From a virus: DNA of 64,000 bases. How positions within the stretch are numbered: the stretch's first letter is position 1; each line of letters begins with the position of its first letter. A program made the position numbers and the translations under genes. The DNA is taken from IMG/VR virus record IMGVR_UViG_3300012039_000002, positions 99,356 through 163,355 of that record. One strand, 5' to 3'. Below, in pieces: positions 1 to 64,000 of the stretch. The notes below the pieces were generated by a model that saw only the letters and a program-made list of their open reading frames with translations, had not been told where the DNA came from and did not search any database.

Positions 1-1
1 A

Positions 2-2218
2 TTGAGAAACGCCTCTGGTACAGGCACTCCCGGTGAATCGGGTTACTCTGGTTTTTCAGGCGCAAATCCCGGCCCTACAGGCTCTGCAGGCGCCTCTGGC
101 TATTCTGGCGCCACAGGTTCTGGCTACAGTGGTTATTCAGGCCGATCGGGCACTTCTGGTAAATCAGGCTTCTCTGGTTCCGGCACTTCTGGTTACTCTG
201 GAATATCAGGCAGAGGTACAAGCGGGTATTCGGGTATAAGTGGTTCTGGTGTTTCTGGTTATTCTGGTCTTGCGGGATTATTTGCGGGCTCCGGCTATTC
301 AGGTGAAACTGGCAGTTCAGGCTATAGTGGCTATTCAGGCTACTCCGGTTACAGTGGTTCTGGTGTAAGCGGCTATTCTGGCGATTCTGGCTATTCTGGC
401 ATAGGGACTTCTGGCTATTCTGGCATAGGGACTTCTGGCTATTCTGGCGATTCTGGCTATTCTGGCATAGGGACTTCTGGCTATTCTGGCGATTCTGGAT
501 ATTCTGGTTCCGGTGTTTCCGGCTATTCGGGATTCAGTGGTTCAGGCACTTCGGGCTATTCCGGCGAACAAGGTAGCTCAGGCTACTCTGGAGATTCGGG
601 CTATTCCGGCGAACAAGGTAGCTCAGGATATTCGGGTTCTGGAGTAAGTGGCTATTCGGGCGTCTCAGGTTATTCCGGCTACTCTGGCTCTGGCGTATCT
701 GGCTACTCGGGTTTTTCTGGCTCTGGTGTATCTGGCTACTCGGGTTTTTCTGGTTCGGGTGTTTCCGGTTATTCTGGCTTCAGCGGTTATTCTGGCTTCA
801 GCGGTTATTCTGGAATTGGTACTTCGGGTTATTCTGGAATATCAGGACATTCAGGCTCAGGTGTTTCAGGTTATAGCGGCTATTCTGGCGTAAGCGGTTA
901 CTCTGGGTTTTCTGGCCGCTCTGGTGTAAGCGGATATTCAGGTTATTCAGGTAGGTCGGGCTATTCAGGCACTAATCCCGGTGTTCAGGGTGCTTCAGGT
1001 TATTCGGGTTATTCAGGCGGTTCTGGTATCGATGGTCTTCCTGGTGGAACATCTGGTTATTCTGGTTTTAGCGGATACTCAGGTGTTTCGGGTTATTCGG
1101 GTTCAGGTACTAGTGGTTATTCTGGCGAACAGGGCACTTCTGGTTATTCTGGTTCGGACGCTTTAACGTCAGGCTATTCTGGTATTGATGGCACATCTGG
1201 TTATTCTGGCATCAATGGCGTTTCTGGCTATTCTGGCATCGATGGAGTGTCTGGCTATTCTGGTGTCGACGGTTCATCTGGTTATTCGGGTTTTGTGCCG
1301 GGTGGCTCAGGCTATTCTGGTATTTCCGGTTATTCAGGTGAATCTGGTGCTTCGGGCTACTCAGGTTTCGTTCCTGGCGGCTCAGGTTACTCTGGCATTT
1401 CTGGCTATTCAGGCATTGGAACTTCGGGTTATTCAGGTTCTGGCGTTTCTGGCTACTCTGGTTTTTCTGGATCCGGTGTATCAGGCTATTCAGGCTATTC
1501 AGGTAAGTCAGGTTACTCGGGTCATTCAGGTTTTGTGGGTGCGACGGGAAATTCTGGCTATTCAGGCGCATCAGGTACTGATGCTCAATATTCTGGTTCA
1601 TCTGGCTATTCTGGTTCATCTGGCTATTCTGGTTCCTCTGGAACGTCAGGTTATTCTGGTAAGTCGGGCTACTCAGGAAATTCTGGTTATTCTGGCTTTG
1701 GATATTCAGGCTATTCAGGAGCTACAGGCCTTCAAGGTTATTCAGGCGAAGCAACGTCAGGCTATTCTGGCGGCCAGGGTAATCAAGGTCTTTCTGGCTA
1801 TTCTGGTTCTGGTGTGTCGGGTTACAGTGGTTCAGGTGTAAGCGGCTATTCGGGCTCAGGCGTTTCTGGCTATTCAGGCTTCTCAGGCTATTCAGGCTTG
1901 AGCACATCTGGTTACTCAGGTGAATCAGGCTATAGTGGCGCATCAGGCTACAGTGGTTATTCAGGAGTTTCAGGTTATTCTGGCACGCCGCCTGCAGGAC
2001 TGGGCACTTATTCTGGATGGTCTGGCGCTGGTTCAACCTTTGTTCAGAACTCCGGTGTAGCAGTAGGGACGCCACTGGTATTTTTGACTCCAACAGATGC
2101 ATCTGGAGCGACTTTATTTGGATACGTTTCTGGAATTGATGGAACTTCAGGCTTTACAGCAGGCTACACTTCGCCAACAGGCGTTGTCACCTGGAACTAC
2201 ATAATCTTTACAAGCTAA
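2..2218 (+). CDS. SGYSG-repeat fibre-like virion protein (5' partial)
   Basis: Open from the window edge. About 650 aa of G-x-S/SGYSG repeats, then a short C-terminal beta domain (GFTAGYTSPTGVVTWNYIIF) resembling tail-fibre tips. Confidence 0.8.
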   Translation: MRNASGTGTPGESGYSGFSGANPGPTGSAGASGYSGATGSGYSGYSGRSGTSGKSGFSGSGTSGYSGISGRGTSGYSGISGSGVSGYSGLAGLFAGSGYSGETGSSGYSGYSGYSGYSGSGVSGYSGDSGYSGIGTSGYSGIGTSGYSGDSGYSGIGTSGYSGDSGYSGSGVSGYSGFSGSGTSGYSGEQGSSGYSGDSGYSGEQGSSGYSGSGVSGYSGVSGYSGYSGSGVSGYSGFSGSGVSGYSGFSGSGVSGYSGFSGYSGFSGYSGIGTSGYSGISGHSGSGVSGYSGYSGVSGYSGFSGRSGVSGYSGYSGRSGYSGTNPGVQGASGYSGYSGGSGIDGLPGGTSGYSGFSGYSGVSGYSGSGTSGYSGEQGTSGYSGSDALTSGYSGIDGTSGYSGINGVSGYSGIDGVSGYSGVDGSSGYSGFVPGGSGYSGISGYSGESGASGYSGFVPGGSGYSGISGYSGIGTSGYSGSGVSGYSGFSGSGVSGYSGYSGKSGYSGHSGFVGATGNSGYSGASGTDAQYSGSSGYSGSSGYSGSSGTSGYSGKSGYSGNSGYSGFGYSGYSGATGLQGYSGEATSGYSGGQGNQGLSGYSGSGVSGYSGSGVSGYSGSGVSGYSGFSGYSGLSTSGYSGESGYSGASGYSGYSGVSGYSGTPPAGLGTYSGWSGAGSTFVQNSGVAVGTPLVFLTPTDASGATLFGYVSGIDGTSGFTAGYTSPTGVVTWNYIIFTS

Positions 2219-2228
2219 CGGGAGATAA

Positions 2229-3041
2229 ATGATGGTTCTTTTTATTAGATATACAAAAAGTTTGGGCGATTCAGCCATCTATACTCGCCTTAGAAATGCT
2301 ACGGGTCAGTTCTGGGATTTCGTAGCAGCAGCTTGGGTGAATTCTCTCGTTGCGGATTGTAAAGTGTTTCTGCTTGAATCAGTTTTCCCAGATGATGATT
2401 CGCAGGACGCTCTTTACTCAGCTACAGCATCGATTCCCAATGGCGGCCCTTGGGTAGAAGAAACAGTCTTAGTGTCCTCAGGCAAAGTTATTGGATACGA
2501 CAACACTGAGGGAGTAACCGATTCTGAAACTCTCAACTTAAAGCAATCTTTATTGGCTTATGTTGGAGATGCTGATAACGTCTTCTCTATTGTGGCAGGT
2601 TCATTTACTGGTCTTATCAATTTCTACGCTTGTTCGCTTGCTGATTTCTCCGCGAATATGGCTGATCCTGCTAACGCAACGCTTGTTTGCACATTGGGTC
2701 CTACTGGAGTGATGACTAATGTGGCTGACATAGCTACAAGTGGAGAAGTGCTATTCTTTAGACTCGAAACGTTCAATTGCCTTGCTGACTTGACTGTGAA
2801 CATATACGCCGCAGCCATCTATGGAAACGTAAGAGTCTACGTCCCTCTTGGTGCACAGACGATTGCAACCGCTTACGTGTATTATCCTACGGCTGACGCT
2901 AGTCTTCTAGTCTACGAAGGCAGCAACCTTATTACGTTTAGTGAAAGCGCTTACGGAAAGTCTCTGGCTTTGATCCCAACGATTAATTGGGACATGATTT
3001 CACAGCCAGTAAATCTTACTACTACTCAGGTAATAGTGTAA
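2229..3041 (+). CDS. putative virion protein; N-terminal domain paralogous to 22443-22904
   Basis: GGAG RBS; shares TKSL..YxRLxNxxGxFWDFV..AWV..CKVxLLE..GGPWxEE with the ORF at 22443. Confidence 0.7.
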   Translation: MMVLFIRYTKSLGDSAIYTRLRNATGQFWDFVAAAWVNSLVADCKVFLLESVFPDDDSQDALYSATASIPNGGPWVEETVLVSSGKVIGYDNTEGVTDSETLNLKQSLLAYVGDADNVFSIVAGSFTGLINFYACSLADFSANMADPANATLVCTLGPTGVMTNVADIATSGEVLFFRLETFNCLADLTVNIYAAAIYGNVRVYVPLGAQTIATAYVYYPTADASLLVYEGSNLITFSESAYGKSLALIPTINWDMISQPVNLTTTQVIV

Positions 3042-3053
3042 CGGAGATAAACA

Positions 3054-3392
3054 ATGGCGTTTGAATACGAAAAGCAGCCCTGGGAAGAGGAAATAGTTGG
3101 CGTTGATTTTTCTCGGCGTGTGCCTGCTACAACTTCTATCACTGCATACACAGTTGCAGTTGAAGAAACCATTTCTCCGCCGGGCTTTCAGGCTGGCAGC
3201 TATTCTCCCCACTTGAGTTGCGGCACACCAGCGCTGTCTGGTCCTGGCGTTGATCCTGCTAGACATAAAATACTCTCTTCGCTGCTTACGGGCGGCGTCA
3301 ACAACTTCCAATACCGTGTAACATTTAGAGTGACCTTGTTAGATGGTCAGAAAAAGGAAGAGGATGTTCTCGTAACGGTTAAGGAGACTTAA
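3054..3392 (+). CDS. fibre-tail adaptor-like protein
   Basis: KQPWEEEIVGVDF...GGVNNFQYRVTFRVT pattern typical of small phage fibre adaptors; lies directly upstream of a fibre gene. Confidence 0.55.
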   Translation: MAFEYEKQPWEEEIVGVDFSRRVPATTSITAYTVAVEETISPPGFQAGSYSPHLSCGTPALSGPGVDPARHKILSSLLTGGVNNFQYRVTFRVTLLDGQKKEEDVLVTVKET

Positions 3393-3393
3393 T

Positions 3394-6300
3394 TTGGCCA
3401 TAGTTTTTCAAAACAAGAACTTTGCTAAGTCTCTCGTTGCGACCCTTCTTGGTTCTGGCGGTCTAAGCATATCTGTCACTGCTGGCACGGGAGTAAGGTT
3501 CCCTCAAACTGGCTTGTTTAAGCTAGTTATTTGGGGCGCTGCGTATTCGAATCCTTCCGACGATCCCAACAGAGAAATAGTTCACGCTACATTATCAGCA
3601 GCGGATACTTTCACTATCGTTAGAGCTCAAGAAGACACAGTTGCAGGCACTTGGGTCGTTGGCTCTAAAGTCGCACACACAATTACTGCTGGAAAAATAA
3701 AAGAAATAGAAGATGAAATCTCTGTCGGCGGATCTGGATACTCAGGCTTTTCTGGCTATTCTGGTGTTGCTGGAGGCACTGGAGTTGCGGGCGTTTCTGG
3801 CTATTCTGGCTCAGGTGTAAGTGGCTACTCTGGCTCAGGCGTAAGTGGCTATTCTGGCTCAGGAATAAGCGGATATTCTGGCGAAGGTACTTCAGGTTAT
3901 TCAGGCGCGGTCGGTGATATTGGTTTTTCTGGTTATTCTGGTTTTAGCGGTGCTCTTGGATTTCCAGGCGGCCCTGGCTTATCAGGTATGTCAGGCTATT
4001 CCGGCTTTGGAATAAGTGGCTACTCTGGCTCTGGAGTGTCTGGTTACAGCGGAGATGCTGGCGTATCGGGCTATTCTGGCAGTGACGCTCAAACGTCAGG
4101 CTATTCTGGTGCAAGTGGCTATTCTGGCAGCGATGCTCAAACGTCGGGTTATTCTGGTGCAAGTGGCTATTCTGGACCAATGGGTCCTGGCGGCGGAGAT
4201 TCTGGTTATTCTGGTTATTCAGGTAGCGATGCTCAAACGTCTGGTTATTCAGGTTTTTCTGGTTATTCTGGTGTCGGTTTTTCTGGCTCTGACGGTTCGT
4301 CAGGCTATTCAGGCTACTCTGGCGTCGGAACGTCTGGCTATTCTGGCGTAGGTTTTTCTGGAGCAGATGGTACGTCTGGTTACTCTGGCTCTGGAATTTC
4401 TGGTTATTCCGGCTCTGGTGTCTCCGGTTACTCTGGTTCTGGCGTCTCCGGCTACTCTGGCTCTGGAACTTCAGGCTATAGTGGAATAAGCGGCTACTCT
4501 GGCTCTGGTGTTTCTGGCTACAGTGGAGCATCCGGCTACTCTGGCTCAGGCGTCAGTGGCTACTCTGGCTCAGGCGTCAGTGGCTACTCTGGTTCTGGCG
4601 TATCAGGTTACTCTGGCTATTCAGGAATTTCAGGTTACTCCGGCTACTCTGGTTATTCTGGAGTTTCAGGATATTCTGGCATTTCTGGCTATTCAGGTTA
4701 TTCAGGATATAGCGGAACGACGGGTACAGGATTCGACTACTATCTAAGAGATATAGCGTCTGATGTTAGCGGATATGGTGAATTAACTAGATCGACACCG
4801 TCAGAAGCTCAAAATGACGACTCTGTTACTACAACAAGTGGTGCTCTGATCGAGGCATATGCAACTGAATCAGGCGATCCAAATGTCACGTCTATTTCTC
4901 CAGGAAAGTGGGCTTTCCACTTCTGGGGCTGGGTTAACAACAACGCGGGTTTACAGACATTTGTTTACGATGTTTATAAGAGAGACGCGTCGGGTGTCGA
5001 AACACTTCTCTTCACAAAGAGCAGTGCATCAATTGAATCTACCGCTTCTGGCACACCGACCGAACTTCAAGACGATTATTTTGATGGCAGTGGATTCACG
5101 ATTGCTAATACAGATCGACTAGTTCTAAAAGTAAATGGCTTTACTGATACGGGCACTAGAACAATCCATCTACTCCATTCAGGCCCGACATTTGCGTCTC
5201 ACTTTTCAACGCCACTCACAGTGGGTATCTCTGGCAGTTCAGGTTTTAGTGGTTATAGTGGAATTGGAACATCTGGTTACTCTGGAGTTTCAGGCTACAG
5301 TGGCATAAGCGGCTATTCTGGAATATCTGGCTATAGCGGTTATTCAGGCTCGGGTGTTAGTGGCTATTCTGGCTCTGGCGTAAGCGGCTATTCGGGCTCG
5401 GGTGTTTCTGGCTATTCCGGATATTCAGGTTCTGGAGTAAGCGGTTATTCTGGTTCCGGAGTTTCTGGTTATTCTGGAACATCTGGCTATAGTGGCTATT
5501 CTGGCTCTGGCGTTAGTGGCTATTCTGGTGTCGATGGCGTTTCTGGCTACTCTGGTTCTGGAACCTCTGGTTACTCTGGTTTAGCGCCAGAAACAATTAC
5601 TTATCTGCCAACATGGGTTTCAGGTATTTCAGGCAGTTATTCAGGCGGAAATCTTGCTTCAATACAGACTGCTTATGACGCCGATGACTACATTGTCTGG
5701 GAAGTATCAGGCGTCCCTGGATTCGTAGTCAATGTCGATTACTCAGGTGTAGCGGCTTTCAATAAGGTCCAGCTTAGAACTGGCTATACGAACCCTAATC
5801 ACACTGTCTTAGTAGAAGCATACAACAGTGGTGATACCACATGGGATTCACTGGGTTCTTTCAGAGGATTTGCTGGTGGTTATGCAACATTCTCTTATGA
5901 CGTCATTACAGATGTTCCATACATCCAAGCTGGAGGCTACGTACAGACGAGGTTTTACCATCAGTCGACGGGTAATCCTGCTGATGAGTTCTTGCTTGAC
6001 TACATGACATTACAACAGGCTACCGCCGGCCCTCAGGGTCCTGAAGGTCAGTCGGGAGTATCCGGATATAGTGGAGTTTCAGGTTATTCTGGAACGTCGG
6101 GATACTCTGGTTATTCAGGCGATAGTGGTTATTCAGGACATAGTGGAAGCGGTATTTCTGGCTATTCTGGTTCTGGAACATCTGGTTATTCTGGTGTCTC
6201 AGGCTATTCTGGCTATTCTGGTTATTCGGGAATTTCAGGCTACAGTGGTGCTTCGGGCTACTCTGGTTATTCGGGAATTTCAGGTTACTCTGGATCTTCT

Positions 6301-7911
6301 GGTTATTCAGGCGTAAGTGGTGAAAATTATCCATGGCAAGGTGCTTGGGCTTCTGGAACTGCTTATGTGCCGAATGATACAGTCGGCTATCTAGGCGCCG
6401 GTTATATCTCAATTCAAAGCGGTTCGGGCCAAACCCCAGTTCCTACGAGCACGGCATACTGGGATTTGCTTACTGCTTCAGGCTATTCAGGAATGTCGGG
6501 CTATTCTGGTTACTCTGGCTCTGGAGTTTCTGGTTATTCTGGAATTGGCACTTCTGGCTATTCGGGCATTTCAGGCGCCTCTGGCTATTCTGGAATTTCT
6601 GGCTACTCCGGTTATTCAGGTTCTGGTGTAAGCGGCTATTCTGGCGTCGGAACATCTGGTTATTCAGGAGATTCTGGTTATTCAGGAATTACATATCCTT
6701 GGGAAGGCGCATGGGTTTCAGGCACGCTTTATCAAGTAAATGACACTGTAAGTTATCTTGGTGCAGGTTTCATTTCTATTCAAAGCGGAGTAGGACAGAC
6801 GCCTGATCCTGCAGGCACTGCTTATTGGGATCTTGTTTCTAGCTCAGGCTATTCAGGAATTTCAGGATATTCTGGCGTTTCTGGTTATTCAGGAGCTTCA
6901 GGTTATAGTGGTTACTCTGGCTCTGGCGTAAGTGGCTATTCTGGCTCAGGTGTAAGCGGCTATTCTGGCGTCGGAACATCTGGCTACTCTGGCTATTCTG
7001 GAGTATCTGGTTACTCTGGTTATTCAGGAATAAGTGGCTATAGTGGCTCAGGCGTATCGGGTTACTCTGGATATAGTGGCTATTCAGGTTCTGGTGTATC
7101 TGGCTATTCTGGCTCAGGTGTCTCTGGTTACAGCGGCTATTCAGGTTCTGGAATATCAGGTTACTCTGGTTCTGGAACATCTGGCTACTCTGGAGCCGGA
7201 ACGTCTGGCTATTCTGGAGTAAGTGGCTATTCGGGTGTCTCTGGCTACTCTGGTTCAGGTGTAAGCGGTTACTCTGGTTCTGGTGTGTCGGGTTATAGTG
7301 GCTATTCTGGCGCAGGAACTTCAGGCTACTCTGGAGCTGGAACTTCCGGTTATTCTGGCTCTGGTGTTTCAGGTTACTCTGGCTATTCTGGCTCTGGCGT
7401 AAGCGGCTATTCTGGTGTTTCTGGTGCCGGAACGTCTGGCTATTCTGGTGGAACTGGTACCGATGGTACTTCTGGCTATTCTGGTGGAACTGGTACTGAT
7501 GGTACGTCAGGTTACTCTGGATGGTCAGGCGCCGGAACGTCTGGCTACTCAGGATATTCTGGTCGTGCAGGTGTTAGAACTTACACATGGGTTATTGATA
7601 CGCCTGTGGCAAGTAGTGCTCTTGCATCTGGAGTTCCTGGTCCGCGCCTTCGTGAAGCTCAGACCGCCACAAGAGTAGACGCATACACTCTAAACAACTC
7701 TGGATGGACGATCAACATTCAAGAGAGAAGTGCTATCGGTACTTCAGGTTCTAACCTCATTGCAAGCACTTACTTCCCAGCTGCTGGCGGTTCTGTGGCA
7801 AGCTTCTCAGATGCTGCTCTTGCTGCCGACAACTGGCTCTGGCTACAGATAGTCGCTGTCTCTGGAACTCCAGGTCTTGGCGTTGTCACTCTAAGCACAA
7901 CGGTACCATAA
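3394..7911 (+). CDS. large tail fibre with SGYSG repeats and embedded globular domains
   Basis: N-terminal fibre anchor (GVRFP..EIV..TIVRAQEDT..TITAG), long G-x-S repeats, two YPWxGAW..WDL modules, C-terminal beta domain; TTG start. Confidence 0.8.
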   Translation: MAIVFQNKNFAKSLVATLLGSGGLSISVTAGTGVRFPQTGLFKLVIWGAAYSNPSDDPNREIVHATLSAADTFTIVRAQEDTVAGTWVVGSKVAHTITAGKIKEIEDEISVGGSGYSGFSGYSGVAGGTGVAGVSGYSGSGVSGYSGSGVSGYSGSGISGYSGEGTSGYSGAVGDIGFSGYSGFSGALGFPGGPGLSGMSGYSGFGISGYSGSGVSGYSGDAGVSGYSGSDAQTSGYSGASGYSGSDAQTSGYSGASGYSGPMGPGGGDSGYSGYSGSDAQTSGYSGFSGYSGVGFSGSDGSSGYSGYSGVGTSGYSGVGFSGADGTSGYSGSGISGYSGSGVSGYSGSGVSGYSGSGTSGYSGISGYSGSGVSGYSGASGYSGSGVSGYSGSGVSGYSGSGVSGYSGYSGISGYSGYSGYSGVSGYSGISGYSGYSGYSGTTGTGFDYYLRDIASDVSGYGELTRSTPSEAQNDDSVTTTSGALIEAYATESGDPNVTSISPGKWAFHFWGWVNNNAGLQTFVYDVYKRDASGVETLLFTKSSASIESTASGTPTELQDDYFDGSGFTIANTDRLVLKVNGFTDTGTRTIHLLHSGPTFASHFSTPLTVGISGSSGFSGYSGIGTSGYSGVSGYSGISGYSGISGYSGYSGSGVSGYSGSGVSGYSGSGVSGYSGYSGSGVSGYSGSGVSGYSGTSGYSGYSGSGVSGYSGVDGVSGYSGSGTSGYSGLAPETITYLPTWVSGISGSYSGGNLASIQTAYDADDYIVWEVSGVPGFVVNVDYSGVAAFNKVQLRTGYTNPNHTVLVEAYNSGDTTWDSLGSFRGFAGGYATFSYDVITDVPYIQAGGYVQTRFYHQSTGNPADEFLLDYMTLQQATAGPQGPEGQSGVSGYSGVSGYSGTSGYSGYSGDSGYSGHSGSGISGYSGSGTSGYSGVSGYSGYSGYSGISGYSGASGYSGYSGISGYSGSSGYSGVSGENYPWQGAWASGTAYVPNDTVGYLGAGYISIQSGSGQTPVPTSTAYWDLLTASGYSGMSGYSGYSGSGVSGYSGIGTSGYSGISGASGYSGISGYSGYSGSGVSGYSGVGTSGYSGDSGYSGITYPWEGAWVSGTLYQVNDTVSYLGAGFISIQSGVGQTPDPAGTAYWDLVSSSGYSGISGYSGVSGYSGASGYSGYSGSGVSGYSGSGVSGYSGVGTSGYSGYSGVSGYSGYSGISGYSGSGVSGYSGYSGYSGSGVSGYSGSGVSGYSGYSGSGISGYSGSGTSGYSGAGTSGYSGVSGYSGVSGYSGSGVSGYSGSGVSGYSGYSGAGTSGYSGAGTSGYSGSGVSGYSGYSGSGVSGYSGVSGAGTSGYSGGTGTDGTSGYSGGTGTDGTSGYSGWSGAGTSGYSGYSGRAGVRTYTWVIDTPVASSALASGVPGPRLREAQTATRVDAYTLNNSGWTINIQERSAIGTSGSNLIASTYFPAAGGSVASFSDAALAADNWLWLQIVAVSGTPGLGVVTLSTTVP

Positions 7912-7912
7912 G

Positions 7913-8653
7913 ATGGGAATAACGCTAGTAGGTGCAAACTTTTCAAGTGGTACATCGAGTGGCACATTTACAACATCACTGACGGCTCTTACTAGCGGCA
8001 TTGACACAGCTGCTAGAGCTGGAGACTTAGTTCTTGCTATCACAGCAGCTTCGAACAACGCCACAAGCGGTGCTGGTGTTTCGGGAGTGGCAGGAGTTGA
8101 ATATACAACTCTATTTACGGGTTACGCGAATGATAACTTAGACTGTTCTTGCTCTGTTCGGTACAAATATTTGACAGCAGAAGATGCTACTTGTTTGCAT
8201 TTCAGTAACGGTTTGCTAACTAGAGGCATGGTCGGAATTGCCACTGTTTGGAGAGGTGTAGACCCAGCGACTCCAATAAGTAATAGCGGCGCAGCTGCCA
8301 GCACAAATACTGGACGTGGAAATCCGCCGTCTGGAACAACGTGGGATAATCAGCGCCCGGGCGGAATGACTGTAATTATCGGAGCAGGAACTGCTTTTTC
8401 AGGAACAGCTTTTGGCGGCCATCTTGTATTTCCTGCTGGCTTCACAGGTATTGCTAGAGCTCGTCATAGTGGCACAGTTGTTTCAGGCGGTGTGAACGCT
8501 GCTATCGGATATAGACCTTGGTCGGGATATGGAATAGAAGATCCTGCAGCATTTACTAGCGGTTCTGTTTCAACTGCGGATTCTGCTCTCGGAATAATTG
8601 TCAGTCTCAACCCCTCTGTAAACGGCTGCATAATGGTAGCTGGAGAGATTTAG
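7913..8653 (+). CDS. putative fibre-associated/receptor-binding accessory protein
   Basis: AGDLVLAI and VWRGVD motifs seen in phage virion accessory proteins; S/G/T/A rich; starts 1 nt after the fibre stop. Confidence 0.6.
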   Translation: MGITLVGANFSSGTSSGTFTTSLTALTSGIDTAARAGDLVLAITAASNNATSGAGVSGVAGVEYTTLFTGYANDNLDCSCSVRYKYLTAEDATCLHFSNGLLTRGMVGIATVWRGVDPATPISNSGAAASTNTGRGNPPSGTTWDNQRPGGMTVIIGAGTAFSGTAFGGHLVFPAGFTGIARARHSGTVVSGGVNAAIGYRPWSGYGIEDPAAFTSGSVSTADSALGIIVSLNPSVNGCIMVAGEI

Positions 8654-8662
8654 GATAATGGA

Positions 8663-8929
8663 ATGTACGGAAACTATGAATATGGCTCTGTGCCCTATGG
8701 CGATTCATATGTAATAACCGTAACTATCGTCAGAGTAGGCGATATTGATGTCATATTTACTTCAAACAGGCGATCGCTGCTCTTTATATCAGAAAACAAA
8801 GCCTCGTTGTTTTCTTCAATTGACCCTCACATGACTATTTTTAAAGTCTTGGCTAAAGACTTTCCATTCGTTTCTCCAAAGAAGCGGAACATATTCATCA
8901 CTCAAGAAAAAATGGGACGATCACACTAA
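8663..8929 (+). CDS. small putative virion protein (MYG..YG..PYG N-terminus)
   Basis: Fills the gap between fibre genes; periodic F-x-S C-terminal pattern also seen in 22904-23134. Confidence 0.55.
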   Translation: MYGNYEYGSVPYGDSYVITVTIVRVGDIDVIFTSNRRSLLFISENKASLFSSIDPHMTIFKVLAKDFPFVSPKKRNIFITQEKMGRSH

Positions 8930-11900
8930 ATGCAGCGCATATATAAGAGATTCCGCGAATTATTAGACGCTTCTCAGCCAGACGCTGGGAAGTTTTTGCG
9001 TTGGAGCACTAGCGGAACAATAGAAAATGCTGTGGGCGTTTCTGGCTATAGCGGCGATTCGGGCTACAGTGGTACGTCAGGAAAATCGGGATATTCCGGC
9101 TCTAGTGTATCGGGTTATTCTGGTAAGTCGGGCTACAGTGGTCGAAGTGGCTATTCGGGAATTTCCGGCTCAGGTGTTTCTGGCTATTCAGGCACTTCTG
9201 GCTATTCTGGTGCTCATGGTGTAATCGGTTTGTCGGGCACATCAGGATACTCGGGAAGATCAGGATCAGGAGTGTCTGGCTATTCAGGTTCTGGTACTTC
9301 TGGCTATAGTGGCTATTCCGGAGTTACTGGATCACAAGGCGCCTCAGGCAAGTCAGGCTATTCTGGTGCCGATGGAGTTAACGGAGCTTCAGGTCACTCT
9401 GGCTACTCAGGCAAGTCGGGTTATAGCGGCGCAGACGGGTCTATCGGTTATTCAGGTGAATCAGGCTATTCTGGCTTTTCTGGCTCCGGTGTTTCTGGTT
9501 TTTCTGGCTCCGGTGTTTCAGGCTATTCAGGAATTGGTACATCAGGATATTCTGGCTTAGATGCTCAGATGTCCGGCTATTCGGGTTATAGTGGTCTCAG
9601 CGGGGTTGGACTTGTCGGCCCTCCAGGCACTTCTGGTTATTCTGGAATTGGCACTTCTGGTTATTCTGGAATTGGAACTTCTGGTTATTCTGGAGTCTCA
9701 GGCTTAGGTGTGTCGGGTTATTCTGGAGTCTCTGGCTCTGGTGTGTCAGGCTACTCCGGCGTTGCGCCGTCGACTACGACATATCTTCCATCTTCAGTTT
9801 CAACAAACGTTGGGTCGTATGTATCAGGAACTTTGACGTCTATACAGATATTTGGTGACAATGATGTTTATGAGGTAGATGAAGTTTCTGGAGTTCCCGG
9901 ATTTGATATTCGCATTGATTTTTCTGGAGTATCCGGCTTTAATAAAGCGCAAATGAATATTTGGTACACGGGTGTTGCCAATCACATACCTAAAGTGCAA
10001 ATCTATAACAACAACACAACAAGCTGGGATAGCATAGGTTCTCTAAACGACGATACAGAACTTCAATCGCACGAATTTGCTGTAATAAATAGTGTTCCGT
10101 ACATATCAGCCGGCGCAGTTTCGACTAGAATTTATCACGAAACATCTGGCATAATAACGCACGACATTTTAGTAGATTATTTTGTACTTCAAAATGCTAT
10201 TGGCGGCGCTCAAGGCATCCCCGGCTTTATTGGTCCTTCTGGCTATAGCGGCTCTAGTACCTCGGGTTACAGTGGACTCTCAGGTTATTCAGGACTTTCT
10301 GGTACTTCCGGTTCTGGTACGTCAGGTTATAGCGGTTTTGTAGGAGTACCAGGAGGCCAAGGAATATCTGGCTATTCTGGCATAAGTGGTTATTCCGGCA
10401 TAAGTGGGACTTCTGGTTATTCCGGTATTGGAACATCCGGTTATTCTGGAATAAGTGGTTATAGCGGTTCAGGCGTTTCAGGCTATAGCGGAATTTCAGG
10501 CTCAGGCGTAAGCGGTTATTCTGGTTCCGGAGCTTCGGGTTACAGCGGCTATTCTGGTTTTGGAGTGTCGGGTTACAGTGGTTCAGGTGTAAGTGGCTAT
10601 TCTGGTTCTGGTATTTCCGGTTATTCGGGTGACATAGGAACTTCGGGCTACTCAGGATTAAACGCTGATTCAGGATCGCCCGGCGTATCCGGCTACTCTG
10701 GCTATTCTGGTATTGGCACGTCGGGCTATTCTGGTATCGGTACATCCGGGTATTCAGGCGATAGCGGTATTTCTGGCTACTCTGGTTCTGGTGTAAGTGG
10801 ATACTCTGGTTATAGCGGCGTTTCAGGAATTTCTGGCTACTCTGGTGTGTCTGGTTCTGGTGTGTCTGGTTATTCTGGTTACTCTGGTTCTGGTGTGTCC
10901 GGTTACTCTGGTGTCTCTGGCTTTTCTGGTTACTCTGGTTCTGGTTATTCTGGTTATTCTGGTTATTCTGGTTACTCTGGTTCTGGTGTATCTGGTTATT
11001 CTGGTTACTCTGGTTCTGGCGTGTCTGGTTATAGTGGCTATTCTGGCTCCGGTGTAAGTGGCTATTCTGGTTCTGGCGTATCAGGTTATAGTGGCTATTC
11101 TGGTTCTGGCGTATCGGGTTATTCAGGACAAGACGGTGCGACGGGAAATTCTGGCGACTCTGGCTACAGTGGCGCCTCGGGATACTCTGGCCAGGATGGT
11201 ATCATCGGCTTTAATGGCGACTCTGGCTACAGTGGCCTCTCAGGATACTCTGGCTACAGCGGCTACTCTGGCTCAGGTGTAAGTGGTTATAGTGGCTATT
11301 CTGGCTACAGTGGCGTTTCAGGATATTCTGGTTATAGTGGCATTTCGGGCTACAGCGGCTCTGGCATTTCGGGCTACAGTGGCTCTGGCGTAAGTGGCTA
11401 CAGCGGGCTCTCACCAGAAAATGTCACTTACTATGCTAGTGGCTTTGATGTGCTGACAGGAACTCTCACATCTGGGACTACTCTTTCTCTATCTGGCTTC
11501 AATGACGGTGACTTTGCTCATGTAGACGAAGTTGGAGGTGCTCCGGGATTTGACATTCGTATTGGCTTCTCTGGTGTCGACACTTTCAACGAAGTAATAC
11601 TAAATGCTTTTTATCTTGGTAGTGCTGGTCACATAGTAAAAGTTGACTTCTTCAATAATGCAACCTCTGGCTGGGATTCGTTTGGAACACTGAATGATGA
11701 CATAGCTTTTCAGGTCCACGAGTTCCCAATCCCAGATGATACTGATTATATTGCTACAGGTGGAGTGGTTGCTTCAAGAATATATCATTATTCTAATGGT
11801 CAAACGTCGCATGATTTTGACTTAGACTATTTTGTCATCCGAGATTCCATTGGCGGCTCTCAAGGAATAGAAGGCATATCTGGCTACTCTGGCTACTCTG

Positions 11901-14005
11901 GTTATTCGGGTTCGGGCGTCTCAGGCTATTCGGGTTCTGGTGTCTCAGGTTATTCTGGCTCAGGCGTAAGCGGCTATTCTGGTTCTGGAACATCAGGCTA
12001 TTCTGGTGTCGGAACGTCTGGCTACTCGGGAGCTTCCGGCTATTCTGGCATCTCAGGTATTCAATATCCGTGGCAGGGCGCTTGGGTGTCGGGTACTGCT
12101 TATATACCGAACGATTGTATTGGTTATCTTGGTGCGTCATACATTTCGATTCAGAGTGGTTCGGGTCAAACCCCAGTCCCTACTGGAACAGCATATTGGG
12201 ATCTACTGGCGTCGTCAGGTTACTCTGGCATTTCAGGTTACTCTGGCTCCGGTGTTTCGGGCTACTCAGGTTCAGGCACTTCTGGTTATTCTGGCTATAG
12301 CGGAAAATCTGGCTATAGCGGCTATTCAGGCTATTCAGGCTCTGGTGTTTCAGGTTACTCAGGTTCTGGAACATCAGGCTATTCAGGCTATAGTGGTTAT
12401 TCAGGATATTCTGGACATTCTGGTTACTCTGGTGTCAGCGGTTATTCAGGTGTCTCTGGCTATTCGGGTATTAGTGGTTCTGCGCCGTATATCGGAGTAA
12501 ATACTCATACATCTTCAGATCTCATGGGTACATATCCTGCTGGTATGTCTTTGATGACAGTGAACGTAGGACTCTCTACTGGTTGGCCTGAACCTGTAGG
12601 TTCTGCAAATTGTCAAGGAGAAGTAATTACTTATTATGACAATACATATGGTGCCGACGGCATAGGATTAGGTTATCAAGAATATCATGTTAGAGGAGGT
12701 CAACCAAATTCAAATACTTCAAGATATTATAGAAAACCAGATACAGCTGAAGCTGGTTCAGCATGGACAGCTTGGAGTGAAGGAATAGGCATTTCTGGAT
12801 ACAGTGGTTATAGCGGCTACTCTGGATATTCTGGCTACTCAGGATTCAGTGGTTATTCTGGAAACTCAGGATACTCTGGCTACTCTGGCTCAGGTGTAAG
12901 TGGTTATAGTGGCTATTCTGGCTACTCTGGCTCTGGAACTTCTGGCTACAGTGGCTTTAGTGGAATTTCAGGTTACTCTGGCTTCTCTGGTATCAGTGGT
13001 TACTCTGGCTATTCCGGTTCTGGTGTTAGTGGCTATTCCGGATATTCCGGTTCTGGTGTTAGTGGCTATTCCGGATCGCCTAACTCTAATGCAGACACAG
13101 TAGACGGACAGCATAATTACGATTTCTGGAGATATTGTGGTAATAGAACGACTGATGCTACACCGACTGACGTATCTAATTTGGTTGGGGGATTTACTTT
13201 TTATACACAATTTGTCTCAGACGTATCTGGTTATCCAGAAACAACGTACGGCCCAGTGTGGGGTTTCGCCGATAATCTTAATGGTTCTGTATTTTACGGC
13301 TGGGAAATGTATAAGGGTTACAGCGCTAGTTTGTATCTTAGGACACAGACTGGCTTAACTACATGGTCTAGTTGGTCTATACTTGGATCATCAGGAAACA
13401 GCGGTTATTCCGGTTTCTCTGGTATTAGTGGCTATTCAGGATCTGGCGTTTCTGGTTATTCAGGATTCAGCGGCTACTCAGGTGTTTCTGGCTACTCTGG
13501 CTCTGGTGTCTCTGGCTACTCCGGAACTGTAGCCGCGGGATCTATTACAGGATCAGGAACAAGCGGGTATATCACTAAATGGGGGAGTGCTTCTGGTATA
13601 ACTTCTTCTCTTCATCTTCGTGAAGACGCTGAAGGAGTGTTCATTGGTGGCAATCTTTCTAGCGGCGCTGCATACTTTCATATAGATTCTGACACAAAAG
13701 ACGACGTACCGTTTAAGGTTACAGGAACTCAGGGAGAGCTGTTTTCAGTTACAGACAATCTAGATTCACTTCTTCAATCAGTCAACGACATCACAGGACT
13801 GCCAGTATTTGAAGTTTATGCTGATGACCGCGTAGTAGTACACGGGGCAACTGAGGTGGTGGCGAAGGACGCTCCGTCAACTCCGGCAGCTGATAATGCG
13901 AGACTTTACGTGACGGCTTCCGGCGCAACACCAAACAGGGAAATCGCTCTTAATGTAAAATTCGAAGATGGAACAGTAGTGATATTATCATCGGTATTGG
14001 TGTAA
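8930..14005 (+). CDS. very large SGYSG-repeat fibre protein
   Basis: 1691 aa; repeats interrupted by two EV(S/G)G(V/A)PGFDIRI domains, one YPWQGAW module and a C-terminal GELFSVTD..SVNDITGLPVFEV domain. Confidence 0.8.
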   Translation: MQRIYKRFRELLDASQPDAGKFLRWSTSGTIENAVGVSGYSGDSGYSGTSGKSGYSGSSVSGYSGKSGYSGRSGYSGISGSGVSGYSGTSGYSGAHGVIGLSGTSGYSGRSGSGVSGYSGSGTSGYSGYSGVTGSQGASGKSGYSGADGVNGASGHSGYSGKSGYSGADGSIGYSGESGYSGFSGSGVSGFSGSGVSGYSGIGTSGYSGLDAQMSGYSGYSGLSGVGLVGPPGTSGYSGIGTSGYSGIGTSGYSGVSGLGVSGYSGVSGSGVSGYSGVAPSTTTYLPSSVSTNVGSYVSGTLTSIQIFGDNDVYEVDEVSGVPGFDIRIDFSGVSGFNKAQMNIWYTGVANHIPKVQIYNNNTTSWDSIGSLNDDTELQSHEFAVINSVPYISAGAVSTRIYHETSGIITHDILVDYFVLQNAIGGAQGIPGFIGPSGYSGSSTSGYSGLSGYSGLSGTSGSGTSGYSGFVGVPGGQGISGYSGISGYSGISGTSGYSGIGTSGYSGISGYSGSGVSGYSGISGSGVSGYSGSGASGYSGYSGFGVSGYSGSGVSGYSGSGISGYSGDIGTSGYSGLNADSGSPGVSGYSGYSGIGTSGYSGIGTSGYSGDSGISGYSGSGVSGYSGYSGVSGISGYSGVSGSGVSGYSGYSGSGVSGYSGVSGFSGYSGSGYSGYSGYSGYSGSGVSGYSGYSGSGVSGYSGYSGSGVSGYSGSGVSGYSGYSGSGVSGYSGQDGATGNSGDSGYSGASGYSGQDGIIGFNGDSGYSGLSGYSGYSGYSGSGVSGYSGYSGYSGVSGYSGYSGISGYSGSGISGYSGSGVSGYSGLSPENVTYYASGFDVLTGTLTSGTTLSLSGFNDGDFAHVDEVGGAPGFDIRIGFSGVDTFNEVILNAFYLGSAGHIVKVDFFNNATSGWDSFGTLNDDIAFQVHEFPIPDDTDYIATGGVVASRIYHYSNGQTSHDFDLDYFVIRDSIGGSQGIEGISGYSGYSGYSGSGVSGYSGSGVSGYSGSGVSGYSGSGTSGYSGVGTSGYSGASGYSGISGIQYPWQGAWVSGTAYIPNDCIGYLGASYISIQSGSGQTPVPTGTAYWDLLASSGYSGISGYSGSGVSGYSGSGTSGYSGYSGKSGYSGYSGYSGSGVSGYSGSGTSGYSGYSGYSGYSGHSGYSGVSGYSGVSGYSGISGSAPYIGVNTHTSSDLMGTYPAGMSLMTVNVGLSTGWPEPVGSANCQGEVITYYDNTYGADGIGLGYQEYHVRGGQPNSNTSRYYRKPDTAEAGSAWTAWSEGIGISGYSGYSGYSGYSGYSGFSGYSGNSGYSGYSGSGVSGYSGYSGYSGSGTSGYSGFSGISGYSGFSGISGYSGYSGSGVSGYSGYSGSGVSGYSGSPNSNADTVDGQHNYDFWRYCGNRTTDATPTDVSNLVGGFTFYTQFVSDVSGYPETTYGPVWGFADNLNGSVFYGWEMYKGYSASLYLRTQTGLTTWSSWSILGSSGNSGYSGFSGISGYSGSGVSGYSGFSGYSGVSGYSGSGVSGYSGTVAAGSITGSGTSGYITKWGSASGITSSLHLREDAEGVFIGGNLSSGAAYFHIDSDTKDDVPFKVTGTQGELFSVTDNLDSLLQSVNDITGLPVFEVYADDRVVVHGATEVVAKDAPSTPAADNARLYVTASGATPNREIALNVKFEDGTVVILSSVLV

Positions 14006-14006
14006 C

Positions 14007-15536
14007 ATGGGCACACGATCAGGGCAGAACATAGTCACTGACGGCTTGATTTTATGTCACGACGCTGGCAATTTCAAGAGCTTTAGAGGAGAACCGTCAA
14101 CCAATCTTATTTCTGGAATCGCTTGCGGCTACCCAACAGCTTCAAATACTTGGGGAACGTACGAGGTGTTTCAAAATCCGACAGACTTGTACAACGGAGG
14201 TTCGCCCTTTACTTTAACGATCGGAGGGGTGGCAGGAAATGAAGTTACAGTTACTGGCCATCCGTTTCTGACGTATGATGGCGTTCAGCCTCAGAGTACT
14301 GGAGGCGGTTTAACTTCAGGAGCGGTTTATTTTGTAAAAAAGACTGGAGCTAATACATTTACTCTTCATGTTTATGACGATACTGAAAATGGAAGCAAGG
14401 GTCTAGACGCTTATGGATATGCCGTTCACAACTCGGTCAACACAGATACTAGAGTTTCGATAAACTCATCTGGCTTTCCTACGTCCTGGTGGGGCCCGCC
14501 TCACTTGCCGAACACCACGACAGTAAAGCAGATAATGAAGAGCGGTTTTAAGTATGAAGACAAGGTTCACGACTGCATGCGAATTCATTATTTTAGGGGC
14601 GATCGCAGTGAGGCGGGTGGAATGGCTTACGGGGGCGGCGTCGCGATCCCGACTCTTGCCGCTAGTACAACGTACACTATTTCATTTTATTATAGAGGTG
14701 TAGACGAACAAGCTTCCGGAAAGTCCGTTCTGTTTCAGATTTACTGTTCAGATTCTACCAATGGCTACGCTAATCCAGGAAGTCCAGTAGTACAGTACTG
14801 GGATCCTGGCGATACTAATTGGAAACGATTTACTCATACATGGACTCAGGCTGCCAACCAAGCAGGAGTTAGTTACTTTTACTGGATAGAAAATGTTGGC
14901 GGAGCAGGGACATTTGCCATTGACATCGCAGAGATACAGTTAGAAGTTATGGGTCACGTCACTGCGTATACATCGGGAACTCGTTCTGGTACTTTGGCTT
15001 CAGGTGGCGGAATGAAGGATCTTGCTAGCCTTCATCATCACGAGATAGTTGGAAATCCAGTTTATAATTCTGATGTCGGCGGGAATTTAGTTTTAGATGG
15101 TTCTGACGACGGATGGACTCTGGAGTCTGCTCTTGCGGGATCTCCGTCTAGTGCTACGGTTGTTGCATTCTTCAAGTCTACTGATACTACTAATTTATGG
15201 GTTCAAGGAAATGACACAGGATTTTACGTCGGCGCTACAGATCCAAGTTCTAGCAACGTATTCTATCAGAATAATTGCGGCACTCCGACTTACTATATAG
15301 ATACTGTGAGTAGAGCAAACCCTACAACTCCGGTAAATTATTTAGACGGAAATTGGCACATGTGGGAGGCAAAGGGCGTCAATTTTTCAACTTGGACTAG
15401 GTTCCAGTGGTGGACTTATTACGCTGGTTATCAGCTTCTTGGTTCTGTTGCTCTTGTTATGGTTTACAATCGATCGCTTTCTGCATCTGAATCGGCGCAA
15501 AATTTTGCTGCTTTGAGAAATAGGTTTGGAATCTAA
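14007..15536 (+). CDS. LamG/concanavalin A-like virion protein
   Basis: IVTDGLILCHDAGN N-terminus and YNRSLSASE..QNF..LRNRFGI C-terminus typical of phage LamG proteins. Confidence 0.7.
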   Translation: MGTRSGQNIVTDGLILCHDAGNFKSFRGEPSTNLISGIACGYPTASNTWGTYEVFQNPTDLYNGGSPFTLTIGGVAGNEVTVTGHPFLTYDGVQPQSTGGGLTSGAVYFVKKTGANTFTLHVYDDTENGSKGLDAYGYAVHNSVNTDTRVSINSSGFPTSWWGPPHLPNTTTVKQIMKSGFKYEDKVHDCMRIHYFRGDRSEAGGMAYGGGVAIPTLAASTTYTISFYYRGVDEQASGKSVLFQIYCSDSTNGYANPGSPVVQYWDPGDTNWKRFTHTWTQAANQAGVSYFYWIENVGGAGTFAIDIAEIQLEVMGHVTAYTSGTRSGTLASGGGMKDLASLHHHEIVGNPVYNSDVGGNLVLDGSDDGWTLESALAGSPSSATVVAFFKSTDTTNLWVQGNDTGFYVGATDPSSSNVFYQNNCGTPTYYIDTVSRANPTTPVNYLDGNWHMWEAKGVNFSTWTRFQWWTYYAGYQLLGSVALVMVYNRSLSASESAQNFAALRNRFGI

Positions 15537-15561
15537 TGGGAACAAGACACAGGTTTAAATA

Positions 15562-16884
15562 ATGACACTAATTTATTCACCCAAAATTGTTACAGACGGA
15601 CTGATAATGTGCTTAGATCCGGCCAACGTTAAGTCTTCTTGTGGTCGCAGATCTTTGATAGATTGGGCTAGTTGGGTGGCGGGTACTGGAGATGCAACTT
15701 CTGGTGGCGGTACAGATTATTATAACGTAGCTGAAACCGCAGGAGAGAGCACTCGGGCACTTGGAACAGATCCATGGGGCAGATCGAGCATGCTCTGGAA
15801 TTGTACAACTCAAGGAACGAACAATGCTGACGGCGGCTTTACGACTAGCTATGTGCCTATAGCTATAGGTCAGACATATAGATTTTCTGTTTGGTTTAAG
15901 AGAACATCAGCAACGACGACTGGAACTGCTTATTTTGGTTTATCTTCTGATGACTCTGGCAACGTTGTGGATTTAGACGACGATGCAAACGAAGGAAATC
16001 CGTATTGGCATTACGGCAATTTAGCTACTTTTACACAAAACACATGGTATTTATTTGTAGGTCATGCATATCTGTCAGATCATTCTAGTAGCATAAAACG
16101 GCACCCTGAAAGTGGTGTGTATACTATTGCCGGTGGAAGACTTTCCAACTGTTCAGGCAATATTGCCGATTGTAAGTGGACAGCGGGAGCAACTCAGGCG
16201 CTTCTTAGAAGCTTTATGTATTATTGCACTGATGCTGCTGACGCTGGGTCTTTATTTAATCCGAGAATCGATGTGTGTGACGGCTCGGAGCCCTCTATAG
16301 CAGAGCTCTTAAATGATGCAGGCTCTTCTTTGTTTGACATTACAGGAAATGGAAATCATGGCATTCTTGTTAAGAACCCTATATACGCTCCGACAAATAG
16401 CGGAATAATAACGCTAAACGGAACCGACCAAATTATAAGCGTCTCTAAAAATATGGCAGCTCTCAACTACACTGTTTTTGGAGCAGTAAGATATTCTGGC
16501 GCTACAAGAGGAAGAATATTGAGCGCTTTAGCTAATAACTGGTTGCTTGGAAATCATAGCACAACTTCAGAGAACTATTATGCAGAAGGATGGATTACTG
16601 ACGGTTCTGGTCACGGCGCAAACGATACAAACTGGCGAACATTAGCAGGCACTGGTGACATTCTTGGAGATAATTATTCGCTTTATGTGAATGGTGTTGA
16701 GCAATCCGTCTTAACACCCACAGGCGGCACAGCAGGGCCTAATGGTTTGGCAATAGGTTCTTATGCTGGAGTGAGCGAATTTAGTACTGCTGACGTTGGG
16801 ATAGTTTTGATGTACGATAGAACGCTAACTGCCAACGAGGTGTTGCAGAATCACATCGCCGTGAAAGGGAGGTATGGATTGTAA
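15562..16884 (+). CDS. LamG/concanavalin A-like virion protein (paralog of 14007)
   Basis: IVTDGLIMCLDPAN...YDRTLTANEVLQN..KGRYGL. Confidence 0.7.
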   Translation: MTLIYSPKIVTDGLIMCLDPANVKSSCGRRSLIDWASWVAGTGDATSGGGTDYYNVAETAGESTRALGTDPWGRSSMLWNCTTQGTNNADGGFTTSYVPIAIGQTYRFSVWFKRTSATTTGTAYFGLSSDDSGNVVDLDDDANEGNPYWHYGNLATFTQNTWYLFVGHAYLSDHSSSIKRHPESGVYTIAGGRLSNCSGNIADCKWTAGATQALLRSFMYYCTDAADAGSLFNPRIDVCDGSEPSIAELLNDAGSSLFDITGNGNHGILVKNPIYAPTNSGIITLNGTDQIISVSKNMAALNYTVFGAVRYSGATRGRILSALANNWLLGNHSTTSENYYAEGWITDGSGHGANDTNWRTLAGTGDILGDNYSLYVNGVEQSVLTPTGGTAGPNGLAIGSYAGVSEFSTADVGIVLMYDRTLTANEVLQNHIAVKGRYGL

Positions 16885-17246
16885 TGACTACGTATAGATT
16901 ATCTCCGAAAGGTTCATTTGCTTTTCTCATTGACGGTGGCGGTGCTACGATCACGACAGGTGTAAAGGGCGACATCGAAATACCTTTCGCTTGTACGATA
17001 ATTGCTGCTAGAATGTTTGCGGACCAATCGGGCAGCATTACTGTGTCTATCTGGAAAGATACATACGCTAACTTCCCTCCAGTAGTGGGAGATTTGATAG
17101 ATACATATGTCCTGACTACTACAACTAAATACGAAGAAACCGGCTTAGTTCTTTCTGTTGCTGCAGGCAGCATCATAAGATTCAATGTGGACTCTTGTAC
17201 TACAATACAAAGATGCACAGTTTCGCTGACTGCGATGAAGGTGTAG
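16884..17246 (+). CDS. small fibre tip/adaptor beta domain
   Basis: IDGGGATITTGVKGDIEIPFACTI motif usually found at tail-fibre C-termini. Confidence 0.55.
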   Translation: MTTYRLSPKGSFAFLIDGGGATITTGVKGDIEIPFACTIIAARMFADQSGSITVSIWKDTYANFPPVVGDLIDTYVLTTTTKYEETGLVLSVAAGSIIRFNVDSCTTIQRCTVSLTAMKV

Positions 17247-17247
17247 C

Positions 17248-18030
17248 ATGCCAAGTTCCGTAATACGACCTACAACACACGTCGACTCAACTCCTGCATG
17301 TAACAGTCCTACGCAAGCGTATGATGGCGGAACTGGTGCTGCTCCTGATACGTCGACGTATGCTTATCACCTCTCGCCGGGCGCTGGCGGGTATGCAACT
17401 TCGATTTTTAAAGTAAAAAACTGTGGAAGTCTTCCTGGCGGTTGCATCGCTGCTTATATGAAAGCCAGAGTTTGGCCTGTACCGGCTACTAACGCATGGG
17501 TTTATTACTATTGGTATACTGATGGTGGAACTACTCCATTTAATACTGATGATCTTTATGTTTCGGATCCAGGTGGTCCCGTTGTTCTTTCGCATGCCAT
17601 ATCGACTAGTGTCACGATGTCGAATCTTGTTTGGGAAAGCAGGCCAAACGACCCTTCTGGTGCTGGTCTTCAAGGATATTCTTTTGTTTGGGACTGTTGG
17701 GTTGAAGCATGGACTGCAATAAGTGCACCCGGAAGTCCAAGTTGCACACCGGGATTAAGAAAGAATTCTCTTGGTTGGTCAGCTGTCTCTGGTGCAGATG
17801 ATTACGTTATTCGTTGGACGAGTGATGGCTCTACGCCAACTAAATCTAGCGCTGCTATTACTCCGGGAAATGTTACTTCGTACGAACACACTAGTTTGAG
17901 TCACATACTCTATAAGTATAAAATATCTGCAAGGGACGCCGGTGACGCCGCTGGTGGAGATTTGTCGACAGAAGTTTCTGGAACGCCTGCTCTCCCTGGT
18001 AGCGCTATTAGTTCTATCATAGGGTTTTAA
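17248..18030 (+). CDS. virion accessory protein with C-terminal FN3-like domain
   Basis: LGWSAVSGADDYVIRW...YKYKISA fibronectin-III pattern. Confidence 0.6.
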   Translation: MPSSVIRPTTHVDSTPACNSPTQAYDGGTGAAPDTSTYAYHLSPGAGGYATSIFKVKNCGSLPGGCIAAYMKARVWPVPATNAWVYYYWYTDGGTTPFNTDDLYVSDPGGPVVLSHAISTSVTMSNLVWESRPNDPSGAGLQGYSFVWDCWVEAWTAISAPGSPSCTPGLRKNSLGWSAVSGADDYVIRWTSDGSTPTKSSAAITPGNVTSYEHTSLSHILYKYKISARDAGDAAGGDLSTEVSGTPALPGSAISSIIGF

Positions 18031-18039
18031 GGAGAAAAC

Positions 18040-18387
18040 ATGTTTATAGTAAAGTTTGGAAGATACGCTGTTGTTTTTTATATCGGATGGAACAATTGGT
18101 CTTTTGGCGTGAAATCAGGCTTTCAGGGTCGGTCCTTTGGGCCTATTATTTTTATTCGGCCCAGATGCATTGATGATAGAGGAATGTTGGAACACGAACT
18201 GGTTCACTCACGTCAGTTCTGGAATCCGAGAAAGTGGTTCATTGGAAAGCTCGCTAGAGAGGTTGAAGCATACCGAGAGCAGCTAAAATGGCATCCAGAT
18301 AGAGCAGACATTTTTGCGACAATATTGTCGACGAGATATGGATTAAATATTACAAAAGAAGAAGCTTTAAAATTGCTTACAGCATAG
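18040..18387 (+). CDS. small HExxH zinc metallopeptidase-like protein
   Basis: LEHELVHSRQ...EVEAY. Confidence 0.55.
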   Translation: MFIVKFGRYAVVFYIGWNNWSFGVKSGFQGRSFGPIIFIRPRCIDDRGMLEHELVHSRQFWNPRKWFIGKLAREVEAYREQLKWHPDRADIFATILSTRYGLNITKEEALKLLTA

Positions 18388-18388
18388 A

Positions 18389-18397
18389 TGATATAAT
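18389..18397 (+). promoter_or_regulatory. extended -10 promoter element upstream of glycosylation cluster
   Basis: TGATATAAT in the intergenic gap, followed by an AGGAG RBS; no clear -35. Confidence 0.4.
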
Positions 18398-18428
18398 AAA
18401 AGCATAAATAACGCAATAGGAGTCGCAT

Positions 18429-19646
18429 TTGAAAGTATTATTAATTCATCCGCCGCACCCTAATTCTACTGATGACAGGCTTGATCCTCCAATGGGCCTT
18501 CTTTATATTGCATCTCATTTAGAGAAAAACTATGTAGACGTGGATGTTTTAGATTTGTCGGGAAACAGCGATTGGGACGTTGCTATACCATTTGCTGACA
18601 TTTATGGGATTACGTCTTATATCGCCACGCTGGGTATAACTGAATCGATAGCAAAGCTGTGCAGATTAAAAAACGCAAAAGCTCAGGTAATTATCGGCGG
18701 AGCTCACGCATCTGTGCGTCCGCAAGACTTTCCGTATGCCGACAAGGTGGTTAGAGGCTATGGTGAAGCTCCCATGCTGGCTCTTTGTGGCAAACAAGCG
18801 ACAGTGGACCTATTTGAGTTCCCTGCATTCAATAAAGTTAATTTAGGATCCTATTCAAGGCTAATAGACGGAAAGCCCTCGGTTCCCTTTTTAACATCTA
18901 GAGGCTGCCCATTCAAATGCAGCTTTTGTGGTCTGGCTTCTATGCATAATATAAATGGTCGGTACCACATGATGAAGCCTGACGTGGCTGCAACGCAGCT
19001 ATGCCGTATTAAGAATGAACTTGGCATTGATAGATTAAACTTCCAAGATGACATTTTTACGATGAATCGCCCTAGACTCTTTAAAATACTAGAGGCAGTA
19101 AAGGAGCTAGGATTTAGATTCTCTTGTATGGGTAGGGCAGGCTACGACACTGAAGAGACTTACGAGAAACTAGCTGAGTCAGGATGTCAACAGATAGCAT
19201 GGGGAATAGAAACAGGTTCGCAATACATGCTTGACCGTATGAGAAAAGAAATAAAAGTTCAAGACAACTATAACGTAATTAAATGGGCTAAGAAATATGG
19301 TATAGTATCTAGGGCTTTCTTTATGATAGGATTTCCCGGAGAGACTAGAGAAACGATAGAGGAAACAAAACGTTTCATAGAAAAATCAGATCCTGACCAA
19401 TACTTTGTTTCTAACTTTACGCCGTATCCTGGAACAGAAGTAGCTGAAAATCCAGAATGGTACGGAATTACTGGCATGTCTCATGATTATAGCAACTATT
19501 TTCAGGTTTCAAAAGACGGCCCTGGCGGATGTAACATAGATACAGAGTGGCTTTCTAGAGAGCAATTTAGAGAACTAGAACTAGAGTTTAGACAATGGAT
19601 TAAGTCCCGAGGCATGAGAGGAGCTAAGCAAAAATATGAAGGTTAG
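18429..19646 (+). CDS. B12-binding domain radical SAM enzyme (class B methyltransferase-like)
   Basis: PPMGLLYIAS and GGAHAS cobalamin-binding domain; TSRGCPFKCSFC CxxxCxxC; GIETGS; FMIGFPGET; TTG start. Confidence 0.9.
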   Translation: MKVLLIHPPHPNSTDDRLDPPMGLLYIASHLEKNYVDVDVLDLSGNSDWDVAIPFADIYGITSYIATLGITESIAKLCRLKNAKAQVIIGGAHASVRPQDFPYADKVVRGYGEAPMLALCGKQATVDLFEFPAFNKVNLGSYSRLIDGKPSVPFLTSRGCPFKCSFCGLASMHNINGRYHMMKPDVAATQLCRIKNELGIDRLNFQDDIFTMNRPRLFKILEAVKELGFRFSCMGRAGYDTEETYEKLAESGCQQIAWGIETGSQYMLDRMRKEIKVQDNYNVIKWAKKYGIVSRAFFMIGFPGETRETIEETKRFIEKSDPDQYFVSNFTPYPGTEVAENPEWYGITGMSHDYSNYFQVSKDGPGGCNIDTEWLSREQFRELELEFRQWIKSRGMRGAKQKYEG

Positions 19647-22005
19647 TATAATAATTGCAACTTACAACCACTTGGAAGATTGTTTAAAGCCTTGCTGCGA
19701 GGCAATTAAGCAATACGTAAACTTAAACGAATGTGAAGTAATTATTGCGGCTAATGGCTGTACAGATGGTACTCGTGAATACGTAGAAAGCTTGGGCGAA
19801 TCCTTTAAGCTTGTTTGGTTTGAGAAGCCCGGTTTTGCCATTCCCGTTAATGCAGCGGCGCAAATAGCTCAGGGCGAGTACTTGTTGTTTCTAAACAACG
19901 ATTGCTTCTTGCTTAAAGACAACGTCATCAATCTTATGTTGGCTGAGTTTGAGAAAGATTCTAAAGTCGGTGTTGTCGGCCCTGAATTTTGCTACAACGA
20001 ATACGCTGATACAAATTATTTGAAGTTCTATTGCGCAATGATGCCCAAGACTCTCTTTGATGAGCTTGGACGATTCGACGTGCTCTTTGCTGATGGTACT
20101 TGTGAAGATGTTGATTTATGTATAAAGACAGAAAAGGCTGGCTATAAGCTTGTTATGGTCACTTTGCCAATCTTTCACAAATTTGGAGTTACTGTAAGGG
20201 AGTTGAAAAACATAAGTCAGATTCTGACCAAAAATGCTCTCAGTCTTGGCAAAAGATATAATTCTAAATGGTATCAGAAATATTATAAGAAAATGTCGGA
20301 AAGACTTTGCGTATCTATTGTTATTGCGACGTATAATCACTTAGAGGACTGCTTAAAGCCTTGCATAGAATCAATACAGAAATACTGCAATCTTAATAAC
20401 AAGGAAGTGATAGTCGTTGCTAACGGATGCACAGACGGAACTAGAGAATATGTTGAGAGTCTGGGAGCTCCGTTTAGACTTATTTGGTTTGACGAGGCAA
20501 TCGGCGCTGCTAGGGCGTACAACGCAGGAATAAAAGAAGCTAAGTACGAAAACATTCTGATTCTTAATAACGACGTCTTTTTCTTAGAACAAGAAAAAGA
20601 CACTCTAATCAATATGCATCTAATACATTTCAACAATCCAAAGATCGGTATTGTGGGTCCTATTAAGTCGGTTAGCGCTCCAATTAATCGAGAATTTATA
20701 ATATTCTTTTGTGCAATGATTCGCAAAGAGGTCTTTGACAAGATTGGCTATCTTGATGAAATTTTCACAGTGGGTGCCGGCGAGGATACAGACTTCTGTT
20801 TGAGGGCTGAGGCTGCTGGTTATAAAATGGCAGTAGCAGGGGAGATGACTGGTCACAATTCTGCTGAGGGTCAAATCACAGGCTCTGTCCCTATCTTTCA
20901 TAAGGGCGAAGCGACTGTACATGATGAAAGTTTGGTCTCGGGCTGGAAGGAGATATTTCAGCGCAATGGTGAGATTCTTGCTGAAAGGTATCCCAAAGTT
21001 GAGGTTGTGGAGCGAAAAGAAATTCTCTGCGTTATTCCGACGAAAGGCAGATATTTTACAACTCTTCCTCTTGCAATTCAGTCTGTAATTTCGCAGACTG
21101 TAAAGCCCGACAGATTAATCGTGTACGATGATGGCGAACATAAAGATTTGAGACAAAACTCTGTTTATCAGTATCTTTTTAGCACACTGGATTCTGCTGG
21201 TATAAAGTGGGAAGTTTCGTTCACAAGAGGCATAGGTCAGCATTTTGCGCATCAAGCTGCTAACACATCTGATTTTAAGTTCGTGTGGCGATTGGACGAC
21301 GATACAGTTGCTCGCCCCGATGTTTTAGAGAAGCTGCTGTCTCATATGCAAGAAGGCATTGGCGCAGTTGCTGGTTCGGTGATTACGCCGGGACAGGAAG
21401 CTAAATCAGATTTTTATGCGACGCATCTTATTGATATAAATAGAATGCCCAATTTGCAATGGGCTAGAGGTGCAGGCGTTTACGAAGTAGAACATCTCTA
21501 TAGTTCGTTTCTGTATAGAACTAACATAGCTGATTATTGTTTGGAGCTTTCAAAGGTAGCTCATAGAGAAGAAACGATTTTTACTCATAGGCTGTTTCGT
21601 GCTGGCTATAAACTTTTAGTAGATAGATCAGCCGTAACTTATCACTACCGCAATCCTGAAGGTGGTATTAGAACCGAAAAGGATCCCAAGCTTTGGGAAC
21701 AGGACGAGGAAATATTTAGAACTGAATTGAGAAAATGGGGCTATAAGTTTATTGCTCTATCTCATGGCCTTGGCGATCATCTTATGTTTGTTAATATCGT
21801 CCCTGAACTTTTAAAGAGATGCAAGACGCTTGTTATGTTTTGCGTTTACGGCGACGTTTTTATGGGGCTGCCAAATGTTATTTGTTTGCCTTTGGGCGAC
21901 GCAGCTGCTTTTGGTTGCAAAGAGACAAGCGTGTATGAATGGATGGTAAAGTACAATTGGAAAAGGAGCATGTTAGAGGCTTATGAAAAACTATATCTTA
22001 ATTAG
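19636..22005 (+). CDS. multidomain glycosyltransferase: three GT2 domains plus GT9-like N-terminal half
   Basis: Two near-duplicate SI(I/V)IATYNHLEDCLKPC domains with LNND; third domain IPTKGR..LDDD; C-terminal GLGDHLM motif. Confidence 0.9.
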   Translation: MKVSIIIATYNHLEDCLKPCCEAIKQYVNLNECEVIIAANGCTDGTREYVESLGESFKLVWFEKPGFAIPVNAAAQIAQGEYLLFLNNDCFLLKDNVINLMLAEFEKDSKVGVVGPEFCYNEYADTNYLKFYCAMMPKTLFDELGRFDVLFADGTCEDVDLCIKTEKAGYKLVMVTLPIFHKFGVTVRELKNISQILTKNALSLGKRYNSKWYQKYYKKMSERLCVSIVIATYNHLEDCLKPCIESIQKYCNLNNKEVIVVANGCTDGTREYVESLGAPFRLIWFDEAIGAARAYNAGIKEAKYENILILNNDVFFLEQEKDTLINMHLIHFNNPKIGIVGPIKSVSAPINREFIIFFCAMIRKEVFDKIGYLDEIFTVGAGEDTDFCLRAEAAGYKMAVAGEMTGHNSAEGQITGSVPIFHKGEATVHDESLVSGWKEIFQRNGEILAERYPKVEVVERKEILCVIPTKGRYFTTLPLAIQSVISQTVKPDRLIVYDDGEHKDLRQNSVYQYLFSTLDSAGIKWEVSFTRGIGQHFAHQAANTSDFKFVWRLDDDTVARPDVLEKLLSHMQEGIGAVAGSVITPGQEAKSDFYATHLIDINRMPNLQWARGAGVYEVEHLYSSFLYRTNIADYCLELSKVAHREETIFTHRLFRAGYKLLVDRSAVTYHYRNPEGGIRTEKDPKLWEQDEEIFRTELRKWGYKFIALSHGLGDHLMFVNIVPELLKRCKTLVMFCVYGDVFMGLPNVICLPLGDAAAFGCKETSVYEWMVKYNWKRSMLEAYEKLYLN

Positions 22006-22441
22006 CCCATGGTCAAAAGAGCTTAGGGACAAGTCATATAATCCTAAAAACTATCCATTTTGGGAAGACGTAATTGAGGTGCTTAAAGAAGAGTACGATA
22101 TTGTTCAAATCGGGGTAGTTGGGGAAAAGCAGCTTGTAGATGATTTTAGGACTAATCTTCCGCTAAGAATAGTGGGTGAGCTTCTTTTGGATCCCGCTTG
22201 TTACATTTGGATCTCAGTTGACAATTTTCTTCCGCATTTAGCACACGTGGTGGGAAAAGAGCCGGGCATTGTTCTTTGGGGACCTTCGGACCCCAACATC
22301 TTCGGATACAAACAAAACAAGAATTTGCTTAAAGCTAGAAAATACTTGCGGCCAGATCAATTTGGCATATGGGATGGGCAGAAATACAATCCAGATGCTT
22401 TTGTGCCTGCTAGTAAAGTCATAGAAGCAGTAAGGGGTTAG
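21983..22441 (+). CDS. GT9 (heptosyltransferase-like) C-terminal half
   Basis: KNYPFW..VQIG..ISVDNFLPHLA..VLWGPSDP..FGY. Confidence 0.75.
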   Translation: MKNYILISPWSKELRDKSYNPKNYPFWEDVIEVLKEEYDIVQIGVVGEKQLVDDFRTNLPLRIVGELLLDPACYIWISVDNFLPHLAHVVGKEPGIVLWGPSDPNIFGYKQNKNLLKARKYLRPDQFGIWDGQKYNPDAFVPASKVIEAVRG

Positions 22442-22442
22442 A

Positions 22443-22904
22443 ATGCTATTTTTTGTTAGAACTACAAAGAGTCTGAGTACGATGTACGCTCGTCTCAAGA
22501 ATTCGTCAGGCGAGTTTTGGGACTTTGTCTCTTTGGCCTGGGTCGCTTTATTCGCTCCAACGTGCAAAGTTCTTTTGCTTGAGTATGATGATGGTGATCC
22601 ATATGAAAGTCTTTATATGGGTGAAGGCGATGTTCCTCCAGGAGGCCCTTGGATAGAAGAGGCTGTAGATAGTGCAACGGGTGAAGTAATAGCATTTGAT
22701 AACAATGTCATGGGAGAGCTTACTTCTATACCAAGTACAAATTCTACGATACAAGAAAAGATTGAATTCATTTATCAATACTTGGCTCTGAAGAGAACAG
22801 CAACTAGTAATTTGGAGACTTTACACAAAGACGACGGCTCGTCTTTAGGTACGGCGATTCTTTCGGACGATGGCACTACTTTTACTAAGAACAAGGTTGT
22901 TTAA
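22443..22904 (+). CDS. putative virion protein, paralog of 2229-3041
   Basis: Shared N-terminal domain of about 90 aa. Confidence 0.65.
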   Translation: MLFFVRTTKSLSTMYARLKNSSGEFWDFVSLAWVALFAPTCKVLLLEYDDGDPYESLYMGEGDVPPGGPWIEEAVDSATGEVIAFDNNVMGELTSIPSTNSTIQEKIEFIYQYLALKRTATSNLETLHKDDGSSLGTAILSDDGTTFTKNKVV

Positions 22905-23134
22905 TGGACGCTAGACAGCGCAGAATGTGGGTTCTCCCTGCTCCCGATACTAATATCGAGAAACGAGATCGATATGAAATAGGCATATTCTATTCGTTCT
23001 TGAGGATGATAGGGACGATCACAAAGCCCATTAGAAGAATATTTGAGTCGCTTGAGAAGCCACCGCATGTTTTTATATCGAAAAAGGGTCCGAACACATT
23101 CATATCATTGCGAAAGACAAGCAAAGATGTTTAA
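22904..23134 (+). CDS. hypothetical protein
   Basis: Start overlaps the upstream stop; F-x-S periodic tail. Confidence 0.55.
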   Translation: MDARQRRMWVLPAPDTNIEKRDRYEIGIFYSFLRMIGTITKPIRRIFESLEKPPHVFISKKGPNTFISLRKTSKDV

Positions 23135-23200
23135 TTTATAACTAAATTGACGAGGTCTGCCGCGGGACTAAAATGCCCTACGCTGAAAGAAAGATAACGA

Positions 23201-24838
23201 TTGAAAACTAACTTGTTAAAGATGATCTTCGTAAAGAAGAAGAATCTAGACTACTTTGATCTGCCTTGTGCAGACAAATTAGAAGACGTTAGAAGGGCAG
23301 TTGTCGATTTGCAGGCTATGGTTTTTTACCTGAATTCTGAACTGTCACAAGGCGTTGTGCTTTCAGAAGTTGTAAAGGTATCGAATAGAGAGTTTCTATC
23401 TAAATACTTAGGGTTAAAAGATAGCCATTTTGCGTCGGCTTCAGAGGACAAGATTAGCAATTACCTTAGAGTTACAGCTACTGACAGATATTTCGTGTTT
23501 AACTATTCTGATAACTTTTTCTTTAATTCTATAAACAAAGATCTCGAAGCAATGTATCGCCCTACTTGGACTGTTCAGTTGCGAATTTGTAGAGGGATTA
23601 TTTTTGATCGTGAAAATGGAGAGCTTGTTTCTTTCCCACTAGAAAAGATATTCAACGTAGGCGAATATAGAGATGGAGAGATTTCACGATTTGCTAAGAA
23701 ATTTGTTGATGTGCCGTCTCAGATGGCTGAAAAGCTTGATGGAATATTAATACAAGCGTTCTACGATAGGCAGAACGACGAAGTGCACTTTAGCACTCGA
23801 TCGCAGATCGATTATGACGACAATGGCTATATAGATACGGCACGTCGGCTAGCGAAACGAACTGGGCGCATTTCAGCGCTAAAAGATTTGCTAAGGCATA
23901 ACAAATCAGTGGCTTTTGAGCTTATTTCTCCCGATCACAGAGTTGTTATTGGATATGGCAAGAAATTTGGGCTGATACTTCATCATGTAAGAGATCTTAA
24001 AACATACAAGACTTTAGACTATATAGAGCTTCAGAAGGTGGCAAAGAGCTTGGGCTTTGCTTCTCCGACTACAGCTCATTTTAATAGCTTTGAGGAGCTC
24101 CTAGATTTTCAGAAGACGAACAAGCAGGCTGAAGGCTATATTGTTAAGTTTGAGGACGGATCCGCAGTTAAGGTTAAGACGAATTCTTATTTTGACAAGC
24201 TTAAGGGTTTGAGATCTCTATCATATGCTTCTATTGCTGAGTCCGTTCTTAATCGTGAAGATTGGAACATATTCAAATACGATAAGATTAAGTCTGAAGA
24301 GCTGTTTAGTGCTGCGAATCATTATCGCGCGAAAATAATTGACCAGTTCGGCGCGTTCGACAAATTCATCCAGCAATTCTGCGAAAAGCTGGTATGCTTT
24401 TCTGGATGGCAGGAATATGGCACTAGGGAAAAACTAGAGGCTATGACTGAATTCAATTACGCTTACATAGAGGCTGTAAACCAGCGCTCCCTCGATCCTG
24501 ACAAGGTCTCAAAAGAAGACTTTCGTATAGCAATCAACTATTGCATCAAATATATGTTGCTACACGATGAGAACGTCATCGATGCTTACAACAAGAAAGT
24601 CATGGAAATCACTGTAAAGGCGCTTCGCACTTCAGCATGGATGGGCGCCAAATTGGAAGAGCTTAATAGATCATACACAGCTGCTTCACTTAGAAAAGAT
24701 TTAGGCGGATCGGCCATGGGAGGCGGAAGCACTTCTATGGGCGGTCTTGGTTCTATAGTATCTGACATTGGGAAACCCATTGTCCCTATGAAGAAAGAAG
24801 AAAAGGACAAACGGAAGAAGGTGGAGGAATGGCACTAA
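23201..24838 (+). CDS. T4 Rnl1-type RNA ligase
   Basis: CRGIIFD, FPLEKIFNVGE, motif I EKLDG, FELISP, EGYIV, KVK; start may be ATG 23222. Confidence 0.85.
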   Translation: MKTNLLKMIFVKKKNLDYFDLPCADKLEDVRRAVVDLQAMVFYLNSELSQGVVLSEVVKVSNREFLSKYLGLKDSHFASASEDKISNYLRVTATDRYFVFNYSDNFFFNSINKDLEAMYRPTWTVQLRICRGIIFDRENGELVSFPLEKIFNVGEYRDGEISRFAKKFVDVPSQMAEKLDGILIQAFYDRQNDEVHFSTRSQIDYDDNGYIDTARRLAKRTGRISALKDLLRHNKSVAFELISPDHRVVIGYGKKFGLILHHVRDLKTYKTLDYIELQKVAKSLGFASPTTAHFNSFEELLDFQKTNKQAEGYIVKFEDGSAVKVKTNSYFDKLKGLRSLSYASIAESVLNREDWNIFKYDKIKSEELFSAANHYRAKIIDQFGAFDKFIQQFCEKLVCFSGWQEYGTREKLEAMTEFNYAYIEAVNQRSLDPDKVSKEDFRIAINYCIKYMLLHDENVIDAYNKKVMEITVKALRTSAWMGAKLEELNRSYTAASLRKDLGGSAMGGGSTSMGGLGSIVSDIGKPIVPMKKEEKDKRKKVEEWH

Positions 24839-25194
24839 TCGATCACTTGCAATGCGGAAGGGTCATCGTTTTCAACTCAATGCTTTTCAAGTTGCGATGG
24901 GCTTTCTGCATTAACTACTCGGCGGATGTTCAAATTATATATAGAGGCTTTTTCGGACTGAGAGCGATAGACAAGAAAACTTTCCTTGGGTTTGCAAGGA
25001 TAGTTGATGTGTTTGACTATATCGATAGGCCGCTTACCGACGCTGAAAAGTTTAAACTTAAGACGGCTCATAAAACTGGCATCATGAAGACTTGCGACAA
25101 TGTAGAGCAATACGTAGACAAGCTCTTCAAGAAAGCTGAAATAAAACTATTCGTAAACCCTGAAGGATGGATTCATGAAGATATCACTAAATAA
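24829..25194 (+). CDS. hypothetical protein
   Basis: GGAGG upstream; overlaps both neighbours. Confidence 0.6.
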   Translation: MALIDHLQCGRVIVFNSMLFKLRWAFCINYSADVQIIYRGFFGLRAIDKKTFLGFARIVDVFDYIDRPLTDAEKFKLKTAHKTGIMKTCDNVEQYVDKLFKKAEIKLFVNPEGWIHEDITK

Positions 25195-25690
25195 CATCAA
25201 GTTCGTTAGAAAAGCCCAGATGGGAACAGCGTCTGCAAGTTCTCGGCTTGGTCTTGAGCGCCCCACTCACAAGTACATTAAGCGGGAGAACTTGGGCAAT
25301 GGGGAATACAAGTATATCTACGAGGATGCCAAGGGGAAGTCTGCTCCCTCTTCTAAGGATACAGAAGCTATGGTTGCTGACTTCACGACTTCTCTCTCAC
25401 GGGACAAGATGTTCAAGAAGTACGCTCAATACTTCGATGCAAAGGACTACACAAATGTAGCTGGCGCTATCATGGCTCGTGGGAAAGATGCTACGCCACA
25501 GGCATTTCTCACGGAGATGCAATACGCCAACAAGCTGTTGGGCCACAAGACAAGTCGTTTTCTACCTACAGGCGTTGCTGCAAAGGAATATAAGAAGCTC
25601 TTCTCACAGGCCGGCAATAGAGTGTCTGAATACAATGCTAAGATTTCTAAGATTGAGGCGGAACTAACTTCTCCAAGCCGAGGTGAATAA
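25175..25690 (+). CDS. putative head-internal protein with HKYIKR motif
   Basis: MKISLNNIKFVRKA N-terminus; HKYIKRENLGNGEYKYIYE. Confidence 0.6.
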   Translation: MKISLNNIKFVRKAQMGTASASSRLGLERPTHKYIKRENLGNGEYKYIYEDAKGKSAPSSKDTEAMVADFTTSLSRDKMFKKYAQYFDAKDYTNVAGAIMARGKDATPQAFLTEMQYANKLLGHKTSRFLPTGVAAKEYKKLFSQAGNRVSEYNAKISKIEAELTSPSRGE

Positions 25691-26511
25691 TGGACGGTTC
25701 ACTTGAAAGGAAAAGATCTGGCTCCAAGTTTCTACGGAAGAAGCTGACAGATGATGGGAAAGTTCGCTATATCTACAAAGAGTCCGAGCCTAGAGGGAAG
25801 AAAGCCGAAGAAGTCCCTCAAGACAAGAAACAACGCTTTATTCAGACTATTGACTCTACTGATAGAGGATTCAAAAACCTCTTCAGCGAAGCGTGCGATG
25901 AAATAGATGACATCCACTATGTTTGCATAAACTCAGGGTGCTCTTCGGTCCAGATGACTAATGACGTTGAGACGTTCTTTGATGTGTTGGATGTGCTGCC
26001 AGAATATCAGGAGAAAGATGTTTTCCGCTCTGCGTCGGGATGTTTTAATGTCAACAAGGGCAAGATTGCCTTTTGCTTAGACAACTTCCCTCAGGATATG
26101 TCGGAAACGATTAAGCAAGTCGTGATGCTACATGAGACTATGCATAGCTTTTTCTATGGAGCGCTCCGGTTAAAACACAAACAGCCTCTGACTGCTGACT
26201 CTTCAGATGACAAAATGGATAAGGATTACATTAAGAAAGCTGTCAAATTCGTTGACAGCTTTGGCAAAATAGATCAAAATATGCGCAAGACAGCTGAAGG
26301 TTCTGTTAAGGAAGTAAAGGGACAAGACAAAGAAACTCTATTGCTGAATCAGATTAGCGCAGCAATGATAAGTGAGTATGCGGCGATTAGCCCTGAAGAG
26401 CACTTCGCCGAAGCTGGTGCTTTCTATTTCATTCTACCCAATGTTCTAAAAACGAAAGAGGCAGAAGTCTACAAGGCTTTCAATGAATTTTTCGAGAAGT
26501 ATGAGGACTAG
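25690..26511 (+). CDS. zincin metallopeptidase-like protein (polyvalent-protein type)
   Basis: LHETMH (HExxH) plus SEYA..PEEHFAEA; N-terminal KFLRKKLTDDGKVRYIY motif. Confidence 0.7.
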   Translation: MDGSLERKRSGSKFLRKKLTDDGKVRYIYKESEPRGKKAEEVPQDKKQRFIQTIDSTDRGFKNLFSEACDEIDDIHYVCINSGCSSVQMTNDVETFFDVLDVLPEYQEKDVFRSASGCFNVNKGKIAFCLDNFPQDMSETIKQVVMLHETMHSFFYGALRLKHKQPLTADSSDDKMDKDYIKKAVKFVDSFGKIDQNMRKTAEGSVKEVKGQDKETLLLNQISAAMISEYAAISPEEHFAEAGAFYFILPNVLKTKEAEVYKAFNEFFEKYED

Positions 26512-26516
26512 TTTTT

Positions 26517-26663
26517 ATGAAGTATATAGTTACGGGCGGTAAAGAAAAAGACTTGCATTACACAATCATAATGGAAAACCAAGACGCAGAAAAGAAAGAA
26601 GCTCCGGCTGATCCTCCGCCTACTAAGTATAAAGAGGAGAAGAAGGAGAAGAAAAGTGGGTAA
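26517..26663 (+). CDS. small charged hypothetical protein (48 aa)
   Basis: ATG-TAA ORF read directly (MKYIVTGGKEK...), filling the gap; below the ORF-track cutoff. Confidence 0.45.
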   Translation: MKYIVTGGKEKDLHYTIIMENQDAEKKEAPADPPPTKYKEEKKEKKSG

Positions 26664-26685
26664 GCAGCGTCTTCGTAAATGGATA

Positions 26686-27075
26686 ATGAACAACCCGTTC
26701 TTTCAGTATCAAGGTCAGTTTAGCAAGTCTGCTTTCATTGCTATGAGTACATGGTTTCTTGTGCTTGTTAAATATCTCATGGCAGGCATGGCTTTTGGCG
26801 TAAGCACTGTTGAGCGTGTAATAGGCGGCCATGTAATTCCAGCGCTGTCATGGGCGTGGACCATTTCATTCAATGGAGAAGCCTCTATTGCTCTTCTAAC
26901 TACATGCTTTGCGCTGTACTTTGGTGGGAAGTTCTCACCGAAGACCAACGGTAAAGCGGAAGATGAACGTGATCAACGTCGTGACATTCGAGAAGATGCA
27001 GCGGCTGAGCGAAAAGACATAAGAGAAGATGCAGCTCAAGACAGAAAAGATATTAGAGAAGGTAAAGGAGCTTAA
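26686..27075 (+). CDS. two-TM membrane protein with 11-aa charged C-terminal repeats (holin-like candidate)
   Basis: Two hydrophobic segments; three R(R/K)DIRE repeats at 11-aa spacing; start placed at ATG 26686. Confidence 0.55.
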   Translation: MNNPFFQYQGQFSKSAFIAMSTWFLVLVKYLMAGMAFGVSTVERVIGGHVIPALSWAWTISFNGEASIALLTTCFALYFGGKFSPKTNGKAEDERDQRRDIREDAAAERKDIREDAAQDRKDIREGKGA

Positions 27076-27077
27076 TC

Positions 27078-28838
27078 ATGCCAGGGTTTGTAAGGACAAA
27101 GAAAGATGAAACGAAATGGTCCCGGGCTAAGGGAGCTGCTGGTGAAAAGGGCGGCGAGACTAAGTGGGCTCTGGCTAATTACATATTCCATAGAATGAAA
27201 AGTCTTGGGATAGATCTTGAAAAGTGCGTCGTTGAAAAGAGTAGCAACACAGGGATGCAGCAGTATTCTTCAGTTGTGTTCCAGACGCCTGGTAAGATAG
27301 GAGAACACGAACTAGAGAATGAGAAGCTTGACTTCCCATCTACTGGCAAGGCTCTCGATTTGACTAGGGTTATCCCTCCAGAATTTCCTTCAACGCCTGA
27401 GACAGGCAAGCCAATTGCTGCTGCATTTGGTTCTCCTGGTCGGCCAAACGAAAAGAGCTGGAACGGTCCTGACACTCAGCGCAAGGGCTCTGATTTTCCT
27501 AACGCTGATGTGCAAGAGTTTGCTAAGAAATCCTTCACAATGGCTGGTCGTAGAGTCAAAATAGTCAAGGGCGGAGATGAAGGCAGTCGTAACGGCAACT
27601 TGGGCGGCTATCCAATTGATGCTACGGAAGATGTCGAAAAGCGCCGGGCTTTCATAGCCAATGAGAAGATGAAAGAGAAGATGAAGGTGCATGAAGACAA
27701 CAAGAAGTATTCTGGCAATAGCACCTTCCAGATCTCTACAGGTCCTGATGCTTATTTGGGTAGAAGCTCTAAGCTTATTCTCATGAAGGGCAAGGAACGA
27801 ATAGGCGAATACACTGTTACATCTCCTGATAAGACCAAAGTGTATAAGCGCGCACCAATTGATCCAAACAAGCCACATGGCATCAATCTGATTCATTATT
27901 CTGCCGAGGCTCTTCGTAAGAAAGAGGAAAGAGCAAAGCGTAAAGTGTCTAAGGGCTCAGCGCTTGGTCAGATTATTCAGCAATGGTATACGCAAAATCA
28001 GCCACTCGACGCCAGTCTAAAGCCTCTTCTTGGCTTTCTTATAAAGAAGGACGACAAGAAAAAGGAAGAGACTGAAAAGGGCATGTCTTCTGAAGAAGTG
28101 CATAAGAAGATTAGGGAAACCACAAAGAAAGAGGGCGGCCCAAGGATCAAGCCTATTAAGAAGCCTGATCTGGGTCCTGACGGTCTTCCTGAAGACTATC
28201 AATCGCACGATCCTGATTTTTCTAAGTGGGCTACAGAATTCAACGCTAAGAAGTCACACGTCAACCCTATTGATGGTGGCATTGGTGACGAATTAGAATA
28301 TAAAGACGTTGACCAGAAAGAACTTGAAGCAGGAATAGAAGTTGAGCAAGAACACGTTGGCAACGATCCTAATATCGACGATGATGAAAAGAAGGTTCGT
28401 GGAGCTGATATTGCTATGGATCACTTGAAAGAGGATCCTAACTACTATACTCACTTGCAGGAAATGGAAAGAAGCGCCAAAGAAGAGAACAAATCAGAAA
28501 CTCAAAAGAAGAAGCTTCTTGCAGTGGACGAAGCAACAAAGTCTATTCCTAGACAAAGAAAGCTAGAAGACACTGTTGCTAGTGCCGAAAAAATGGTGGG
28601 TATTAGAGAGGAAACAGGCGCCAGTCCCGGAGAGCTAAAGACTACAAGAGGACAGCTTAAGGCGTACACAGCCAAGCTCAAGGCCGAAAGAAGGAAGAAC
28701 TCAGGCTTAGTTAAGGCTCAAACAAGAGAAGAAAGAGATCCTTCTAGCAAAGCTTACAAGAAGCTTCAGCGTGAAAATAAAGTGAAGTTTCATGCTGAAC
28801 CAAAGGTATACGTGAAGAAAGAAGAATCAAATGACTAA
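27078..28838 (+). CDS. low-complexity putative head protein with DUF5661-like domain
   Basis: ELEAGIEVEQEH..IAMDHLKEDPNYYTHL; many hydrophobic-x-K-[SAG] sites. Confidence 0.65.
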   Translation: MPGFVRTKKDETKWSRAKGAAGEKGGETKWALANYIFHRMKSLGIDLEKCVVEKSSNTGMQQYSSVVFQTPGKIGEHELENEKLDFPSTGKALDLTRVIPPEFPSTPETGKPIAAAFGSPGRPNEKSWNGPDTQRKGSDFPNADVQEFAKKSFTMAGRRVKIVKGGDEGSRNGNLGGYPIDATEDVEKRRAFIANEKMKEKMKVHEDNKKYSGNSTFQISTGPDAYLGRSSKLILMKGKERIGEYTVTSPDKTKVYKRAPIDPNKPHGINLIHYSAEALRKKEERAKRKVSKGSALGQIIQQWYTQNQPLDASLKPLLGFLIKKDDKKKEETEKGMSSEEVHKKIRETTKKEGGPRIKPIKKPDLGPDGLPEDYQSHDPDFSKWATEFNAKKSHVNPIDGGIGDELEYKDVDQKELEAGIEVEQEHVGNDPNIDDDEKKVRGADIAMDHLKEDPNYYTHLQEMERSAKEENKSETQKKKLLAVDEATKSIPRQRKLEDTVASAEKMVGIREETGASPGELKTTRGQLKAYTAKLKAERRKNSGLVKAQTREERDPSSKAYKKLQRENKVKFHAEPKVYVKKEESND

Positions 28839-29187
28839 AATAGTTGACTGGGACAAGTTCCAGAGCATGACGCCCAGACAAAAATCTGAGATAAATACTT
28901 CGACTATGTTCTCTGAACAGCGCGAGCAGGACGAAGACGATGATTCAGAAAAGAATGTCGGATTGAAAAAGATGGAAGAAGAAGTCCCGATCGAGTGGCC
29001 CGACGAAACAGAGAAGTCTAAAGCAAGCTCTATTTATACCACGCCGGGAGCACTTGTTTCTAGAACTTCTGGCGGAAAAGAGGGCGTCAATTTGATGCAT
29101 GAAATCGATAAGTTTAAGAGAAAAGAACCCTCAGAATTGGATCCCAAAAAGCCTACAGAGGAAACAGATGCAAATAAAGTTCAATAA
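28831..29187 (+). CDS. acidic hypothetical protein
   Basis: Overlaps both neighbours. Confidence 0.55.
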   Translation: MTKIVDWDKFQSMTPRQKSEINTSTMFSEQREQDEDDDSEKNVGLKKMEEEVPIEWPDETEKSKASSIYTTPGALVSRTSGGKEGVNLMHEIDKFKRKEPSELDPKKPTEETDANKVQ

Positions 29188-31768
29188 CATAAAGTTCATT
29201 AGAAAAGACAAAACACTCTTTTCTAGTCCACATAAGACTATCATGGAACACGACCAGACTGGCTACGTGTATCTTGACAATGCCGAAGGCGTTGCTATTA
29301 TGCCCTACAAAATGGGAGCAAATGGTAAAGAAGTATTGATCCGTGACGAATATAACCCTTTGCACACCACAGTGATGTCGATTATCACTGGTCGTAAAGA
29401 CAAGGGTGAGACCTGGAGGCAGACAGCTAAAAGGGAATTAGAGGAAGAGGCGGGCATTGTAGTACAGGAAAGATGGTTTGAAGATCTTGGCACTATTCTA
29501 CCCAGCGGTGATCATAAGAATCCTGATATCTTCTGTATCGTGGACGTTACTGGCATGGCTCAAGGCAAGCCCAAGACAGACGGTTCTATATTTGAAAAGA
29601 AGTCTACGAATAGTTGGGTCTCTATTTACGATCTTCATCGTATAGTAAGAGAGCCTTCTAATGTTGACGCATATTTGCTTTCGGCTATTGTAAAGATGCT
29701 TGAATGGGCCGGGCTTATAGCACAGAAATCAGAAGAGTCTGATTTGCTTAAAGCTAAGAAGGGTGAGCAAAAGGCTGGTCACAAATATATCCGAAGAGAA
29801 GGCTCTGAAGGCAAGTATAAATACATCTATACAGAGCCAAAGGGAAAGACCGGCAAGAAGGAAGAGACTAAAGGAAAGAAGCCAACGATGGTTGAGCAGT
29901 TAGCTGCTCTCATTGGGAAGAAGTCGGGCGGCGAGGAAGAAGAAACTGTTAAGAAGCAAGACGATTGGGATGCTTGGCCAATTGCGCCCAAGGATCTGCC
30001 CGAATTTAGCAAGGGCGTGAGCGCGTCTCAATGGGTTTCTAATATTATCAGAATGGTTGACACAAACGTGGCTCAATATGTCTCTTCCATTGACGACGGC
30101 ACGCTTGAGCTTATGAATAGTCCCGACGCTAAGAAGGGCTATATAGATGAAGCGCTTAACATGATGTATGAAAAGAATCACAAGTATGCAGGCACAGAAT
30201 CGAATTGGAAAGACTTGAATGTTGAAAATAAGAAATTAGATCCAAGTGCCCAAAACGAAGTAAAGAAAGCTATGCTACAAATGTCAACGGCGCTGGGAAT
30301 TGTTAATCACACCACAGCAGTGCTTAATAGCAGTGTCGCTGCTAATATTCATAGCAATTTCGAGAGTAGAGTGAAAGCAGCTGATGCTAAAGAAAGCGCC
30401 ACTTATCCGTCTTTTGAAAAGCTGTCTGAACTCATGGGTGACATCAAGAAGTCCCTTAATGTCGCGGATAATGTAATTCAGGACACTAAATGGCTTCAAG
30501 GCAACGACCCTAAATTGGATTGGCTAAACGATGCTGTGTTTAATGCTGTAGATAAGCTGATGAAGACTAGAAACAGATTTGTAAAAGACACTTTTGGCAT
30601 GTTCATTGGCTTGATAAGTGATAAAATGGACACTATGGACGATGCTTATAGTATCGAATCTACAGCGTCTCTTATAAATAGCTTCCAGAAGTTCAAGGAA
30701 GACGGCATGTATTCAACTACTTTAGCTCGTGACAACAAGACATTCGCTAATCAGTGGAACATGAAACAAAAAGGAATTTATTCTGGCGCTTCAAGGTTCT
30801 CTGCTAATGCTACGGCCAAGGTTGTTGATAAGATACACAGTCTCGATGGCGTAGAATCTGACGTCGCCGTAAGTAGATTACTTACCAAGATCTCAGATCA
30901 AAGAGCGTTTTCATTTCTTTCAATGAATCGTGTGGGTGCTAATAATTTCCATATGTCAGAGCAAGCATTCTCATATGTCGCTGAGCACGGTTTGGATAAG
31001 TTCTATCAAGACATGATGTTTGTGGCTGGTGGCAGAAAGCTATTTGCTGGAGATAAGACTTCTATTACTAGAACTAGATTGAGTTTTGCTCTCGATATGA
31101 TCGATAAAGCTTACAAGGGCGACGACGTATTCAAACAGTCGGATAACGCTGATAGAGCGCTTGGAAAGCCGTTAGGAGACATGACTAGAGGCGGTGATAG
31201 CCTTATAGAAGTGGGAGCTTTTAATGTTGCAATAAATACCATTGTTTTACTGAATAAAAAGAGTCCTGCCGAATCAAAGAACGCAGCCTTTGTGAGAATG
31301 TGGTCGTCTGCTTCTCATAACTCGCTAATGTCCAACGCAGTGGAATCGTTTGTTGAGACTAAGGCAATAGACAGGGGCACTTACGTCAATTACCACCTGG
31401 CTTCCAATAGAGTTGTTGCTATAAGCAGGCCAGAAGTCAAAGAGGTGTTGTCCACCACGATTCAAGATGTATATGATCAGACGCAAAGCTCTTTAGGATC
31501 TGGTAAGACTCTGAAACTATACCGAGGCAATGGGAAGAGTGAGGTTAAGTCTGTGGCTTCGTCTTGGACTTCTGATAGAGGCGTAGTTGATAACTTTGGT
31601 CCCGTGATTACCGAAGCCGAGGTGCCGACTGAAGCAGTGCTGATTTATCACCACTCAAAGAATAGCAGCGACTGGTCTTATCCATATGAGCAGGAACACG
31701 TACTTGTCCCTGGAATACTACCTGTTGAGAAAAGAATAGTTGGCAATGTTATAGAAGGCGGCGATTAA
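29168..31768 (+). CDS. Nudix hydrolase / ADP-ribosyltransferase-like polyvalent protein
   Basis: Perfect Nudix box GRKDKGETWRQTAKRELEEEAGI; C-terminal LYRG..SSWT..EQE (R-S-E ART signature); start placed at ATG 29168 (MQIKFNNIKFIRK). Confidence 0.75.
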   Translation: MQIKFNNIKFIRKDKTLFSSPHKTIMEHDQTGYVYLDNAEGVAIMPYKMGANGKEVLIRDEYNPLHTTVMSIITGRKDKGETWRQTAKRELEEEAGIVVQERWFEDLGTILPSGDHKNPDIFCIVDVTGMAQGKPKTDGSIFEKKSTNSWVSIYDLHRIVREPSNVDAYLLSAIVKMLEWAGLIAQKSEESDLLKAKKGEQKAGHKYIRREGSEGKYKYIYTEPKGKTGKKEETKGKKPTMVEQLAALIGKKSGGEEEETVKKQDDWDAWPIAPKDLPEFSKGVSASQWVSNIIRMVDTNVAQYVSSIDDGTLELMNSPDAKKGYIDEALNMMYEKNHKYAGTESNWKDLNVENKKLDPSAQNEVKKAMLQMSTALGIVNHTTAVLNSSVAANIHSNFESRVKAADAKESATYPSFEKLSELMGDIKKSLNVADNVIQDTKWLQGNDPKLDWLNDAVFNAVDKLMKTRNRFVKDTFGMFIGLISDKMDTMDDAYSIESTASLINSFQKFKEDGMYSTTLARDNKTFANQWNMKQKGIYSGASRFSANATAKVVDKIHSLDGVESDVAVSRLLTKISDQRAFSFLSMNRVGANNFHMSEQAFSYVAEHGLDKFYQDMMFVAGGRKLFAGDKTSITRTRLSFALDMIDKAYKGDDVFKQSDNADRALGKPLGDMTRGGDSLIEVGAFNVAINTIVLLNKKSPAESKNAAFVRMWSSASHNSLMSNAVESFVETKAIDRGTYVNYHLASNRVVAISRPEVKEVLSTTIQDVYDQTQSSLGSGKTLKLYRGNGKSEVKSVASSWTSDRGVVDNFGPVITEAEVPTEAVLIYHHSKNSSDWSYPYEQEHVLVPGILPVEKRIVGNVIEGGD

Positions 31769-32274
31769 TGATAAAGAAGCTTATTAAGAGTAGAAACTTT
31801 AGGTTCTTGCATCCAGAAGTTGTCGCCAAAGCTAACGAGCCTGAGTTACAGTCAATTCTTAAGGCCGTCTCCTATTTCAGGAACTTTGCTATTTTCAAGG
31901 CTCTCTATACAGCTCTTTATAAAGGCCGAAATCTTACTCTAGATCAATATCGTGGCCTTTATGATTTGCTAATCGACTATAGAAATACTCATCCAAAGGA
32001 TTATTTTGTAAGAGGTTTTAGTTCTGCGATACTGAAGTCTACTGCTATAAGCAAGAGCTCTAAAGCCATTTACGCTGTTATGGTTTATAATCAGCTATAC
32101 GAAGATGGGCTATTTAATGATCAAATTCACAAGTCAAATAAGCGACTAACCAAAGCTGTTGCAGCTTACTATTTGAGCAGCAAGCCCATTCATTTAGCTG
32201 TCATAAAGAAGACTAAGGTGAGCGTGATCAACAATAACAATCTTATAAAGTCTATCACAAAATGGAATCTTTAG
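31768..32274 (+). CDS. basic protein rich in hydrophobic-x-K-[SAG] motifs
   Basis: LIKS, VAKA, ILKA, IFKA, LYKG, ILKS, ISKS, IHKS, LTKA, LIKS within 168 aa. Confidence 0.6.
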   Translation: MIKKLIKSRNFRFLHPEVVAKANEPELQSILKAVSYFRNFAIFKALYTALYKGRNLTLDQYRGLYDLLIDYRNTHPKDYFVRGFSSAILKSTAISKSSKAIYAVMVYNQLYEDGLFNDQIHKSNKRLTKAVAAYYLSSKPIHLAVIKKTKVSVINNNNLIKSITKWNL

Positions 32275-32771
32275 CCACTACTCTCATCGTTCCGGACATG
32301 CGGACTAAAATAGCGGCTCTTAAACAATATATAAAGAGCGCCAATATGCACGCCACTAAAGCTCAATCATTCTTGCCTATGATTAAAGAAAAGAGGCTCT
32401 TGCCTCTCAATCACTCAAAATACTCAGGGAAAGTTGCGTACATCAATTGGATTACTAGAGGCAAGGCAATGTACTTGAATCTTAATGTATGTTACGATAA
32501 TGTTGGCAACATTACTAGTTTTGAGGTTATGACTAGAAATTTAAAGGTTAAGAAGCTATTTGATGTGAATAGGGTAAGAACGTTAGATGGCAAAATGTTT
32601 AAGCGGCATACAGAGCTTAAACGAAAGGAATCTCTTGTCTATACTGTGGACACTAAAAGCCTATATCCTGGCAGGCCTATAAAGCTTCTTGAGAATGGCC
32701 TTGAAAATTTTGCGTCTAGGGACAGAATTCTTCAAAAATTCGGTGTACAATTTGCTCCAATTGGAGTATAA
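32262..32771 (+). CDS. basic hypothetical protein
   Basis: ORF continuity. Confidence 0.55.
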   Translation: MESLATTLIVPDMRTKIAALKQYIKSANMHATKAQSFLPMIKEKRLLPLNHSKYSGKVAYINWITRGKAMYLNLNVCYDNVGNITSFEVMTRNLKVKKLFDVNRVRTLDGKMFKRHTELKRKESLVYTVDTKSLYPGRPIKLLENGLENFASRDRILQKFGVQFAPIGV

Positions 32772-32772
32772 T
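32744..32772 (+). promoter_or_regulatory. TGTACA-N17-TATAAT promoter
   Basis: Same motif and spacing as the early-region promoters. Confidence 0.6.
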
Positions 32773-32782
32773 GGAGGTTTAC

Positions 32783-32947
32783 ATGGATCTCTTTGAAAAG
32801 TCTGTTGAAAAAGAAAAACAGCATGTACCATCACTTGAGATTTTTGCTCGTAAAAAGGGTAGAGCATCAAAGAGATACGGCACAAAGAAACCTGATGAGA
32901 AAGTAAACCAGAAAGATTTACTAATTGCATGGCGGGAGGATACGTGA
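32783..32947 (+). CDS. small basic hypothetical protein (54 aa)
   Basis: GGAGG RBS; MDLFEKSVEK...; stop overlaps the GTG start of the next gene. Confidence 0.5.
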   Translation: MDLFEKSVEKEKQHVPSLEIFARKKGRASKRYGTKKPDEKVNQKDLLIAWREDT

Positions 32948-33306
32948 GGCTATTAATTTGCGGAGACCGTAACTGGTCCGACGGTTCGGCAATTAGAGAA
33001 ATAATTGCAAGATTTCAGCCTGACGTAGTTATCGAGGGCGAAGCTAGAGGAGCTGACACTCTCGCTCGTTTGTCTGCGGAATCTGCTGGGATAGAAGTAT
33101 TGAGATTCCCTGCCGATTGGACTACGTATGGTAAAGCTGCCGGTCCTATTAGAAATTCCCAAATGCTTCGCGAAGGCAAGCCAGACGTTATAGTAGGATT
33201 TCATTACAACGTGAATGAATCTAAAGGCACAAGAGATATGCTAATTCGTGCTAAAAAGTCTGGCAAAGCAACATTCATATTCGACGGTGAACTTAAGGAA
33301 TTCTAA
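32944..33306 (+). CDS. SLOG family (DUF2493/YspA-like) protein
   Basis: ICGDRNW, EGEARGAD, ADWTTYGKAAGPIRNSQM, GTRDM; GGAGG before GTG 32944. Confidence 0.85.
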   Translation: MRLLICGDRNWSDGSAIREIIARFQPDVVIEGEARGADTLARLSAESAGIEVLRFPADWTTYGKAAGPIRNSQMLREGKPDVIVGFHYNVNESKGTRDMLIRAKKSGKATFIFDGELKEF

Positions 33307-35130
33307 GTGAAAATAAGAGAAGAATATTGGATTTTTGCTGGTGGTGCTGGTCCCCCAGTTTACCCAAAGACCATCTACATATCGGATTACAACAATAGCA
33401 GAATTGTCGAGCGCTCTATTCCCGATTTAGCATACGTAGGACAAATGACTAGTTACAATTTGATAGAGCTTACGAATCTTTATAGACCACAATTTATAAA
33501 GGCAAACTCAACGCATCTGTTTATCTGGGATAATGATAATCCTTTTCTTTTTAGAATTGACAAAACAGATCTCGGCGCCACTGCTCAAACCATCGATGTA
33601 ACAGATTACTACCCGATCTACGGGATGGGTGTTGACGATAATTATATTTATCTTCCGAACTATAATAATGATTCTATTGTTAGACTAGATGCTACGACGA
33701 TGGCTTTTGTTGATGAAACCTCTTCGTATACGATAGGGATGGACACTTACTATTTTTATGGTCCCGAAAACATACATTCTGACGGCACTTACATTTATAT
33801 TACAAGCAACAGTGATAACAGCGTCGTAAAAGTGACAGCAGCCGACCCTTCGATCGGTGTTGCTTCATCGATCTTAGCTGGCAATGTTGACTTATCTTAC
33901 CCGGAAGGCGTTTGCGTCGATGGCAGTGGGAATGTGTACATCGCGGATTCGGGTTGGTTTAGAATAGTAAAACTAAACTCAAGTTTGCAATTTCAAGCTC
34001 AGGGCGGATATGGACCAAAAGCGACTGTGACTGCTATTGCGGGTGTCACAGGTTATTTTCAACCGACGTCGTTCACCGGGACATTCAATACGAGCGATGC
34101 CATTACATGGACGTCCGGAGCTACTGGAGAATGTTCAAGCTGGGATGGCACGACTCTTAATTTCAATGTGTTCACAGGCATGCCAGTTATAGGTGACACA
34201 GTTACGGGCCCAAGTGGCACAGCTGTAATGCAATGGGTGAATATAGACACAGATCTGACTTATACGGGACTGACGGATGGCCCATTTCAGCCTGGCTATG
34301 GCGGCTACGAGTATGTTCATTGCTCCAGACTGGGGGCAGAAACAATGAACGCTTATTTCTTGTCAGACAATGGCACTGTTGCTCGTGCTAGATTCCAGAC
34401 AAGCGATGGCATATACAATGCAACTGTGTTTGGGCTGCCGCAGATTGGGGACACTCTTGTACAATTTTTGGTCGACACTGGTCCTGTTGGCGGATATACG
34501 GTTCCTGATGCCGCGTTCTTTTATCCTTATGGCATAACAACTGACAATGTATCAATATACGTGGCAGACGTTGATAATAATCGTGTTTCAAGACGTACAT
34601 GTTCTACTCTGGCGCATCAAGGCATTTCATCTTACACTTATACTGCTACAGACGTTTATTATGACGGCGACAATCTTATTCTTTATGTAACAGAACCATG
34701 GTCCCCAAACATAGAAATATTAGAGACGGATTTTAGTGTTTTAGATTCTTATGTTAGCGCTACGATTGGGTTGGCGACGGGAGGATTTATTTTTCAAGAC
34801 GCAGCATCGCAGTTTGCTGTAGAATTCCCTACTCTTGCTCCGGGTGATTTTCTTTCTGCTTCAGGTTTTGCCGACGCAGACTACAACAGAGTATACGAGG
34901 TGGTGTCTGTAGATGGCGCGAATCAAATAACATGCGTAAATCCCTTTTCTAGTTTTAAAATTGGAGAGAGTGGAAACATTATAACTCTTGATATCGTTAG
35001 TTCTTTGCTAATAATAGATGACTTGACACAGCTCACCGCTGGAATTCCAAACGCTATTGTTAGCCCTACTGGAATTTGTTCTGACGGAACTTACGTCTAC
35101 ATTACGATTAATGATGGGGTAGCAGTGTAA
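33307..35130 (+). CDS. NHL-repeat beta-propeller virion protein
   Basis: PEGVCVDGSGNVYIADS, PYGITTD..IYVADVDNNRV, PTGICSDGTYVYI. Confidence 0.75.
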   Translation: MKIREEYWIFAGGAGPPVYPKTIYISDYNNSRIVERSIPDLAYVGQMTSYNLIELTNLYRPQFIKANSTHLFIWDNDNPFLFRIDKTDLGATAQTIDVTDYYPIYGMGVDDNYIYLPNYNNDSIVRLDATTMAFVDETSSYTIGMDTYYFYGPENIHSDGTYIYITSNSDNSVVKVTAADPSIGVASSILAGNVDLSYPEGVCVDGSGNVYIADSGWFRIVKLNSSLQFQAQGGYGPKATVTAIAGVTGYFQPTSFTGTFNTSDAITWTSGATGECSSWDGTTLNFNVFTGMPVIGDTVTGPSGTAVMQWVNIDTDLTYTGLTDGPFQPGYGGYEYVHCSRLGAETMNAYFLSDNGTVARARFQTSDGIYNATVFGLPQIGDTLVQFLVDTGPVGGYTVPDAAFFYPYGITTDNVSIYVADVDNNRVSRRTCSTLAHQGISSYTYTATDVYYDGDNLILYVTEPWSPNIEILETDFSVLDSYVSATIGLATGGFIFQDAASQFAVEFPTLAPGDFLSASGFADADYNRVYEVVSVDGANQITCVNPFSSFKIGESGNIITLDIVSSLLIIDDLTQLTAGIPNAIVSPTGICSDGTYVYITINDGVAV

Positions 35131-35531
35131 TGTGTATTTTAAAGTTCTTAATAGCCGGAACAACAATAGCGGATTTAGAATACGTCACAAAAAGCGTTCA
35201 GTCTTCGAATACGCAGGGTTGCTGTACGGATGGCACACACGTCTTTTCGATACACGCAGAAAGTATAGAGAAATTCTTGTGTTCTGATATGTCGCTTGTA
35301 GATGACTTTAGTGTATTTAATGGTTCAGACTCTTTTACAACAGTAATTGGAATAACTACAGATGGTACGTATTTTTATGTTACAGATGGATCAGGCTCAA
35401 ATGGTAGAGTAGTAATATTTAACAATTCTGACATGTCGTACGTTGGAGAATTTCCCACAGACATGGTGCCTCAAGGAATAGATCATGATGGTTCTAAACT
35501 GTATGTAAGTGAAATGATGTTATTGGGCTAA
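35130..35531 (+). CDS. NHL-repeat fragment protein
   Basis: GCCTDGTHVF, GITTDGTYFYVTD, PQGIDHDGSKLYVS. Confidence 0.7.
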   Translation: MCILKFLIAGTTIADLEYVTKSVQSSNTQGCCTDGTHVFSIHAESIEKFLCSDMSLVDDFSVFNGSDSFTTVIGITTDGTYFYVTDGSGSNGRVVIFNNSDMSYVGEFPTDMVPQGIDHDGSKLYVSEMMLLG

Positions 35532-35534
35532 TAT

Positions 35535-35861
35535 ATGAAAATCTATACATATAACATAACGTCTCCGTACGCTTTTGTCGATAATTTTATTTTAGGGACG
35601 CCCGAGTGTTTTACTGAATATGATCCAATCGCGGATTTTGGCTACGGAGTTTCGGTTGATTCTGGTAAGACATACGCAACGAATAGGTCTGTTGACAAGT
35701 TAGCTAGAGCCGACAATACTACGCTACTTGGAGACGCAATTGTGGGTTCAACTGGTTTTGGCAACGATAATTTTGATAACCCTACGTTTTCAGCCATTAT
35801 AACATATCCCGTGCCACCATCGCCGGCGATCGAAAATATCTTTGGTAATATTATATGGTAA
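35535..35861 (+). CDS. NHL-repeat fragment protein with FGNIIW tail
   Basis: YGVSVDSGKTYATN, GSTGFGNDNFDNP. Confidence 0.65.
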   Translation: MKIYTYNITSPYAFVDNFILGTPECFTEYDPIADFGYGVSVDSGKTYATNRSVDKLARADNTTLLGDAIVGSTGFGNDNFDNPTFSAIITYPVPPSPAIENIFGNIIW

Positions 35862-36796
35862 AGTATGATTTTTACATTCATACGTATGACGACGACCCGA
35901 CGCAAATTTTGGATCAAATAAAACAATTTCATCCATCTGCTAGAGCAATTTTAATTTCCGACGGCGGGAAAAAAGATTGGAACACTCAATACTTCCATAA
36001 ATTTGCTGATCGTCTTGAGAATAAGAGCTCTAAGTGGATTACTCGATGGTGGGATGTTACAAGAATCTATAATTCTGATTTCATTATAAGAGTAGATCCT
36101 GATTCTACAATCAGCGGGTCATTCAAAGATCCATTTCCATTAGCCGACTATTTTGGACACATTACAAGCTATCATAATTTTGGCGAAGAAAAGAAATTTA
36201 TTATTCACGCTGGCTTTGGTTTGTTTATAACAAAGCGTTTTGTGAATCTTGTGTACGATCAAGTAACAGATGAAAAGTTTTTAAAGAAAGAGTTCATGTA
36301 TAGAAACACATTAGTTTCAAACGAAAAAATATTGGCTTATTTAGCTTCTCAGAATGACATCTTGCCAGTCGAATATGATTCTGGTATAAAGCACAAGGCT
36401 CGCAGTATCGCCGACATTAGAAACGCAACTAGAGATAGCATAGATCTCGGCCAATTTGCTACTAAGTATGCTGAAAAAGTTAGAATTGCTGAAGAAGCTG
36501 AAAAAGCACTGCAAATAAGGAGAGAACAAGATGCTAAGCTTAAAGTCGACGAAGATGCTAGACTGAAAGCCGAACTTGAAGTAAAACGGACAGCTGAACT
36601 CAAAAAAGAGGCTAACCGCCAGCGGATAGAGAGCTTAAAAGACTCGGCTAAGCCAAGCGCTAGCGATACGATAGAAGATGTTGAAAGAAAATTGGGCGTA
36701 CTAAAATCACTGTATCTTGAAAAAGTAATTACTCAAAAAGAGTTTTTTGTGTCTACTAATAGTGTAAGAAATGCTATTAGTGAGAAAGAATCTTAA
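35855..36796 (+). CDS. glycosyltransferase-like domain + coiled coil + SHOCT-like tail
   Basis: ISDGG and RVDPD (DxD); charged helix; LGVLKSLYLEKVITQKEF. Confidence 0.5.
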   Translation: MVKYDFYIHTYDDDPTQILDQIKQFHPSARAILISDGGKKDWNTQYFHKFADRLENKSSKWITRWWDVTRIYNSDFIIRVDPDSTISGSFKDPFPLADYFGHITSYHNFGEEKKFIIHAGFGLFITKRFVNLVYDQVTDEKFLKKEFMYRNTLVSNEKILAYLASQNDILPVEYDSGIKHKARSIADIRNATRDSIDLGQFATKYAEKVRIAEEAEKALQIRREQDAKLKVDEDARLKAELEVKRTAELKKEANRQRIESLKDSAKPSASDTIEDVERKLGVLKSLYLEKVITQKEFFVSTNSVRNAISEKES

Positions 36797-37627
36797 ATGG
36801 CTTCGACGCTGTATATTGCTGACAGAGACAATTTTACAATCAAGAAATTTAGCGTCACTGATTTGTCTCTTGTAGACGAAGTAGCGACAGATGACAGTCG
36901 ATATGGTAGAGCGCTAACGATTATTGAGAGTATCGTTTATATGACGACAAACAATAATCGAATACAGGTTTTTACAGATAATCCGCTTACTCATGTTATG
37001 ACGTCGGGAACATATTCGGCAGGCACTCTGTATGCATTATCAGACGACGAAACAGTTCTATATTTAATTACAGATACCGGAAATGGAATACGACGAATAG
37101 ATAAAGACACTCTGCTATTTCTTACTGGATTCACAACACCAAAGGGATATACTATTAAAATATTCAACGGCAAGTCTTACAACAATACGTTAGCAGCACC
37201 ACAAACAGTAAATAAATACGACTTATCCGATTTCAATACGATAGAAGACTCATTTACAACACCAGATTCGGCACAGGCTTTAAGCTTTTACGCAAACGAC
37301 AATTATTTTATGGTATCAACTTCAGGAAACTTGTATCGCTGTGATCTTGCTACAATGACTTTCGAAGATTCGGTTACTAAATTGTCTCTATTCGGCAATA
37401 ACTATAATATAAAAGGCATTGTATGCGACAGCACTTATGTTTATGTATGTGGTAATCCCACCGAGGTTGGAGCCTCAAAGATTGCCAAGGTTCTTATTAG
37501 TGATCTGTCAATCGATCAATCAGTTAACGTGCTCGATACGGGACGGTTAGAATCTATAGAAATAATATTAGATGAAGCGCCGCCTTTTGTCGCTGGTCCG
37601 AATTCTTTTGGAAATATAGTGTGGTAA
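36797..37627 (+). CDS. beta-propeller virion protein with FGNIVW tail
   Basis: LYIADRDN, GIVCDSTYVYV repeats. Confidence 0.6.
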   Translation: MASTLYIADRDNFTIKKFSVTDLSLVDEVATDDSRYGRALTIIESIVYMTTNNNRIQVFTDNPLTHVMTSGTYSAGTLYALSDDETVLYLITDTGNGIRRIDKDTLLFLTGFTTPKGYTIKIFNGKSYNNTLAAPQTVNKYDLSDFNTIEDSFTTPDSAQALSFYANDNYFMVSTSGNLYRCDLATMTFEDSVTKLSLFGNNYNIKGIVCDSTYVYVCGNPTEVGASKIAKVLISDLSIDQSVNVLDTGRLESIEIILDEAPPFVAGPNSFGNIVW

Positions 37628-37628
37628 T

Positions 37629-39095
37629 ATGAAACCTGGCGACCAGAAGCCGAATCACAAGTACATTCGTAGAGTGCCTGATAGCAAGGGCGGTTGGAAG
37701 TACGTCTACGAAGAGTCGCAAGAAAGACTGCCTACGAAGCATGAGGAAGTTGTGGAAGCTAAAAAATACCCATTTAATATTGAGCTGGGCTTTAAGACTT
37801 TGGCAATCATTGACAAGCTTAAAGCTGCAGGACACGAGTCGTATGTTGTTGGCGGTTGTGTAAGAGACGCATTGCTTGGAAAACAGCCAAAAGACTTCGA
37901 TATCGTAACTTCAGCTAAGCCCAACCAGATTCAAGAGCTGTTTGGTATTCCCGGTTCAGTAGGTGCTAAGTTTGCTGTGAATATAGTTGACGGCCACGAA
38001 GTTGCGTCTTATAGAATTGATGATGAGGAAGCTACAAGCGCCAAAGAGACAGAAGTGTCTTTGGCTTCTTCAGTTGATGAAGACATGAGACGCAGAGATT
38101 TTACTGTAAATGCTCTTGTCTATGATCCAGAAACAAGACAAGTGTTTGATTTTGTTGGCGGTTTAGACGACGCTAAGAATAGAGTGCTTCGATTTGTGGG
38201 AGACCCTGACAAGAGAATCAAGCAAGATCCTATGAGAATGCTTCGTGCTATTCGTTTTGCTAATAGTAAGGACCTGTCTATTGACATAGAGTCTTTCAAG
38301 GCACTACAGCGAAACATGCCGCTGATTAAGAAAGAGGCACCTGAAAGAATATCTGCTGAAATAATGAAAATGTTTGAGTCAAGAGATACACTCACGGGTC
38401 TCTATCTGATGCTTACTACTGGCTTCTTAAAGGAAGTGATACCTGAGTTGTACGAGGGCTTTGAAGTTGAGCAAAACAAGCATCACGCTGAGTCGATTCT
38501 AATGCACAATATGCTTGCAGCTGACGCAATTAAAAAGAAAGATCCTGTGCTTAAGCTAGCGCTTTTGCTGCATGATGTGGGAAAAGTTAAGACAAAAGAG
38601 CTGAATCCTGAAACAGGCGACTACAACTTTTTAGGCCACGAAACTGTGGGTGCCGATATGGCTCGCAAGATCATGCGTCGCTTAAAGTTCTCAACAGAAC
38701 AAACAGATAAAGTTGACAATATTATTCGTCATCATATGTACTATTTTACTGATGAGACTAAAGACAAAACGATCAAGAAGTTTATGGCACTGCCAGAATT
38801 CAGAAACATACTGCGTGCAAGATTGGCTGATAGAAAAGCTAATTTAGCTAAAAAGGGAGTTCCCTACTCGTTTAAGAAGCTCATCAGAAAGATTAGGGTT
38901 ATTCAGACGACCAAACAGCCCGTGACAGTGAAAGACTTGGCTATAAATGGAAGAGACTTGATGGATTTGGGGCTTAAGCCAGGGCCGTTGTTTGGTAAGT
39001 TTCTCAACAACGCACTTGAACTAGTGCTTGAACAGCCAGAACAGAATCAAAAAGAGATTTTATTAGAGTTTGCTAAGAAGGAGTTCGGTCAATAA
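37629..39095 (+). CDS. cca: class II CCA-adding tRNA nucleotidyltransferase with HD domain
   Basis: VGGCVRDALLG..KDFDI, RRDFTVNAL, DPMRMLRAIRF, ERISAE, LLHDVGK; extra N-terminal HKYIRR motif. CCA versus poly(A)/CC/A specificity cannot be resolved by eye. Confidence 0.85.
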   Translation: MKPGDQKPNHKYIRRVPDSKGGWKYVYEESQERLPTKHEEVVEAKKYPFNIELGFKTLAIIDKLKAAGHESYVVGGCVRDALLGKQPKDFDIVTSAKPNQIQELFGIPGSVGAKFAVNIVDGHEVASYRIDDEEATSAKETEVSLASSVDEDMRRRDFTVNALVYDPETRQVFDFVGGLDDAKNRVLRFVGDPDKRIKQDPMRMLRAIRFANSKDLSIDIESFKALQRNMPLIKKEAPERISAEIMKMFESRDTLTGLYLMLTTGFLKEVIPELYEGFEVEQNKHHAESILMHNMLAADAIKKKDPVLKLALLLHDVGKVKTKELNPETGDYNFLGHETVGADMARKIMRRLKFSTEQTDKVDNIIRHHMYYFTDETKDKTIKKFMALPEFRNILRARLADRKANLAKKGVPYSFKKLIRKIRVIQTTKQPVTVKDLAINGRDLMDLGLKPGPLFGKFLNNALELVLEQPEQNQKEILLEFAKKEFGQ

Positions 39096-40156
39096 TGGCT
39101 ACCATTGTAACTAGATACGTCGACCCTAATTCGTCAGGTGGAAACGGCACCACAAATGCTTTATCTGGTGCTAATGCTGCTTATGCTTCGCTTTTTTCTT
39201 GGGAAGCGAATAGAAGAAGGAATCTTGTTTCGGCGGACGAAATCGAAAAAGTCATTTGTTCGTCAAATGACGGTGGAGAAGGCGCCCATTTAGCCGATAC
39301 AACATATTGTGCTATTGATGTAGGAACAGGATGGACGGTTGATTCTGGACATTTTATTTATTTGCAGGGTGCAACTAAACCAGGTGCAAAGTGGAACGAT
39401 AACATATATAGAATGATTAGAAATAACGCAGGCAGTTTTGCCTGTTTGCAGTCGAGTCAAACATATACGCTTATTGACGGCATGCAATTTCAAAGAACAG
39501 GAACTGGTTCAGGAAATGTTTCCCCGCTATACAGCGCTAGAGTCGGTAGTATCACAAGAAATTGTTTCATAAGAAATTCCATTACTAGCGGAACCTATGC
39601 GATGGGATGTTATTCGGGTGGTGAAAATAACGTTTACATATATAATAATGTTTATTTGCTTGACGGAACTCTTACTTCAAAGTTTGGAATTTATAGCTAC
39701 TGGACTAACTTCTATGCTTGGAATTGCACCGTTATTTGTAAAAATGGTTACACTGCGGGCGGCGGTGTTAGAGGAGAAATTGCTAATTGTGTGAATGCAA
39801 AAAATCTCCTTGTTAGAGGCTTTGGTGACGGATTTGCAGGGAATCTAACGGCTTCGTCCGACTATAATAGTAGTGACATTTCAGGCGACGCAGTAAATAC
39901 GGGCGGGTCTGGAAACGATAATACTGCTTCTCCGTGGTATTCTGGCGCTACAGCCGATGCTGACATATTTGTAGACGCTGCAAATAATGACTATCATCTA
40001 AAGCCGGGAACGATATTCAAGGGTGTTGGCACTAATCTTTCAGTCTCGTTTACAGAAGACATTGATGGTCAAACGAGACCTTTTTTATGGGATCTTGGTG
40101 CTGATCAACAAAATTTTAGAACAAGTGGTCCCTTTCCATTTCCTAAGATGAGTTAG
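39095..40156 (+). CDS. right-handed beta-helix (pectin lyase-like) virion protein
   Basis: N/G-rich repeats; DYHL..DIDGQTR..WDLGAD C-terminal motif. Confidence 0.6.
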   Translation: MATIVTRYVDPNSSGGNGTTNALSGANAAYASLFSWEANRRRNLVSADEIEKVICSSNDGGEGAHLADTTYCAIDVGTGWTVDSGHFIYLQGATKPGAKWNDNIYRMIRNNAGSFACLQSSQTYTLIDGMQFQRTGTGSGNVSPLYSARVGSITRNCFIRNSITSGTYAMGCYSGGENNVYIYNNVYLLDGTLTSKFGIYSYWTNFYAWNCTVICKNGYTAGGGVRGEIANCVNAKNLLVRGFGDGFAGNLTASSDYNSSDISGDAVNTGGSGNDNTASPWYSGATADADIFVDAANNDYHLKPGTIFKGVGTNLSVSFTEDIDGQTRPFLWDLGADQQNFRTSGPFPFPKMS

Positions 40157-40166
40157 AGGTAATATA

Positions 40167-40805
40167 ATGACGGCACCCGCGGGTAATTGGGTACAAAAAG
40201 CTTCAGATAGCTTTGTTAGAGCTAATGAGAATCCGCTTTCAGGCGGAGGCAATTGGAGTGGTCAGGGTCGGTTTTGTTATCTAACGAGCAATACGGTTTT
40301 CGGCACTGTTAACGGCGCGTCGAATGTTTCCGTCTGGACAGCTAGAACATGGCTTCCAGATCAATATGCTACAGTGTGGGCACCGACATACAGTGGCGGC
40401 AACTTACAAGGGCCTGCTTTGCGATGTACAGGTGGCGGGGCGAATGACGGATATTATTTCAGATTTAGAAGAGGCCCTGGCGCTAATAACAGCACAACAG
40501 ATCTTCTATACAAGACAGGCATTGATTCCGGTGGGTCAATCTCTTATTCGTTTACTCAAGCAAATGTCAATTCTCTTGTTTCTGGTTACATAACTGTGTA
40601 CATCAAAGGATGGGACTTTACTGCAGTAGATGAAGTCACCGGATTAGTGTTCTGTACGGCTACCGATTCTGGTCAACGTTTCGCGACTGGTTCTCCCGGC
40701 GTGCATGTATATACTGCTTTTGGAACTCCAGGTGTAATTGGTCCGTGGACTGGCGGAGAAGATATCGGTCGTGTTCGCTATCCAATTGTGTCGTTCAAGG
40801 GATAA
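40167..40805 (+). CDS. lectin-like beta-sandwich virion protein
   Basis: WVQKASDSFVRANENPLSGGGNW; paralog of the next gene. Confidence 0.55.
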   Translation: MTAPAGNWVQKASDSFVRANENPLSGGGNWSGQGRFCYLTSNTVFGTVNGASNVSVWTARTWLPDQYATVWAPTYSGGNLQGPALRCTGGGANDGYYFRFRRGPGANNSTTDLLYKTGIDSGGSISYSFTQANVNSLVSGYITVYIKGWDFTAVDEVTGLVFCTATDSGQRFATGSPGVHVYTAFGTPGVIGPWTGGEDIGRVRYPIVSFKG

Positions 40806-40839
40806 ACAATGGTTATGTTTGTAAGCGAGGCAGGTAGCA

Positions 40840-41442
40840 ATGGCTTGGTATGAAAAAGCAACAGATGATTTCAATCGTGCTGATGAAAACCCTCTATCTA
40901 AAGGCGGGATGTGGCAAGGGTGGTCTGACAGACCTAAGATGAAAGTTCTTAGCAATGTCGCAACACTAAATACTTTTGCTGTGTTTAATTTTTCAATGTA
41001 TACTGGCGTTCGATTCGGCCCAAATCAATACGTTCAGAGTACAAATGCTGGGACGTCGGGATATATGGGTCATGTACTAAGAGCTAATGGAATGCCCGGT
41101 TCGAGTGCTGCTGCTTCTTGGTATTTCGTGTATTGGAATTCAGGAAATAATCTCGTCAACATGTTTAGAATACTAAATGGCGTTGGCACTCAAATAATTA
41201 CGAACGCTGCTGGAAACTCTGCTGCAGGAACATTTAGATCTGAATTCATAGGTTCCAATTTTAAATTGTACAGAAATAGTGTTCAAATTGCTACTGTTAA
41301 TGATTCCGTAATCCCAACTGGGTATCCCGGTATCTGTCTTAATGACACGCCCGCCGTTCATAACAACTTTTCAGCTGGAGATGACGGTACTGGTCTTTTT
41401 TCTCCTTTCCCCGCGGGCCGACCTTCAGCTTTAAATCAATAA
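40840..41442 (+). CDS. lectin-like beta-sandwich virion protein (paralog of 40167)
   Basis: WYEKATDDFNRADENPLSKGGMW..DSVIPTGYPG. Confidence 0.55.
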   Translation: MAWYEKATDDFNRADENPLSKGGMWQGWSDRPKMKVLSNVATLNTFAVFNFSMYTGVRFGPNQYVQSTNAGTSGYMGHVLRANGMPGSSAAASWYFVYWNSGNNLVNMFRILNGVGTQIITNAAGNSAAGTFRSEFIGSNFKLYRNSVQIATVNDSVIPTGYPGICLNDTPAVHNNFSAGDDGTGLFSPFPAGRPSALNQ

Positions 41443-41531
41443 ACAACACGTACGACATTTGAATCGATTAAATCACAGTATCTTCCTAATTTAGTAGTAA
41501 ATCATACAAACATGCCGAACCAGAAAACGTA

Positions 41532-41566
41532 GGCACCACGCGGACGCGTCGGTGTCTTTTTGTTTT
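41532..41566 (+). terminator. intrinsic terminator-like hairpin immediately upstream of cytochrome gene RBS
   Basis: GGCACC-ACGCG-GA-CGCGT-C-GGTGTC followed by TTTTTGTTTT. Confidence 0.6.
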
Positions 41567-41583
41567 AACGATTGGAGGGAGTG

Positions 41584-41958
41584 ATGAAGAGGTTATTTTT
41601 TGCCGTACTGTTGATGGCGACGGCGACATCTGCTATGGCTGTGTCATCATATTTGACATCATTCAATACTAAGTATGGAACATCAGCGACAGTGCTGAAC
41701 ACTTGTTTAATATGTCACAATGCAAGTGCAACAGGCGGCAGACTCAATAGCAGAAATCCTTACGGTGCAGCCTGGGAAAATGCTGGAGGCGATACTGCTG
41801 CGTATGCTTCTATTGAGCCACAAGATTCGGACGGTGATAGTTTCACTAACATCGTAGAAATAACGGCAAGAACATTTCCGGGTAATGCAACAAGCTTCCC
41901 AATTGTTGTCAAAACTCCAAACGCTCCTACGAACTTGAATGTTCAGCCGGTGCAATAA
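41584..41958 (+). CDS. secreted single-CxxCH c-type cytochrome-like protein
   Basis: Signal peptide MKRLFFAVLLMATATSAMA; CLICH heme-binding motif; NPYG..DSDGD..N..EI..TFPG. Confidence 0.65.
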   Translation: MKRLFFAVLLMATATSAMAVSSYLTSFNTKYGTSATVLNTCLICHNASATGGRLNSRNPYGAAWENAGGDTAAYASIEPQDSDGDSFTNIVEITARTFPGNATSFPIVVKTPNAPTNLNVQPVQ

Positions 41959-41973
41959 TACGAGGTGAAATAA

Positions 41974-42903
41974 ATGAACAGATTTTCTACATTTTTAGCA
42001 GCGACTATAGTATCTATTGCGGCATTTGTCATGTCTGGATGCGGTTCTTCTCCTCCGGGAAATCCACCGCCAACAGGTAATGCGCCAACACTTTCAGCAA
42101 CTGCGACACAGCCTGTTGCGAATGGCGATGGATCTTATAGTTCGACAATCAATTGGCAGACAACTAATGCTACTGAGGTAGCTATTTCGGGTTATCCGCC
42201 TGTGTCGGCATCTGCTGGGAGTGGATCACAGCCTGTAACGCTTACGCAGACGACCGTATATTCAGTTGTTGCTACTGGCCCTGGTGGTCGTGCTCCAGAT
42301 GTTGAAGTCACGATAACCATTTCAATGCCGGGCCCTCCAAAGCCAACCCCAGCCGTCCCTGCATCAGTCGCAGCTAACGTAACTGGAAGTGGAGAGGTTA
42401 CTGTAACATGGTCTTCGGTTTTAAATGCAACATCATACAATGTCTACGTAAATGGTGTCCTTAGACAGGCGTCTGCTACATCACCATTTGTTGTATTTCC
42501 GCTAACTAATGGTGTGCAGTATTCATTTACTGTAACGTCCGTCTACACAAACCCAGCGGGAACAGTGTTTGAAAGCGCTCAGTCATTGCCTGCTTTAGCC
42601 ACGCCTGTTGCTTCAGTGTGGGATCAGCCTGTCAATGTTACTTGGACGCTACCTACTACATATACAGACGGTAGCCCAATTGCTCTTGTAGATCAGGCCA
42701 GAACAGTTGTTACTATTTACTCTAATACAACGGGCAATGTGCCTTGGGGCATTCCACGTGCAGTATCTGCTCCCGGTGCAACATCTACACAGTTTGTCAT
42801 GACTGTTACTGAAGGAGTGTCTTACTTCTTTACCGGTACAGCTACCCTCGACGGTCAGGTCTCGACATTTGCCGTCCCTGTAAGCTCTCAGTTCTTACCA
42901 TAA
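41974..42903 (+). CDS. lipoprotein with Ig/FN3 domains
   Basis: Lipobox VMSGC; VTWSSVLNATSYNVY..LTNGVQYSFTV. Confidence 0.7.
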   Translation: MNRFSTFLAATIVSIAAFVMSGCGSSPPGNPPPTGNAPTLSATATQPVANGDGSYSSTINWQTTNATEVAISGYPPVSASAGSGSQPVTLTQTTVYSVVATGPGGRAPDVEVTITISMPGPPKPTPAVPASVAANVTGSGEVTVTWSSVLNATSYNVYVNGVLRQASATSPFVVFPLTNGVQYSFTVTSVYTNPAGTVFESAQSLPALATPVASVWDQPVNVTWTLPTTYTDGSPIALVDQARTVVTIYSNTTGNVPWGIPRAVSAPGATSTQFVMTVTEGVSYFFTGTATLDGQVSTFAVPVSSQFLP

Positions 42904-42940
42904 CATTCTTACAGAAGGCTGAGAAATCAGCCCTCTTTAA

Positions 42941-42965
42941 AAGGAGTCTTCGGACTCCTTTTTTT
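42941..42965 (+). terminator. intrinsic terminator
   Basis: AAGGAGTC-TTCG-GACTCCTT followed by a T run. Confidence 0.85.
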
Positions 42966-42968
42966 ATG

Positions 42969-42998
42969 TGTACAATCCACAATAAAGTATTATATAAT
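42969..42998 (+). promoter_or_regulatory. repeated phage promoter (NADAR-RtcB operon)
   Basis: TGTACA-N18-TATAAT then ATCAAATGG and GGAGG. Confidence 0.75.
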
Positions 42999-43025
42999 GA
43001 TCTATCAAATGGCGGAGGTGAAGAG

Positions 43026-43343
43026 ATGGGATTCATGGGAATCAATCATTGGGTTGAGTCCGATAATGCAGCGGACTTTCATGCTCATCTTCAAACAACT
43101 CTCAACACCTCGTTCAGAAATGAGCTCAGAAATAAAGCGAACGAATACAATACGCCTGGCTGGCTGAATGCTCTTCTCATTTTTAAAGAGACTCCGGGTC
43201 TGATCTTATTCCTCGATAACAAGATTCTTGATTCGATTGAAGAAAAGATCGAAAAGGATCTTGGCTATCTAAAGGGTAAAGATGGCGGAGATCTTGTCCG
43301 TAATTTTAGGGCGACAAGGTATCTTCGGAAGAGGGACGAATAA
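43026..43343 (+). CDS. hypothetical protein
   Basis: GGAGG before ATG 43026. Confidence 0.65.
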   Translation: MGFMGINHWVESDNAADFHAHLQTTLNTSFRNELRNKANEYNTPGWLNALLIFKETPGLILFLDNKILDSIEEKIEKDLGYLKGKDGGDLVRNFRATRYLRKRDE

Positions 43344-43763
43344 ATGGAAGACATAAAAGGTTTCTTCGGCAAGAACAGATTTCTGTCGAATTTCTACCCT
43401 GCTGTGATAGAATACGAGGGTGTGAAATATCCAACAGTTGAACACGCTTATCAGGCGGCCAAAACTAAGGATTGGGTTCTCAGAGGACACATTTCGAGGA
43501 TGGAGACACCCTCGCAGGCTAAAAGGGCTGGTGCAACACTCAATCCGCCCGACTGGCATGAAAGAAGTCTCCAGACAATGGAGCTTCTTGTAAGGCTGAA
43601 GTTCACAACGCACACCAATCTCAAATACAAATTAATAGCTACAGGTCTTGCTGATCTTGAAGAGACTAATGAATGGCAAGACATGTTTTGGGGCGTGTGC
43701 AATGGGGTTGGTAGCAATCATCTTGGAAAGATTCTGATGAAGGTAAGAGGAGAGTTGTGGTAA
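43344..43763 (+). CDS. NADAR (YbiA-like) family protein
   Basis: FLSNFY, YPTVEHAYQAAK, KF, L..TG, D.FWG, G.NHLGKILMKVR. Confidence 0.9.
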   Translation: MEDIKGFFGKNRFLSNFYPAVIEYEGVKYPTVEHAYQAAKTKDWVLRGHISRMETPSQAKRAGATLNPPDWHERSLQTMELLVRLKFTTHTNLKYKLIATGLADLEETNEWQDMFWGVCNGVGSNHLGKILMKVRGELW

Positions 43764-44863
43764 TGCCTAATGCGGATAAAATAAAGACCCTGATTCCAAT
43801 GCATGAGATTGAGCAGGGTGCACAGCAACAGATATACGACAACGCAAACATTCCGTTTGTGAAGACTATAGCTGTCATGCCAGACTGTCATCAGGGATAC
43901 GATTTGCCCATTGGAGCTGTGGCTCTAGTCGAAGATCATATTTCGCCTTCGTATGTCGGTTATGACATAGGTTGCGGTATGATCTGCTACGAAATACCAC
44001 AAAGCAACATCGAAAACTTTCACACAAAAGATAGACAGCATCTCTTTGAGGAAATAAAAGAATGCATTCCCGTAGGCTTCAACGAACATGAGAATCCATA
44101 TGCTAAGTCTTTTTATTCGGCTTCTGGTGATAAAGAACTCACCGACAAAGTCAATGCTAAGTTGACTAAGCAGAATGGCACACTTGGTGGTGGCAATCAT
44201 TTCATTGAGCTTGGCTATAACGCAAACGGAAGCGTCTTCATTACCATACACTCAGGCTCCAGACGCCCTGGGTGGGAGATTGGCAATTGGTATATGAATG
44301 AAGCTAAGAAAGACAACCAGCTTTATCACAAGTTCTTCCACTTGGACTCTTCATTGGGTAAGGCTTATTTAGCTGACATGAACTTCGCTCTCGAGTTCGC
44401 TTTGGCTAATAGATTGGACATGCTTAAGGAAATCATCAATCTCATTACTGGTAGCAGGACTCTATTTGAGTATATAAATGAAAACCACAATCACGCTATA
44501 GTGTGGGACGCTGGTGTGCTCCACCGTAAGGGTGCTACACCGGCAGAAAAGGGTCAGCCTGGCGTTATACCTGGCTCAATGAAAACTGGAGTCTATATAA
44601 CTGAGGGCTTGGGCAACTGGAACTACCTTGTGTCAGCGTCTCATGGCGCTGGCCGTAAGATGTCTCGTGGCTTTGCTAAGAAGAACATTACGTTGGAGTC
44701 GTTTAAAGAACAGATGGAAGGTATCATTGCCAATGTAGATGTAACGACTCTAGACGAGGCACCTGACGCTTATAAGGATTTAGATTACGTAATTAACGCG
44801 CAGAAGGGCATAGTTGTGAATGTCGTCGACTTCATTCAACCCATAATCAACATCAAGGGGTGA
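43763..44863 (+). CDS. rtcB: RtcB RNA ligase
   Basis: MPDCH, VGYDIGCGM, GTLGGGNHFIE, HSGSR, HNH, HRKGAT, IPGSM, SHGAGR. Confidence 0.95.
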   Translation: MPNADKIKTLIPMHEIEQGAQQQIYDNANIPFVKTIAVMPDCHQGYDLPIGAVALVEDHISPSYVGYDIGCGMICYEIPQSNIENFHTKDRQHLFEEIKECIPVGFNEHENPYAKSFYSASGDKELTDKVNAKLTKQNGTLGGGNHFIELGYNANGSVFITIHSGSRRPGWEIGNWYMNEAKKDNQLYHKFFHLDSSLGKAYLADMNFALEFALANRLDMLKEIINLITGSRTLFEYINENHNHAIVWDAGVLHRKGATPAEKGQPGVIPGSMKTGVYITEGLGNWNYLVSASHGAGRKMSRGFAKKNITLESFKEQMEGIIANVDVTTLDEAPDAYKDLDYVINAQKGIVVNVVDFIQPIINIKG

Positions 44864-44867
44864 CGCT

Positions 44868-45056
44868 ATGAAATGCATTAGCTGTTCATTTGCAAAGTTT
44901 GAGAGGGATCCCGACCCTTATGATTGGTTTTGTGATGACGACACTAAAATCATTTGCACAGCGGGCAAGAAACAACGGCAGGTTTGTGGCGGTGTTCGTC
45001 CATATGAGTTGAAAAAAGTCGAGGCTCCTAAGTGGTGTATTCTCCGCGATAAATAG
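44868..45056 (+). CDS. small Cys-rich protein
   Basis: CxxC..C..PKWC. Confidence 0.55.
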   Translation: MKCISCSFAKFERDPDPYDWFCDDDTKIICTAGKKQRQVCGGVRPYELKKVEAPKWCILRDK

Positions 45057-45059
45057 AGA

Positions 45060-45088
45060 TGTACAATCCCTATAGCTTTTGATATAAT
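45060..45088 (+). promoter_or_regulatory. repeated phage promoter (rSAM operon)
   Basis: TGTACA-N17-TATAAT with extended TG. Confidence 0.8.
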
Positions 45089-45115
45089 AATCCCATCAAT
45101 CAATGAGGAGAGTGC

Positions 45116-46192
45116 ATGATCACACTCGCTGACAAGACGAATAAGTTCGTGTCTATGTTTGACCCTAAAACAGGATTCTATGTCCGTACAGGCATTATTG
45201 AGAACGGAAAAGACACGGGTGTCGATCCCTTCATGACTACTTACCCTCAGCTTATTGATGTCGGAATCATGGGCTCTTGTGAGTCGGGAAGACTAGGCCT
45301 GTGCAAACAAGCGGGAATTCAGTGCTACCAGGACGGTCTCAATAAGTCTCTCCCAGACATGACGCTCGACAACTTCAAGAAGATTGTGGATGAGTCTAAG
45401 GGCAAGGTATTTCAAATCGCTCTTGGTGGTAGAGGTAATCCCAACAAGCACGCTCAGTTCGGTGAAATCCTCAAATATTGTCGAGGCAACGGTATTGTGC
45501 CCAACTACACTACTTCAGGAATGAATCTCACGGATGAAGAGGTCGCTCTTACAAAGAAGTATTGTGGTGCTGTAGCGGTTTCATGGCAGAGAGCACAGCA
45601 TACTCTTGATGCTATCAGGATGTTTGTGAAGGCAGGTGTGAAGACTAACATCCACTATGTCCTTGGTAATTTCAGTATTGAAGAGGCGGTTGATAATCTT
45701 TATGGCATTGATTGCAATTTTCCCAAAGGTATCAATGCTGTAGTTTTCTTGGCTCATAAGCCCGTAGGTTTAGGCGATGAGAAGAATGTGTTGCGGGCTA
45801 ACGATCCTTTAGTGAAGAGATTCTTTGATCTCATTGATAACAATTCTTTCCCATTCAAGATTGGGTTTGATTCTTGCAGCGTTCCCGGCATCCTCAACTA
45901 CACTGCTAAGATAGATAAAGCGTCTATTGACACTTGTGAGGGTGGAAGATGGAGCACGTACATTTCATCTGACATGGTGGCTCTCCCATGCTCATTCGAC
46001 CAAGAACATAGGTGGGGTGTGCAGTTGGATGAGAATACTACAATTCAAAATGCGTGGAATGGAGCGTATTTTGAGGATTTTAGGAATTCCTTCCGTACTT
46101 CATGCAGAGGGTGTAAAGATGTGATAGAATGCAAGGGCGGTTGTCCAATTAAAAAGCAGGTTGTGCTTTGCGACAGGAAAGAGAAATCATGA
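45116..46192 (+). CDS. radical SAM/SPASM-domain enzyme with atypical Cx7Cx6C motif
   Basis: CESGRLGLCKQAGIQCYQ; ALGGRGNP; YTTSG; SPASM CEGG..PCSF..CRGC..CKGGCP. Confidence 0.85.
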   Translation: MITLADKTNKFVSMFDPKTGFYVRTGIIENGKDTGVDPFMTTYPQLIDVGIMGSCESGRLGLCKQAGIQCYQDGLNKSLPDMTLDNFKKIVDESKGKVFQIALGGRGNPNKHAQFGEILKYCRGNGIVPNYTTSGMNLTDEEVALTKKYCGAVAVSWQRAQHTLDAIRMFVKAGVKTNIHYVLGNFSIEEAVDNLYGIDCNFPKGINAVVFLAHKPVGLGDEKNVLRANDPLVKRFFDLIDNNSFPFKIGFDSCSVPGILNYTAKIDKASIDTCEGGRWSTYISSDMVALPCSFDQEHRWGVQLDENTTIQNAWNGAYFEDFRNSFRTSCRGCKDVIECKGGCPIKKQVVLCDRKEKS

Positions 46193-46596
46193 AAATTAGA
46201 CTCGATTTTGTAACTAATAGCTCTTCTTCGGCTTTCATAATCAAGAAGAAGAGGCTTACTGCCCGGCAGATATACATGATAAACAACCATGTGTATTTTG
46301 GCTCCCTCTTCAATGGTATCTATGCTAAGCTTGTGGGATCAGATCAGGCGCCATTCTATATGGACGAATGGAAGATTGAAGAGGATGAGGCTGAGATCCG
46401 TGGAGAAACTTCTATGGATAACTTTGGCATGGAAGAATTCTTTGAGCATATTGGCGTAGAAGATAAATTCGTCAAGTGGAGCGAAGATAATTATCATGAC
46501 TTAGACACGAAATACAAGATTCCTTGGCATGGCATGACAAATAAAGAGATTCACAAAAGAGTAGTGGCGGCCAACAAAAAGAAAAGTCTTAAGTGA
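46189..46596 (+). CDS. FVTNSSSS-motif protein 1
   Basis: MKIRLDFVTNSSSSAF; ATGA overlap with the rSAM stop. Confidence 0.8.
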   Translation: MKIRLDFVTNSSSSAFIIKKKRLTARQIYMINNHVYFGSLFNGIYAKLVGSDQAPFYMDEWKIEEDEAEIRGETSMDNFGMEEFFEHIGVEDKFVKWSEDNYHDLDTKYKIPWHGMTNKEIHKRVVAANKKKSLK

Positions 46597-46604
46597 GGTA
46601 AAGC

Positions 46605-46952
46605 ATGAAAATAAGAACAGACTTCGTTACAAATTCAAGTTCAAGCTCCTTCATCATAGCCGTAAAGTCAGATCTGACCAAAGCGGAAGCAAAGGACGTT
46701 GTAGATAAATATTTTAAGACGCAAATCGAAGAGCTTATGGGAAACGTAGATCGAGATACAGAATCGCTCGAAGAAGAAATCAAGGCAGATCTTGTTTCGA
46801 CAATTATGGAAGCTAAAAGCGGCATGAAGCTTGATGACTGGAGAGTTTCTGGCGGCGACGCGCGCTCTGATGAATACGACGCTTCTTGTGTGCTCCACAT
46901 GTCCGGTGAATTCAACAGCTCAAAGGTGAAGTTCAAGAATGTGGGGTGCTAA
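46605..46952 (+). CDS. FVTNSSSS-motif protein 2
   Basis: MKIRTDFVTNSSSSSF. Confidence 0.8.
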   Translation: MKIRTDFVTNSSSSSFIIAVKSDLTKAEAKDVVDKYFKTQIEELMGNVDRDTESLEEEIKADLVSTIMEAKSGMKLDDWRVSGGDARSDEYDASCVLHMSGEFNSSKVKFKNVGC

Positions 46953-47318
46953 ATGAAGGTCAGAACCGACTTCGTTACGAACTCGAGCAGCTCAAGTTTC
47001 ATTGTCGTTGCGAAAAACAAGAGTGCGCTCAAGACTTCCGTTACTATTCCCGTTGACTTTAACACTCTGGCGTCCAAAGAGATTAAGTCAAAGAAAGACG
47101 CTTTGGAATATAGCAAGGACAACGATCTCGACGCTGAAACAACTGAACGCATGCTTGCTGAAATAGAAAAGGGCAATTCGTTGTTTGATATTCATGTAAG
47201 TTCGGACGATGATGAGCCTGTTAGCAGATACATCCACGAAACAACCGAAGGGGATTATGAAGACGTTCGGCGCCTTCTCCCCGGTATGGTTGTGTTCAAG
47301 ACGGAGTATTCGTATTGA
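46953..47318 (+). CDS. FVTNSSSS-motif protein 3
   Basis: MKVRTDFVTNSSSSSF. Confidence 0.8.
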   Translation: MKVRTDFVTNSSSSSFIVVAKNKSALKTSVTIPVDFNTLASKEIKSKKDALEYSKDNDLDAETTERMLAEIEKGNSLFDIHVSSDDDEPVSRYIHETTEGDYEDVRRLLPGMVVFKTEYSY

Positions 47319-47650
47319 AAATCAGAACTGATTTTGTCACGAATTCAAGCAGCTCAAGCTTTGTAATTGCTAAAGCTGCCGTAACTGAAGAGCAGATTCA
47401 GGCATTTAGAGGCTTGAATAACTTTTTGCGGAACAAGTATTTTGAACAAGGCCAAGACATTTGGCAACCAGGCTTTACTTCAAAAGAAGGCTTTGATTTT
47501 GATGCTGTCTGGTGTGGCGATTATTGGACTATAAGAGAAGACGAAAACTACATTGAAGGCTACACATCTATGGACAATGGCGACTTAGGTAAATTCATTA
47601 AGGAAATAGGCATCGACACTAAACTAATGAGGTTCTCTAATGAAGGTTAG
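47315..47650 (+). CDS. FVTNSSSS-motif protein 4
   Basis: TTG start, MKIRTDFVTNSSSSSF; body similar to protein 1 (WxIxEDExxIxGxTSMDN). Confidence 0.8.
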   Translation: MKIRTDFVTNSSSSSFVIAKAAVTEEQIQAFRGLNNFLRNKYFEQGQDIWQPGFTSKEGFDFDAVWCGDYWTIREDENYIEGYTSMDNGDLGKFIKEIGIDTKLMRFSNEG

Positions 47651-48152
47651 GACTGATTTTGTGACCAACAGCTCTTCAAGCTCATTCATTGTGGCATTTG
47701 AAAAGGTGCCTGAGACCATTAGCGAGATGAAGAAGCTGCTTTTCAAAGAGAATGAGCTTAAGTTCGATTGCTTCCCATACTACGACGAGCTCTATTCTGC
47801 CAATGATATCGCTATCAAGATTATCAACGACATGCCAGGGCATGAAGTCAAGAAGGCATCTGATCTTCTCGATGTCATTGACGGCGGTGATGATTGCGAT
47901 GACTATACTACTATTCCAACGCCTAAGTTCCCTGAGTTTGTAAAAGACGAGAAGCTCCGCAATAAGCAGTGGAAGGCATATGAGGATCTTGCCAGCGCTA
48001 GGGCCAAAGACATCGCAAAGAACTTTATGACTAAGAACAAGGGCAAGAGAATTTTCACTTTTGAATATAGTGATCACGATCGTCTTGGCGCCGCCATTGA
48101 ACATGGTGGTATTCTTGAAAGACTGGACTGCATCAGAATATCTCGACACTAA
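47640..48152 (+). CDS. FVTNSSSS-motif protein 5
   Basis: MKVRTDFVTNSSSSSF. Confidence 0.8.
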   Translation: MKVRTDFVTNSSSSSFIVAFEKVPETISEMKKLLFKENELKFDCFPYYDELYSANDIAIKIINDMPGHEVKKASDLLDVIDGGDDCDDYTTIPTPKFPEFVKDEKLRNKQWKAYEDLASARAKDIAKNFMTKNKGKRIFTFEYSDHDRLGAAIEHGGILERLDCIRISRH

Positions 48153-48167
48153 GAGGTGAGGTGAGGC

Positions 48168-48530
48168 ATGAAAATTAGAACTGATTTTGTAACTAACAGT
48201 AGCTCAAGTTCGTTTGTTGTGTTTGGCGTAGGTACAGATATCCTGAAGCTTAATATAACAGATGAGGAGCTTGAAGAGAAGTATGACGGTAGCATGAACG
48301 AATATCTTTACGAAAAAGCCGAAGGCACGTCTCTTAAGGCCGGCTCGGCTTATTATGATAGCGACGAGCACTCTGTAGGCCTCAGCCCTGAGACTTTGCT
48401 CAAGAAATTCGGTGACAGAAAAATCAGTGAAATTCCGCAAATAGTAGCTGAAGAGATTGAGAAAGCATTCGGTGTAAAAATCGACCCAAAGAAAGTGGGC
48501 TACATCGAAGAGGCAAGTTATAACGGGTGA
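48168..48530 (+). CDS. FVTNSSSS-motif protein 6
   Basis: MKIRTDFVTNSSSSSF. Confidence 0.8.
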   Translation: MKIRTDFVTNSSSSSFVVFGVGTDILKLNITDEELEEKYDGSMNEYLYEKAEGTSLKAGSAYYDSDEHSVGLSPETLLKKFGDRKISEIPQIVAEEIEKAFGVKIDPKKVGYIEEASYNG

Positions 48531-48536
48531 TATAAT
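48528..48536 (+). promoter_or_regulatory. extended -10 element marking the next transcription unit
   Basis: TGATATAAT at the end of the FVTNSSSS array. Confidence 0.4.
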
Positions 48537-48561
48537 AATCTTATAATCGAAAGGATTAATA

Positions 48562-48822
48562 ATGAAAAAAATTATTGCATTCGCATTTTTTCTTTTGTTT
48601 GTTGCAATTTCAGCTGTTCAAGCAAAAGAATTGGGTAGAGAATATATGAGAGTCGAATGCCGCGATGGCCTTGTTTATACGGTGAAATATCGTTGCTCAA
48701 GGCAGAGTACTTCTGGATTAGAATGCACTAATTGGGACGTAATCGATATGAAACAAATATATGCACCAGGCAGAGCAAGCTTAGTAGATCAAGATCCTCC
48801 GCAGCCGAAGGTTTGTAAATAA
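48562..48822 (+). CDS. small secreted protein
   Basis: Signal peptide MKKIIAFAFFLLFVAISAVQA; four Cys. Confidence 0.6.
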   Translation: MKKIIAFAFFLLFVAISAVQAKELGREYMRVECRDGLVYTVKYRCSRQSTSGLECTNWDVIDMKQIYAPGRASLVDQDPPQPKVCK

Positions 48823-48837
48823 TCAAGGAGTAGGAAG

Positions 48838-49551
48838 ATGGCCCTTATACTGGGAGACATTCACGGCAACATCGACAAGGCTAAACAGTTTCTTGCGTTT
48901 AGACCTGAGGAGCAGCATATATTTGTGGGTGACTATGTCGATTCGTTTGAAGCAAGTGACATGGATATCTACGACACGCTGAAGTTGTGTATAGAATCTA
49001 AGGCTATGATGCTTCTTGGCAATCACGATCTTCATTATTTCAAAGAGCCTCCATTCATGTGCTCTGGTTGGAGAAGTCACATGGCTAATGGACTTGCTGA
49101 GATATTTGAAGAGTTTGTCAAAGACGAAAGATTCAGGCCAGCGTGCGTTGTGGACGGTTTTCTTGTAACTCACGGTGGTTTATCTGAAGGCTTGGGCAAC
49201 AGCATGCAGGCTGGAAAAGATGCAAATACCATTCTTAGTAAGATTGAAGATGAATGGAAAGCATACTTGGAAACTAGGTTCAAGAGGAAGCCAAGTCAGC
49301 CTCGAACTCCTCGAAAGATATTCAATATCGGTGTCTTTAGAGGTGGAAGAGACTCCTTTTCTGGCATATTTTGGGCAGACTACCGAAGTGATAGACTCTA
49401 TGGCGTGCCACAAATATTCGGCCATTCAAAGACGCCACTCCATGATATAATAAACATAGGTGGCAAAAATGACTTCTGGGCTATTGGCTGTGACAATGAC
49501 AGACGTATTTGCTTTGACTCCAAGACTAAAGAGGGAGTAAACTTTGGCTGA
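48838..49551 (+). CDS. calcineurin-like metallophosphoesterase
   Basis: GDIHG, GDYVD, GNHD, THGG, FGHS. Confidence 0.9.
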   Translation: MALILGDIHGNIDKAKQFLAFRPEEQHIFVGDYVDSFEASDMDIYDTLKLCIESKAMMLLGNHDLHYFKEPPFMCSGWRSHMANGLAEIFEEFVKDERFRPACVVDGFLVTHGGLSEGLGNSMQAGKDANTILSKIEDEWKAYLETRFKRKPSQPRTPRKIFNIGVFRGGRDSFSGIFWADYRSDRLYGVPQIFGHSKTPLHDIINIGGKNDFWAIGCDNDRRICFDSKTKEGVNFG

Positions 49552-49996
49552 TGAAAAAGGGCCGCGACGACCTCCAACAAAAGAAGACGCTTCTTTTTGG
49601 GCGGACCTTGCATTTACATTAGTAAACGAAATAGCATGCAAGTGCGGTCAGGTGAACAAAGTTCTACCAGAATGGCACACAGGATTCTTCAGAGTTGAGT
49701 GTGACAGTTGCTTTGAAGAATTAGATCTTCACAGGTTGCTGAGGACGCCTGACCGCACAAGCATGCTCATTAAAGCAATCGATGAGGATAAAGAGTCCGT
49801 CGTAAAAAGCGCATCCGAGAGCTTTACTGATTCGCTGCCACCGCAAGATCCCAAGATGAGGAAGTATGTCGCTGAGTTAGAAGATGCTTGGCGCAAGAAG
49901 GAAAAATCAAGCGAGTGGACTGATTCTGTTGAATGGAACGAAGACATAGGGCGCTACGTCAGAATAAAAGAGGACGGCTCGTATGAAACTGACTAA
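49544..49996 (+). CDS. Zn-ribbon hypothetical protein
   Basis: CKCG..CDSC. Confidence 0.55.
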   Translation: MADEKGPRRPPTKEDASFWADLAFTLVNEIACKCGQVNKVLPEWHTGFFRVECDSCFEELDLHRLLRTPDRTSMLIKAIDEDKESVVKSASESFTDSLPPQDPKMRKYVAELEDAWRKKEKSSEWTDSVEWNEDIGRYVRIKEDGSYETD

Positions 49997-50477
49997 AAAA
50001 CAGCTCGATATAGTCCAGTATCCTGAGGCTATACTCAATAGTACTAATAACTCTAAAATTGAAGATTTCGGAAGCGACTGGCTATATGCACTTATCGTCA
50101 ACATGGTGTATACAATTCAGCGAGTAAAGGGTTTGGGATTGGCGGCTCCTCAGGTGGGACTGCCTCTCCGTATAGCAGTTGCTCTTATTGATAGACAGCC
50201 AGTGGCTCTGATTAACCCTGAGATCGTGGAGAAGTCAGACGAACAGGTTACCATCGAAGAATCCTGTCTATCGTGCCCTAATGAAGCTGTGCGCATCTCT
50301 AGGTCATCTAGAGTAAAGGTGGCCTATTACAACGTAAAAGGACAAGAGAAGACATTAGAAGTGGCAGGAATCAACGCTATTATTATACAACACGAGTTAG
50401 ATCATCTCAATGGAAAGCTTATAGTGGACTATAAAGATGTCAGCCCTGCCCCCGAGCTATTACAAGATCCTAGCTGA
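49983..50477 (+). CDS. def: peptide deformylase
   Basis: GLGLAAPQVG, ESCLS, QHELDHLNG. Confidence 0.93.
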   Translation: MKLTKKQLDIVQYPEAILNSTNNSKIEDFGSDWLYALIVNMVYTIQRVKGLGLAAPQVGLPLRIAVALIDRQPVALINPEIVEKSDEQVTIEESCLSCPNEAVRISRSSRVKVAYYNVKGQEKTLEVAGINAIIIQHELDHLNGKLIVDYKDVSPAPELLQDPS

Positions 50478-50646
50478 AAGAGGTGGTACTGGGATTTCAA
50501 CCCACATAGGCGGCGCCGGAAAAGATGGACCGTCCGATTTGTATAAGCCGTTATCACAACTCTTTAAGGAATGGGACAAAGAATGGAAAAGACTAGGACT
50601 AAAGCCAAAAAGAGTAAAAAAGTCAAGTACAACGTTATTGCCATAG
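50437..50646 (+). CDS. hypothetical protein
   Basis: Overlaps both neighbours; uncertain. Confidence 0.35.
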   Translation: MSALPPSYYKILAERGGTGISTHIGGAGKDGPSDLYKPLSQLFKEWDKEWKRLGLKPKRVKKSSTTLLP

Positions 50647-50771
50647 AAATTGATTTAGAAAACTTAGCTTTACTTGACTCATTAGCTGTGCAAGCTAAAG
50701 TTTCGAGGAGTAAATATGTAACGGAAATTCTACGCAACTATATCGATAACAAAGGATTCGGTGAAAAATAA
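50571..50771 (+). CDS. ribbon-helix-helix (CopG-like) DNA-binding protein
   Basis: IAIEID..LDSLA..VSRSKYVTEIL. Confidence 0.7.
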   Translation: MGQRMEKTRTKAKKSKKVKYNVIAIEIDLENLALLDSLAVQAKVSRSKYVTEILRNYIDNKGFGEK

Positions 50772-51424
50772 TGAATGAAATCTTTACTCCAAACTGGCCG
50801 ATAGCTCAAAAGAAATATGAGTTGCTGGCTCTTCAAGAGTTTCTTAAAGAAGAAAAGATTGCTCGAGTGCTTGAAGTTGGCACATGGACTGGTGGCACTG
50901 CACTGCTTTGGGCTAAAATGGTTTCCCGCTATGATGATGGAGTAGTATACTGTTTAGATCTTGGTTTTAGTTATGGCGTTCATTACGCTAATGAGCCAGG
51001 AACTGAAATTATGCGGGAATATTCTGATCAGGTGTATCGTCATACTCGCTATAACAAATACATTAAAGAATTAGCAGGTGATACTCATGATCCTGCCTTC
51101 ATTGAGCAGGTTAAGAATGTGGTGGGCGGGCCAGTTGACTTCATCTTTATTGATGGTGATCATTCTTATGAAGGCGTAAAAGCCGACTTTCTTAACTATG
51201 CGCCTCTGATTAAAGTTGGCGGTGCTATTGCTTTTCATGACATCATAGATTCTGAGCATCACAGACACTACGGCTGTTTTGTGGCTCAATTTTGGGAGGA
51301 GCTCAAATCAGGCCCAGGCGTTAAGTTTTGGGAGTTTATTGACAACAATGAATATCTTGGGAACTCTCGTAATGTCATGCCATCTCGCTCTATGGGAATT
51401 GGCGTAGTTAGAAGAACTTTATGA
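50771..51424 (+). CDS. class I SAM-dependent methyltransferase (Methyltransf_24-like)
   Basis: VLEVGTWTGGT, DFIFIDGDHSYEGVKAD, GGAIAFHD. Confidence 0.9.
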   Translation: MNEIFTPNWPIAQKKYELLALQEFLKEEKIARVLEVGTWTGGTALLWAKMVSRYDDGVVYCLDLGFSYGVHYANEPGTEIMREYSDQVYRHTRYNKYIKELAGDTHDPAFIEQVKNVVGGPVDFIFIDGDHSYEGVKADFLNYAPLIKVGGAIAFHDIIDSEHHRHYGCFVAQFWEELKSGPGVKFWEFIDNNEYLGNSRNVMPSRSMGIGVVRRTL

Positions 51425-51636
51425 TTCAGCTCTTGTGTGACAGCATAGGTAGCCCTGGAAAAGATCAGGTCTATGAAAAGCTAATAGATATTTATGGCAT
51501 GAGAGAGTTATTAGTTAATGACACTGCTTTTGGTATGAATAGAGTTGAACTGTTTTATCTGTATGGAGAATTCGCATTCGTTGGTTTTATTGTGCTAATG
51601 GCATTGTTATTGGAGGATTTATGGCGAAAAAGGTAG
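51421..51636 (+). CDS. small membrane protein
   Basis: C-terminal hydrophobic segment. Confidence 0.5.
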   Translation: MIQLLCDSIGSPGKDQVYEKLIDIYGMRELLVNDTAFGMNRVELFYLYGEFAFVGFIVLMALLLEDLWRKR

Positions 51637-52067
51637 TCAAGAAAAAAGCATTCGATGCATTTAGCCCATATGCTACTATGCCTGTTGAGAGATATACGTT
51701 TGAGAGGGAGCCCGTAGGTTTCATGCAACGCATTTCTCGTGATCACTTAGAGCGCATTGGCAAGTGGAACATTGAGAAATTTGAAGACAACTTGGGCTAT
51801 GACATAGTCTATAGAATCACTAATATGATGGCTCATGGAGATAAAACAGTTGAGGAATGGTATGATTTTCCAGCTACCTGGTGGGACCATTTTAAAATGC
51901 ATATCAACCTACGTTACAATTTAAAACTTAAAGTTAGATTGTCTAAGTTGGCCACAAAGACTCTTATTAAAAATTATTGCCCACACTTCACTACAAGCCC
52001 TCAGCGCTCCCACATTGAATTCATGCTACAACGACCACTTGAATGGGAGGACTTAAGCCATGAATGA
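51621..52067 (+). CDS. hypothetical protein (PATWWDHFK motif)
   Basis: GGAGG RBS. Confidence 0.6.
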   Translation: MAKKVVKKKAFDAFSPYATMPVERYTFEREPVGFMQRISRDHLERIGKWNIEKFEDNLGYDIVYRITNMMAHGDKTVEEWYDFPATWWDHFKMHINLRYNLKLKVRLSKLATKTLIKNYCPHFTTSPQRSHIEFMLQRPLEWEDLSHE

Positions 52068-52302
52068 TGGTTTCTCATATGGCCCTGAATCTCCTAAATG
52101 TGGCACTTGGACTCCTTGTAGTGAAAAACTACCTCTACAAGGAAACAACGTTTTAATATCTACTACGACTCATGTCACTATAGCGTATAGAGGCACTCCT
52201 CCACTTGGCATGTCTGTTACGTGGCGGGAGAAATATACTGGTGATATAATTAAAGATCACGTGATGGCTTGGATGCCACTGCCCATGGTGTACGGTCGAT
52301 GA
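52060..52302 (+). CDS. DUF551-like small phage protein
   Basis: WTPCSEKLP...VMAWMPLP. Confidence 0.7.
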   Translation: MNDGFSYGPESPKCGTWTPCSEKLPLQGNNVLISTTTHVTIAYRGTPPLGMSVTWREKYTGDIIKDHVMAWMPLPMVYGR

Positions 52303-52523
52303 GAAAGATATGGAAAGTGGTGCTTGCTTTTGCTCCCATCCTACTGGTAATGGACATGATTATGCACATTGAAACTGATCCTAAATGGGTGCTTGGCATC
52401 TACACATGTGCTTGGTACTTATTTGGTTGCTATATGGGTGAGGCTGAGATGGAAGAGAAGTATGATAAACTAAAAGGCGCTGCTCTTAATGTTATTGATG
52501 CCTATAAGAAGGCTACAGAGTAG
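52299..52523 (+). CDS. small membrane protein
   Basis: Two hydrophobic segments; ATGA overlap with the upstream stop. Confidence 0.55.
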   Translation: MRKIWKVVLAFAPILLVMDMIMHIETDPKWVLGIYTCAWYLFGCYMGEAEMEEKYDKLKGAALNVIDAYKKATE

Positions 52524-53102
52524 ATGGCTTCCGTTTAAGCTGTCATCCTGCCATGTGGTATCAGTCAGTCTATTTAGTCTTAGTTCCGTATGCTCTGCTC
52601 ATACTGGCACTAATATACTACAAATGGCTAAAGAAGTAGATAGAACTAAACTCAACTCACATCATGCCATGGAGTCTCTTTCTACAGCTCTATTAAACGT
52701 CCAGAAAGTAGCTATCATTTCAAATCAAGTATGTCCTGCCATGGCGGCTCTAACGGCTTAGTGCTCTGGTGGGGAGTCTTCCCCATGAGGCGCTGTGATA
52801 ACAGTAGGGAAACGCTATAAGGCGAGACAGACGATCATAAGGGGGTCGTGTTTTTCGCGACCGCTAAACGCGTAATCTGTAATGGTTTCTGTTGCACAGT
52901 GTTGTTTTATTGTAGGCCGTGCGCTGGCCCCTAAGCGCTCCCATTCATTCACAATATCGAGCTCTGAGCGCTTTCCGAGAGCTCTCATCATCCCTCCACG
53001 AGCGTTTTACTGGATAAAACATGGAGCGCTCTCATTTTACTCCATAAAACATCGCACAGTGCGCAGCTGTGCGTTTTACTTTCATCCTCCACCGTATCCT
53101 TC

Positions 53103-53131
53103 ATTATATCATTCTGGGTCGCTCCTGTACA
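53103..53131 (-). promoter_or_regulatory. minus-strand copy of repeated promoter
   Basis: Reverse complement reads TGTACA-N17-TATAAT with extended TG. Confidence 0.7.
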
Positions 53132-53320
53132 TCGTCAGACGAGGAGCTTCTCGACGATTGCAGCGCTTCTATTGAAGTCTCTTATTACATTTCTGTCGAT
53201 ATCACTCTGAGGCGCTGCTTCATCCATACCTCATGGTGCGCACAGCTTGAAGCAGCTTCGTTAGTATCCGACCCGGCGGTATTAAACCTCATCGATTTCT
53301 CGAGATACGTCACTGAAGTG

Positions 53321-53341
53321 GTCGTCCGGCCCCTCCGTGTC
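53321..53341 (-). repeat. 21-nt element copy 1 (GACACGGAGGGGCCGGACGAC)
   Basis: Identical to 56733-56753; directly downstream of a minus-strand promoter. Confidence 0.85.
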
Positions 53342-53343
53342 TC

Positions 53344-53372
53344 ATTATATCATACAACTGTGCTATTGTACA
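53344..53372 (-). promoter_or_regulatory. minus-strand copy of repeated promoter
   Basis: Reverse complement reads TGTACAAT...TGATATAAT, 17-nt spacer. Confidence 0.75.
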
Positions 53373-53495
53373 ACGTTTTTTATAGCTGCTGTCAGTCAGC
53401 AGCAACTTTGTTGCATTATCCACCCAAACTGACCATACGGTTTCGCTAGACGTGGTTCTATTTGAGATCTATTTTATCTCATCGAATAATTTCGG

Positions 53496-53524
53496 TGTAC
53501 AATTACACGAGAATGTGTTATTAT
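53496..53524 (+). promoter_or_regulatory. repeated phage promoter
   Basis: TGTACA-N17-TATTAT. Confidence 0.65.
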
Positions 53525-53551
53525 AGTTACAAGATAAGAATGGAGGAACTC

Positions 53552-53776
53552 ATGCCCTTCGGAAAATTTGAAAGTAATATCGAAAGGGAATTGTACAACC
53601 TCAGCCAAAGGGAATATGAAGACCTGAGGACTATGGTTCACAAGATTCAAAAACTTGTTGGAGTTACAAATGGGATAGATCCGCCTAAATATCCCCATAC
53701 AGCAACGCTGGTGGACAAGTTGGAAAGGGCTCTCATGTTCCTCGAATATGACCATGGAGGTAAGTTCGAATGGTAA
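53552..53776 (+). CDS. hypothetical early protein
   Basis: GGAGG before ATG 53552. Confidence 0.65.
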   Translation: MPFGKFESNIERELYNLSQREYEDLRTMVHKIQKLVGVTNGIDPPKYPHTATLVDKLERALMFLEYDHGGKFEW

Positions 53777-54012
53777 AAAGAATTCGGATGCCCAAGTATC
53801 ATGAATGTGGCGGAGAACTGAAAGCTTGTGACGTCATCGACTCCTTTACCACGCTGTTGGAGGAATTAGGGTACAAGGTAGCTGATGATCCACGGTACGA
53901 GGGCTCCGACATGTTTGGTGTTTTGGTCAGTAAAAAGAAGTTTTCGAAAGCACAGCTGAAACAACTCTTGAAGGATTGGGATGACGATTATAACGAAGGG
54001 TTCATAAGATAA
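53770..54012 (+). CDS. hypothetical early protein
   Basis: GGAGG RBS. Confidence 0.65.
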   Translation: MVKRIRMPKYHECGGELKACDVIDSFTTLLEELGYKVADDPRYEGSDMFGVLVSKKKFSKAQLKQLLKDWDDDYNEGFIR

Positions 54013-54015
54013 AGA

Positions 54016-54044
54016 TGTACAATCCCAGCGCTCTGTGATACAAT
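54016..54044 (+). promoter_or_regulatory. repeated phage promoter
   Basis: TGTACA-N17-TACAAT, then ATTAAATGGGAGG. Confidence 0.75.
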
Positions 54045-54070
54045 AGAATTATTAAATGGGAGGTTGGGAA

Positions 54071-54244
54071 ATGACCACGCACATGGGATCGCTCAAAAGA
54101 CCGGTCAAGACTCTGGCCCTGGTGACTGAGGGCTCCAACATCAAACTTCGGATCTTCAAGGAAGATGGCGAACTCGTGGAGTACAAACTCACAAAAGATG
54201 ACTGCCGGTGGTTGGTGGCATCACTCGCCCAGAGGATACGCTAA
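54071..54244 (+). CDS. hypothetical early protein
   Basis: GGAGG before ATG 54071. Confidence 0.6.
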   Translation: MTTHMGSLKRPVKTLALVTEGSNIKLRIFKEDGELVEYKLTKDDCRWLVASLAQRIR

Positions 54245-54405
54245 TGAAGGTCCACAAATGTGATTACAAGGAAGCGTTCCTGAGGTGGTTTCCGGAAGTC
54301 ACACCCAAGATGTTTACCAACTTCAGGGTTCGTTCAATCACTGTTGTGGTTGAGAATCTTGAGGTGAAGGGTCTGACCAAATTTCAGTATAAAAAGGAGA
54401 AGTAA
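54244..54405 (+). CDS. hypothetical early protein
   Basis: TAATG coupling to the upstream stop. Confidence 0.55.
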   Translation: MKVHKCDYKEAFLRWFPEVTPKMFTNFRVRSITVVVENLEVKGLTKFQYKKEK

Positions 54406-54406
54406 C

Positions 54407-54625
54407 GTGGGGTTAGAATCTCACATCTACAGCGTTCTGGATGATAAGGACTACCCTCGCACCAAGTACTATTTTGAATTTGGTTTGAAGGCTGACTCGG
54501 AACAAGATGCTAAGGATATAGCGGACATCCTCAATGCATCTGGTGAGTTTGGTCGGGCTGTAGTGTTTTGGCAGGGCGGCCTGGATGTGTGGGGAGTAAA
54601 ATTCGGGAGATATAAGGAGCGCTAA
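54407..54625 (+). CDS. hypothetical early protein
   Basis: AGGAG before GTG. Confidence 0.6.
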   Translation: MGLESHIYSVLDDKDYPRTKYYFEFGLKADSEQDAKDIADILNASGEFGRAVVFWQGGLDVWGVKFGRYKER

Positions 54626-54876
54626 TGTTTTTCAAGACAATGAAGCAGTGCGAGGCATGTGGAGAATTTCTGGTGATCTATCCCGTCTCCACAAAGATGT
54701 CACGGATCAATGAGAGGACGCTCCCTGCATGGAGCAGGTGTGAGTGTCAGCCACGGTTCCAAGAGATCACCACGTTCGAGCTGGAAAGCCTGGTGCCTGA
54801 CTGGAAACAGATTATAAACCCGAAAGGAGAAGAGGAACATGAAACAGAAGTCAGTGGCCCGCAAGATCTTCCCTAA
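54625..54876 (+). CDS. Zn-ribbon hypothetical protein
   Basis: CEAC..CEC. Confidence 0.55.
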   Translation: MFFKTMKQCEACGEFLVIYPVSTKMSRINERTLPAWSRCECQPRFQEITTFELESLVPDWKQIINPKGEEEHETEVSGPQDLP

Positions 54877-55147
54877 AGGTGGCAGTCCGGAGGCTGTACT
54901 GTCAGTGGCAAATGGTGAGTCTCGGTGTCTCAACCACACCATGCGCCGTATTCTCAGTGGCCTGAGAATTCCCATGACTCCCTACCAGGTGACGTATGTT
55001 CTGGACAAGAAGGGTCCCTTCAAGGTTGGGCCCACTGGTGGCGGTATTCGGTTGTACTCTGATGGTCTGTACGAGCTGGGAATGGCTGTGTGCTTTCTTC
55101 CGGAGCACTTCAAGAACAAGCGTGTCCGAAGAGAAGTCAGGATATGA
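54839..55147 (+). CDS. hypothetical early protein
   Basis: GAGG RBS. Confidence 0.55.
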   Translation: MKQKSVARKIFPKGGSPEAVLSVANGESRCLNHTMRRILSGLRIPMTPYQVTYVLDKKGPFKVGPTGGGIRLYSDGLYELGMAVCFLPEHFKNKRVRREVRI

Positions 55148-55395
55148 AGATCAAGATCACGAGGCACCACTCAAATGGGCCAATTGAAATCCACAATGAT
55201 CCTATGTACGCGGGTGTGGTTTTCAATATGTCCGGTGGGCTAAACATTTTCCTTGAGTTTGATGACAAGGAGAATTCGGAGAACATTGCTGGGTTGGCCA
55301 TTGTGGGAAGTGCAGATGGCTGGAACGTCACATCAGCACATCCGGGCAGCCTTCGGTTAGCAACTTTTAAGGAATCGGTGTACAAACCCAGCTAG
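55144..55395 (+). CDS. hypothetical early protein
   Basis: ATGA coupling to the upstream stop. Confidence 0.55.
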   Translation: MKIKITRHHSNGPIEIHNDPMYAGVVFNMSGGLNIFLEFDDKENSENIAGLAIVGSADGWNVTSAHPGSLRLATFKESVYKPS

Positions 55396-55407
55396 TTGTG
55401 ATAATAT
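55379..55407 (+). promoter_or_regulatory. repeated phage promoter
   Basis: TGTACA-N17-TAATAT with extended TG. Confidence 0.6.
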
Positions 55408-55437
55408 AGATATATAAAGTACACACGGAGGTGTGTT

Positions 55438-55611
55438 GTGGGAAAGACGTGGAAGGACCTGAAGGCGTTTGACATAAAGCGCCACAAGGAAGGTTCTCGG
55501 TTAGTGAACAAAGATCAGGATCTACGCACCAGGGTGAAGCCTGTGGATAAGAAGGAAAAGGGTGGCGGTAAAACGTGGCAACATAGCATCAACCAAGAAG
55601 AGGAGGATTAA
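55438..55611 (+). CDS. small basic protein (57 aa)
   Basis: GGAGG before GTG; MGKTWKDLK... Confidence 0.55.
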   Translation: MGKTWKDLKAFDIKRHKEGSRLVNKDQDLRTRVKPVDKKEKGGGKTWQHSINQEEED

Positions 55612-55614
55612 AGC

Positions 55615-55950
55615 ATGAATATCAGCGAGATCGATGTGGCACTGACGAACCACTACCGGACCTTCAAGGCGGAGAACGGTGGCAAGAAGACCAGTGCGGA
55701 TGGGAAGTACGGGGTGAAGACCCTCCGGTACTTCGTCAAGGAGGCTGATGCCACGGTGCACGGCCCCTTCCTGGGGCGCGGCAAAGCGCTCAACACCTTC
55801 CGGACCCAGATCAAGGCGGCCCAGAAGCCGGTGCTCGGTGTGACCTTCGCGGTCGAGGAGATCTTCAAGCCCAAGGCGAAGGGCGCCGAGGTAGAGATCC
55901 GTGGCGTGTCTGCCTTCACCGTGACCGCCAAGGAAGCCGTGACCGCCTAA
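55615..55950 (+). CDS. basic hypothetical protein with strongly GC3-biased codons
   Basis: GGAGG RBS. Confidence 0.7.
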   Translation: MNISEIDVALTNHYRTFKAENGGKKTSADGKYGVKTLRYFVKEADATVHGPFLGRGKALNTFRTQIKAAQKPVLGVTFAVEEIFKPKAKGAEVEIRGVSAFTVTAKEAVTA

Positions 55951-55951
55951 C

Positions 55952-56323
55952 TTGGCCCGGCGTACTAAAGATGAGCTGAGGGCGTCCAACTACTACGAGT
56001 GGTTGCAGGTAAAAGATGCCCTCAAAGCCAAAAAGAAAGCTGGCTTCAAGCTCACGGCGGAAGAAAAAGAACTGGTAAGGCTGGACCCCACTCCGGATAA
56101 ACCATATCTCGGTACACGGGGTCCGGCTGAATCAGTCAAGAGGGATGTAAAGCGTGGTACGATACCGACTAAAGATGCTGACATGCCTATAGTGGGTGGT
56201 AGCTTTGTTTGTCCACTTCATGGAGGGCCACATACGGATGAAAACTGTATGCTCTTTTGTGATGAGGAGCGCTGTCCATTCTATGGCAAAGGGTACATGA
56301 GGAGTAAAGGAATTAAATTCTGA
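55952..56323 (+). CDS. hypothetical protein with Cys-rich C-terminus
   Basis: CPLH..C..C..CP. Confidence 0.55.
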   Translation: MARRTKDELRASNYYEWLQVKDALKAKKKAGFKLTAEEKELVRLDPTPDKPYLGTRGPAESVKRDVKRGTIPTKDADMPIVGGSFVCPLHGGPHTDENCMLFCDEERCPFYGKGYMRSKGIKF

Positions 56324-56328
56324 ACTGA

Positions 56329-56357
56329 TGTACAATCAGCAAGAAGTGGTATAAAAT
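56329..56357 (+). promoter_or_regulatory. repeated phage promoter
   Basis: TGTACA-N17-TAAAAT. Confidence 0.65.
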
Positions 56358-56413
56358 GTATTAAAGCTGGATAGGCTTTTGAAAAACTGGCAACATGCCA
56401 CGGAGGATCTAAC

Positions 56414-56635
56414 ATGGCAGTGTATGAGCATTTACGGACGTATCAGGTGGCTAACGTCACCAAGCACTCGGCGGCGCTGAGGCCCACACGTGGCCGGAAG
56501 TTCTGGATTCGGTTTCTCACCCAGGAGACTGCTACAACTCTGTTCAAGCGGCCTCTCAAGTTGGGTGATAAGGTTGTGTACAAGAGAGTGTCCAACGCGG
56601 TCACTACCTTCTACAAGCCGGTGAAGATCAAGTAA
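56414..56635 (+). CDS. small basic OB-fold-like protein
   Basis: GGAGG RBS; LKLGDKV. Confidence 0.6.
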   Translation: MAVYEHLRTYQVANVTKHSAALRPTRGRKFWIRFLTQETATTLFKRPLKLGDKVVYKRVSNAVTTFYKPVKIK

Positions 56636-56661
56636 GTCAGGCTATCTTCCCGGGTAGCCAC

Positions 56662-56706
56662 GAGGGGCTCCGACACCATCAGGTGTTATCCAGGAGCCCC
56701 TCTTTT
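56662..56706 (+). terminator. intrinsic terminator
   Basis: GAGGGGCTCC...GGAGCCCCTC followed by TTTT. Confidence 0.7.
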
Positions 56707-56732
56707 GCGAGCAGAATAAAACATCGGCAGTA

Positions 56733-56753
56733 GTCGTCCGGCCCCTCCGTGTC
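56733..56753 (-). repeat. 21-nt element copy 2
   Basis: Identical to 53321-53341. Confidence 0.85.
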
Positions 56754-56755
56754 CC

Positions 56756-56784
56756 ACTATATCACACCCGCTCAGGATTGTACA
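56756..56784 (-). promoter_or_regulatory. minus-strand copy of repeated promoter
   Basis: Reverse complement reads TGTACAATC...TGATATAGT, 17-nt spacer. Confidence 0.75.
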
Positions 56785-56808
56785 CTGTTTTGTTTGCGAA
56801 AATAGTTG

Positions 56809-56837
56809 TGTACAATCACGAGCTCGTATGATATAAT
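56809..56837 (+). promoter_or_regulatory. repeated phage promoter
   Basis: TGTACA-N17-TATAAT. Confidence 0.8.
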
Positions 56838-56864
56838 GTTCATATTAAATGCGGAGGTGAATGG

Positions 56865-57056
56865 ATGCCGAAGACGGAACTGAAGGTGAAGCTGGTTGGC
56901 ACCGATGGTAACGCCTTTGCTCTCATGGGGAAGGTGCGCCAAGCCTTACGTAGGGGCGGGCATGATGACTTGGTGGCCGAATTCACCAAGGAAGCTACCA
57001 GCGGCGACTACGACCACCTCCTGGCCACGTGCTGCGATTATGTCCACGTGAGCTAA
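56865..57056 (+). CDS. conserved small phage/mobile-element protein (DGNAF motif)
   Basis: LVGTDGNAFALMG..SGDYDHLL. Confidence 0.7.
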   Translation: MPKTELKVKLVGTDGNAFALMGKVRQALRRGGHDDLVAEFTKEATSGDYDHLLATCCDYVHVS

Positions 57057-57064
57057 ACTCACCG

Positions 57065-57109
57065 GTGGGAGGAGGGGCGTTGAGAAATCCTCTCCTCCCA
57101 CAAACTTTT
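57065..57109 (+). terminator. terminator-like hairpin
   Basis: GTGGGAGGAG...CTCCTCCCAC then AAACTTTT. Confidence 0.6.
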
Positions 57110-57111
57110 GA

Positions 57112-57140
57112 TTTACAATCCCTGTGTGGTATGATATAAT
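57112..57140 (+). promoter_or_regulatory. repeated phage promoter
   Basis: TTTACA-N17-TATAAT. Confidence 0.8.
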
Positions 57141-57166
57141 GTACTTATTAAATGGGAGGTTACAAC

Positions 57167-57343
57167 ATGGCACATTTCATATGTACCAAATGTGGTAACG
57201 AGGTCGTTACCAGAGGGGACGACCGTCCCACGCCACTTCCCTGGTCGGATGGTCACCGGTGCCAAAACTACCGGCTGGATACGGAAACGCCCGAACGTCA
57301 AGCGGAAATCATCAAGCATGTCGACGAAACGAGGGTTCTGTAA
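57167..57343 (+). CDS. small Zn-finger protein
   Basis: CTKC..HRC; GGAGG RBS. Confidence 0.6.
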   Translation: MAHFICTKCGNEVVTRGDDRPTPLPWSDGHRCQNYRLDTETPERQAEIIKHVDETRVL

Positions 57344-57594
57344 TGCCGGCCATACCGATAACTCGTGTCATCACTCACATCGACCACATTTTCATCCGGG
57401 AGGAGGAACTCCAGTTCACACTGGATATGATTGAAAATTCTCACCCTATGGACCGGAACGATGTGGCATTGGAAAAAGCAAAGGAAATAATTGACCGTGC
57501 TCACCACACCACGGCTAACAAGAAAGAAGTGGCAAAATGGATCATGACGGAATGGTTCAACATGCATAATTTCAGGGAGGTTTCACATGGATAA
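57343..57594 (+). CDS. hypothetical early protein
   Basis: TAATG coupling to the upstream stop. Confidence 0.6.
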   Translation: MPAIPITRVITHIDHIFIREEELQFTLDMIENSHPMDRNDVALEKAKEIIDRAHHTTANKKEVAKWIMTEWFNMHNFREVSHG

Positions 57595-57970
57595 GTTCTA
57601 CAAGCATCCATACCAGAATAGCTGGTCCAAACCGATGACCTTTGCTAGGCCATTTACCAAGGATGGAGAACCTACCGTGTATTGCTCCATCCTTCTTTTT
57701 CTCCATAGGGTAGGACAAGCAACTAAGGCTGAAATCCTCATCAATGGACTAGGCAGGACAGAGCCTTTCTACGACCCCAGTCCATATGGTCACAAAAATA
57801 ACCAGTTCAAAGATACCACGGCTGGTTATCTTTCTAAAATGTTCGCCAGCATGAGGCATGCTGGCTTAATTCAGTATTCAACTGGAACCAAAACTTGGTC
57901 TCTGGGTCCTCGTTACGAGGAATGGAAAAACTGGCTGAGAACTGGAAAATCGATGTACAATCCGGACTAA
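57587..57970 (+). CDS. winged-helix-like hypothetical protein
   Basis: ATKAEIL..YLSKMFASMRHAGLIQY..WSLG. Confidence 0.6.
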   Translation: MDKFYKHPYQNSWSKPMTFARPFTKDGEPTVYCSILLFLHRVGQATKAEILINGLGRTEPFYDPSPYGHKNNQFKDTTAGYLSKMFASMRHAGLIQYSTGTKTWSLGPRYEEWKNWLRTGKSMYNPD

Positions 57971-57982
57971 ATAGGATATAAT
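57954..57982 (+). promoter_or_regulatory. repeated phage promoter
   Basis: TGTACA-N17-TATAAT. Confidence 0.75.
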
Positions 57983-58008
57983 GGTCTTATCAAATGAAGG
58001 AGGACCAT

Positions 58009-58152
58009 ATGTCCAAAACGTATAGTGTAACATTCACGGTCGTCGGTCCGGAAGGCGCTGGTGATACTATCACGCCGTATCCGTTTGATGATGTTTTCGA
58101 ATCACTCGGGATGGAGATAGTCAACGTCGCGGTTGAGGAGGAAAAAGAATGA
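58009..58152 (+). CDS. small acidic protein (47 aa)
   Basis: AGGAGG before ATG; MSKTYSVTF... Confidence 0.6.
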   Translation: MSKTYSVTFTVVGPEGAGDTITPYPFDDVFESLGMEIVNVAVEEEKE

Positions 58153-58427
58153 CATCCGAAAAGTTAGGCATAATTCTGGCGGCACAGCACGCCAAATCTC
58201 CTCAAGTGGATGAGGCAGCCAAAACGTTGGCCATGAGTATATGTGATAACCTTATCCCGGAGCTTGCAACGAAACTGCGACTGGATCTAATGAAGGAGCT
58301 CGGAATTGAATTTCCGGAAGACTACCCTGAAGCTGGCGAGAAATATTACGAATTCGCAATGGCATTTGACGGCGATACAAGTCGTACGTTGTCCAGGCTG
58401 GTGAGGGATTACATAGATTCGTACTAA
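58149..58427 (+). CDS. hypothetical early protein
   Basis: ATGA coupling to the upstream stop. Confidence 0.6.
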   Translation: MTSEKLGIILAAQHAKSPQVDEAAKTLAMSICDNLIPELATKLRLDLMKELGIEFPEDYPEAGEKYYEFAMAFDGDTSRTLSRLVRDYIDSY

Positions 58428-58434
58428 ATAGTTG

Positions 58435-58463
58435 TGTACAATCAAGTGTCATTATGATAGAAT
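58435..58463 (+). promoter_or_regulatory. repeated phage promoter
   Basis: TGTACA-N17-TAGAAT. Confidence 0.75.
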
Positions 58464-58490
58464 AGTTCTATCAAATGGCGGAGGTGGTAC

Positions 58491-58976
58491 ATGAACTTGG
58501 TAATTGAGCATGGTGGGGTGGAGCCAAATGACCGTGGTTATAAGTCAGGCTACCCCAAGGCCAACAAGGGTGACAGGATTGCGACTGTCTACGTCTCTGG
58601 TGTCCGCCCCTTTGATCAAGGTGACCTGATCGGGGACTTCGCATGGAGACGTGAACACAGCGCTCCTGTGGCACCCAAGGTGATGCTGACTCTCATCGCC
58701 CCGGACTTCTACAAGAAGCACTTTGTGAAGATCCGGAAGATCAGCTACGATCGCAAGGCGGGGTGCAACTGTGGTTGCTCTCCGGGCTACAAGGTGTGGG
58801 GTGAAGTGGACATGGAAGCACGTGTGAAGGCTGGGCAGGACTACCACAGCGAAGGCTACATTGAGCCCAGGTATCACCACCTCAACTACTGGGTTTCCAC
58901 TCCTGAGCATATTCAGGAACAGAAGGAAAAGATGGAGGCCAGAACCTGCCGTGAGGCGGCATTTGGCGGGTGGTAA
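58491..58976 (+). CDS. hypothetical early protein (AGCxCGCSPG motif)
   Basis: GGAGG RBS; KAGCNCGCSPGY. Confidence 0.7.
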   Translation: MNLVIEHGGVEPNDRGYKSGYPKANKGDRIATVYVSGVRPFDQGDLIGDFAWRREHSAPVAPKVMLTLIAPDFYKKHFVKIRKISYDRKAGCNCGCSPGYKVWGEVDMEARVKAGQDYHSEGYIEPRYHHLNYWVSTPEHIQEQKEKMEARTCREAAFGGW

Positions 58977-58980
58977 AGGA

Positions 58981-59004
58981 GTGGGGCTTCGGCCCCACTT
59001 TTTT
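58981..59004 (+). terminator. intrinsic terminator
   Basis: GTGGGGC-TTCG-GCCCCAC followed by TTTTTT. Confidence 0.9.
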
Positions 59005-59005
59005 A

Positions 59006-59034
59006 TTTACAATCCCTATTCTATTTGATATAAT
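59006..59034 (+). promoter_or_regulatory. repeated phage promoter
   Basis: TTTACA-N17-TATAAT. Confidence 0.8.
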
Positions 59035-59060
59035 AGATCTATCAAATGGTGGAGGGCAAG

Positions 59061-59624
59061 ATGACCAACTTCGAATTCATGCAGGCGGCAGAGGTAGAGC
59101 TCACCACGGTGTGGAACAAGTTGCAGTCCCACTCCAACGTGACGCACCCTCGCCCCAAGCTGACCTACAACCTGAGGGGTGGGGCAGCTGGTGAGGCGGC
59201 CGGGGCACACACTATTGATCTCAACCTGGGCTTTGTGCCTCGCAATCCAGATGAGATGCTGCACCAAGTAGTAAAGCACGAGGCGGTGCACTGCTGGCTC
59301 ACAGCCATCAAGGATCCCTCCCACTACATCAGCTATGAGCAGCGCTCCTATAACTACGCTGCATATGGCCGGAGGGTGAAGAGAAGTCCCCATGGTCCCA
59401 CCTTCATGCGCTACCTGGCATTCCTCGGTGGCCGGACGGAGCGGACGCACAGCATGGACACCTCGGATGTGAAGCGCGGCTGGAAATACACTTGCTCGTG
59501 CGGAAACATCTTCATTCTCTCTACTCGGAAACACAATATCATCAGGGAATCAAAAGTGACTGGCCGGAAGACGTGGTGCCGGAAGTGCAAGGGTGAATTA
59601 ATCTACGTAGGCTACTCAGGCTGA
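59061..59624 (+). CDS. SprT-like zinc metalloprotease
   Basis: LRGGAAG, KHEAVH, PHGPTF, C-terminal YTCSC..CRKC Zn ribbon. Confidence 0.85.
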   Translation: MTNFEFMQAAEVELTTVWNKLQSHSNVTHPRPKLTYNLRGGAAGEAAGAHTIDLNLGFVPRNPDEMLHQVVKHEAVHCWLTAIKDPSHYISYEQRSYNYAAYGRRVKRSPHGPTFMRYLAFLGGRTERTHSMDTSDVKRGWKYTCSCGNIFILSTRKHNIIRESKVTGRKTWCRKCKGELIYVGYSG

Positions 59625-59633
59625 GGAGGTTAT

Positions 59634-59813
59634 ATGAAGCCCACATTTCGTGACATGTACTGCGCACTGCCGACGCTGAGGTGGAACATCTTCAACCTCA
59701 ATAAGTATGCCATCCTGGCTCTTGGACTCTTCCTGTTCGGCGCATACATCAGTGCTACTCTCATGCTTGAGTTCTATGAGTGGTTGGGAGAGGCATGGGT
59801 GTTTTTCTTCTAA
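59634..59813 (+). CDS. small membrane protein (59 aa)
   Basis: GGAGG RBS; hydrophobic segment. Confidence 0.55.
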   Translation: MKPTFRDMYCALPTLRWNIFNLNKYAILALGLFLFGAYISATLMLEFYEWLGEAWVFFF

Positions 59814-59825
59814 TGCACTAATTGG

Positions 59826-59854
59826 TGTACAATCCTCAGACTGTATGATATAGT
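59826..59854 (+). promoter_or_regulatory. repeated phage promoter
   Basis: TGTACA-N17-TATAGT. Confidence 0.8.
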
Positions 59855-59883
59855 AGTCTTATCAAATCAAGGAGGTACACAGA

Positions 59884-60855
59884 ATGGCAGCTAACATCGA
59901 AACAATGGCCTACTTCGGCTCCAAGCCTTGGCACGGCCTGGGTGTGGAGGTGCTTCAGCTGATGACTGCTGAGGAATGCCTCCAGAAGGCTGGCCTGGAC
60001 TGGACAGTGGAGAAGAGGGAACTGATGACCGTTGACGGCATCCCGGTTCCTGGCCACTACGCCACGGTGCGCACCTCGGACAACTACCCTCTGGGGGTGG
60101 TTGGAAAGATCTATTCTCCGGTGCAGAATGTGGAGGCACTGGACTTCATGGACGCTCTCACCAAGTCCGGTGAGGCCAAGTATGAGACTGCTGGCTCCCT
60201 CCAGCATGGGAAGCTGGTCTGGATCATGGCCAAGATTCCCAACGGTGGTGGTGTGGATCCGGTGGAGCCCTTTCTGCTCCTCGCCACGTCCCATGACGGC
60301 ACCTCTCCGGTGATGGCCACGGCCACAGATGTCCGGGTGGTGTGCAATAACACCCTGAATGCGGCTCTCAAGGGTGCCAAGAACAAGTTCCGGATCCGGC
60401 ACACGACCAACTGGGCTGACAAGATTGCTGAGGCTCGGAAGACCCTTTCCGGCTCCCTCCAGTACTTCGAGAAGGCTCACGCCCTGTACGACAAGATGAA
60501 GGGCGAGAAGTTCACGGATGAAAATCTTGAGAAGCTGATTCTCAAGGTCTTCAAGGGCACGGATGATGTGGAGGATCTCTCCGCTCGCCAGGTCAAGTCT
60601 TATGATGAACTGGTTGCAGACATCTTCCAGCTCTCCCGCACTGGGAAGGGTGTGGATCTCCCCGGTGTCCGTGGCACGGCCTGGGGCGCCTACAACGCCA
60701 TCACGGAATTCCTCGACCACAAGTCGGAAGTCAAGGGCCGGAAGGCCTCCTCGGAGGAGGAAGCTATCATGTCCTCAGTCTGGTTCGGCACTATCGCCGA
60801 AAAGAACCAGACGGCAATGGATGAAATCCTGGCCATTACCAAACTGGCCGCCTAA
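59884..60855 (+). CDS. DUF932 (TIGR03299-like) phage/plasmid protein
   Basis: PWHGLG, AGLDW, Y.PVQN, ETAGSL, SHDG, RVVCNNTL, GTAWGAYNA.TE. Confidence 0.9.
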   Translation: MAANIETMAYFGSKPWHGLGVEVLQLMTAEECLQKAGLDWTVEKRELMTVDGIPVPGHYATVRTSDNYPLGVVGKIYSPVQNVEALDFMDALTKSGEAKYETAGSLQHGKLVWIMAKIPNGGGVDPVEPFLLLATSHDGTSPVMATATDVRVVCNNTLNAALKGAKNKFRIRHTTNWADKIAEARKTLSGSLQYFEKAHALYDKMKGEKFTDENLEKLILKVFKGTDDVEDLSARQVKSYDELVADIFQLSRTGKGVDLPGVRGTAWGAYNAITEFLDHKSEVKGRKASSEEEAIMSSVWFGTIAEKNQTAMDEILAITKLAA

Positions 60856-60874
60856 CAAGGTGCCTCCAGCAGGG

Positions 60875-60902
60875 GAGGGAGGGCTTCGGCCCTCCCTCTT
60901 TT
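60875..60902 (+). terminator. intrinsic terminator
   Basis: GAGGGAGGGC-TTCG-GCCCTCCCTC followed by TTTT. Confidence 0.9.
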
Positions 60903-60905
60903 GTA

Positions 60906-60934
60906 TGTACAATCCTTGCCCTGTGTGATACAAT
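60906..60934 (+). promoter_or_regulatory. repeated phage promoter
   Basis: TGTACA-N17-TACAAT. Confidence 0.8.
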
Positions 60935-60959
60935 AGTCTTATTAAATGGGAGGTTCTAC

Positions 60960-61322
60960 ATGAAAATCTGGCTGGACGACATACGCCCTGAGCCCTTCCC
61001 TCTCAGGGACCATAGAGAAAGCTATCCCTTCGATCGCTATGCTCCCTATGATGTAGTCTGTGTCAATGCGGAGCAGGCGATAGCACTCATTAACCTGGGC
61101 CAAGTGACATTCATCAGCTTTGATCATGACCTGGGTCAGGGCAAAACAGGCTATGATGTGGCCAAGCACATAGAAGAGGGTGCAGTAACAGGAACTATTA
61201 CTACTCCCATCTACTACAAGTGCCACTCGGCTAACCCAGTGGGAAAAGAGAATATCTGCGCTGCAATGGACAATGCGTGGAGGCACTGGGCTGAAAAAAG
61301 CGTTGTACAATTCATGAACTAG
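60960..61322 (+). CDS. cyclic-phosphate-processing receiver (cREC)-like domain protein
   Basis: IWLDDIR, ISFDHDLG, TGYDVA, HSANPVG. Confidence 0.8.
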   Translation: MKIWLDDIRPEPFPLRDHRESYPFDRYAPYDVVCVNAEQAIALINLGQVTFISFDHDLGQGKTGYDVAKHIEEGAVTGTITTPIYYKCHSANPVGKENICAAMDNAWRHWAEKSVVQFMN

Positions 61323-61332
61323 GTGATATAAT
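61304..61332 (+). promoter_or_regulatory. repeated phage promoter
   Basis: TGTACA-N17-TATAAT. Confidence 0.8.
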
Positions 61333-61356
61333 AGTCTTATCAAATGGAGGTGCTAC

Positions 61357-61494
61357 ATGCCCACTCTTGAAGAGATGCACATTGATGAGATGATGGCACG
61401 CTCCCTCGACATCGAGTATACTGAGGCTGAACTAGCCGAGATGGAAGCGGAATACGCTCGCAACATCGGCTACGACTCCGACTTCGGCGAATAA
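61357..61494 (+). CDS. 45-aa highly acidic peptide
   Basis: GGAGG before ATG; MPTLEEMHIDE... Confidence 0.65.
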   Translation: MPTLEEMHIDEMMARSLDIEYTEAELAEMEAEYARNIGYDSDFGE

Positions 61495-61495
61495 T

Positions 61496-61615
61496 ATGTG
61501 GAGTGATCCAATACTCTTCTGGTCCTGTGTGGTGTGGTGGGGAGTGCTTCTCTTCCTAGCTGTCCAGCAGGTCCGTAGACGCAGGCGGGAGAAGCGGCAG
61601 GCCGAAACGGAATAA
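61496..61615 (+). CDS. 39-aa single-TM peptide
   Basis: MWSDPILFW...RRRRREKR. Confidence 0.5.
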   Translation: MWSDPILFWSCVVWWGVLLFLAVQQVRRRRREKRQAETE

Positions 61616-61736
61616 TCGGGCCCAGCCTTGCCGCCTCTCGAACACCAGATACTCGGCGCTCCCCTCGGGCTACCGCGCTCGGTCGCAATGCTGGTGTAAC
61701 GGCTACCTGAAAACGTAAGGGTAGCCATAATATTTG

Positions 61737-61765
61737 TGTACAATCCCTGTTTGGTGTGATATAGT
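61737..61765 (+). promoter_or_regulatory. repeated phage promoter
   Basis: TGTACA-N17-TATAGT. Confidence 0.8.
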
Positions 61766-61791
61766 AGTCTCATCAAATGCGGAGGTGCCAC

Positions 61792-61929
61792 ATGGAAGAC
61801 TATGAGCCGGACATTGATGAGTGCTACGAGATAGAGTCCGCCCTTGGCTCTGCCGGTATGGGTACGGATGAGTACTACCGGCCCGACATGGACATCGACT
61901 CCCTTCTCCCTAATGAGGAGGTTGAGTGA
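61792..61929 (+). CDS. 45-aa highly acidic peptide
   Basis: GGAGG before ATG; MEDYEPDIDE... Confidence 0.65.
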   Translation: MEDYEPDIDECYEIESALGSAGMGTDEYYRPDMDIDSLLPNEEVE

Positions 61930-62033
61930 TGTGGGGTGATACGGCTGCCCTGGTAGTGATAGTCGCACTGTGGGCGCTCTTCTTCGCAGGGTGCTACACG
62001 GTGCATAGAGCTAAAAAGAGCGGTAAATATTGA
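61929..62033 (+). CDS. 34-aa single-TM peptide
   Basis: MWGDTAALVVIVALW...; GGAGG upstream. Confidence 0.55.
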   Translation: MWGDTAALVVIVALWALFFAGCYTVHRAKKSGKY

Positions 62034-62062
62034 TGTACAATCACCGGACTATTTGATATAAT
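62034..62062 (+). promoter_or_regulatory. repeated phage promoter
   Basis: TGTACA-N17-TATAAT. Confidence 0.8.
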
Positions 62063-62088
62063 GTATCTATCAAATGGAGGTGCTACCC

Positions 62089-62223
62089 ATGAAGAAGTTC
62101 TTCGGCTATGTGCTCAGCTTCAATGACAACCGGTGGTACTGCTTTGAGTGCAAGCGCTTCCAGCCTCGCCAGGTGAAGTTCTGTGTCTACTGCGGCTCCC
62201 AGGAGGTTGACAATGTCGCTTAA
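62089..62223 (+). CDS. 44-aa Zn-ribbon peptide
   Basis: CFEC..CVYC; GGAGG RBS. Confidence 0.6.
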   Translation: MKKFFGYVLSFNDNRWYCFECKRFQPRQVKFCVYCGSQEVDNVA

Positions 62224-62425
62224 GCTGGAGGACAGGGTGTTCGCCCTCAACAAGTCCCAGGTCTCCAAGCTGGTGAGGACTGGCAAGCTTCCCCTCAGCT
62301 TCCTTGGCGGCAAGTCTATTGTCCGCATCGTCCTCCCTGAGGATCTCTCGGAGAACGTGGTGGTTGTGGATGATGCCGGCGGTCACCTCGGCTACATCTC
62401 TGTCAAGGAGGCGTGGGCGCTGTGA
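62213..62425 (+). CDS. hypothetical early protein
   Basis: GGAGG before ATG 62213. Confidence 0.6.
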   Translation: MSLKLEDRVFALNKSQVSKLVRTGKLPLSFLGGKSIVRIVLPEDLSENVVVVDDAGGHLGYISVKEAWAL

Positions 62426-62586
62426 AAAAGAAGCTTGATGATCCTGTCATCCTTGTCTATGAGCGCTGGGATAGAGAGGTGGGCTGGACTACTCACGAAA
62501 GATGTTGCTCTCGCATTCTTGCCGAAACTAGGCTTAAAAACTCTACTATGACCCGTCACTATCTAGAAATAAGGGAGATGGACTGA
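62422..62586 (+). CDS. hypothetical protein (54 aa)
   Basis: GGAGG RBS and GTGA coupling. Confidence 0.5.
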   Translation: MKKKLDDPVILVYERWDREVGWTTHERCCSRILAETRLKNSTMTRHYLEIREMD

Positions 62587-62594
62587 AATAGAGG

Positions 62595-62623
62595 TGTACA
62601 ATCCACTCTTCAGTTGATATAAT
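62595..62623 (+). promoter_or_regulatory. repeated phage promoter
   Basis: TGTACA-N17-TATAAT. Confidence 0.8.
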
Positions 62624-62652
62624 AGACTCATCAAATGGAGGTGCTACTCTAC

Positions 62653-62841
62653 ATGGGCTATGTGGTCAAGGTAGAAGCCAAGAATGGTGAGGTCCGGTTT
62701 GCTGACCGGAAGGGCTCTGGCTCCAAGAATGCTAATGATGCCCAGATCTTCTACAGCTACCTTCAGGCTACTGAGGTGAGAGACACTATCCAGAAGTGTG
62801 TGGGTGACAAGGCCCATGCTTACCTTGTAGTGCTGCCATAG
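62653..62841 (+). CDS. hypothetical early protein
   Basis: GGAGG upstream. Confidence 0.6.
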   Translation: MGYVVKVEAKNGEVRFADRKGSGSKNANDAQIFYSYLQATEVRDTIQKCVGDKAHAYLVVLP

Positions 62842-63180
62842 TACACAGCAAGCACTGAGTAAGTGGCTAGTTGTGCTGCTTACTCTCATCATGCTATGTT
62901 GATGTGCTATAAAGCAAGCGCTCAAGAAGTGGCTAGTCGTTCTCTTTGCTGGTGTCATGCCACCCGTCGTACACGGGTCGCAGGTAGGGCGGCGTCGCAG
63001 GTAGAACGGGATCCACTTGGGGACCCCCCTTACAGTATACGGCTGTCGCGCGTGACGATGGGGCCCCAAGGTGGGGAACAAAATCCCTAGCTAGAGCTGC
63101 TCTAGAGCTGCAGATAGTGCTCCCTAGTGTTTCCAAATAGCCTTCTATCTCTCGTGGGAGTAAAACAAAGGAGACTCTAA

Positions 63181-63276
63181 ATGAAAGAAGTCTTTGACAT
63201 TCTGGCTTCCCATCCCATTACCTCTATACTCCTGGGACTTCTTATTCTCGCCATCATCTCTGAACTGAGAGGATAA
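63181..63276 (+). CDS. 31-aa membrane peptide
   Basis: AGGAG before ATG; hydrophobic. Confidence 0.45.
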   Translation: MKEVFDILASHPITSILLGLLILAIISELRG

Positions 63277-63287
63277 AGACTGCTCTA

Positions 63288-63752
63288 ATGAAGACCTACG
63301 ACTTTAAAGTGGGAGATAAATGCTGGTATCTTAATGGCGGTCTCATCTATACAGGAAAGATCTCCGGTATTGATGAACACTTCTACACGATCGCGCCCAC
63401 CTTTAACGGCGCTGGGCTGCCTGACCCGTGGGAAGTTCACGAGAGGGTGTTCCCGAGACCCTCAGCTGCTAAAGAGGTTCTCGCTCAGACTCGTGACTAC
63501 ATCATATCGATCAAATATGATATGGAATACCTCGAGACTAGCATTGAATTAGCTAGGGAGGTTGATACCATATCGACAGGCTTTGTAGACGTGCTGAACG
63601 AAGGCTCTGGGGAGGGAGAGGCACGCTGCGGTAAGTGCCGGACCAAGTTTGAATGGTCAGTCTTCACCTCTGAGGGAGTGACGTGGGATGAAGAGTCTGG
63701 CAACCACAAGCTTGAATGCCCTGAATGCGCAAAGACCGCGCCTATTGAATGA
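63288..63752 (+). CDS. hypothetical protein (SH3-like N-terminus, Zn-ribbon C-terminus)
   Basis: FKVGDK; CGKC..CPEC. Confidence 0.6.
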   Translation: MKTYDFKVGDKCWYLNGGLIYTGKISGIDEHFYTIAPTFNGAGLPDPWEVHERVFPRPSAAKEVLAQTRDYIISIKYDMEYLETSIELAREVDTISTGFVDVLNEGSGEGEARCGKCRTKFEWSVFTSEGVTWDEESGNHKLECPECAKTAPIE

Positions 63753-63940
63753 AATATGTATCTGAAAGGTCAGTGCGGAGATTCATAAAGTTCAAGGGCT
63801 GTTGCTGCTCAAGCTGCCATAATGACGACGATGATGGGCTTGTACAGATGATGGAGTTCTACTTCACCAAGGAACGCTACACTGTTGCTTGCTGCGCTGT
63901 GCTCAATGCACTAGATGAATATCTCAAGGAGAAGAAGTAA
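63749..63940 (+). CDS. Cys-rich small protein
   Basis: CCCSSCH..CC. Confidence 0.55.
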   Translation: MKYVSERSVRRFIKFKGCCCSSCHNDDDDGLVQMMEFYFTKERYTVACCAVLNALDEYLKEKK

Positions 63941-64000
63941 TGACTAAAAAGCTTCTCTGTGAAGGCGCTTGCTCCAATTATGTGAATGGCTGCCATGGCA

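Follow-up and report, generated by a model that had tools for sequence, protein, structure and literature searches.

A short basic hairpin on unrelated proteins of phages with SPO1/Twort/LE1-type capsids is a candidate retained tag of head-packaged cargo

How a phage chooses the proteins that are packaged in its head and injected with its DNA is understood for a few model phages only (T4, P1, P22, N4 and phiKZ-like phages). Polyvalent proteins of phages and conjugative elements are predicted, in one comparative study, to reside in virions, to be delivered with the DNA and to be processed by proteases (Iyer, Burroughs, Anand, de Souza and Aravind 2017; PMC5512222). A 64,000-nucleotide stretch of an uncultured phage genome (IMGVR_UViG_3300012039_000002:99356-163355; hereafter the window) raises the question of whether such proteins can be recognized by a common label. 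A first-pass annotation had noted that four otherwise unrelated proteins encoded there share a short motif and had proposed that this motif tethers them, as virion cargo, to the packaged DNA or the capsid. Here, we describe a computational analysis of this motif, of the proteins and genomes that carry it, and of the sequence that precedes it.

The motif, G.ERPG-HKY[IL][RK]R-loop-G.[WY].Y.Y, is present in the window in four copies, each of them inside a long plus-strand open reading frame and at the place first assigned to it (Table 1). The sharing of this tag by four proteins is thereby confirmed; 200 base shuffles and 500 residue shuffles gave a chance expectation of 0.014-0.02 matches. A six-frame scan of the entire 163,355-bp genome found no fifth copy. 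Synonymous codons differ among the four copies, indicating conservation at the protein level rather than a DNA repeat. The likeness among the copies reaches upstream of HKY, as G-x-[EQ]-[RK]-[PA]-x, and continues downstream with an acidic residue followed by a K/E-rich linker.

Table 1. Tag copies, tag-bearing proteins and associated features of the window (arrows mark predicted cuts)
Feature	Position	Strand	Description	Basis
Rnl1-type RNA ligase	23201-24838	+	Untagged in this phage	Pfam RNA_lig_T4_1, 3.6e-22
P0001	25175-25690	+	171 aa; conserved N-terminal leader (MKISLNNIKFVRK↓A), spacer, tag, helical bundle	Translation
Tag copy 1	25268-25321	+	HKYIKRENLGNGEYKYIY, in P0001	Regex scans; profile score 53.9 bits
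P0002	25690-26511	+	273 aa; N-terminal tag and zincin-type metallopeptidase (HETMH; C-terminal part M90/MtfA-like)	
Tag copy 2	25723-25776	+	SKFLRKKLTDDGKVRYIY, in P0002; degenerate	Regex scan; profile score 35.0 bits
P0003	29168-31768	+	Leader (MQIKFNNIKFIRK), Nudix, two cleavage-like motifs, tag, K/E-rich linker, ~400 aa with no assigned domain, possible DraT-like ADP-ribosyltransferase end	
Predicted prohead-protease sites	29726-29755	+	AQK↓SEESDLLK↓A, just before tag copy 3; putative cleavage	h-x-K↓[SAGT] motif
Tag copy 3	29780-29830	+	HKYIRREGSEGKYKYIY, in P0003; internal	Regex scan; profile score 38.9 bits
P0004	37629-39095	+	488 aa; N-terminal tag, ~30-aa linker, class II tRNA nucleotidyltransferase (CCA-adding or poly(A) polymerase family) and HD domain	
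Tag copy 4	37656-37709	+	HKYIRRVPDSKGGWKYVY, in P0004	Regex scan; profile score 56.8 bits

The tagged genes of the window form a tightly packed block on one strand, after fibre and glycosylation genes, and three of their products (P0001, P0002 and P0004) are single-domain, solo forms rather than polyvalent proteins. In a family alignment of 10 homologues of P0001, residues F10, K13 and A14 are invariant, as is the tag, and an AlphaFold2 model of this protein predicts disorder at residues 1-28, a hairpin at 36-48 and helices at 60-165 with a pLDDT of about 90. The fold of P0001 has no match in the PDB or BFVD, and its sequence none in Pfam, PHROG or NCBIfam. P0002 matches Pfam Peptidase_M90 (E=6.6e-7; 29.6 bits against a cut-off of 26.2) and, weakly, NCBIfam MtfA. 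The reading frame of P0003 is open from 29099, the start at 29168 being likelier; the protein is present in the ESM Atlas from residue 24 onward, and its homologues L041, L045 and L049 retain the leader, the motif K↓SEE[SD]DL.K and the tag. It combines a Nudix domain (residues 75-179; Pfam NUDIX, E=5e-7) with a weakly supported ADP-ribosyltransferase (ART): for the C-terminus there are a language-model look-alike to DraT clusters (0.91) and a weak Pfam DRAT match (E=0.034).

P0004 possesses the Pol-beta head, RNA-binding body and tail domain by which class II CCA-adding enzymes are defined (Pfam PolyA_pol, PF01743, 4.9e-31, from residue 72; PolyA_pol_RNAbd, PF12627, 5.4e-12; tRNA_NucTran2_2, PF13735, 1e-11; HD, 5.7e-10), and it matches PHROG 2244 (7e-69). 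The label of CCA enzyme given to it earlier holds insofar as the protein belongs to the class II nucleotidyltransferases and has an HD domain, but its scores fall below the NCBIfam equivalog cut-offs for CCA-adding enzymes (218 bits against 438.8 for TIGR02692; 215.8 against 290 for NF009814) and for PcnB (215.5 against 305.65). CCA-adding activity is thus likely from the sequence, at scores that do not separate it from A-adding or poly(A) activity. The N-terminal extension lies outside every cellular family model, all of which begin at residue 54 or later, in agreement with the claim that cellular enzymes lack it, and the tagged form is common only to three close relatives (P0005-P0007). The further claim that this gene lies among structural genes is not supported: its neighbours encode NHL-repeat proteins and unknown proteins with no PHROG match. 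The Rnl1-type ligase of the window has orthologues on related contigs (L003, L046, L038 and L052) that bear the tag at residue 17-19.

The tag is a basic, aromatic hairpin of approximately 30 residues, with a core of about 18 residues that has a mean net charge of +3.7, 4-5 aromatic residues, an invariant Lys and a Tyr-x-Tyr. For 51 aligned tags AlphaFold2 predicts strands at positions 15-18 and 24-27, with a core pLDDT of about 80; this prediction, and that for P0001, support the proposal of a small, autonomously folding beta-hairpin that is portable among unrelated proteins. A profile built from 51 tags, which includes 10 upstream columns, extended the search across genomes as the first-pass annotation had suggested, and retrieved at least 855 cluster representatives from 1.84 billion at E<=1e-3, with 76 at E<=1e-10. 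There are 59 tag loci in IMG/VR. Carriers often possess two to five tags (at most 5 true copies), one complete 104-kb phage has up to 13, and one contig encodes at least 11 small open reading frames with an N-terminal tag within 20 kb. No entry of Pfam, including the LPD and PolyVal models, of NCBIfam or of the PDB sequences covers the hairpin, and a string search of the literature likewise returned nothing; the tag is a widespread mini-domain with no library description. Pfam DUF3892 (PF13031) was rejected as its family, having yielded one match of 22 residues, at 20.2 bits against a cut-off of 22.3, on the carrier P0017, and none on the window proteins. Among 185,579 cellular species genomes only 6 tag loci were found, all in metagenome-assembled genomes (MAGs), and the same phage capsid gene was present in four of the five tested, so the tag is not common on cellular proteins. 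One tblastn search of plasmids, of low sensitivity, found no tag.

The domains fused to the tag are ART-PolyVal, Kinase-PolyVal, InPase, ddrB-ParB, LPD1 (on 9 of 30 large carriers), Zeta toxin, SNF2 with a methylase, RelA_SpoT, Nudix, Gln_amidase, GNAT, RadC, PRTase and 2H phosphoesterase. Additional tag-bearing enzymes are the Rnl1 ligase, the CCA-type enzyme and the zincin, M90-like zincins being present on 2 of 66 other carriers. At least two domains of disparate biochemical activity are found in a single polypeptide in L006 (Nudix, Kinase-PolyVal and ParB-like) and L035 (ddrB-ParB, GNAT, ART-PolyVal and InPase). No MuF family (Phage_Mu_F or SPP1 gp7-type) appears in the Pfam matches of 4 window, 26 locus and 96 library proteins, and we rejected a relationship to MuF-fused effectors or MuF polymorphic toxins. 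The carriers have a repertoire in common with the polyvalent proteins described in PMC5512222 (ART-PolyVal, Kinase-PolyVal, InPase, ddrB-ParB, LPD1, methylase-helicase, zincins, Nudix and RelA_SpoT), and in five of seven full tag-bearing genomes the genes, like those of polyvalent proteins, lie near virion genes. The two differ in that the tag is also found on single-domain enzymes (Rnl1 ligase, CCA-type enzyme) that are not listed there, and in that it is apparently confined to phages of one capsid lineage, whereas polyvalent proteins occur in phages and conjugative elements. The sections of that paper that were examined, and term searches of it, did not reveal the hairpin.

The capsid protein of this lineage (PHROG 752; SPO1/Twort/LE1-type) is encoded in 12 of 15 tag-bearing records or genomes, as against none of 14 control genomes, and it is matched by about 1.5% of phage records (767/50,697). 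Of the three tag-bearing exceptions, two are partial contigs (34% and 58% complete) and the third is a 0.9-Mb MAG. The PHROG 1028 protease was found in four of five tag-bearing records tested, and the phage of the window encodes both head families (5.8e-78 for the capsid protein, 1.2e-56 for the protease). Among cultured phages, Bacillus phage YungSlug has the closest capsid protein, at 41.5% identity. In five of seven full genomes, tagged open reading frames are either interspersed with the portal, protease and capsid genes or immediately adjacent to them. The cultured Leptospira phage LE1, whose host is the harmless saprophyte Leptospira biflexa, has two tagged proteins encoded in its head region, gp15, a 1,971-aa methylase protein that by analogy resembles DarB of phage P1, and gp26, a ParB-N protein. 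Classical Herelleviridae with the same type of capsid and protease (Kayvirus, YungSlug and Spock) have no tag, which indicates that this capsid does not need it, and when nine genomes were compared all against all by BLAST, no gene unique to the tag-bearing phages emerged as a candidate receptor. The tie to one capsid lineage could reflect shared descent instead of function.

A short motif, h-x-K-[SAGT], is present within 12 residues upstream of 157 of 178 tags (88%), compared with 11% in the background, although part of this figure could be selection bias arising from the 10 upstream columns of the profile. The commonest spacing between motif and tag is fixed at 3 residues (77 cases), which could also mean that the motif belongs to the fold rather than to a cut site. 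The same h-x-K motif occupies conserved positions in the head proteins of this lineage, in capsid proteins at residue 20-30 (K↓A or K↓S), at the N-termini of proteases and repeatedly in scaffolds, in the phage of the window as well as in G001, G002, G004, Bacillus phage YungSlug and a Staphylococcus Kayvirus. Judged from these recurrences, h-x-K↓[SAGT] is the probable head-protease cut site of the lineage. No such motif follows the tag in the tag set examined, and a cut upstream of the tag would leave the hairpin on the mature protein.

We propose, with moderate confidence, that the tag is retained at the N-terminus of head-packaged, protease-trimmed cargo of phages with SPO1/Twort/LE1-type capsids. 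The cargo would be synthesized in one of two forms, individual tagged enzymes or polyvalent polyproteins. A head-maturation protease of the PHROG 1028 type would cut it inside the prohead at h-x-K↓[S/A/G/T], which is situated either 0-9 residues ahead of the tag or where a short N-terminal leader ends. Each module freed by a cut just upstream of a tag would then begin with the hairpin, followed by the flexible K/E-rich linker and the enzyme, and the retained hairpin would hold the module to a common partner until ejection, candidates being the packaged DNA or an inner capsid, scaffold or portal surface. The earlier view of tagged proteins as virion cargo gains indirect support from the polyvalent repertoire, from the placement of tagged genes in the head modules of other genomes and from the motif upstream of most tags; set against it, the tagged genes of the window lie 52-66 kb from the head module and capsid gene, among neighbours with no structural annotation. 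The tagged set of this phage, comprising the CCA-type nucleotidyltransferase, the zincin, the Nudix-plus-probable-ART protein and the small helical protein, suggests that RNA-repair, NAD/ADP-ribose and protease activities arrive ready-made with its DNA.

Several other roles for the hairpin have to be weighed against retention on packaged cargo. One is that of a general mini-domain for nucleic-acid binding, whose basic and aromatic face would stack on bases and tether enzymes, packaged or not, to their DNA or RNA substrates in the infected cell. The target would be tRNA for the ligase and the CCA enzyme, and DNA for ParB nucleases, methylases and helicases. The charge and aromatic content of the core, its invariant Lys and its Tyr-x-Tyr fit such a role, as does the activity of many carriers on nucleic acids (Rnl1, the CCA-type enzyme, ddrB-ParB, SNF2 with methylase, 2H phosphoesterase). 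Many others, however, have proteins or small molecules as their substrates (zincin, ART, kinase, zeta toxin, PRTase, InPase, RelA_SpoT, glutamine deamidase), the tag has no significant similarity to any solved nucleic-acid-binding chain, and the single capsid lineage, the head-module position and the upstream cleavage motif are left unexplained. We consider this role unlikely, noting that it overlaps with retention on packaged cargo if the partner in the head is DNA.

The short distance between motif and tag would also be expected if the hairpin were an exosite for a processing protease, either the head protease or the co-encoded zincin, that cuts the adjacent site, its role being polyprotein processing rather than retention or addressing. 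This phage does encode a tagged zincin, and zincin-mediated processing of polyvalent proteins has been proposed by Iyer et al. (PMC5512222). Yet dozens of tags are so close to the N-terminus that no upstream sequence is left to be cut (P0002, P0004, the tagged small open reading frames of L075 and 14 of the 178 tags in the library sample), no tag adjoins the sites that these phages have in their capsid, scaffold and protease proteins, and few carriers have zincins, so that we find an exosite improbable. We give equally little credence to an action after injection, in which the hairpin would dock all effectors on one host structure or genome-entry complex, such as a membrane entry site or a host hub protein. 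The tag would stay on mature modules, because no cleavage motif follows it, and effector-type cargo would gain from co-placement; but the hosts appear very diverse, from Leptospira to the MAGs of Bacillota, Planctomycetota, Ignavibacteriales and archaea, which makes one conserved host partner unlikely unless it is DNA or another universal molecule.

Retention of the tag on packaged cargo can be compared with known loading systems. The capsid targeting sequence of T4, known from the work of Mullaney and Black, is an N-terminal peptide of about 10 residues on the internal proteins IPI-III and Alt that is cut at its C-terminal end (L/I-x-E); these proteins, of which Alt is an ADP-ribosyltransferase, enter the prohead, undergo trimming by its protease and are injected. 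The two systems are alike in having a short peptide common to unrelated proteins, an ADP-ribosyltransferase among them, and they differ in sequence, in protease (gp21 versus the HK97/SPO1 type here) and in capsid lineage. We rejected a T4-type targeting sequence, given that the predicted cut precedes the tag and that tags are also internal and several per protein. The first-pass annotation had overlooked the cleavage motif that normally precedes the tag, and hence the predicted retention, which is unlike the T4 peptide. Encapsulin cargo-loading peptides, which are usually C-terminal and extended and involve no protease step, address unrelated enzymes to the interior of an HK97-fold shell; their likeness to the tag is one of function only, as short portable address peptides of unrelated sequence. 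Phage P1 is said to package the DarB methylase-helicase and DdrB of its Dar antirestriction system in the head, reportedly by an ordered assembly that depends on DarA and Hdf. The two tagged proteins predicted for LE1, a giant methylase and a ddrB-type ParB, are of the same kinds, and we know of no HKY hairpin in the P1 Dar system. In giant phages such as SPN3US and phiKZ, ejection (E) proteins are packaged in the head and their propeptides removed by the prohead protease at a short consensus, according to two reports (PMC10052503, PMC7411985). Such phages resemble the tag-bearing ones in having many head-packaged, ejected enzymes and differ from them in protease specificity and capsid type. 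To our knowledge, no shared retained hairpin occurs in phages of the SPN3US/phiKZ type.

The tag is a short, recognizable sequence. Within a large group of phages, most of them uncultured, it would single out as probable injected effectors hundreds of proteins that have no other annotation, and it would predict the points at which giant polyvalent proteins are divided into working enzymes. If retention on packaged cargo is correct, it would provide an annotation rule for phage dark matter, evidence for the pre-made delivery of RNA-repair, NAD/ADP-ribose and protease activities, and a candidate handle for loading chosen or foreign proteins into phage capsids. More speculatively, and with some doubt on our part, the hairpin may serve universally as a plug-and-play code that addresses proteins to the inside of SPO1/LE1-type capsids, such that any enzyme given a cut site and a hairpin would be packaged, trimmed and injected. 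Virions pre-loaded in this way with tRNA-repair enzymes (the CCA-type enzyme here, the Rnl1 ligase in relatives) would counter host anticodon-nuclease defences from the entry of the DNA onward, and would represent a new class of virion-delivered counter-defence.

The four peptides singled out in the first-pass annotation are real. Each lies within a long plus-strand open reading frame, and six-frame regular-expression scans recovered exactly four copies, both in the window (G000:C1:99356-163355) and in the whole 163,355-bp phage genome, against 0.014-0.02 expected from shuffled sequence. Synonymous codons differ among the copies, which indicates selection on the peptide. The core motif described earlier is present, and the similarity reaches further, giving a consensus of G-x-[EQ]-[RK]-[PA]-x-H-K-Y-[IL]-[RK]-R, a turn of 4-7 residues with a final Gly, [WY]-x-Y-x-Y and an acidic residue, after which comes a K/E-rich stretch. 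We refer to this element as the tag.

The four carriers (P0001-P0004, see table) differ in their domains. P0004 is a class II tRNA nucleotidyltransferase with an HD domain (Pfam; PHROG 2244 at 7e-69) that scores under the NCBIfam equivalog cut-offs for CCA-adding enzyme and PcnB alike. Cellular family models all start at residue 54 or later, so that its first ~55 residues, the tag and a linker, are an add-on, as had been proposed; this tagged form is common to only three close relatives. P0002 is a zincin (HETMH; Peptidase_M90 at 29.6 bits, cut-off 26.2), and P0003 has a Nudix domain N-terminal to the tag. The earlier assignment of the P0003 C-terminus as an ART agrees with weak signals (DRAT at E=0.034; a DraT look-alike in the ESM Atlas at 0.91) and found no further backing, since a PDB sequence search gave no match and BLASTP detected no similarity to a true ART-PolyVal domain. 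P0001 belongs to no known family; in its model a disordered leader and the hairpin precede a confidently predicted helical bundle, for which no fold match was found in PDB or BFVD. P0001 and P0003 have a second element in common, an N-terminal leader, M-x-I-x-[LF]-N-N-I-K-F-[VI]-R-K, that is kept in both families across related contigs.

Features of the tag-bearing phages and their relatives (window coordinates unless another record is named)
Feature	Record	Position	Strand	Remarks
P0001	window	25175-25690	+	171 aa; tag at 25268
P0002	window	25690-26511	+	273 aa; tag at 25723
P0003	window	29168-31768	+	open from 29099, probable start 29168; tag at 29780
P0004	window	37629-39095	+	488 aa; CCA-type nucleotidyltransferase; tag at 37656
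Leader of P0001	window	25175-25213
Leader of P0003	window	29168-29206
Region with in-frame ORF	window	22904-23200		76-aa ORF (22904-23134) upstream of Rnl1 ligase; two stop codons between
Rnl1 ligase	window	23201-24838		untagged
DUF5661 protein	window	27078-28838		586 aa, E=3e-11; between tagged genes
YAcAr protein	window	32929-33306		125 aa, E=4.8e-12; YspA/cpYpsA-related SLOG domain
RtcB	window	43757-44863		Pfam 9e-77
Head proteases of the window's phage, a Staphylococcus Kayvirus and YungSlug	L061; L077; L078	10394-11437; 520-1293; 991-1734		capsid-like C-terminal segment
LE1 gp15	L079	13136-19051		tag at start; between portal and capsid genes
LE1 gp26	L063	8971-11550		tag at start; just past capsid gene
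Small tagged ORFs	L075 (G005:C1:20001-40000)	2448-19291		at least 11 in 20 kb
Tagged ORFs, G001	G001	39887-52835		four consecutive polyvalent ORFs directly upstream of portal gene
Tagged ORFs, G004	G004			between portal and protease genes
Tagged ORFs, G006	G006			between portal and capsid genes
Tagged ORFs, G002	G002			two genes past capsid gene

The genes around the tagged set include those for an Rnl1 ligase, a DUF5661 protein, a YAcAr/SLOG protein and NHL-repeat proteins, with RtcB further on; the cca gene had been placed among structural genes, and none of its neighbors carries a structural annotation. Because four tag-bearing proteins of the library contain DUF5661 as well, the DUF5661 protein here seems to be part of the same cargo set. 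The YAcAr protein lies near the Nudix-plus-probable-ART protein P0003, and the pair may reflect an NAD/ADP-ribose theme. One phage encodes three RNA-repair-type enzymes, the Rnl1 ligase, the CCA-type nucleotidyltransferase and RtcB, which suggests a strong investment against tRNA or RNA cleavage. The ligase is untagged here, and its orthologues in four related loci (L003, L046, L038, L052) are tagged at residue 17-19. A short ORF precedes it in the same frame; a tag-like string within that ORF, LEKPPHVFISKKGPNTFISL, was considered by eye as a decayed tag and rejected at -2 bits with the profile. A promoter-like string, TTAATTTATA, does not recur within the window.

The tag is covered by no model in Pfam, PHROGs or NCBIfam; the only nearby signal, DUF3892, is a weak match below threshold and was rejected as its family. 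A profile search of PDB sequences gave no match below E=1, motif strings in the literature led only to an unrelated plant paper, and the tag is not described in the accessible parts of the polyvalent-protein paper (PMC5512222). Back-translated patterns from the four tags identified 59 loci in IMG/VR; these contain the tag 82 times, in 55 distinct sequences. When 1.84 billion cluster representatives were searched with a profile built from 51 tags, 855 proteins passed E<=1e-3 and 76 passed E<=1e-10; these carriers range from 36 to 3,135 aa and often hold 2-5 copies. All ten carriers looked up are metagenomic, and none has an informative name. Among 185,579 prokaryote species (one genome each) there are six tag loci, every one in a metagenome-assembled genome (MAG). 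The only cultured carrier found is the Leptospira phage LE1, which infects the saprophyte L. biflexa and has the tag at the N-termini of gp26, a ParB-N protein, and gp15, a 1,971-aa protein annotated as a methylase. Searches of the Leptospira phages LE3 and LE4, for which proteomics has been published (PMC6078989), by tblastn with LE1's own tag gave no copy, and 72,556 plasmids gave no match to one tag by tblastn, which is insensitive at 34 residues. Matches to Bacillus phages Spock and Flapjack by tblastn were spurious. MT838315, a bacterial-like CCA match whose alignment appeared to start at residue 10, is untagged; the aligned region extended into the upstream gene.

The densest use of the tag was seen in one 20-kb stretch (L075), in which small ORFs carry it within the first ~10 residues (starts include MKTHKYLRKF and MPRPHKYLRKY, and two more ORFs were noted by eye) ahead of unrelated domains: PRTase, DUF3626 and unknowns. 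The complete 104-kb phage G001 (L071/L072) has 13 copies, of which one protein of 1,413 aa holds six and another of 1,750 aa holds four.

Listing the fused domains with the profile, a check proposed at the outset, showed the tag on many unrelated domains. By Pfam scan these comprise ART-PolyVal, Kinase-PolyVal, InPase, ddrB-ParB, Zeta toxin and SNF2 helicase with DNA methylase; RelA_SpoT, Nudix, GNAT, RadC, glutamine deamidase, 2H phosphoesterase and M90-like zincins; and PRTase, DUF3626, DUF5661 and Rnl1 ligases. LPD1 is present on 9 of 30 large carriers. This domain set is the polyvalent-protein repertoire defined by Iyer et al. 2017 (PMC5512222), who predict delivery of such proteins with invading DNA and, in phages, their inclusion in the virion. 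With the tag, the picture of polyvalent proteins gains a module that has had no name, and it widens to take in single enzymes such as the Rnl1 ligase and the CCA-type enzyme.

AlphaFold2, run on the alignment of 51 tags, models a hairpin of two strands, which fall on R-R-V-P and W-K-Y-V of P0004, with a core pLDDT of ~80; the P0001 model gives a hairpin again at lower confidence. Side-chain alternation would place H, Y and R of the first strand on one face with W/Y, Y and Y of the second, and this face is the conserved one. On average the core has 18 residues, a net charge of +3.7 and 4.6 aromatic residues. Strand 2 of the tag is similar to one hairpin of the YD-repeat kind. Fourteen partial matches, every one to the profile's second strand (G-W-x-Y-x-Y), were found in a 2,782-aa library hit (P0068) that is probably a YD/Rhs-type repeat protein.

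The window's phage is a myovirus with the gene order terminase, portal, protease, scaffold, capsid, sheath, baseplate and fibers. The SPO1/Twort/Herelleviridae type is seen in both its capsid protein (PHROG 752) and its protease (PHROG 1028). The nearest cultured capsid protein is that of Bacillus phage YungSlug (41.5% identity); matches of any kind to the capsid protein occur in only 767 of 50,697 phage records. Of 15 tag-bearing records or genomes tested, 12 have PHROG 752; it is missing from two contigs that are only partial (34% and 58% complete) and from a 0.9-Mb MAG. None of 14 control genomes has it. PHROG 1028 is present in four of five tag-bearing records tested, and the LE1 capsid protein is PHROG 752 (1e-118). 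Four of five MAGs tested also have the PHROG 752 capsid gene, in two apparently on one contig with the tag. Classical Herelleviridae (a Kayvirus, YungSlug, Spock) lack the tag, so that only part of this capsid lineage has it as an accessory. Tagged ORFs lie inside or adjoin the head module in five of seven full genomes (see table); the window's phage is an exception, with its tagged genes 52-66 kb from the capsid gene.

A cleavage-like motif, h-x-K↓[S/A/G/T] (arrow, predicted cut), lies within 12 residues upstream of 157 of 178 tags among the top library hits (88%, possibly inflated by ten upstream columns in the profile), compared with 11% at random positions in the same proteins. Four motif-less tags are within 15 residues of the N-terminus (14 tags are N-terminal in all), and 161 of the 178 show one condition or the other. 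The capsid proteins of this lineage have the motif at residue ~20-30: QAINK↓A in the window's phage, and DELLK↓A, QELSK↓A, AELRK↓A, ADLNK↓A (YungSlug) and EDVVK↓S (Kayvirus). It occurs also in the N-terminal region of the proteases and at up to 17 places in scaffold proteins. Mature Twort-like capsid proteins presumably lack ~23 N-terminal residues, in agreement with a cut at K23↓S24. Together with the conserved positions in head proteins, this leads us to read the motif as the probable prohead-protease site. In P0003, AQK↓SEESDLLK↓A stands just before the tag and is kept in homologues. The conserved leader of P0001 ends in FVRK↓A (FV[RK]K↓A in the family), and the leader common to P0001 and P0003 may act as a propeptide that is cut off, separate from the hairpin. 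P0002 and P0004 have the tag at the very N-terminus. No h-x-K motif was found downstream of the tag, so the hairpin would remain on the mature module. The head proteases of the window's phage, a Staphylococcus Kayvirus and YungSlug have a C-terminal segment after K↓S that copies the mature capsid start (for example K↓SFLTGHGTSPDTQVDAGALRKEE and K↓SFQTGYGITPDTQIDAGALRRE), which looks like a family trait for protease co-assembly.

We propose that tagged enzymes and polyproteins would enter the prohead, where the protease would remove leaders and split modules; each module would keep its N-terminal hairpin and flexible linker, and the hairpin would hold a common partner until ejection. DNA as that partner would fit the basic, aromatic character of the hairpin, and a head protein would fit its confinement to one capsid lineage. 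An all-against-all BLAST comparison of low sensitivity, in which six genomes with the tag and two without it were set against that of the window's phage, yielded no gene peculiar to tag-bearing phages. The dominant 3-residue spacing between motif and tag could mean that the motif is part of the fold. Three other readings, that the tag is a general nucleic-acid-binding module, an exosite for the protease or a docking motif used after injection, each explain less of the evidence than packaging does. We lean slightly towards packaging of the tagged proteins in the head; of the first-pass annotation, the observation stands and the interpretation is supported in part, the packaging it proposed being plausible rather than proven.

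In function the tag would resemble the capsid targeting sequence of T4, the ejection proteins that phages of SPN3US/phiKZ type process (PMC10052503, PMC7411985), the packaged Dar proteins of P1 and encapsulin cargo peptides. It is a member of none of these groups: its sequence is new, the predicted cut lies upstream so that the tag is retained, the MuF domain is absent and the capsid lineage is another. It occurs widely, the libraries and papers searched do not describe it, and LE1 offers a system in which to test it. With an Rnl1 ligase and a CCA-type enzyme among the tagged proteins, virion-delivered tRNA repair becomes a possibility.

Follow-up and report, generated by a model that had tools for sequence, protein, structure and literature searches.

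We describe an operon of a 163-kb sediment phage (full length 163,355 bp) in which a single radical SAM (rSAM)/SPASM enzyme is encoded with six client proteins that begin with almost the same peptide. We consider it probable that these genes form a two-component system, in which the enzyme captures the six clients by a portable recognition tag at their N-terminus (16-19 residues) and most likely modifies this tag covalently. The analysed stretch of the phage genome (the window, 64,000 nucleotides) contains the complete operon, and all positions given here are window coordinates. The case for recognition of the tag rests on its co-occurrence with the enzyme in phages and bacteria and on a predicted complex whose client interface comprises residues 1-19, whereas chemistry at T-N-S-S-S-S is what we infer from these data. 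An initial annotation of the DNA had proposed both parts, one enzyme with a common tag and a modification at this segment.

The operon, its enzyme and the tagged clients

The rSAM gene and six consecutive open reading frames reported earlier are all present on the plus strand (Table 1). The rSAM stop and client 1 start overlap in ATGA, and the subsequent client-to-client spacings are, in order, +8, 0, -4, -11 and +15 nt. The promoter proposed to drive the operon fared less well. The candidate site matches 10 of 12 consensus positions, has an extended -10 TG and scores highest in the region; however, the number of promoter-type sites in the operon region is not above that in shuffled sequences, and the site is thus regarded as a consensus match only. 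The genes neighbouring the operon are non-structural (RtcB, NADAR, phosphoesterase and deformylase). Four sediment metatranscriptome runs contain short contigs that match segments of the operon and of adjacent genes exactly, at a depth of 1-7; libraries of this kind may include DNA as well as RNA, and bins lacking coverage carry no information.

Table 1 Features of the operon in window coordinates
Feature	Coordinates	Strand	Evidence and remarks
Promoter candidate, sigma-70-like	45060..45088	+	TGTACA, 17 nt, TG-TATAAT; 28 nt 5' of rSAM start
Radical SAM/SPASM enzyme, 358 aa	45116..46192	+	Cys triad, SPASM Cys, AF2, Foldseek, profiles
Client 1, 135 aa	46189..46596	+	Tag MKIRLDFVTNSSSSAF; body family common with client 4
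Client 2, 115 aa	46605..46952	+	Tag and acidic body; BLAST cluster includes L032, L042, L054 and L057 proteins
Client 3, 121 aa	46953..47318	+	Tag and acidic body; ortholog in L096 (close relative)
Client 4, 111 aa, TTG start	47315..47650	+	Tag and small alpha/beta body
Client 5, 170 aa	47640..48152	+	phrog_7397 family
Client 6, 120 aa	48168..48530	+	Tag and acidic body; ortholog in L096

The AF2 model of the enzyme (pLDDT 93.9) contains a partial TIM barrel, matching many rSAM structures at a Foldseek probability of 1.00, and an invariant glycine-rich SAM motif, A102-L-G-G-x-G107, comes after strand 2. About 45 residues precede the barrel and include a three-strand element (residues 2-24). 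The nearest structures were SuiB (5v1s, E 2.6e-11), anSME (E 3.6e-9), PqqE (6c8v), SkfB (6efn) and CteB (5wgg), all at the level of fold, as sequence identity to solved structures is 13-16%; a profile match to SkfB reached 2.4e-5. The modelled fold can be placed confidently in the peptide- or protein-modifying SPASM/twitch class.

The cluster loop, C55-x7-C63-x6-C70 instead of the canonical CX3CX2C, bears out the earlier description of the enzyme as an atypical rSAM. Its three cysteines are conserved and are predicted to bind the cluster; because the spacing is non-canonical, conservation is the sole basis for assuming enzymatic activity. The prevailing spacing among about 171 homologs is CX7CX6C (132), followed by CX5CX3C (13), CX6CX6C (5) and CX3CX2C (5), the last being retained in sister clades; the Agrobacterium homolog is canonical and the enzyme of Klebsiella phage Miro has CX7CX2C. 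C330-x2-C333-x5-C339-x3-C343 fits the SPASM pattern CX2CX5CX3C and is joined by C254, C274, C292 and C352. In the homolog alignment, the three cluster cysteines and these eight SPASM cysteines are conserved, while a short, twitch-like sister clade (L004, L040, L069, L073) lacks the last four. Profile matches for the operon enzyme itself were modest: the SPASM model (PF13186/TIGR04085) gave E 0.003 and 18.3 bits, below the cut-off of 21.5 that homologs pass, and the Pfam Radical_SAM model, significant for homologs, did not reach E 1. The enzyme matches phrog_7293 (1e-21, residues 21-340) and, weakly, MftC/PqqE-type models. No specific enzyme family was found in Pfam, NCBIfam or PADLOC, only weak generic SPASM/rSAM matches; a PDB search with the single sequence gave only spurious repeat-protein matches, and no PqqD-like or RRE domain was detected at E up to 1.

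All six clients start with MK[IV]R[TL]DFVTNSSSS[SA]F, with 13 of the first 16 positions invariant (M1, K2, R4, D6, F7, V8, T9, N10, S11-S14 and F16), and the phage genome holds no other copy of this tag. Across the six 48-nt tag regions, mean nucleotide identity is 63% (range 50-77%), and TCN and AGY codons are mixed at every Ser position. Synonymous sites are thus scrambled or saturated, indicating conservation of the peptide and not the DNA, as had been claimed, and leading us to reject an mRNA or translation-start cause. A signal-peptide reading was likewise dismissed, since a hydrophobic core is absent from the tag. T9, N10, S11, S12 and S13 are invariant in 125 diverse tagged members, and a profile of the tag alone collected 21,369 protein clusters, the tag beginning at residue 1 in 139 of the 149 top representatives. 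Full-text literature searches found no publication on the tag.

By contrast with the tag, the bodies of the six clients form at least five unrelated groups. Clients 1 and 4, whose likeness had been noted, do belong to a common family (WxIxE..IxGxTxMDN..F...IG), and the remaining copies fall in different BLAST/hhalign groups. The bodies are indeed mostly acidic, with a pI of 4.4-5.4 in five clients and 6.2 in client 1. Client 5 matches phrog_7397 (E 4e-11), and the other five match that family only via their first 19-28 residues; phrog_7293 and phrog_7397 are both PHROG families of unknown function. Client 5 also has a C-terminal motif, F.F.YSD..G...EHG, in common with CPT_Miro119 of phage Miro (25% identity, E 1e-7, seen by pairwise comparison only); a tblastn search of cultured phages with client 5 gave no match, and the ESM Atlas held only unnamed viral clusters. 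In the AF2 monomer of client 4 (pLDDT 73.5), strand beta-1 comprises tag residues 14-19, and the model leaves residues 1-10 without a defined position. Foldseek found nothing for client 4 in the PDB or BFVD at E up to 0.001, and VIA-align found only generic ferredoxin-like two-layer folds (Z up to 5.5), providing no functional lead. Pfam, NCBIfam and PADLOC contained no specific family for any client, matches to client bodies being at chance level.

Distribution of the tag-enzyme pair

The neighbourhood comparison suggested by the initial annotation supports the pairing. With the tag alone as the search criterion, 77 IMG/VR loci were obtained, and 65 of them carry an rSAM homolog inside the fetched flank, as do 73 of 80 bacterial tag loci. 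Among the 12 viral loci whose flanks have no rSAM, three contigs were searched over their full length; one encodes the enzyme at a different position, and none was found on the remaining two, which are incomplete. Across the viral loci no gene family other than the rSAM and the tagged proteins is shared, and the bacterial loci gave the same result. Deformylase, protease and exporter genes were considered as a third partner and rejected because none recurs.

Enzyme homologs occur in 170 of 50,697 cultured phage records. The cultured T4-like phages Miro, KP15 and RB16 contain a dispersed version of the pair, with an enzyme of 27% identity; in Miro, two tagged proteins are encoded about 20 kb from the rSAM. 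One of these Miro proteins is present in 175 phage records, and its breakdown by genus is nearly that of the rSAM. Carriers include the E. coli phages RB16 and Lw1 and the Klebsiella phages KP15, KP27 and Miro. Since cultured phages of laboratory hosts carry the system, it is directly testable.

The term "phage-encoded" used initially proved too narrow: the pair is present in many large phages and gut bacteria, on Firmicutes chromosomes and on an Agrobacterium plasmid. The Firmicutes cassettes have the order XRE regulator, tagged protein, rSAM, and bacterial cassettes mostly hold one tagged protein per enzyme. Around the bacterial and plasmid pairs lie regulator and transporter genes and a STAND gene, but no virion genes. 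On the Agrobacterium plasmid pAt, the order is an Avs2-like STAND gene (PADLOC Avs2, 1.5e-21; SMEK_N domain), a 121-aa protein, the tagged protein MKLKMDFVSNSSSTSF and an rSAM/SPASM enzyme with 36% identity to that of the phage operon (E 6e-68). The largest tagged proteins have 777 and 1,834 aa, and a BspA-type LRR is found in a large tagged protein. That the enzyme and tag recur in large phages and gut bacteria, as well as next to an Avs2-type gene, suggests that the pair is probably a widespread protein-modification system.

Predicted capture of the tag and alternative readings

Prediction of the complex between the enzyme and client 4 yielded ipSAE values of 0.64, 0.69 and 0.63, compared to 0.00 for the best control; in calibration, 58 of 80 solved complexes attained the score mark, as did 2 of 110 mismatched pairs, counts that are approximate as ligands and own alignments were used. 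The runs share at least 65% of contacts, while the partner pLDDT of about 40 leaves the client fold uncertain. The whole predicted client interface consists of residues 1-19, which lie on the conserved N-terminal strand of the enzyme and in the barrel, with tag contacts at enzyme residues 100-102, 130-132, 151-154, 176-180, 248-253 and 274-276. Conserved residues make up 28 of the 51 residues in the predicted enzyme interface versus 45 of 307 elsewhere (Fisher p 2e-9). The predictor may be partly recalling solved rSAM-peptide complexes.

In the model, client residues 1-7 would pair as a β-strand with the conserved enzyme strand T19-G26, placing K2 near D37, and F-V-T-N-S-S-S-S would enter the substrate side of the barrel, adjacent to the SPASM domain and SAM site. 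The enzyme would then most likely remove hydrogen from one of the tag residues, which would be left covalently altered; candidate changes are conversion of Ser to an aldehyde (as by anSME), epimerisation, or a cross-link inside the tag through an ether or carbon-carbon bond. The tag starts at the very N-terminus and its latter half is built into strand beta-1 of the client fold, so that capture probably takes place on a new or still unfolded client N-terminus. The clients, which are small, mostly acidic and fast in turnover and follow an early-type promoter-like site, are probably effectors of phage-host conflict that need the mark.

The predicted complex displays binding, not turnover, and would also suit a tag that stays unchanged and plugs interchangeable bodies onto the enzyme, much as in F-box logic, with the bodies regulating the enzyme or bringing third-party targets (possibly host proteins, nucleic acids or small molecules). 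The many unrelated bodies per one enzyme (at least 17 profile-level groups, and 21,369 clusters) are in keeping with such docking, as are bodies that are binding modules, for example the BspA-type LRR, and the small accessory protein of the KpAvs2 operon, which is stably bound to its sensor (PMC11564622). We nevertheless regard docking as rather unlikely, because the tag is predicted to fill the substrate side of the barrel, where it would bar other substrates, and because the absolute invariance of T-N-S-S-S exceeds what strand docking needs.

It is still less probable that the tag is a common β-strand that joins clients into hetero-oligomers or fibres; in this case the rSAM would often be encoded nearby but act on a different substrate. 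Residues 1-10 are unplaced in the client monomer and the edge-type strand at residues 14-19 could pair with another chain, and arrays of 2-10 clients are common; however, the usual bacterial cassette combines the enzyme with a single tagged protein, co-occurrence of tag and enzyme persists where the genes are 20 kb apart, and the predicted enzyme-tag complex reached 0.64, with controls at 0.00. We give very little credence to a sorting role of the tag, in which it would direct varied cargo to the virion or act as a secretion signal. Although the layout resembles that of T4 internal proteins, the pair occurs on bacterial chromosomes and a plasmid without virion genes, neither a head protease nor a structural gene co-occurs with it, the tag is devoid of a signal-peptide-type hydrophobic core, and the operon sits amid the non-structural genes listed above.

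If, as we favour, the enzyme modifies the tag, the pair would modify whole proteins post-translationally, in a system that spans more than 21,000 protein clusters in phages and bacteria. It would also offer a concrete hypothesis for the unexplained rSAM accessory genes of Avs2-type antiviral operons and allow many early phage proteins, probable conflict effectors, to be defined by a simple sequence signature; the tag and enzyme could be developed for site-specific modification of proteins. More speculatively, the pair might serve generally to label or activate entire proteins through a new radical-made N-terminal modification on both sides of phage-host conflict; Avs2-type sensors would use one tagged accessory, and large phages would deploy shifting arrays of tagged effectors or decoys that depend on the mark or hijack it.

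Comparison with known systems

The closest resemblance in enzyme fold class, as judged from the model, is to the rSAM/SPASM or twitch maturases of RiPPs (SuiB/SuiA of streptide, CteB, SkfB and PqqE/PqqA). In both cases one enzyme serves several substrates with a common N-terminal recognition segment, which is predicted here to strand-pair and then enter the barrel. However, the substrates are not short precursor peptides composed of leader and core. They are whole proteins of about 110-170 aa (111-170 aa in the operon, and up to 1,834 aa elsewhere) with unrelated folded bodies, and the conserved segment is both the recognition part and the likely target. The loci also have no third conserved family and no accompanying leader protease or exporter, the enzyme matches no PqqD-like RRE at E up to 1, and the CX7CX6C loop and the low identity to solved enzymes (13-16%) set the enzyme apart. 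The anSME enzymes (PDB 4K36-4K39) share the SPASM fold and the absence of a PqqD-like recognition domain. They contain two fully ligated auxiliary clusters and oxidise a protein Ser or Cys side chain; their target motif, (C/S)-x-(P/A)-x-R, is absent from the tag, and none of 125 clients has a sulfatase domain.

In the Klebsiella pneumoniae anti-phage operon KpAvs2-Avap1-Avap2, the Avs2 STAND sensor is encoded with an rSAM and a small protein; the latter binds the sensor, and defence against some phages requires the rSAM (Bechon et al. 2024, PMC11564622). The likeness is one of gene arrangement, as on pAt an Avs2-like STAND gene is followed by the tagged protein and the rSAM/SPASM gene. The phage operon differs in having neither a STAND gene, which is absent from the whole window, nor DUF6375 (PF19902), the Pfam family assigned to Avap2. 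The DUF6375 profile had no match in the phage genome, in the six operon clients at E up to 1, in 125 tagged proteins at E up to 0.01 or in three bacterial genomes carrying the cassette; 401 sampled Bacillota genomes gave no match either, but control genomes were equally blank, so that this last negative carries no weight.

T4 internal proteins carry a common N-terminal capsid-targeting sequence on diverse, fast-evolving bodies. The clients resemble them as tandem, fast-evolving phage proteins with only a short N-terminal peptide in common, but the tag described here accompanies a radical SAM enzyme, not a head protease, and it is found in bacteria as well.

The window operon and its N-terminal tag

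The IMG/VR source record is complete (163,355 bp, with direct terminal repeats), the window forms its final 64 kb, and near-identical DNA is present in many freshwater-sediment metagenome runs. The initial annotation had one promoter driving a radical SAM (rSAM)/SPASM gene coupled to six ORFs. The plus-strand ORFs and their coordinates stood; an ATGA overlap joins the enzyme stop to the copy 1 start, and the later client junctions are at +8, 0, -4, -11 and +15 nt; the promoter itself is a consensus match only. Directly 5' of the promoter-like site is a Cys-rich ORF, for which a search for a family match found none. Among the genes neighboring the operon, that for peptide deformylase is also downstream in L096, a close relative of the window with an 80% identical enzyme, and is not recurrent in other loci.

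Coordinates and features of the window operon and of the compared loci
Locus	Feature	Position	Strand	Details
Window	Operon neighbors	43344-44863, 48838-49551, 49983-50477		NADAR, RtcB RNA ligase, calcineurin-like phosphoesterase, peptide deformylase
Window	Cys-rich ORF	44868-45056		62 aa, seven Cys
Window	Promoter-like site	45060-45088		TGTACA, 17 nt, TATAAT, upstream TG; region's best, by consensus match
Window	rSAM/SPASM enzyme gene	45116-46192	+	358 aa
Window	Six tagged genes, starts	46189, 46605, 46953, 47315 (TTG), 47640, 48168	+	Copies 1-6
L096, window relative	Gene between rSAM and clients	1234-1911		225 aa
L051	rSAM homolog with insert	4644-6980		Insert of >400 residues
L086, Eubacteriales MAG contig	Two tagged genes after rSAM	7629-15505		777 and 1,834 aa
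L160 (G405:C1), contig behind L003	rSAM homolog	134785-135783		One in-frame TAG
L164 (KT001919.1), phage Miro	CPT_Miro114, vWA gene, CPT_Miro119	67179-71549		vWA protein, 738 aa
L088, bacterial locus	XRE-type regulator, tagged protein, rSAM	9519-11445		One of 18 such loci
pAt	Operon gene 1			888 aa; SMEK_N domain and STAND NTPase; PADLOC Avs2 models, 1.5e-21
pAt	Operon gene 2			121 aa
pAt	Operon gene 3, tagged			131 aa; MKLKMDFVSNSSSTSF
pAt	Operon gene 4, rSAM/SPASM			36% identical to window enzyme, E 6e-68
L165, pAt	Gene adjoining operon	8140-11979	opposite to operon	1,279 aa

All six window products share M1, K2, R4, D6, F7, V8, T9, N10, S11-S14 and F16, and a search of the whole phage genome found no tags besides these six. 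The 48-nt regions encoding the tag average only 63% nucleotide identity and both TCN and AGY codons are used at every Ser position, indicating that selection acts on the peptide. These data uphold the earlier claims that the tag is near-invariant, with 13 positions identical in all six copies, and that the peptide rather than the DNA is conserved. In some clades among the IMG/VR loci position 6 is G instead of D. A profile built from just the N-terminal 36 residues matched 21,369 cluster representatives among 1.84 billion at E ≤ 0.001, and of the 149 best motif-matching hits, 139 open with the tag at residue 1. A few database proteins (P0123-P0127, P0135, P0142, P0235) carry two tags; as the second is internal and mostly preceded by M-K, these are apparently in-frame fusions of neighboring tagged genes.

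One enzyme family travels with the tag on unrelated proteins

A single enzyme family travels with this portable tag, which stands at the N-terminus of many unrelated proteins. When IMG/VR was scanned with the tag only, an enzyme homolog was within the fetched flank in 65 of 77 loci, the usual viral layout being the enzyme gene directly upstream of an array of 1-7 tagged genes. Scanning prokaryotes in the same way, with a single genome for each species, gave 80 loci, chiefly from gut Firmicutes, of which 73 have the enzyme. The neighborhood co-occurrence expected in the initial annotation was thus found in both sets, in each of which the enzyme and the tagged proteins were the only widely shared families; for comparison, an enzyme homolog of any kind occurs in just 170 of 50,697 cultured phage records. 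Of the contigs with no enzyme close by, three were searched whole: one has an enzyme ~90 kb off, and the remaining two are 26% and 84% complete. The rSAM homolog on the 236-kb contig behind L003, ~90 kb from the tagged genes, contains a single in-frame TAG, reflecting either a broken gene or stop-codon recoding.

In Klebsiella phage Miro, from a T4-like branch in which the enzyme is 27% identical to that of the window, no tagged gene was found near the enzyme. Miro encodes two tagged proteins (MKIRSGFVSNSSSSSF) ~20 kb from it, their genes flanking one annotated with a von Willebrand factor type A (vWA) domain. One of the two is present in 175 phage records, including E. coli phage RB16, with a genus breakdown nearly matching that of the enzyme. 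The usual Firmicutes form is a single ~124-aa tagged protein encoded immediately 5' of the enzyme gene; an XRE-type HTH regulator comes before the pair in 18 loci. Further neighbors vary (transporters, kinases, recombinases), making this a small self-contained cassette.

The bodies (residue 21 onward) of the 297 distinct tagged proteins gathered over the fetched loci fell into 51 BLAST clusters, and the 22 clusters with enough members for a profile merged into 17 groups at an hhalign probability ≥ 90%. Copies 1 and 4 form a single body family and copies 2, 3 and 6 are three additional, separate groups, in agreement with the initial view that only copies 1 and 4 share a body. Copy 5 falls in phrog_7397 and resembles CPT_Miro119 of phage Miro (25% identity, E 1e-7, with a common C-terminal motif). 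Among 125 diverse tagged proteins there was no recurring Pfam family, each matching family hitting one member; one large member contains BspA-type leucine-rich repeats (Pfam LRR_5, 1.2e-18). The Eubacteriales contig L086 encodes two tagged proteins of very large size. The AlphaFold2 model of copy 4 (pLDDT 73.5) is a small α/β body in which tag residues 14-19 form strand 1 and residues 1-10 are unplaced, and structure searches with it returned generic ferredoxin-like look-alikes only. The client set turns over quickly, as L096 retains orthologs of copies 1, 2, 3, 4 and 6, has one extra client and has a different protein in the position of copy 5. Between its rSAM gene and clients, L096 also carries a gene with weak matches to DUF559 (Vsr-like endonuclease) and the ROS/MucR zinc finger, whose product is probably a homing endonuclease.

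Enzyme family and predicted enzyme-tag complex

Curated libraries contained no family covering the enzyme or the tagged proteins. They gave weak generic matches to the enzyme (SPASM, E 0.003) and distant ones to mycofactocin, PqqE and tungsten-cofactor maturase models; its match to phrog_7293, a PHROG of unknown function, was stronger (E 1e-21). The family comprises 5,474 proteins at E ≤ 0.001, and each of the best 120 is at least 60% identical. An AlphaFold2 model from a 27-sequence alignment (pLDDT 93.9) showed the fold and cluster sites of peptide-modifying SPASM enzymes. Its closest solved folds are SuiB (E 2.6e-11), anSME, PqqE, TigE, SkfB, CteB and ChlB, with 13-16% identity, and a profile search of PDB sequences with the family found SkfB (E 2.4e-5). 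The C-terminal half carries the SPASM signature C330-x2-C333-x5-C339-x3-C343 and C352, plus C254, C274 and C292. The SAM-cluster loop is atypical (C55-x7-C63-x6-C70). This CX7CX6C spacing dominates the clade of the window enzyme. Spacings vary widely over the family, with CX5CX3C also occurring and CX7CX2C in the Miro homolog; the short twitch-like members have the canonical CX3CX2C, as does the Agrobacterium homolog. As all three Cys are retained across the family, we infer that the expanded loop is a functional cluster site. The L051 rSAM homolog has its insert immediately N-terminal to the invariant ALGGxGD motif; its flanks resemble those of an intein (first residue C, end SHN followed by C).

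Complexes of the enzyme, three 4Fe-4S clusters and SAM with client 4 were predicted with ipSAE values of 0.64, 0.69 and 0.63, compared to 0.00 in 3/3 controls. In the calibration, 58 of 80 solved complexes pass the ipSAE mark, as do 2 of 110 mismatched pairs, counts that apply only roughly because ligands and our own alignments were used. The runs share at least 65% of contacts, and the client pLDDT of ~40 makes its own fold uncertain in the complex. Confident client contacts are confined to residues 1-19. Residues 1-7 are predicted to lie against enzyme residues 19-26 (T-G-F-Y-V-R-T-G, of which T19, G20 and G26 are conserved), with K2 close to D37 and F7 contacting Q100, N130 and A152; the other predicted enzyme contacts are from the barrel and SPASM start (128-132, 151-154, 176-180, 207-212, 248-253, 274-276, 293-294). 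Conserved positions of the enzyme are overrepresented among these contacts (28/51 versus 45/307, p 2e-9), as is in part expected of any barrel interior. The predictions support binding of the tag by the enzyme, and the score may partly reflect known structures of rSAM-peptide complexes.

Proposed mechanism and relation to known systems

A plasmid search with a short-form enzyme found a four-gene operon with a tagged protein and an enzyme homolog on plasmid pAt of Agrobacterium tumefaciens Ach5. Nearby integrase, VapB antitoxin and (p)ppGpp synthetase genes give its setting the look of a defence island. The adjoining 1,279-aa protein has a weak LmuA-like N-terminus and a below-cut-off match to a novel-STAND NTPase. 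Among published systems the KpAvs2 operon comes closest; its radical SAM protein Avap1 is required against some phages, and the sensor is bound by Avap2, a small protein (PMC11564622). DUF6375, the Pfam family of Avap2, had 0 matches in the 125 tagged proteins.

In the mechanism that we propose, the tag would dock on the enzyme via strand pairing and then enter the barrel, as the complexes predict, whereupon the enzyme would remove a hydrogen atom from one of the tag residues, leaving a covalent change. The main rival is that the tag merely plugs variable adaptors onto the enzyme; docking of this kind we consider less probable. For the favored covalent modification, candidate residues are the invariant T-N-S-S-S and flanking F/Y positions, and known SPASM chemistry points to Ser-to-aldehyde oxidation, as by anSME, epimerisation, Thr/Ser-oxygen ether links or aromatic-to-β-carbon cross-links, none of which is preferred. 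The strict location of the tag at residue 1, and the incorporation of its residues 14-19 into the client fold as a strand, suggest that the new N-terminus would be captured before or during client folding. The clients may be proteins used in phage-host conflict, which would fit their small acidic bodies, their rapid turnover, the early-type promoter-like site and the Avs2-like link.

Full-text literature searches found nothing on the tag motif or the tag-enzyme pairing. The logic is similar to that of leader-guided RiPP maturation. However, the system departs from it in several defining features: the substrates here are whole proteins, a PqqD-like recognition domain was not detected and the system comes without a protease or exporter.
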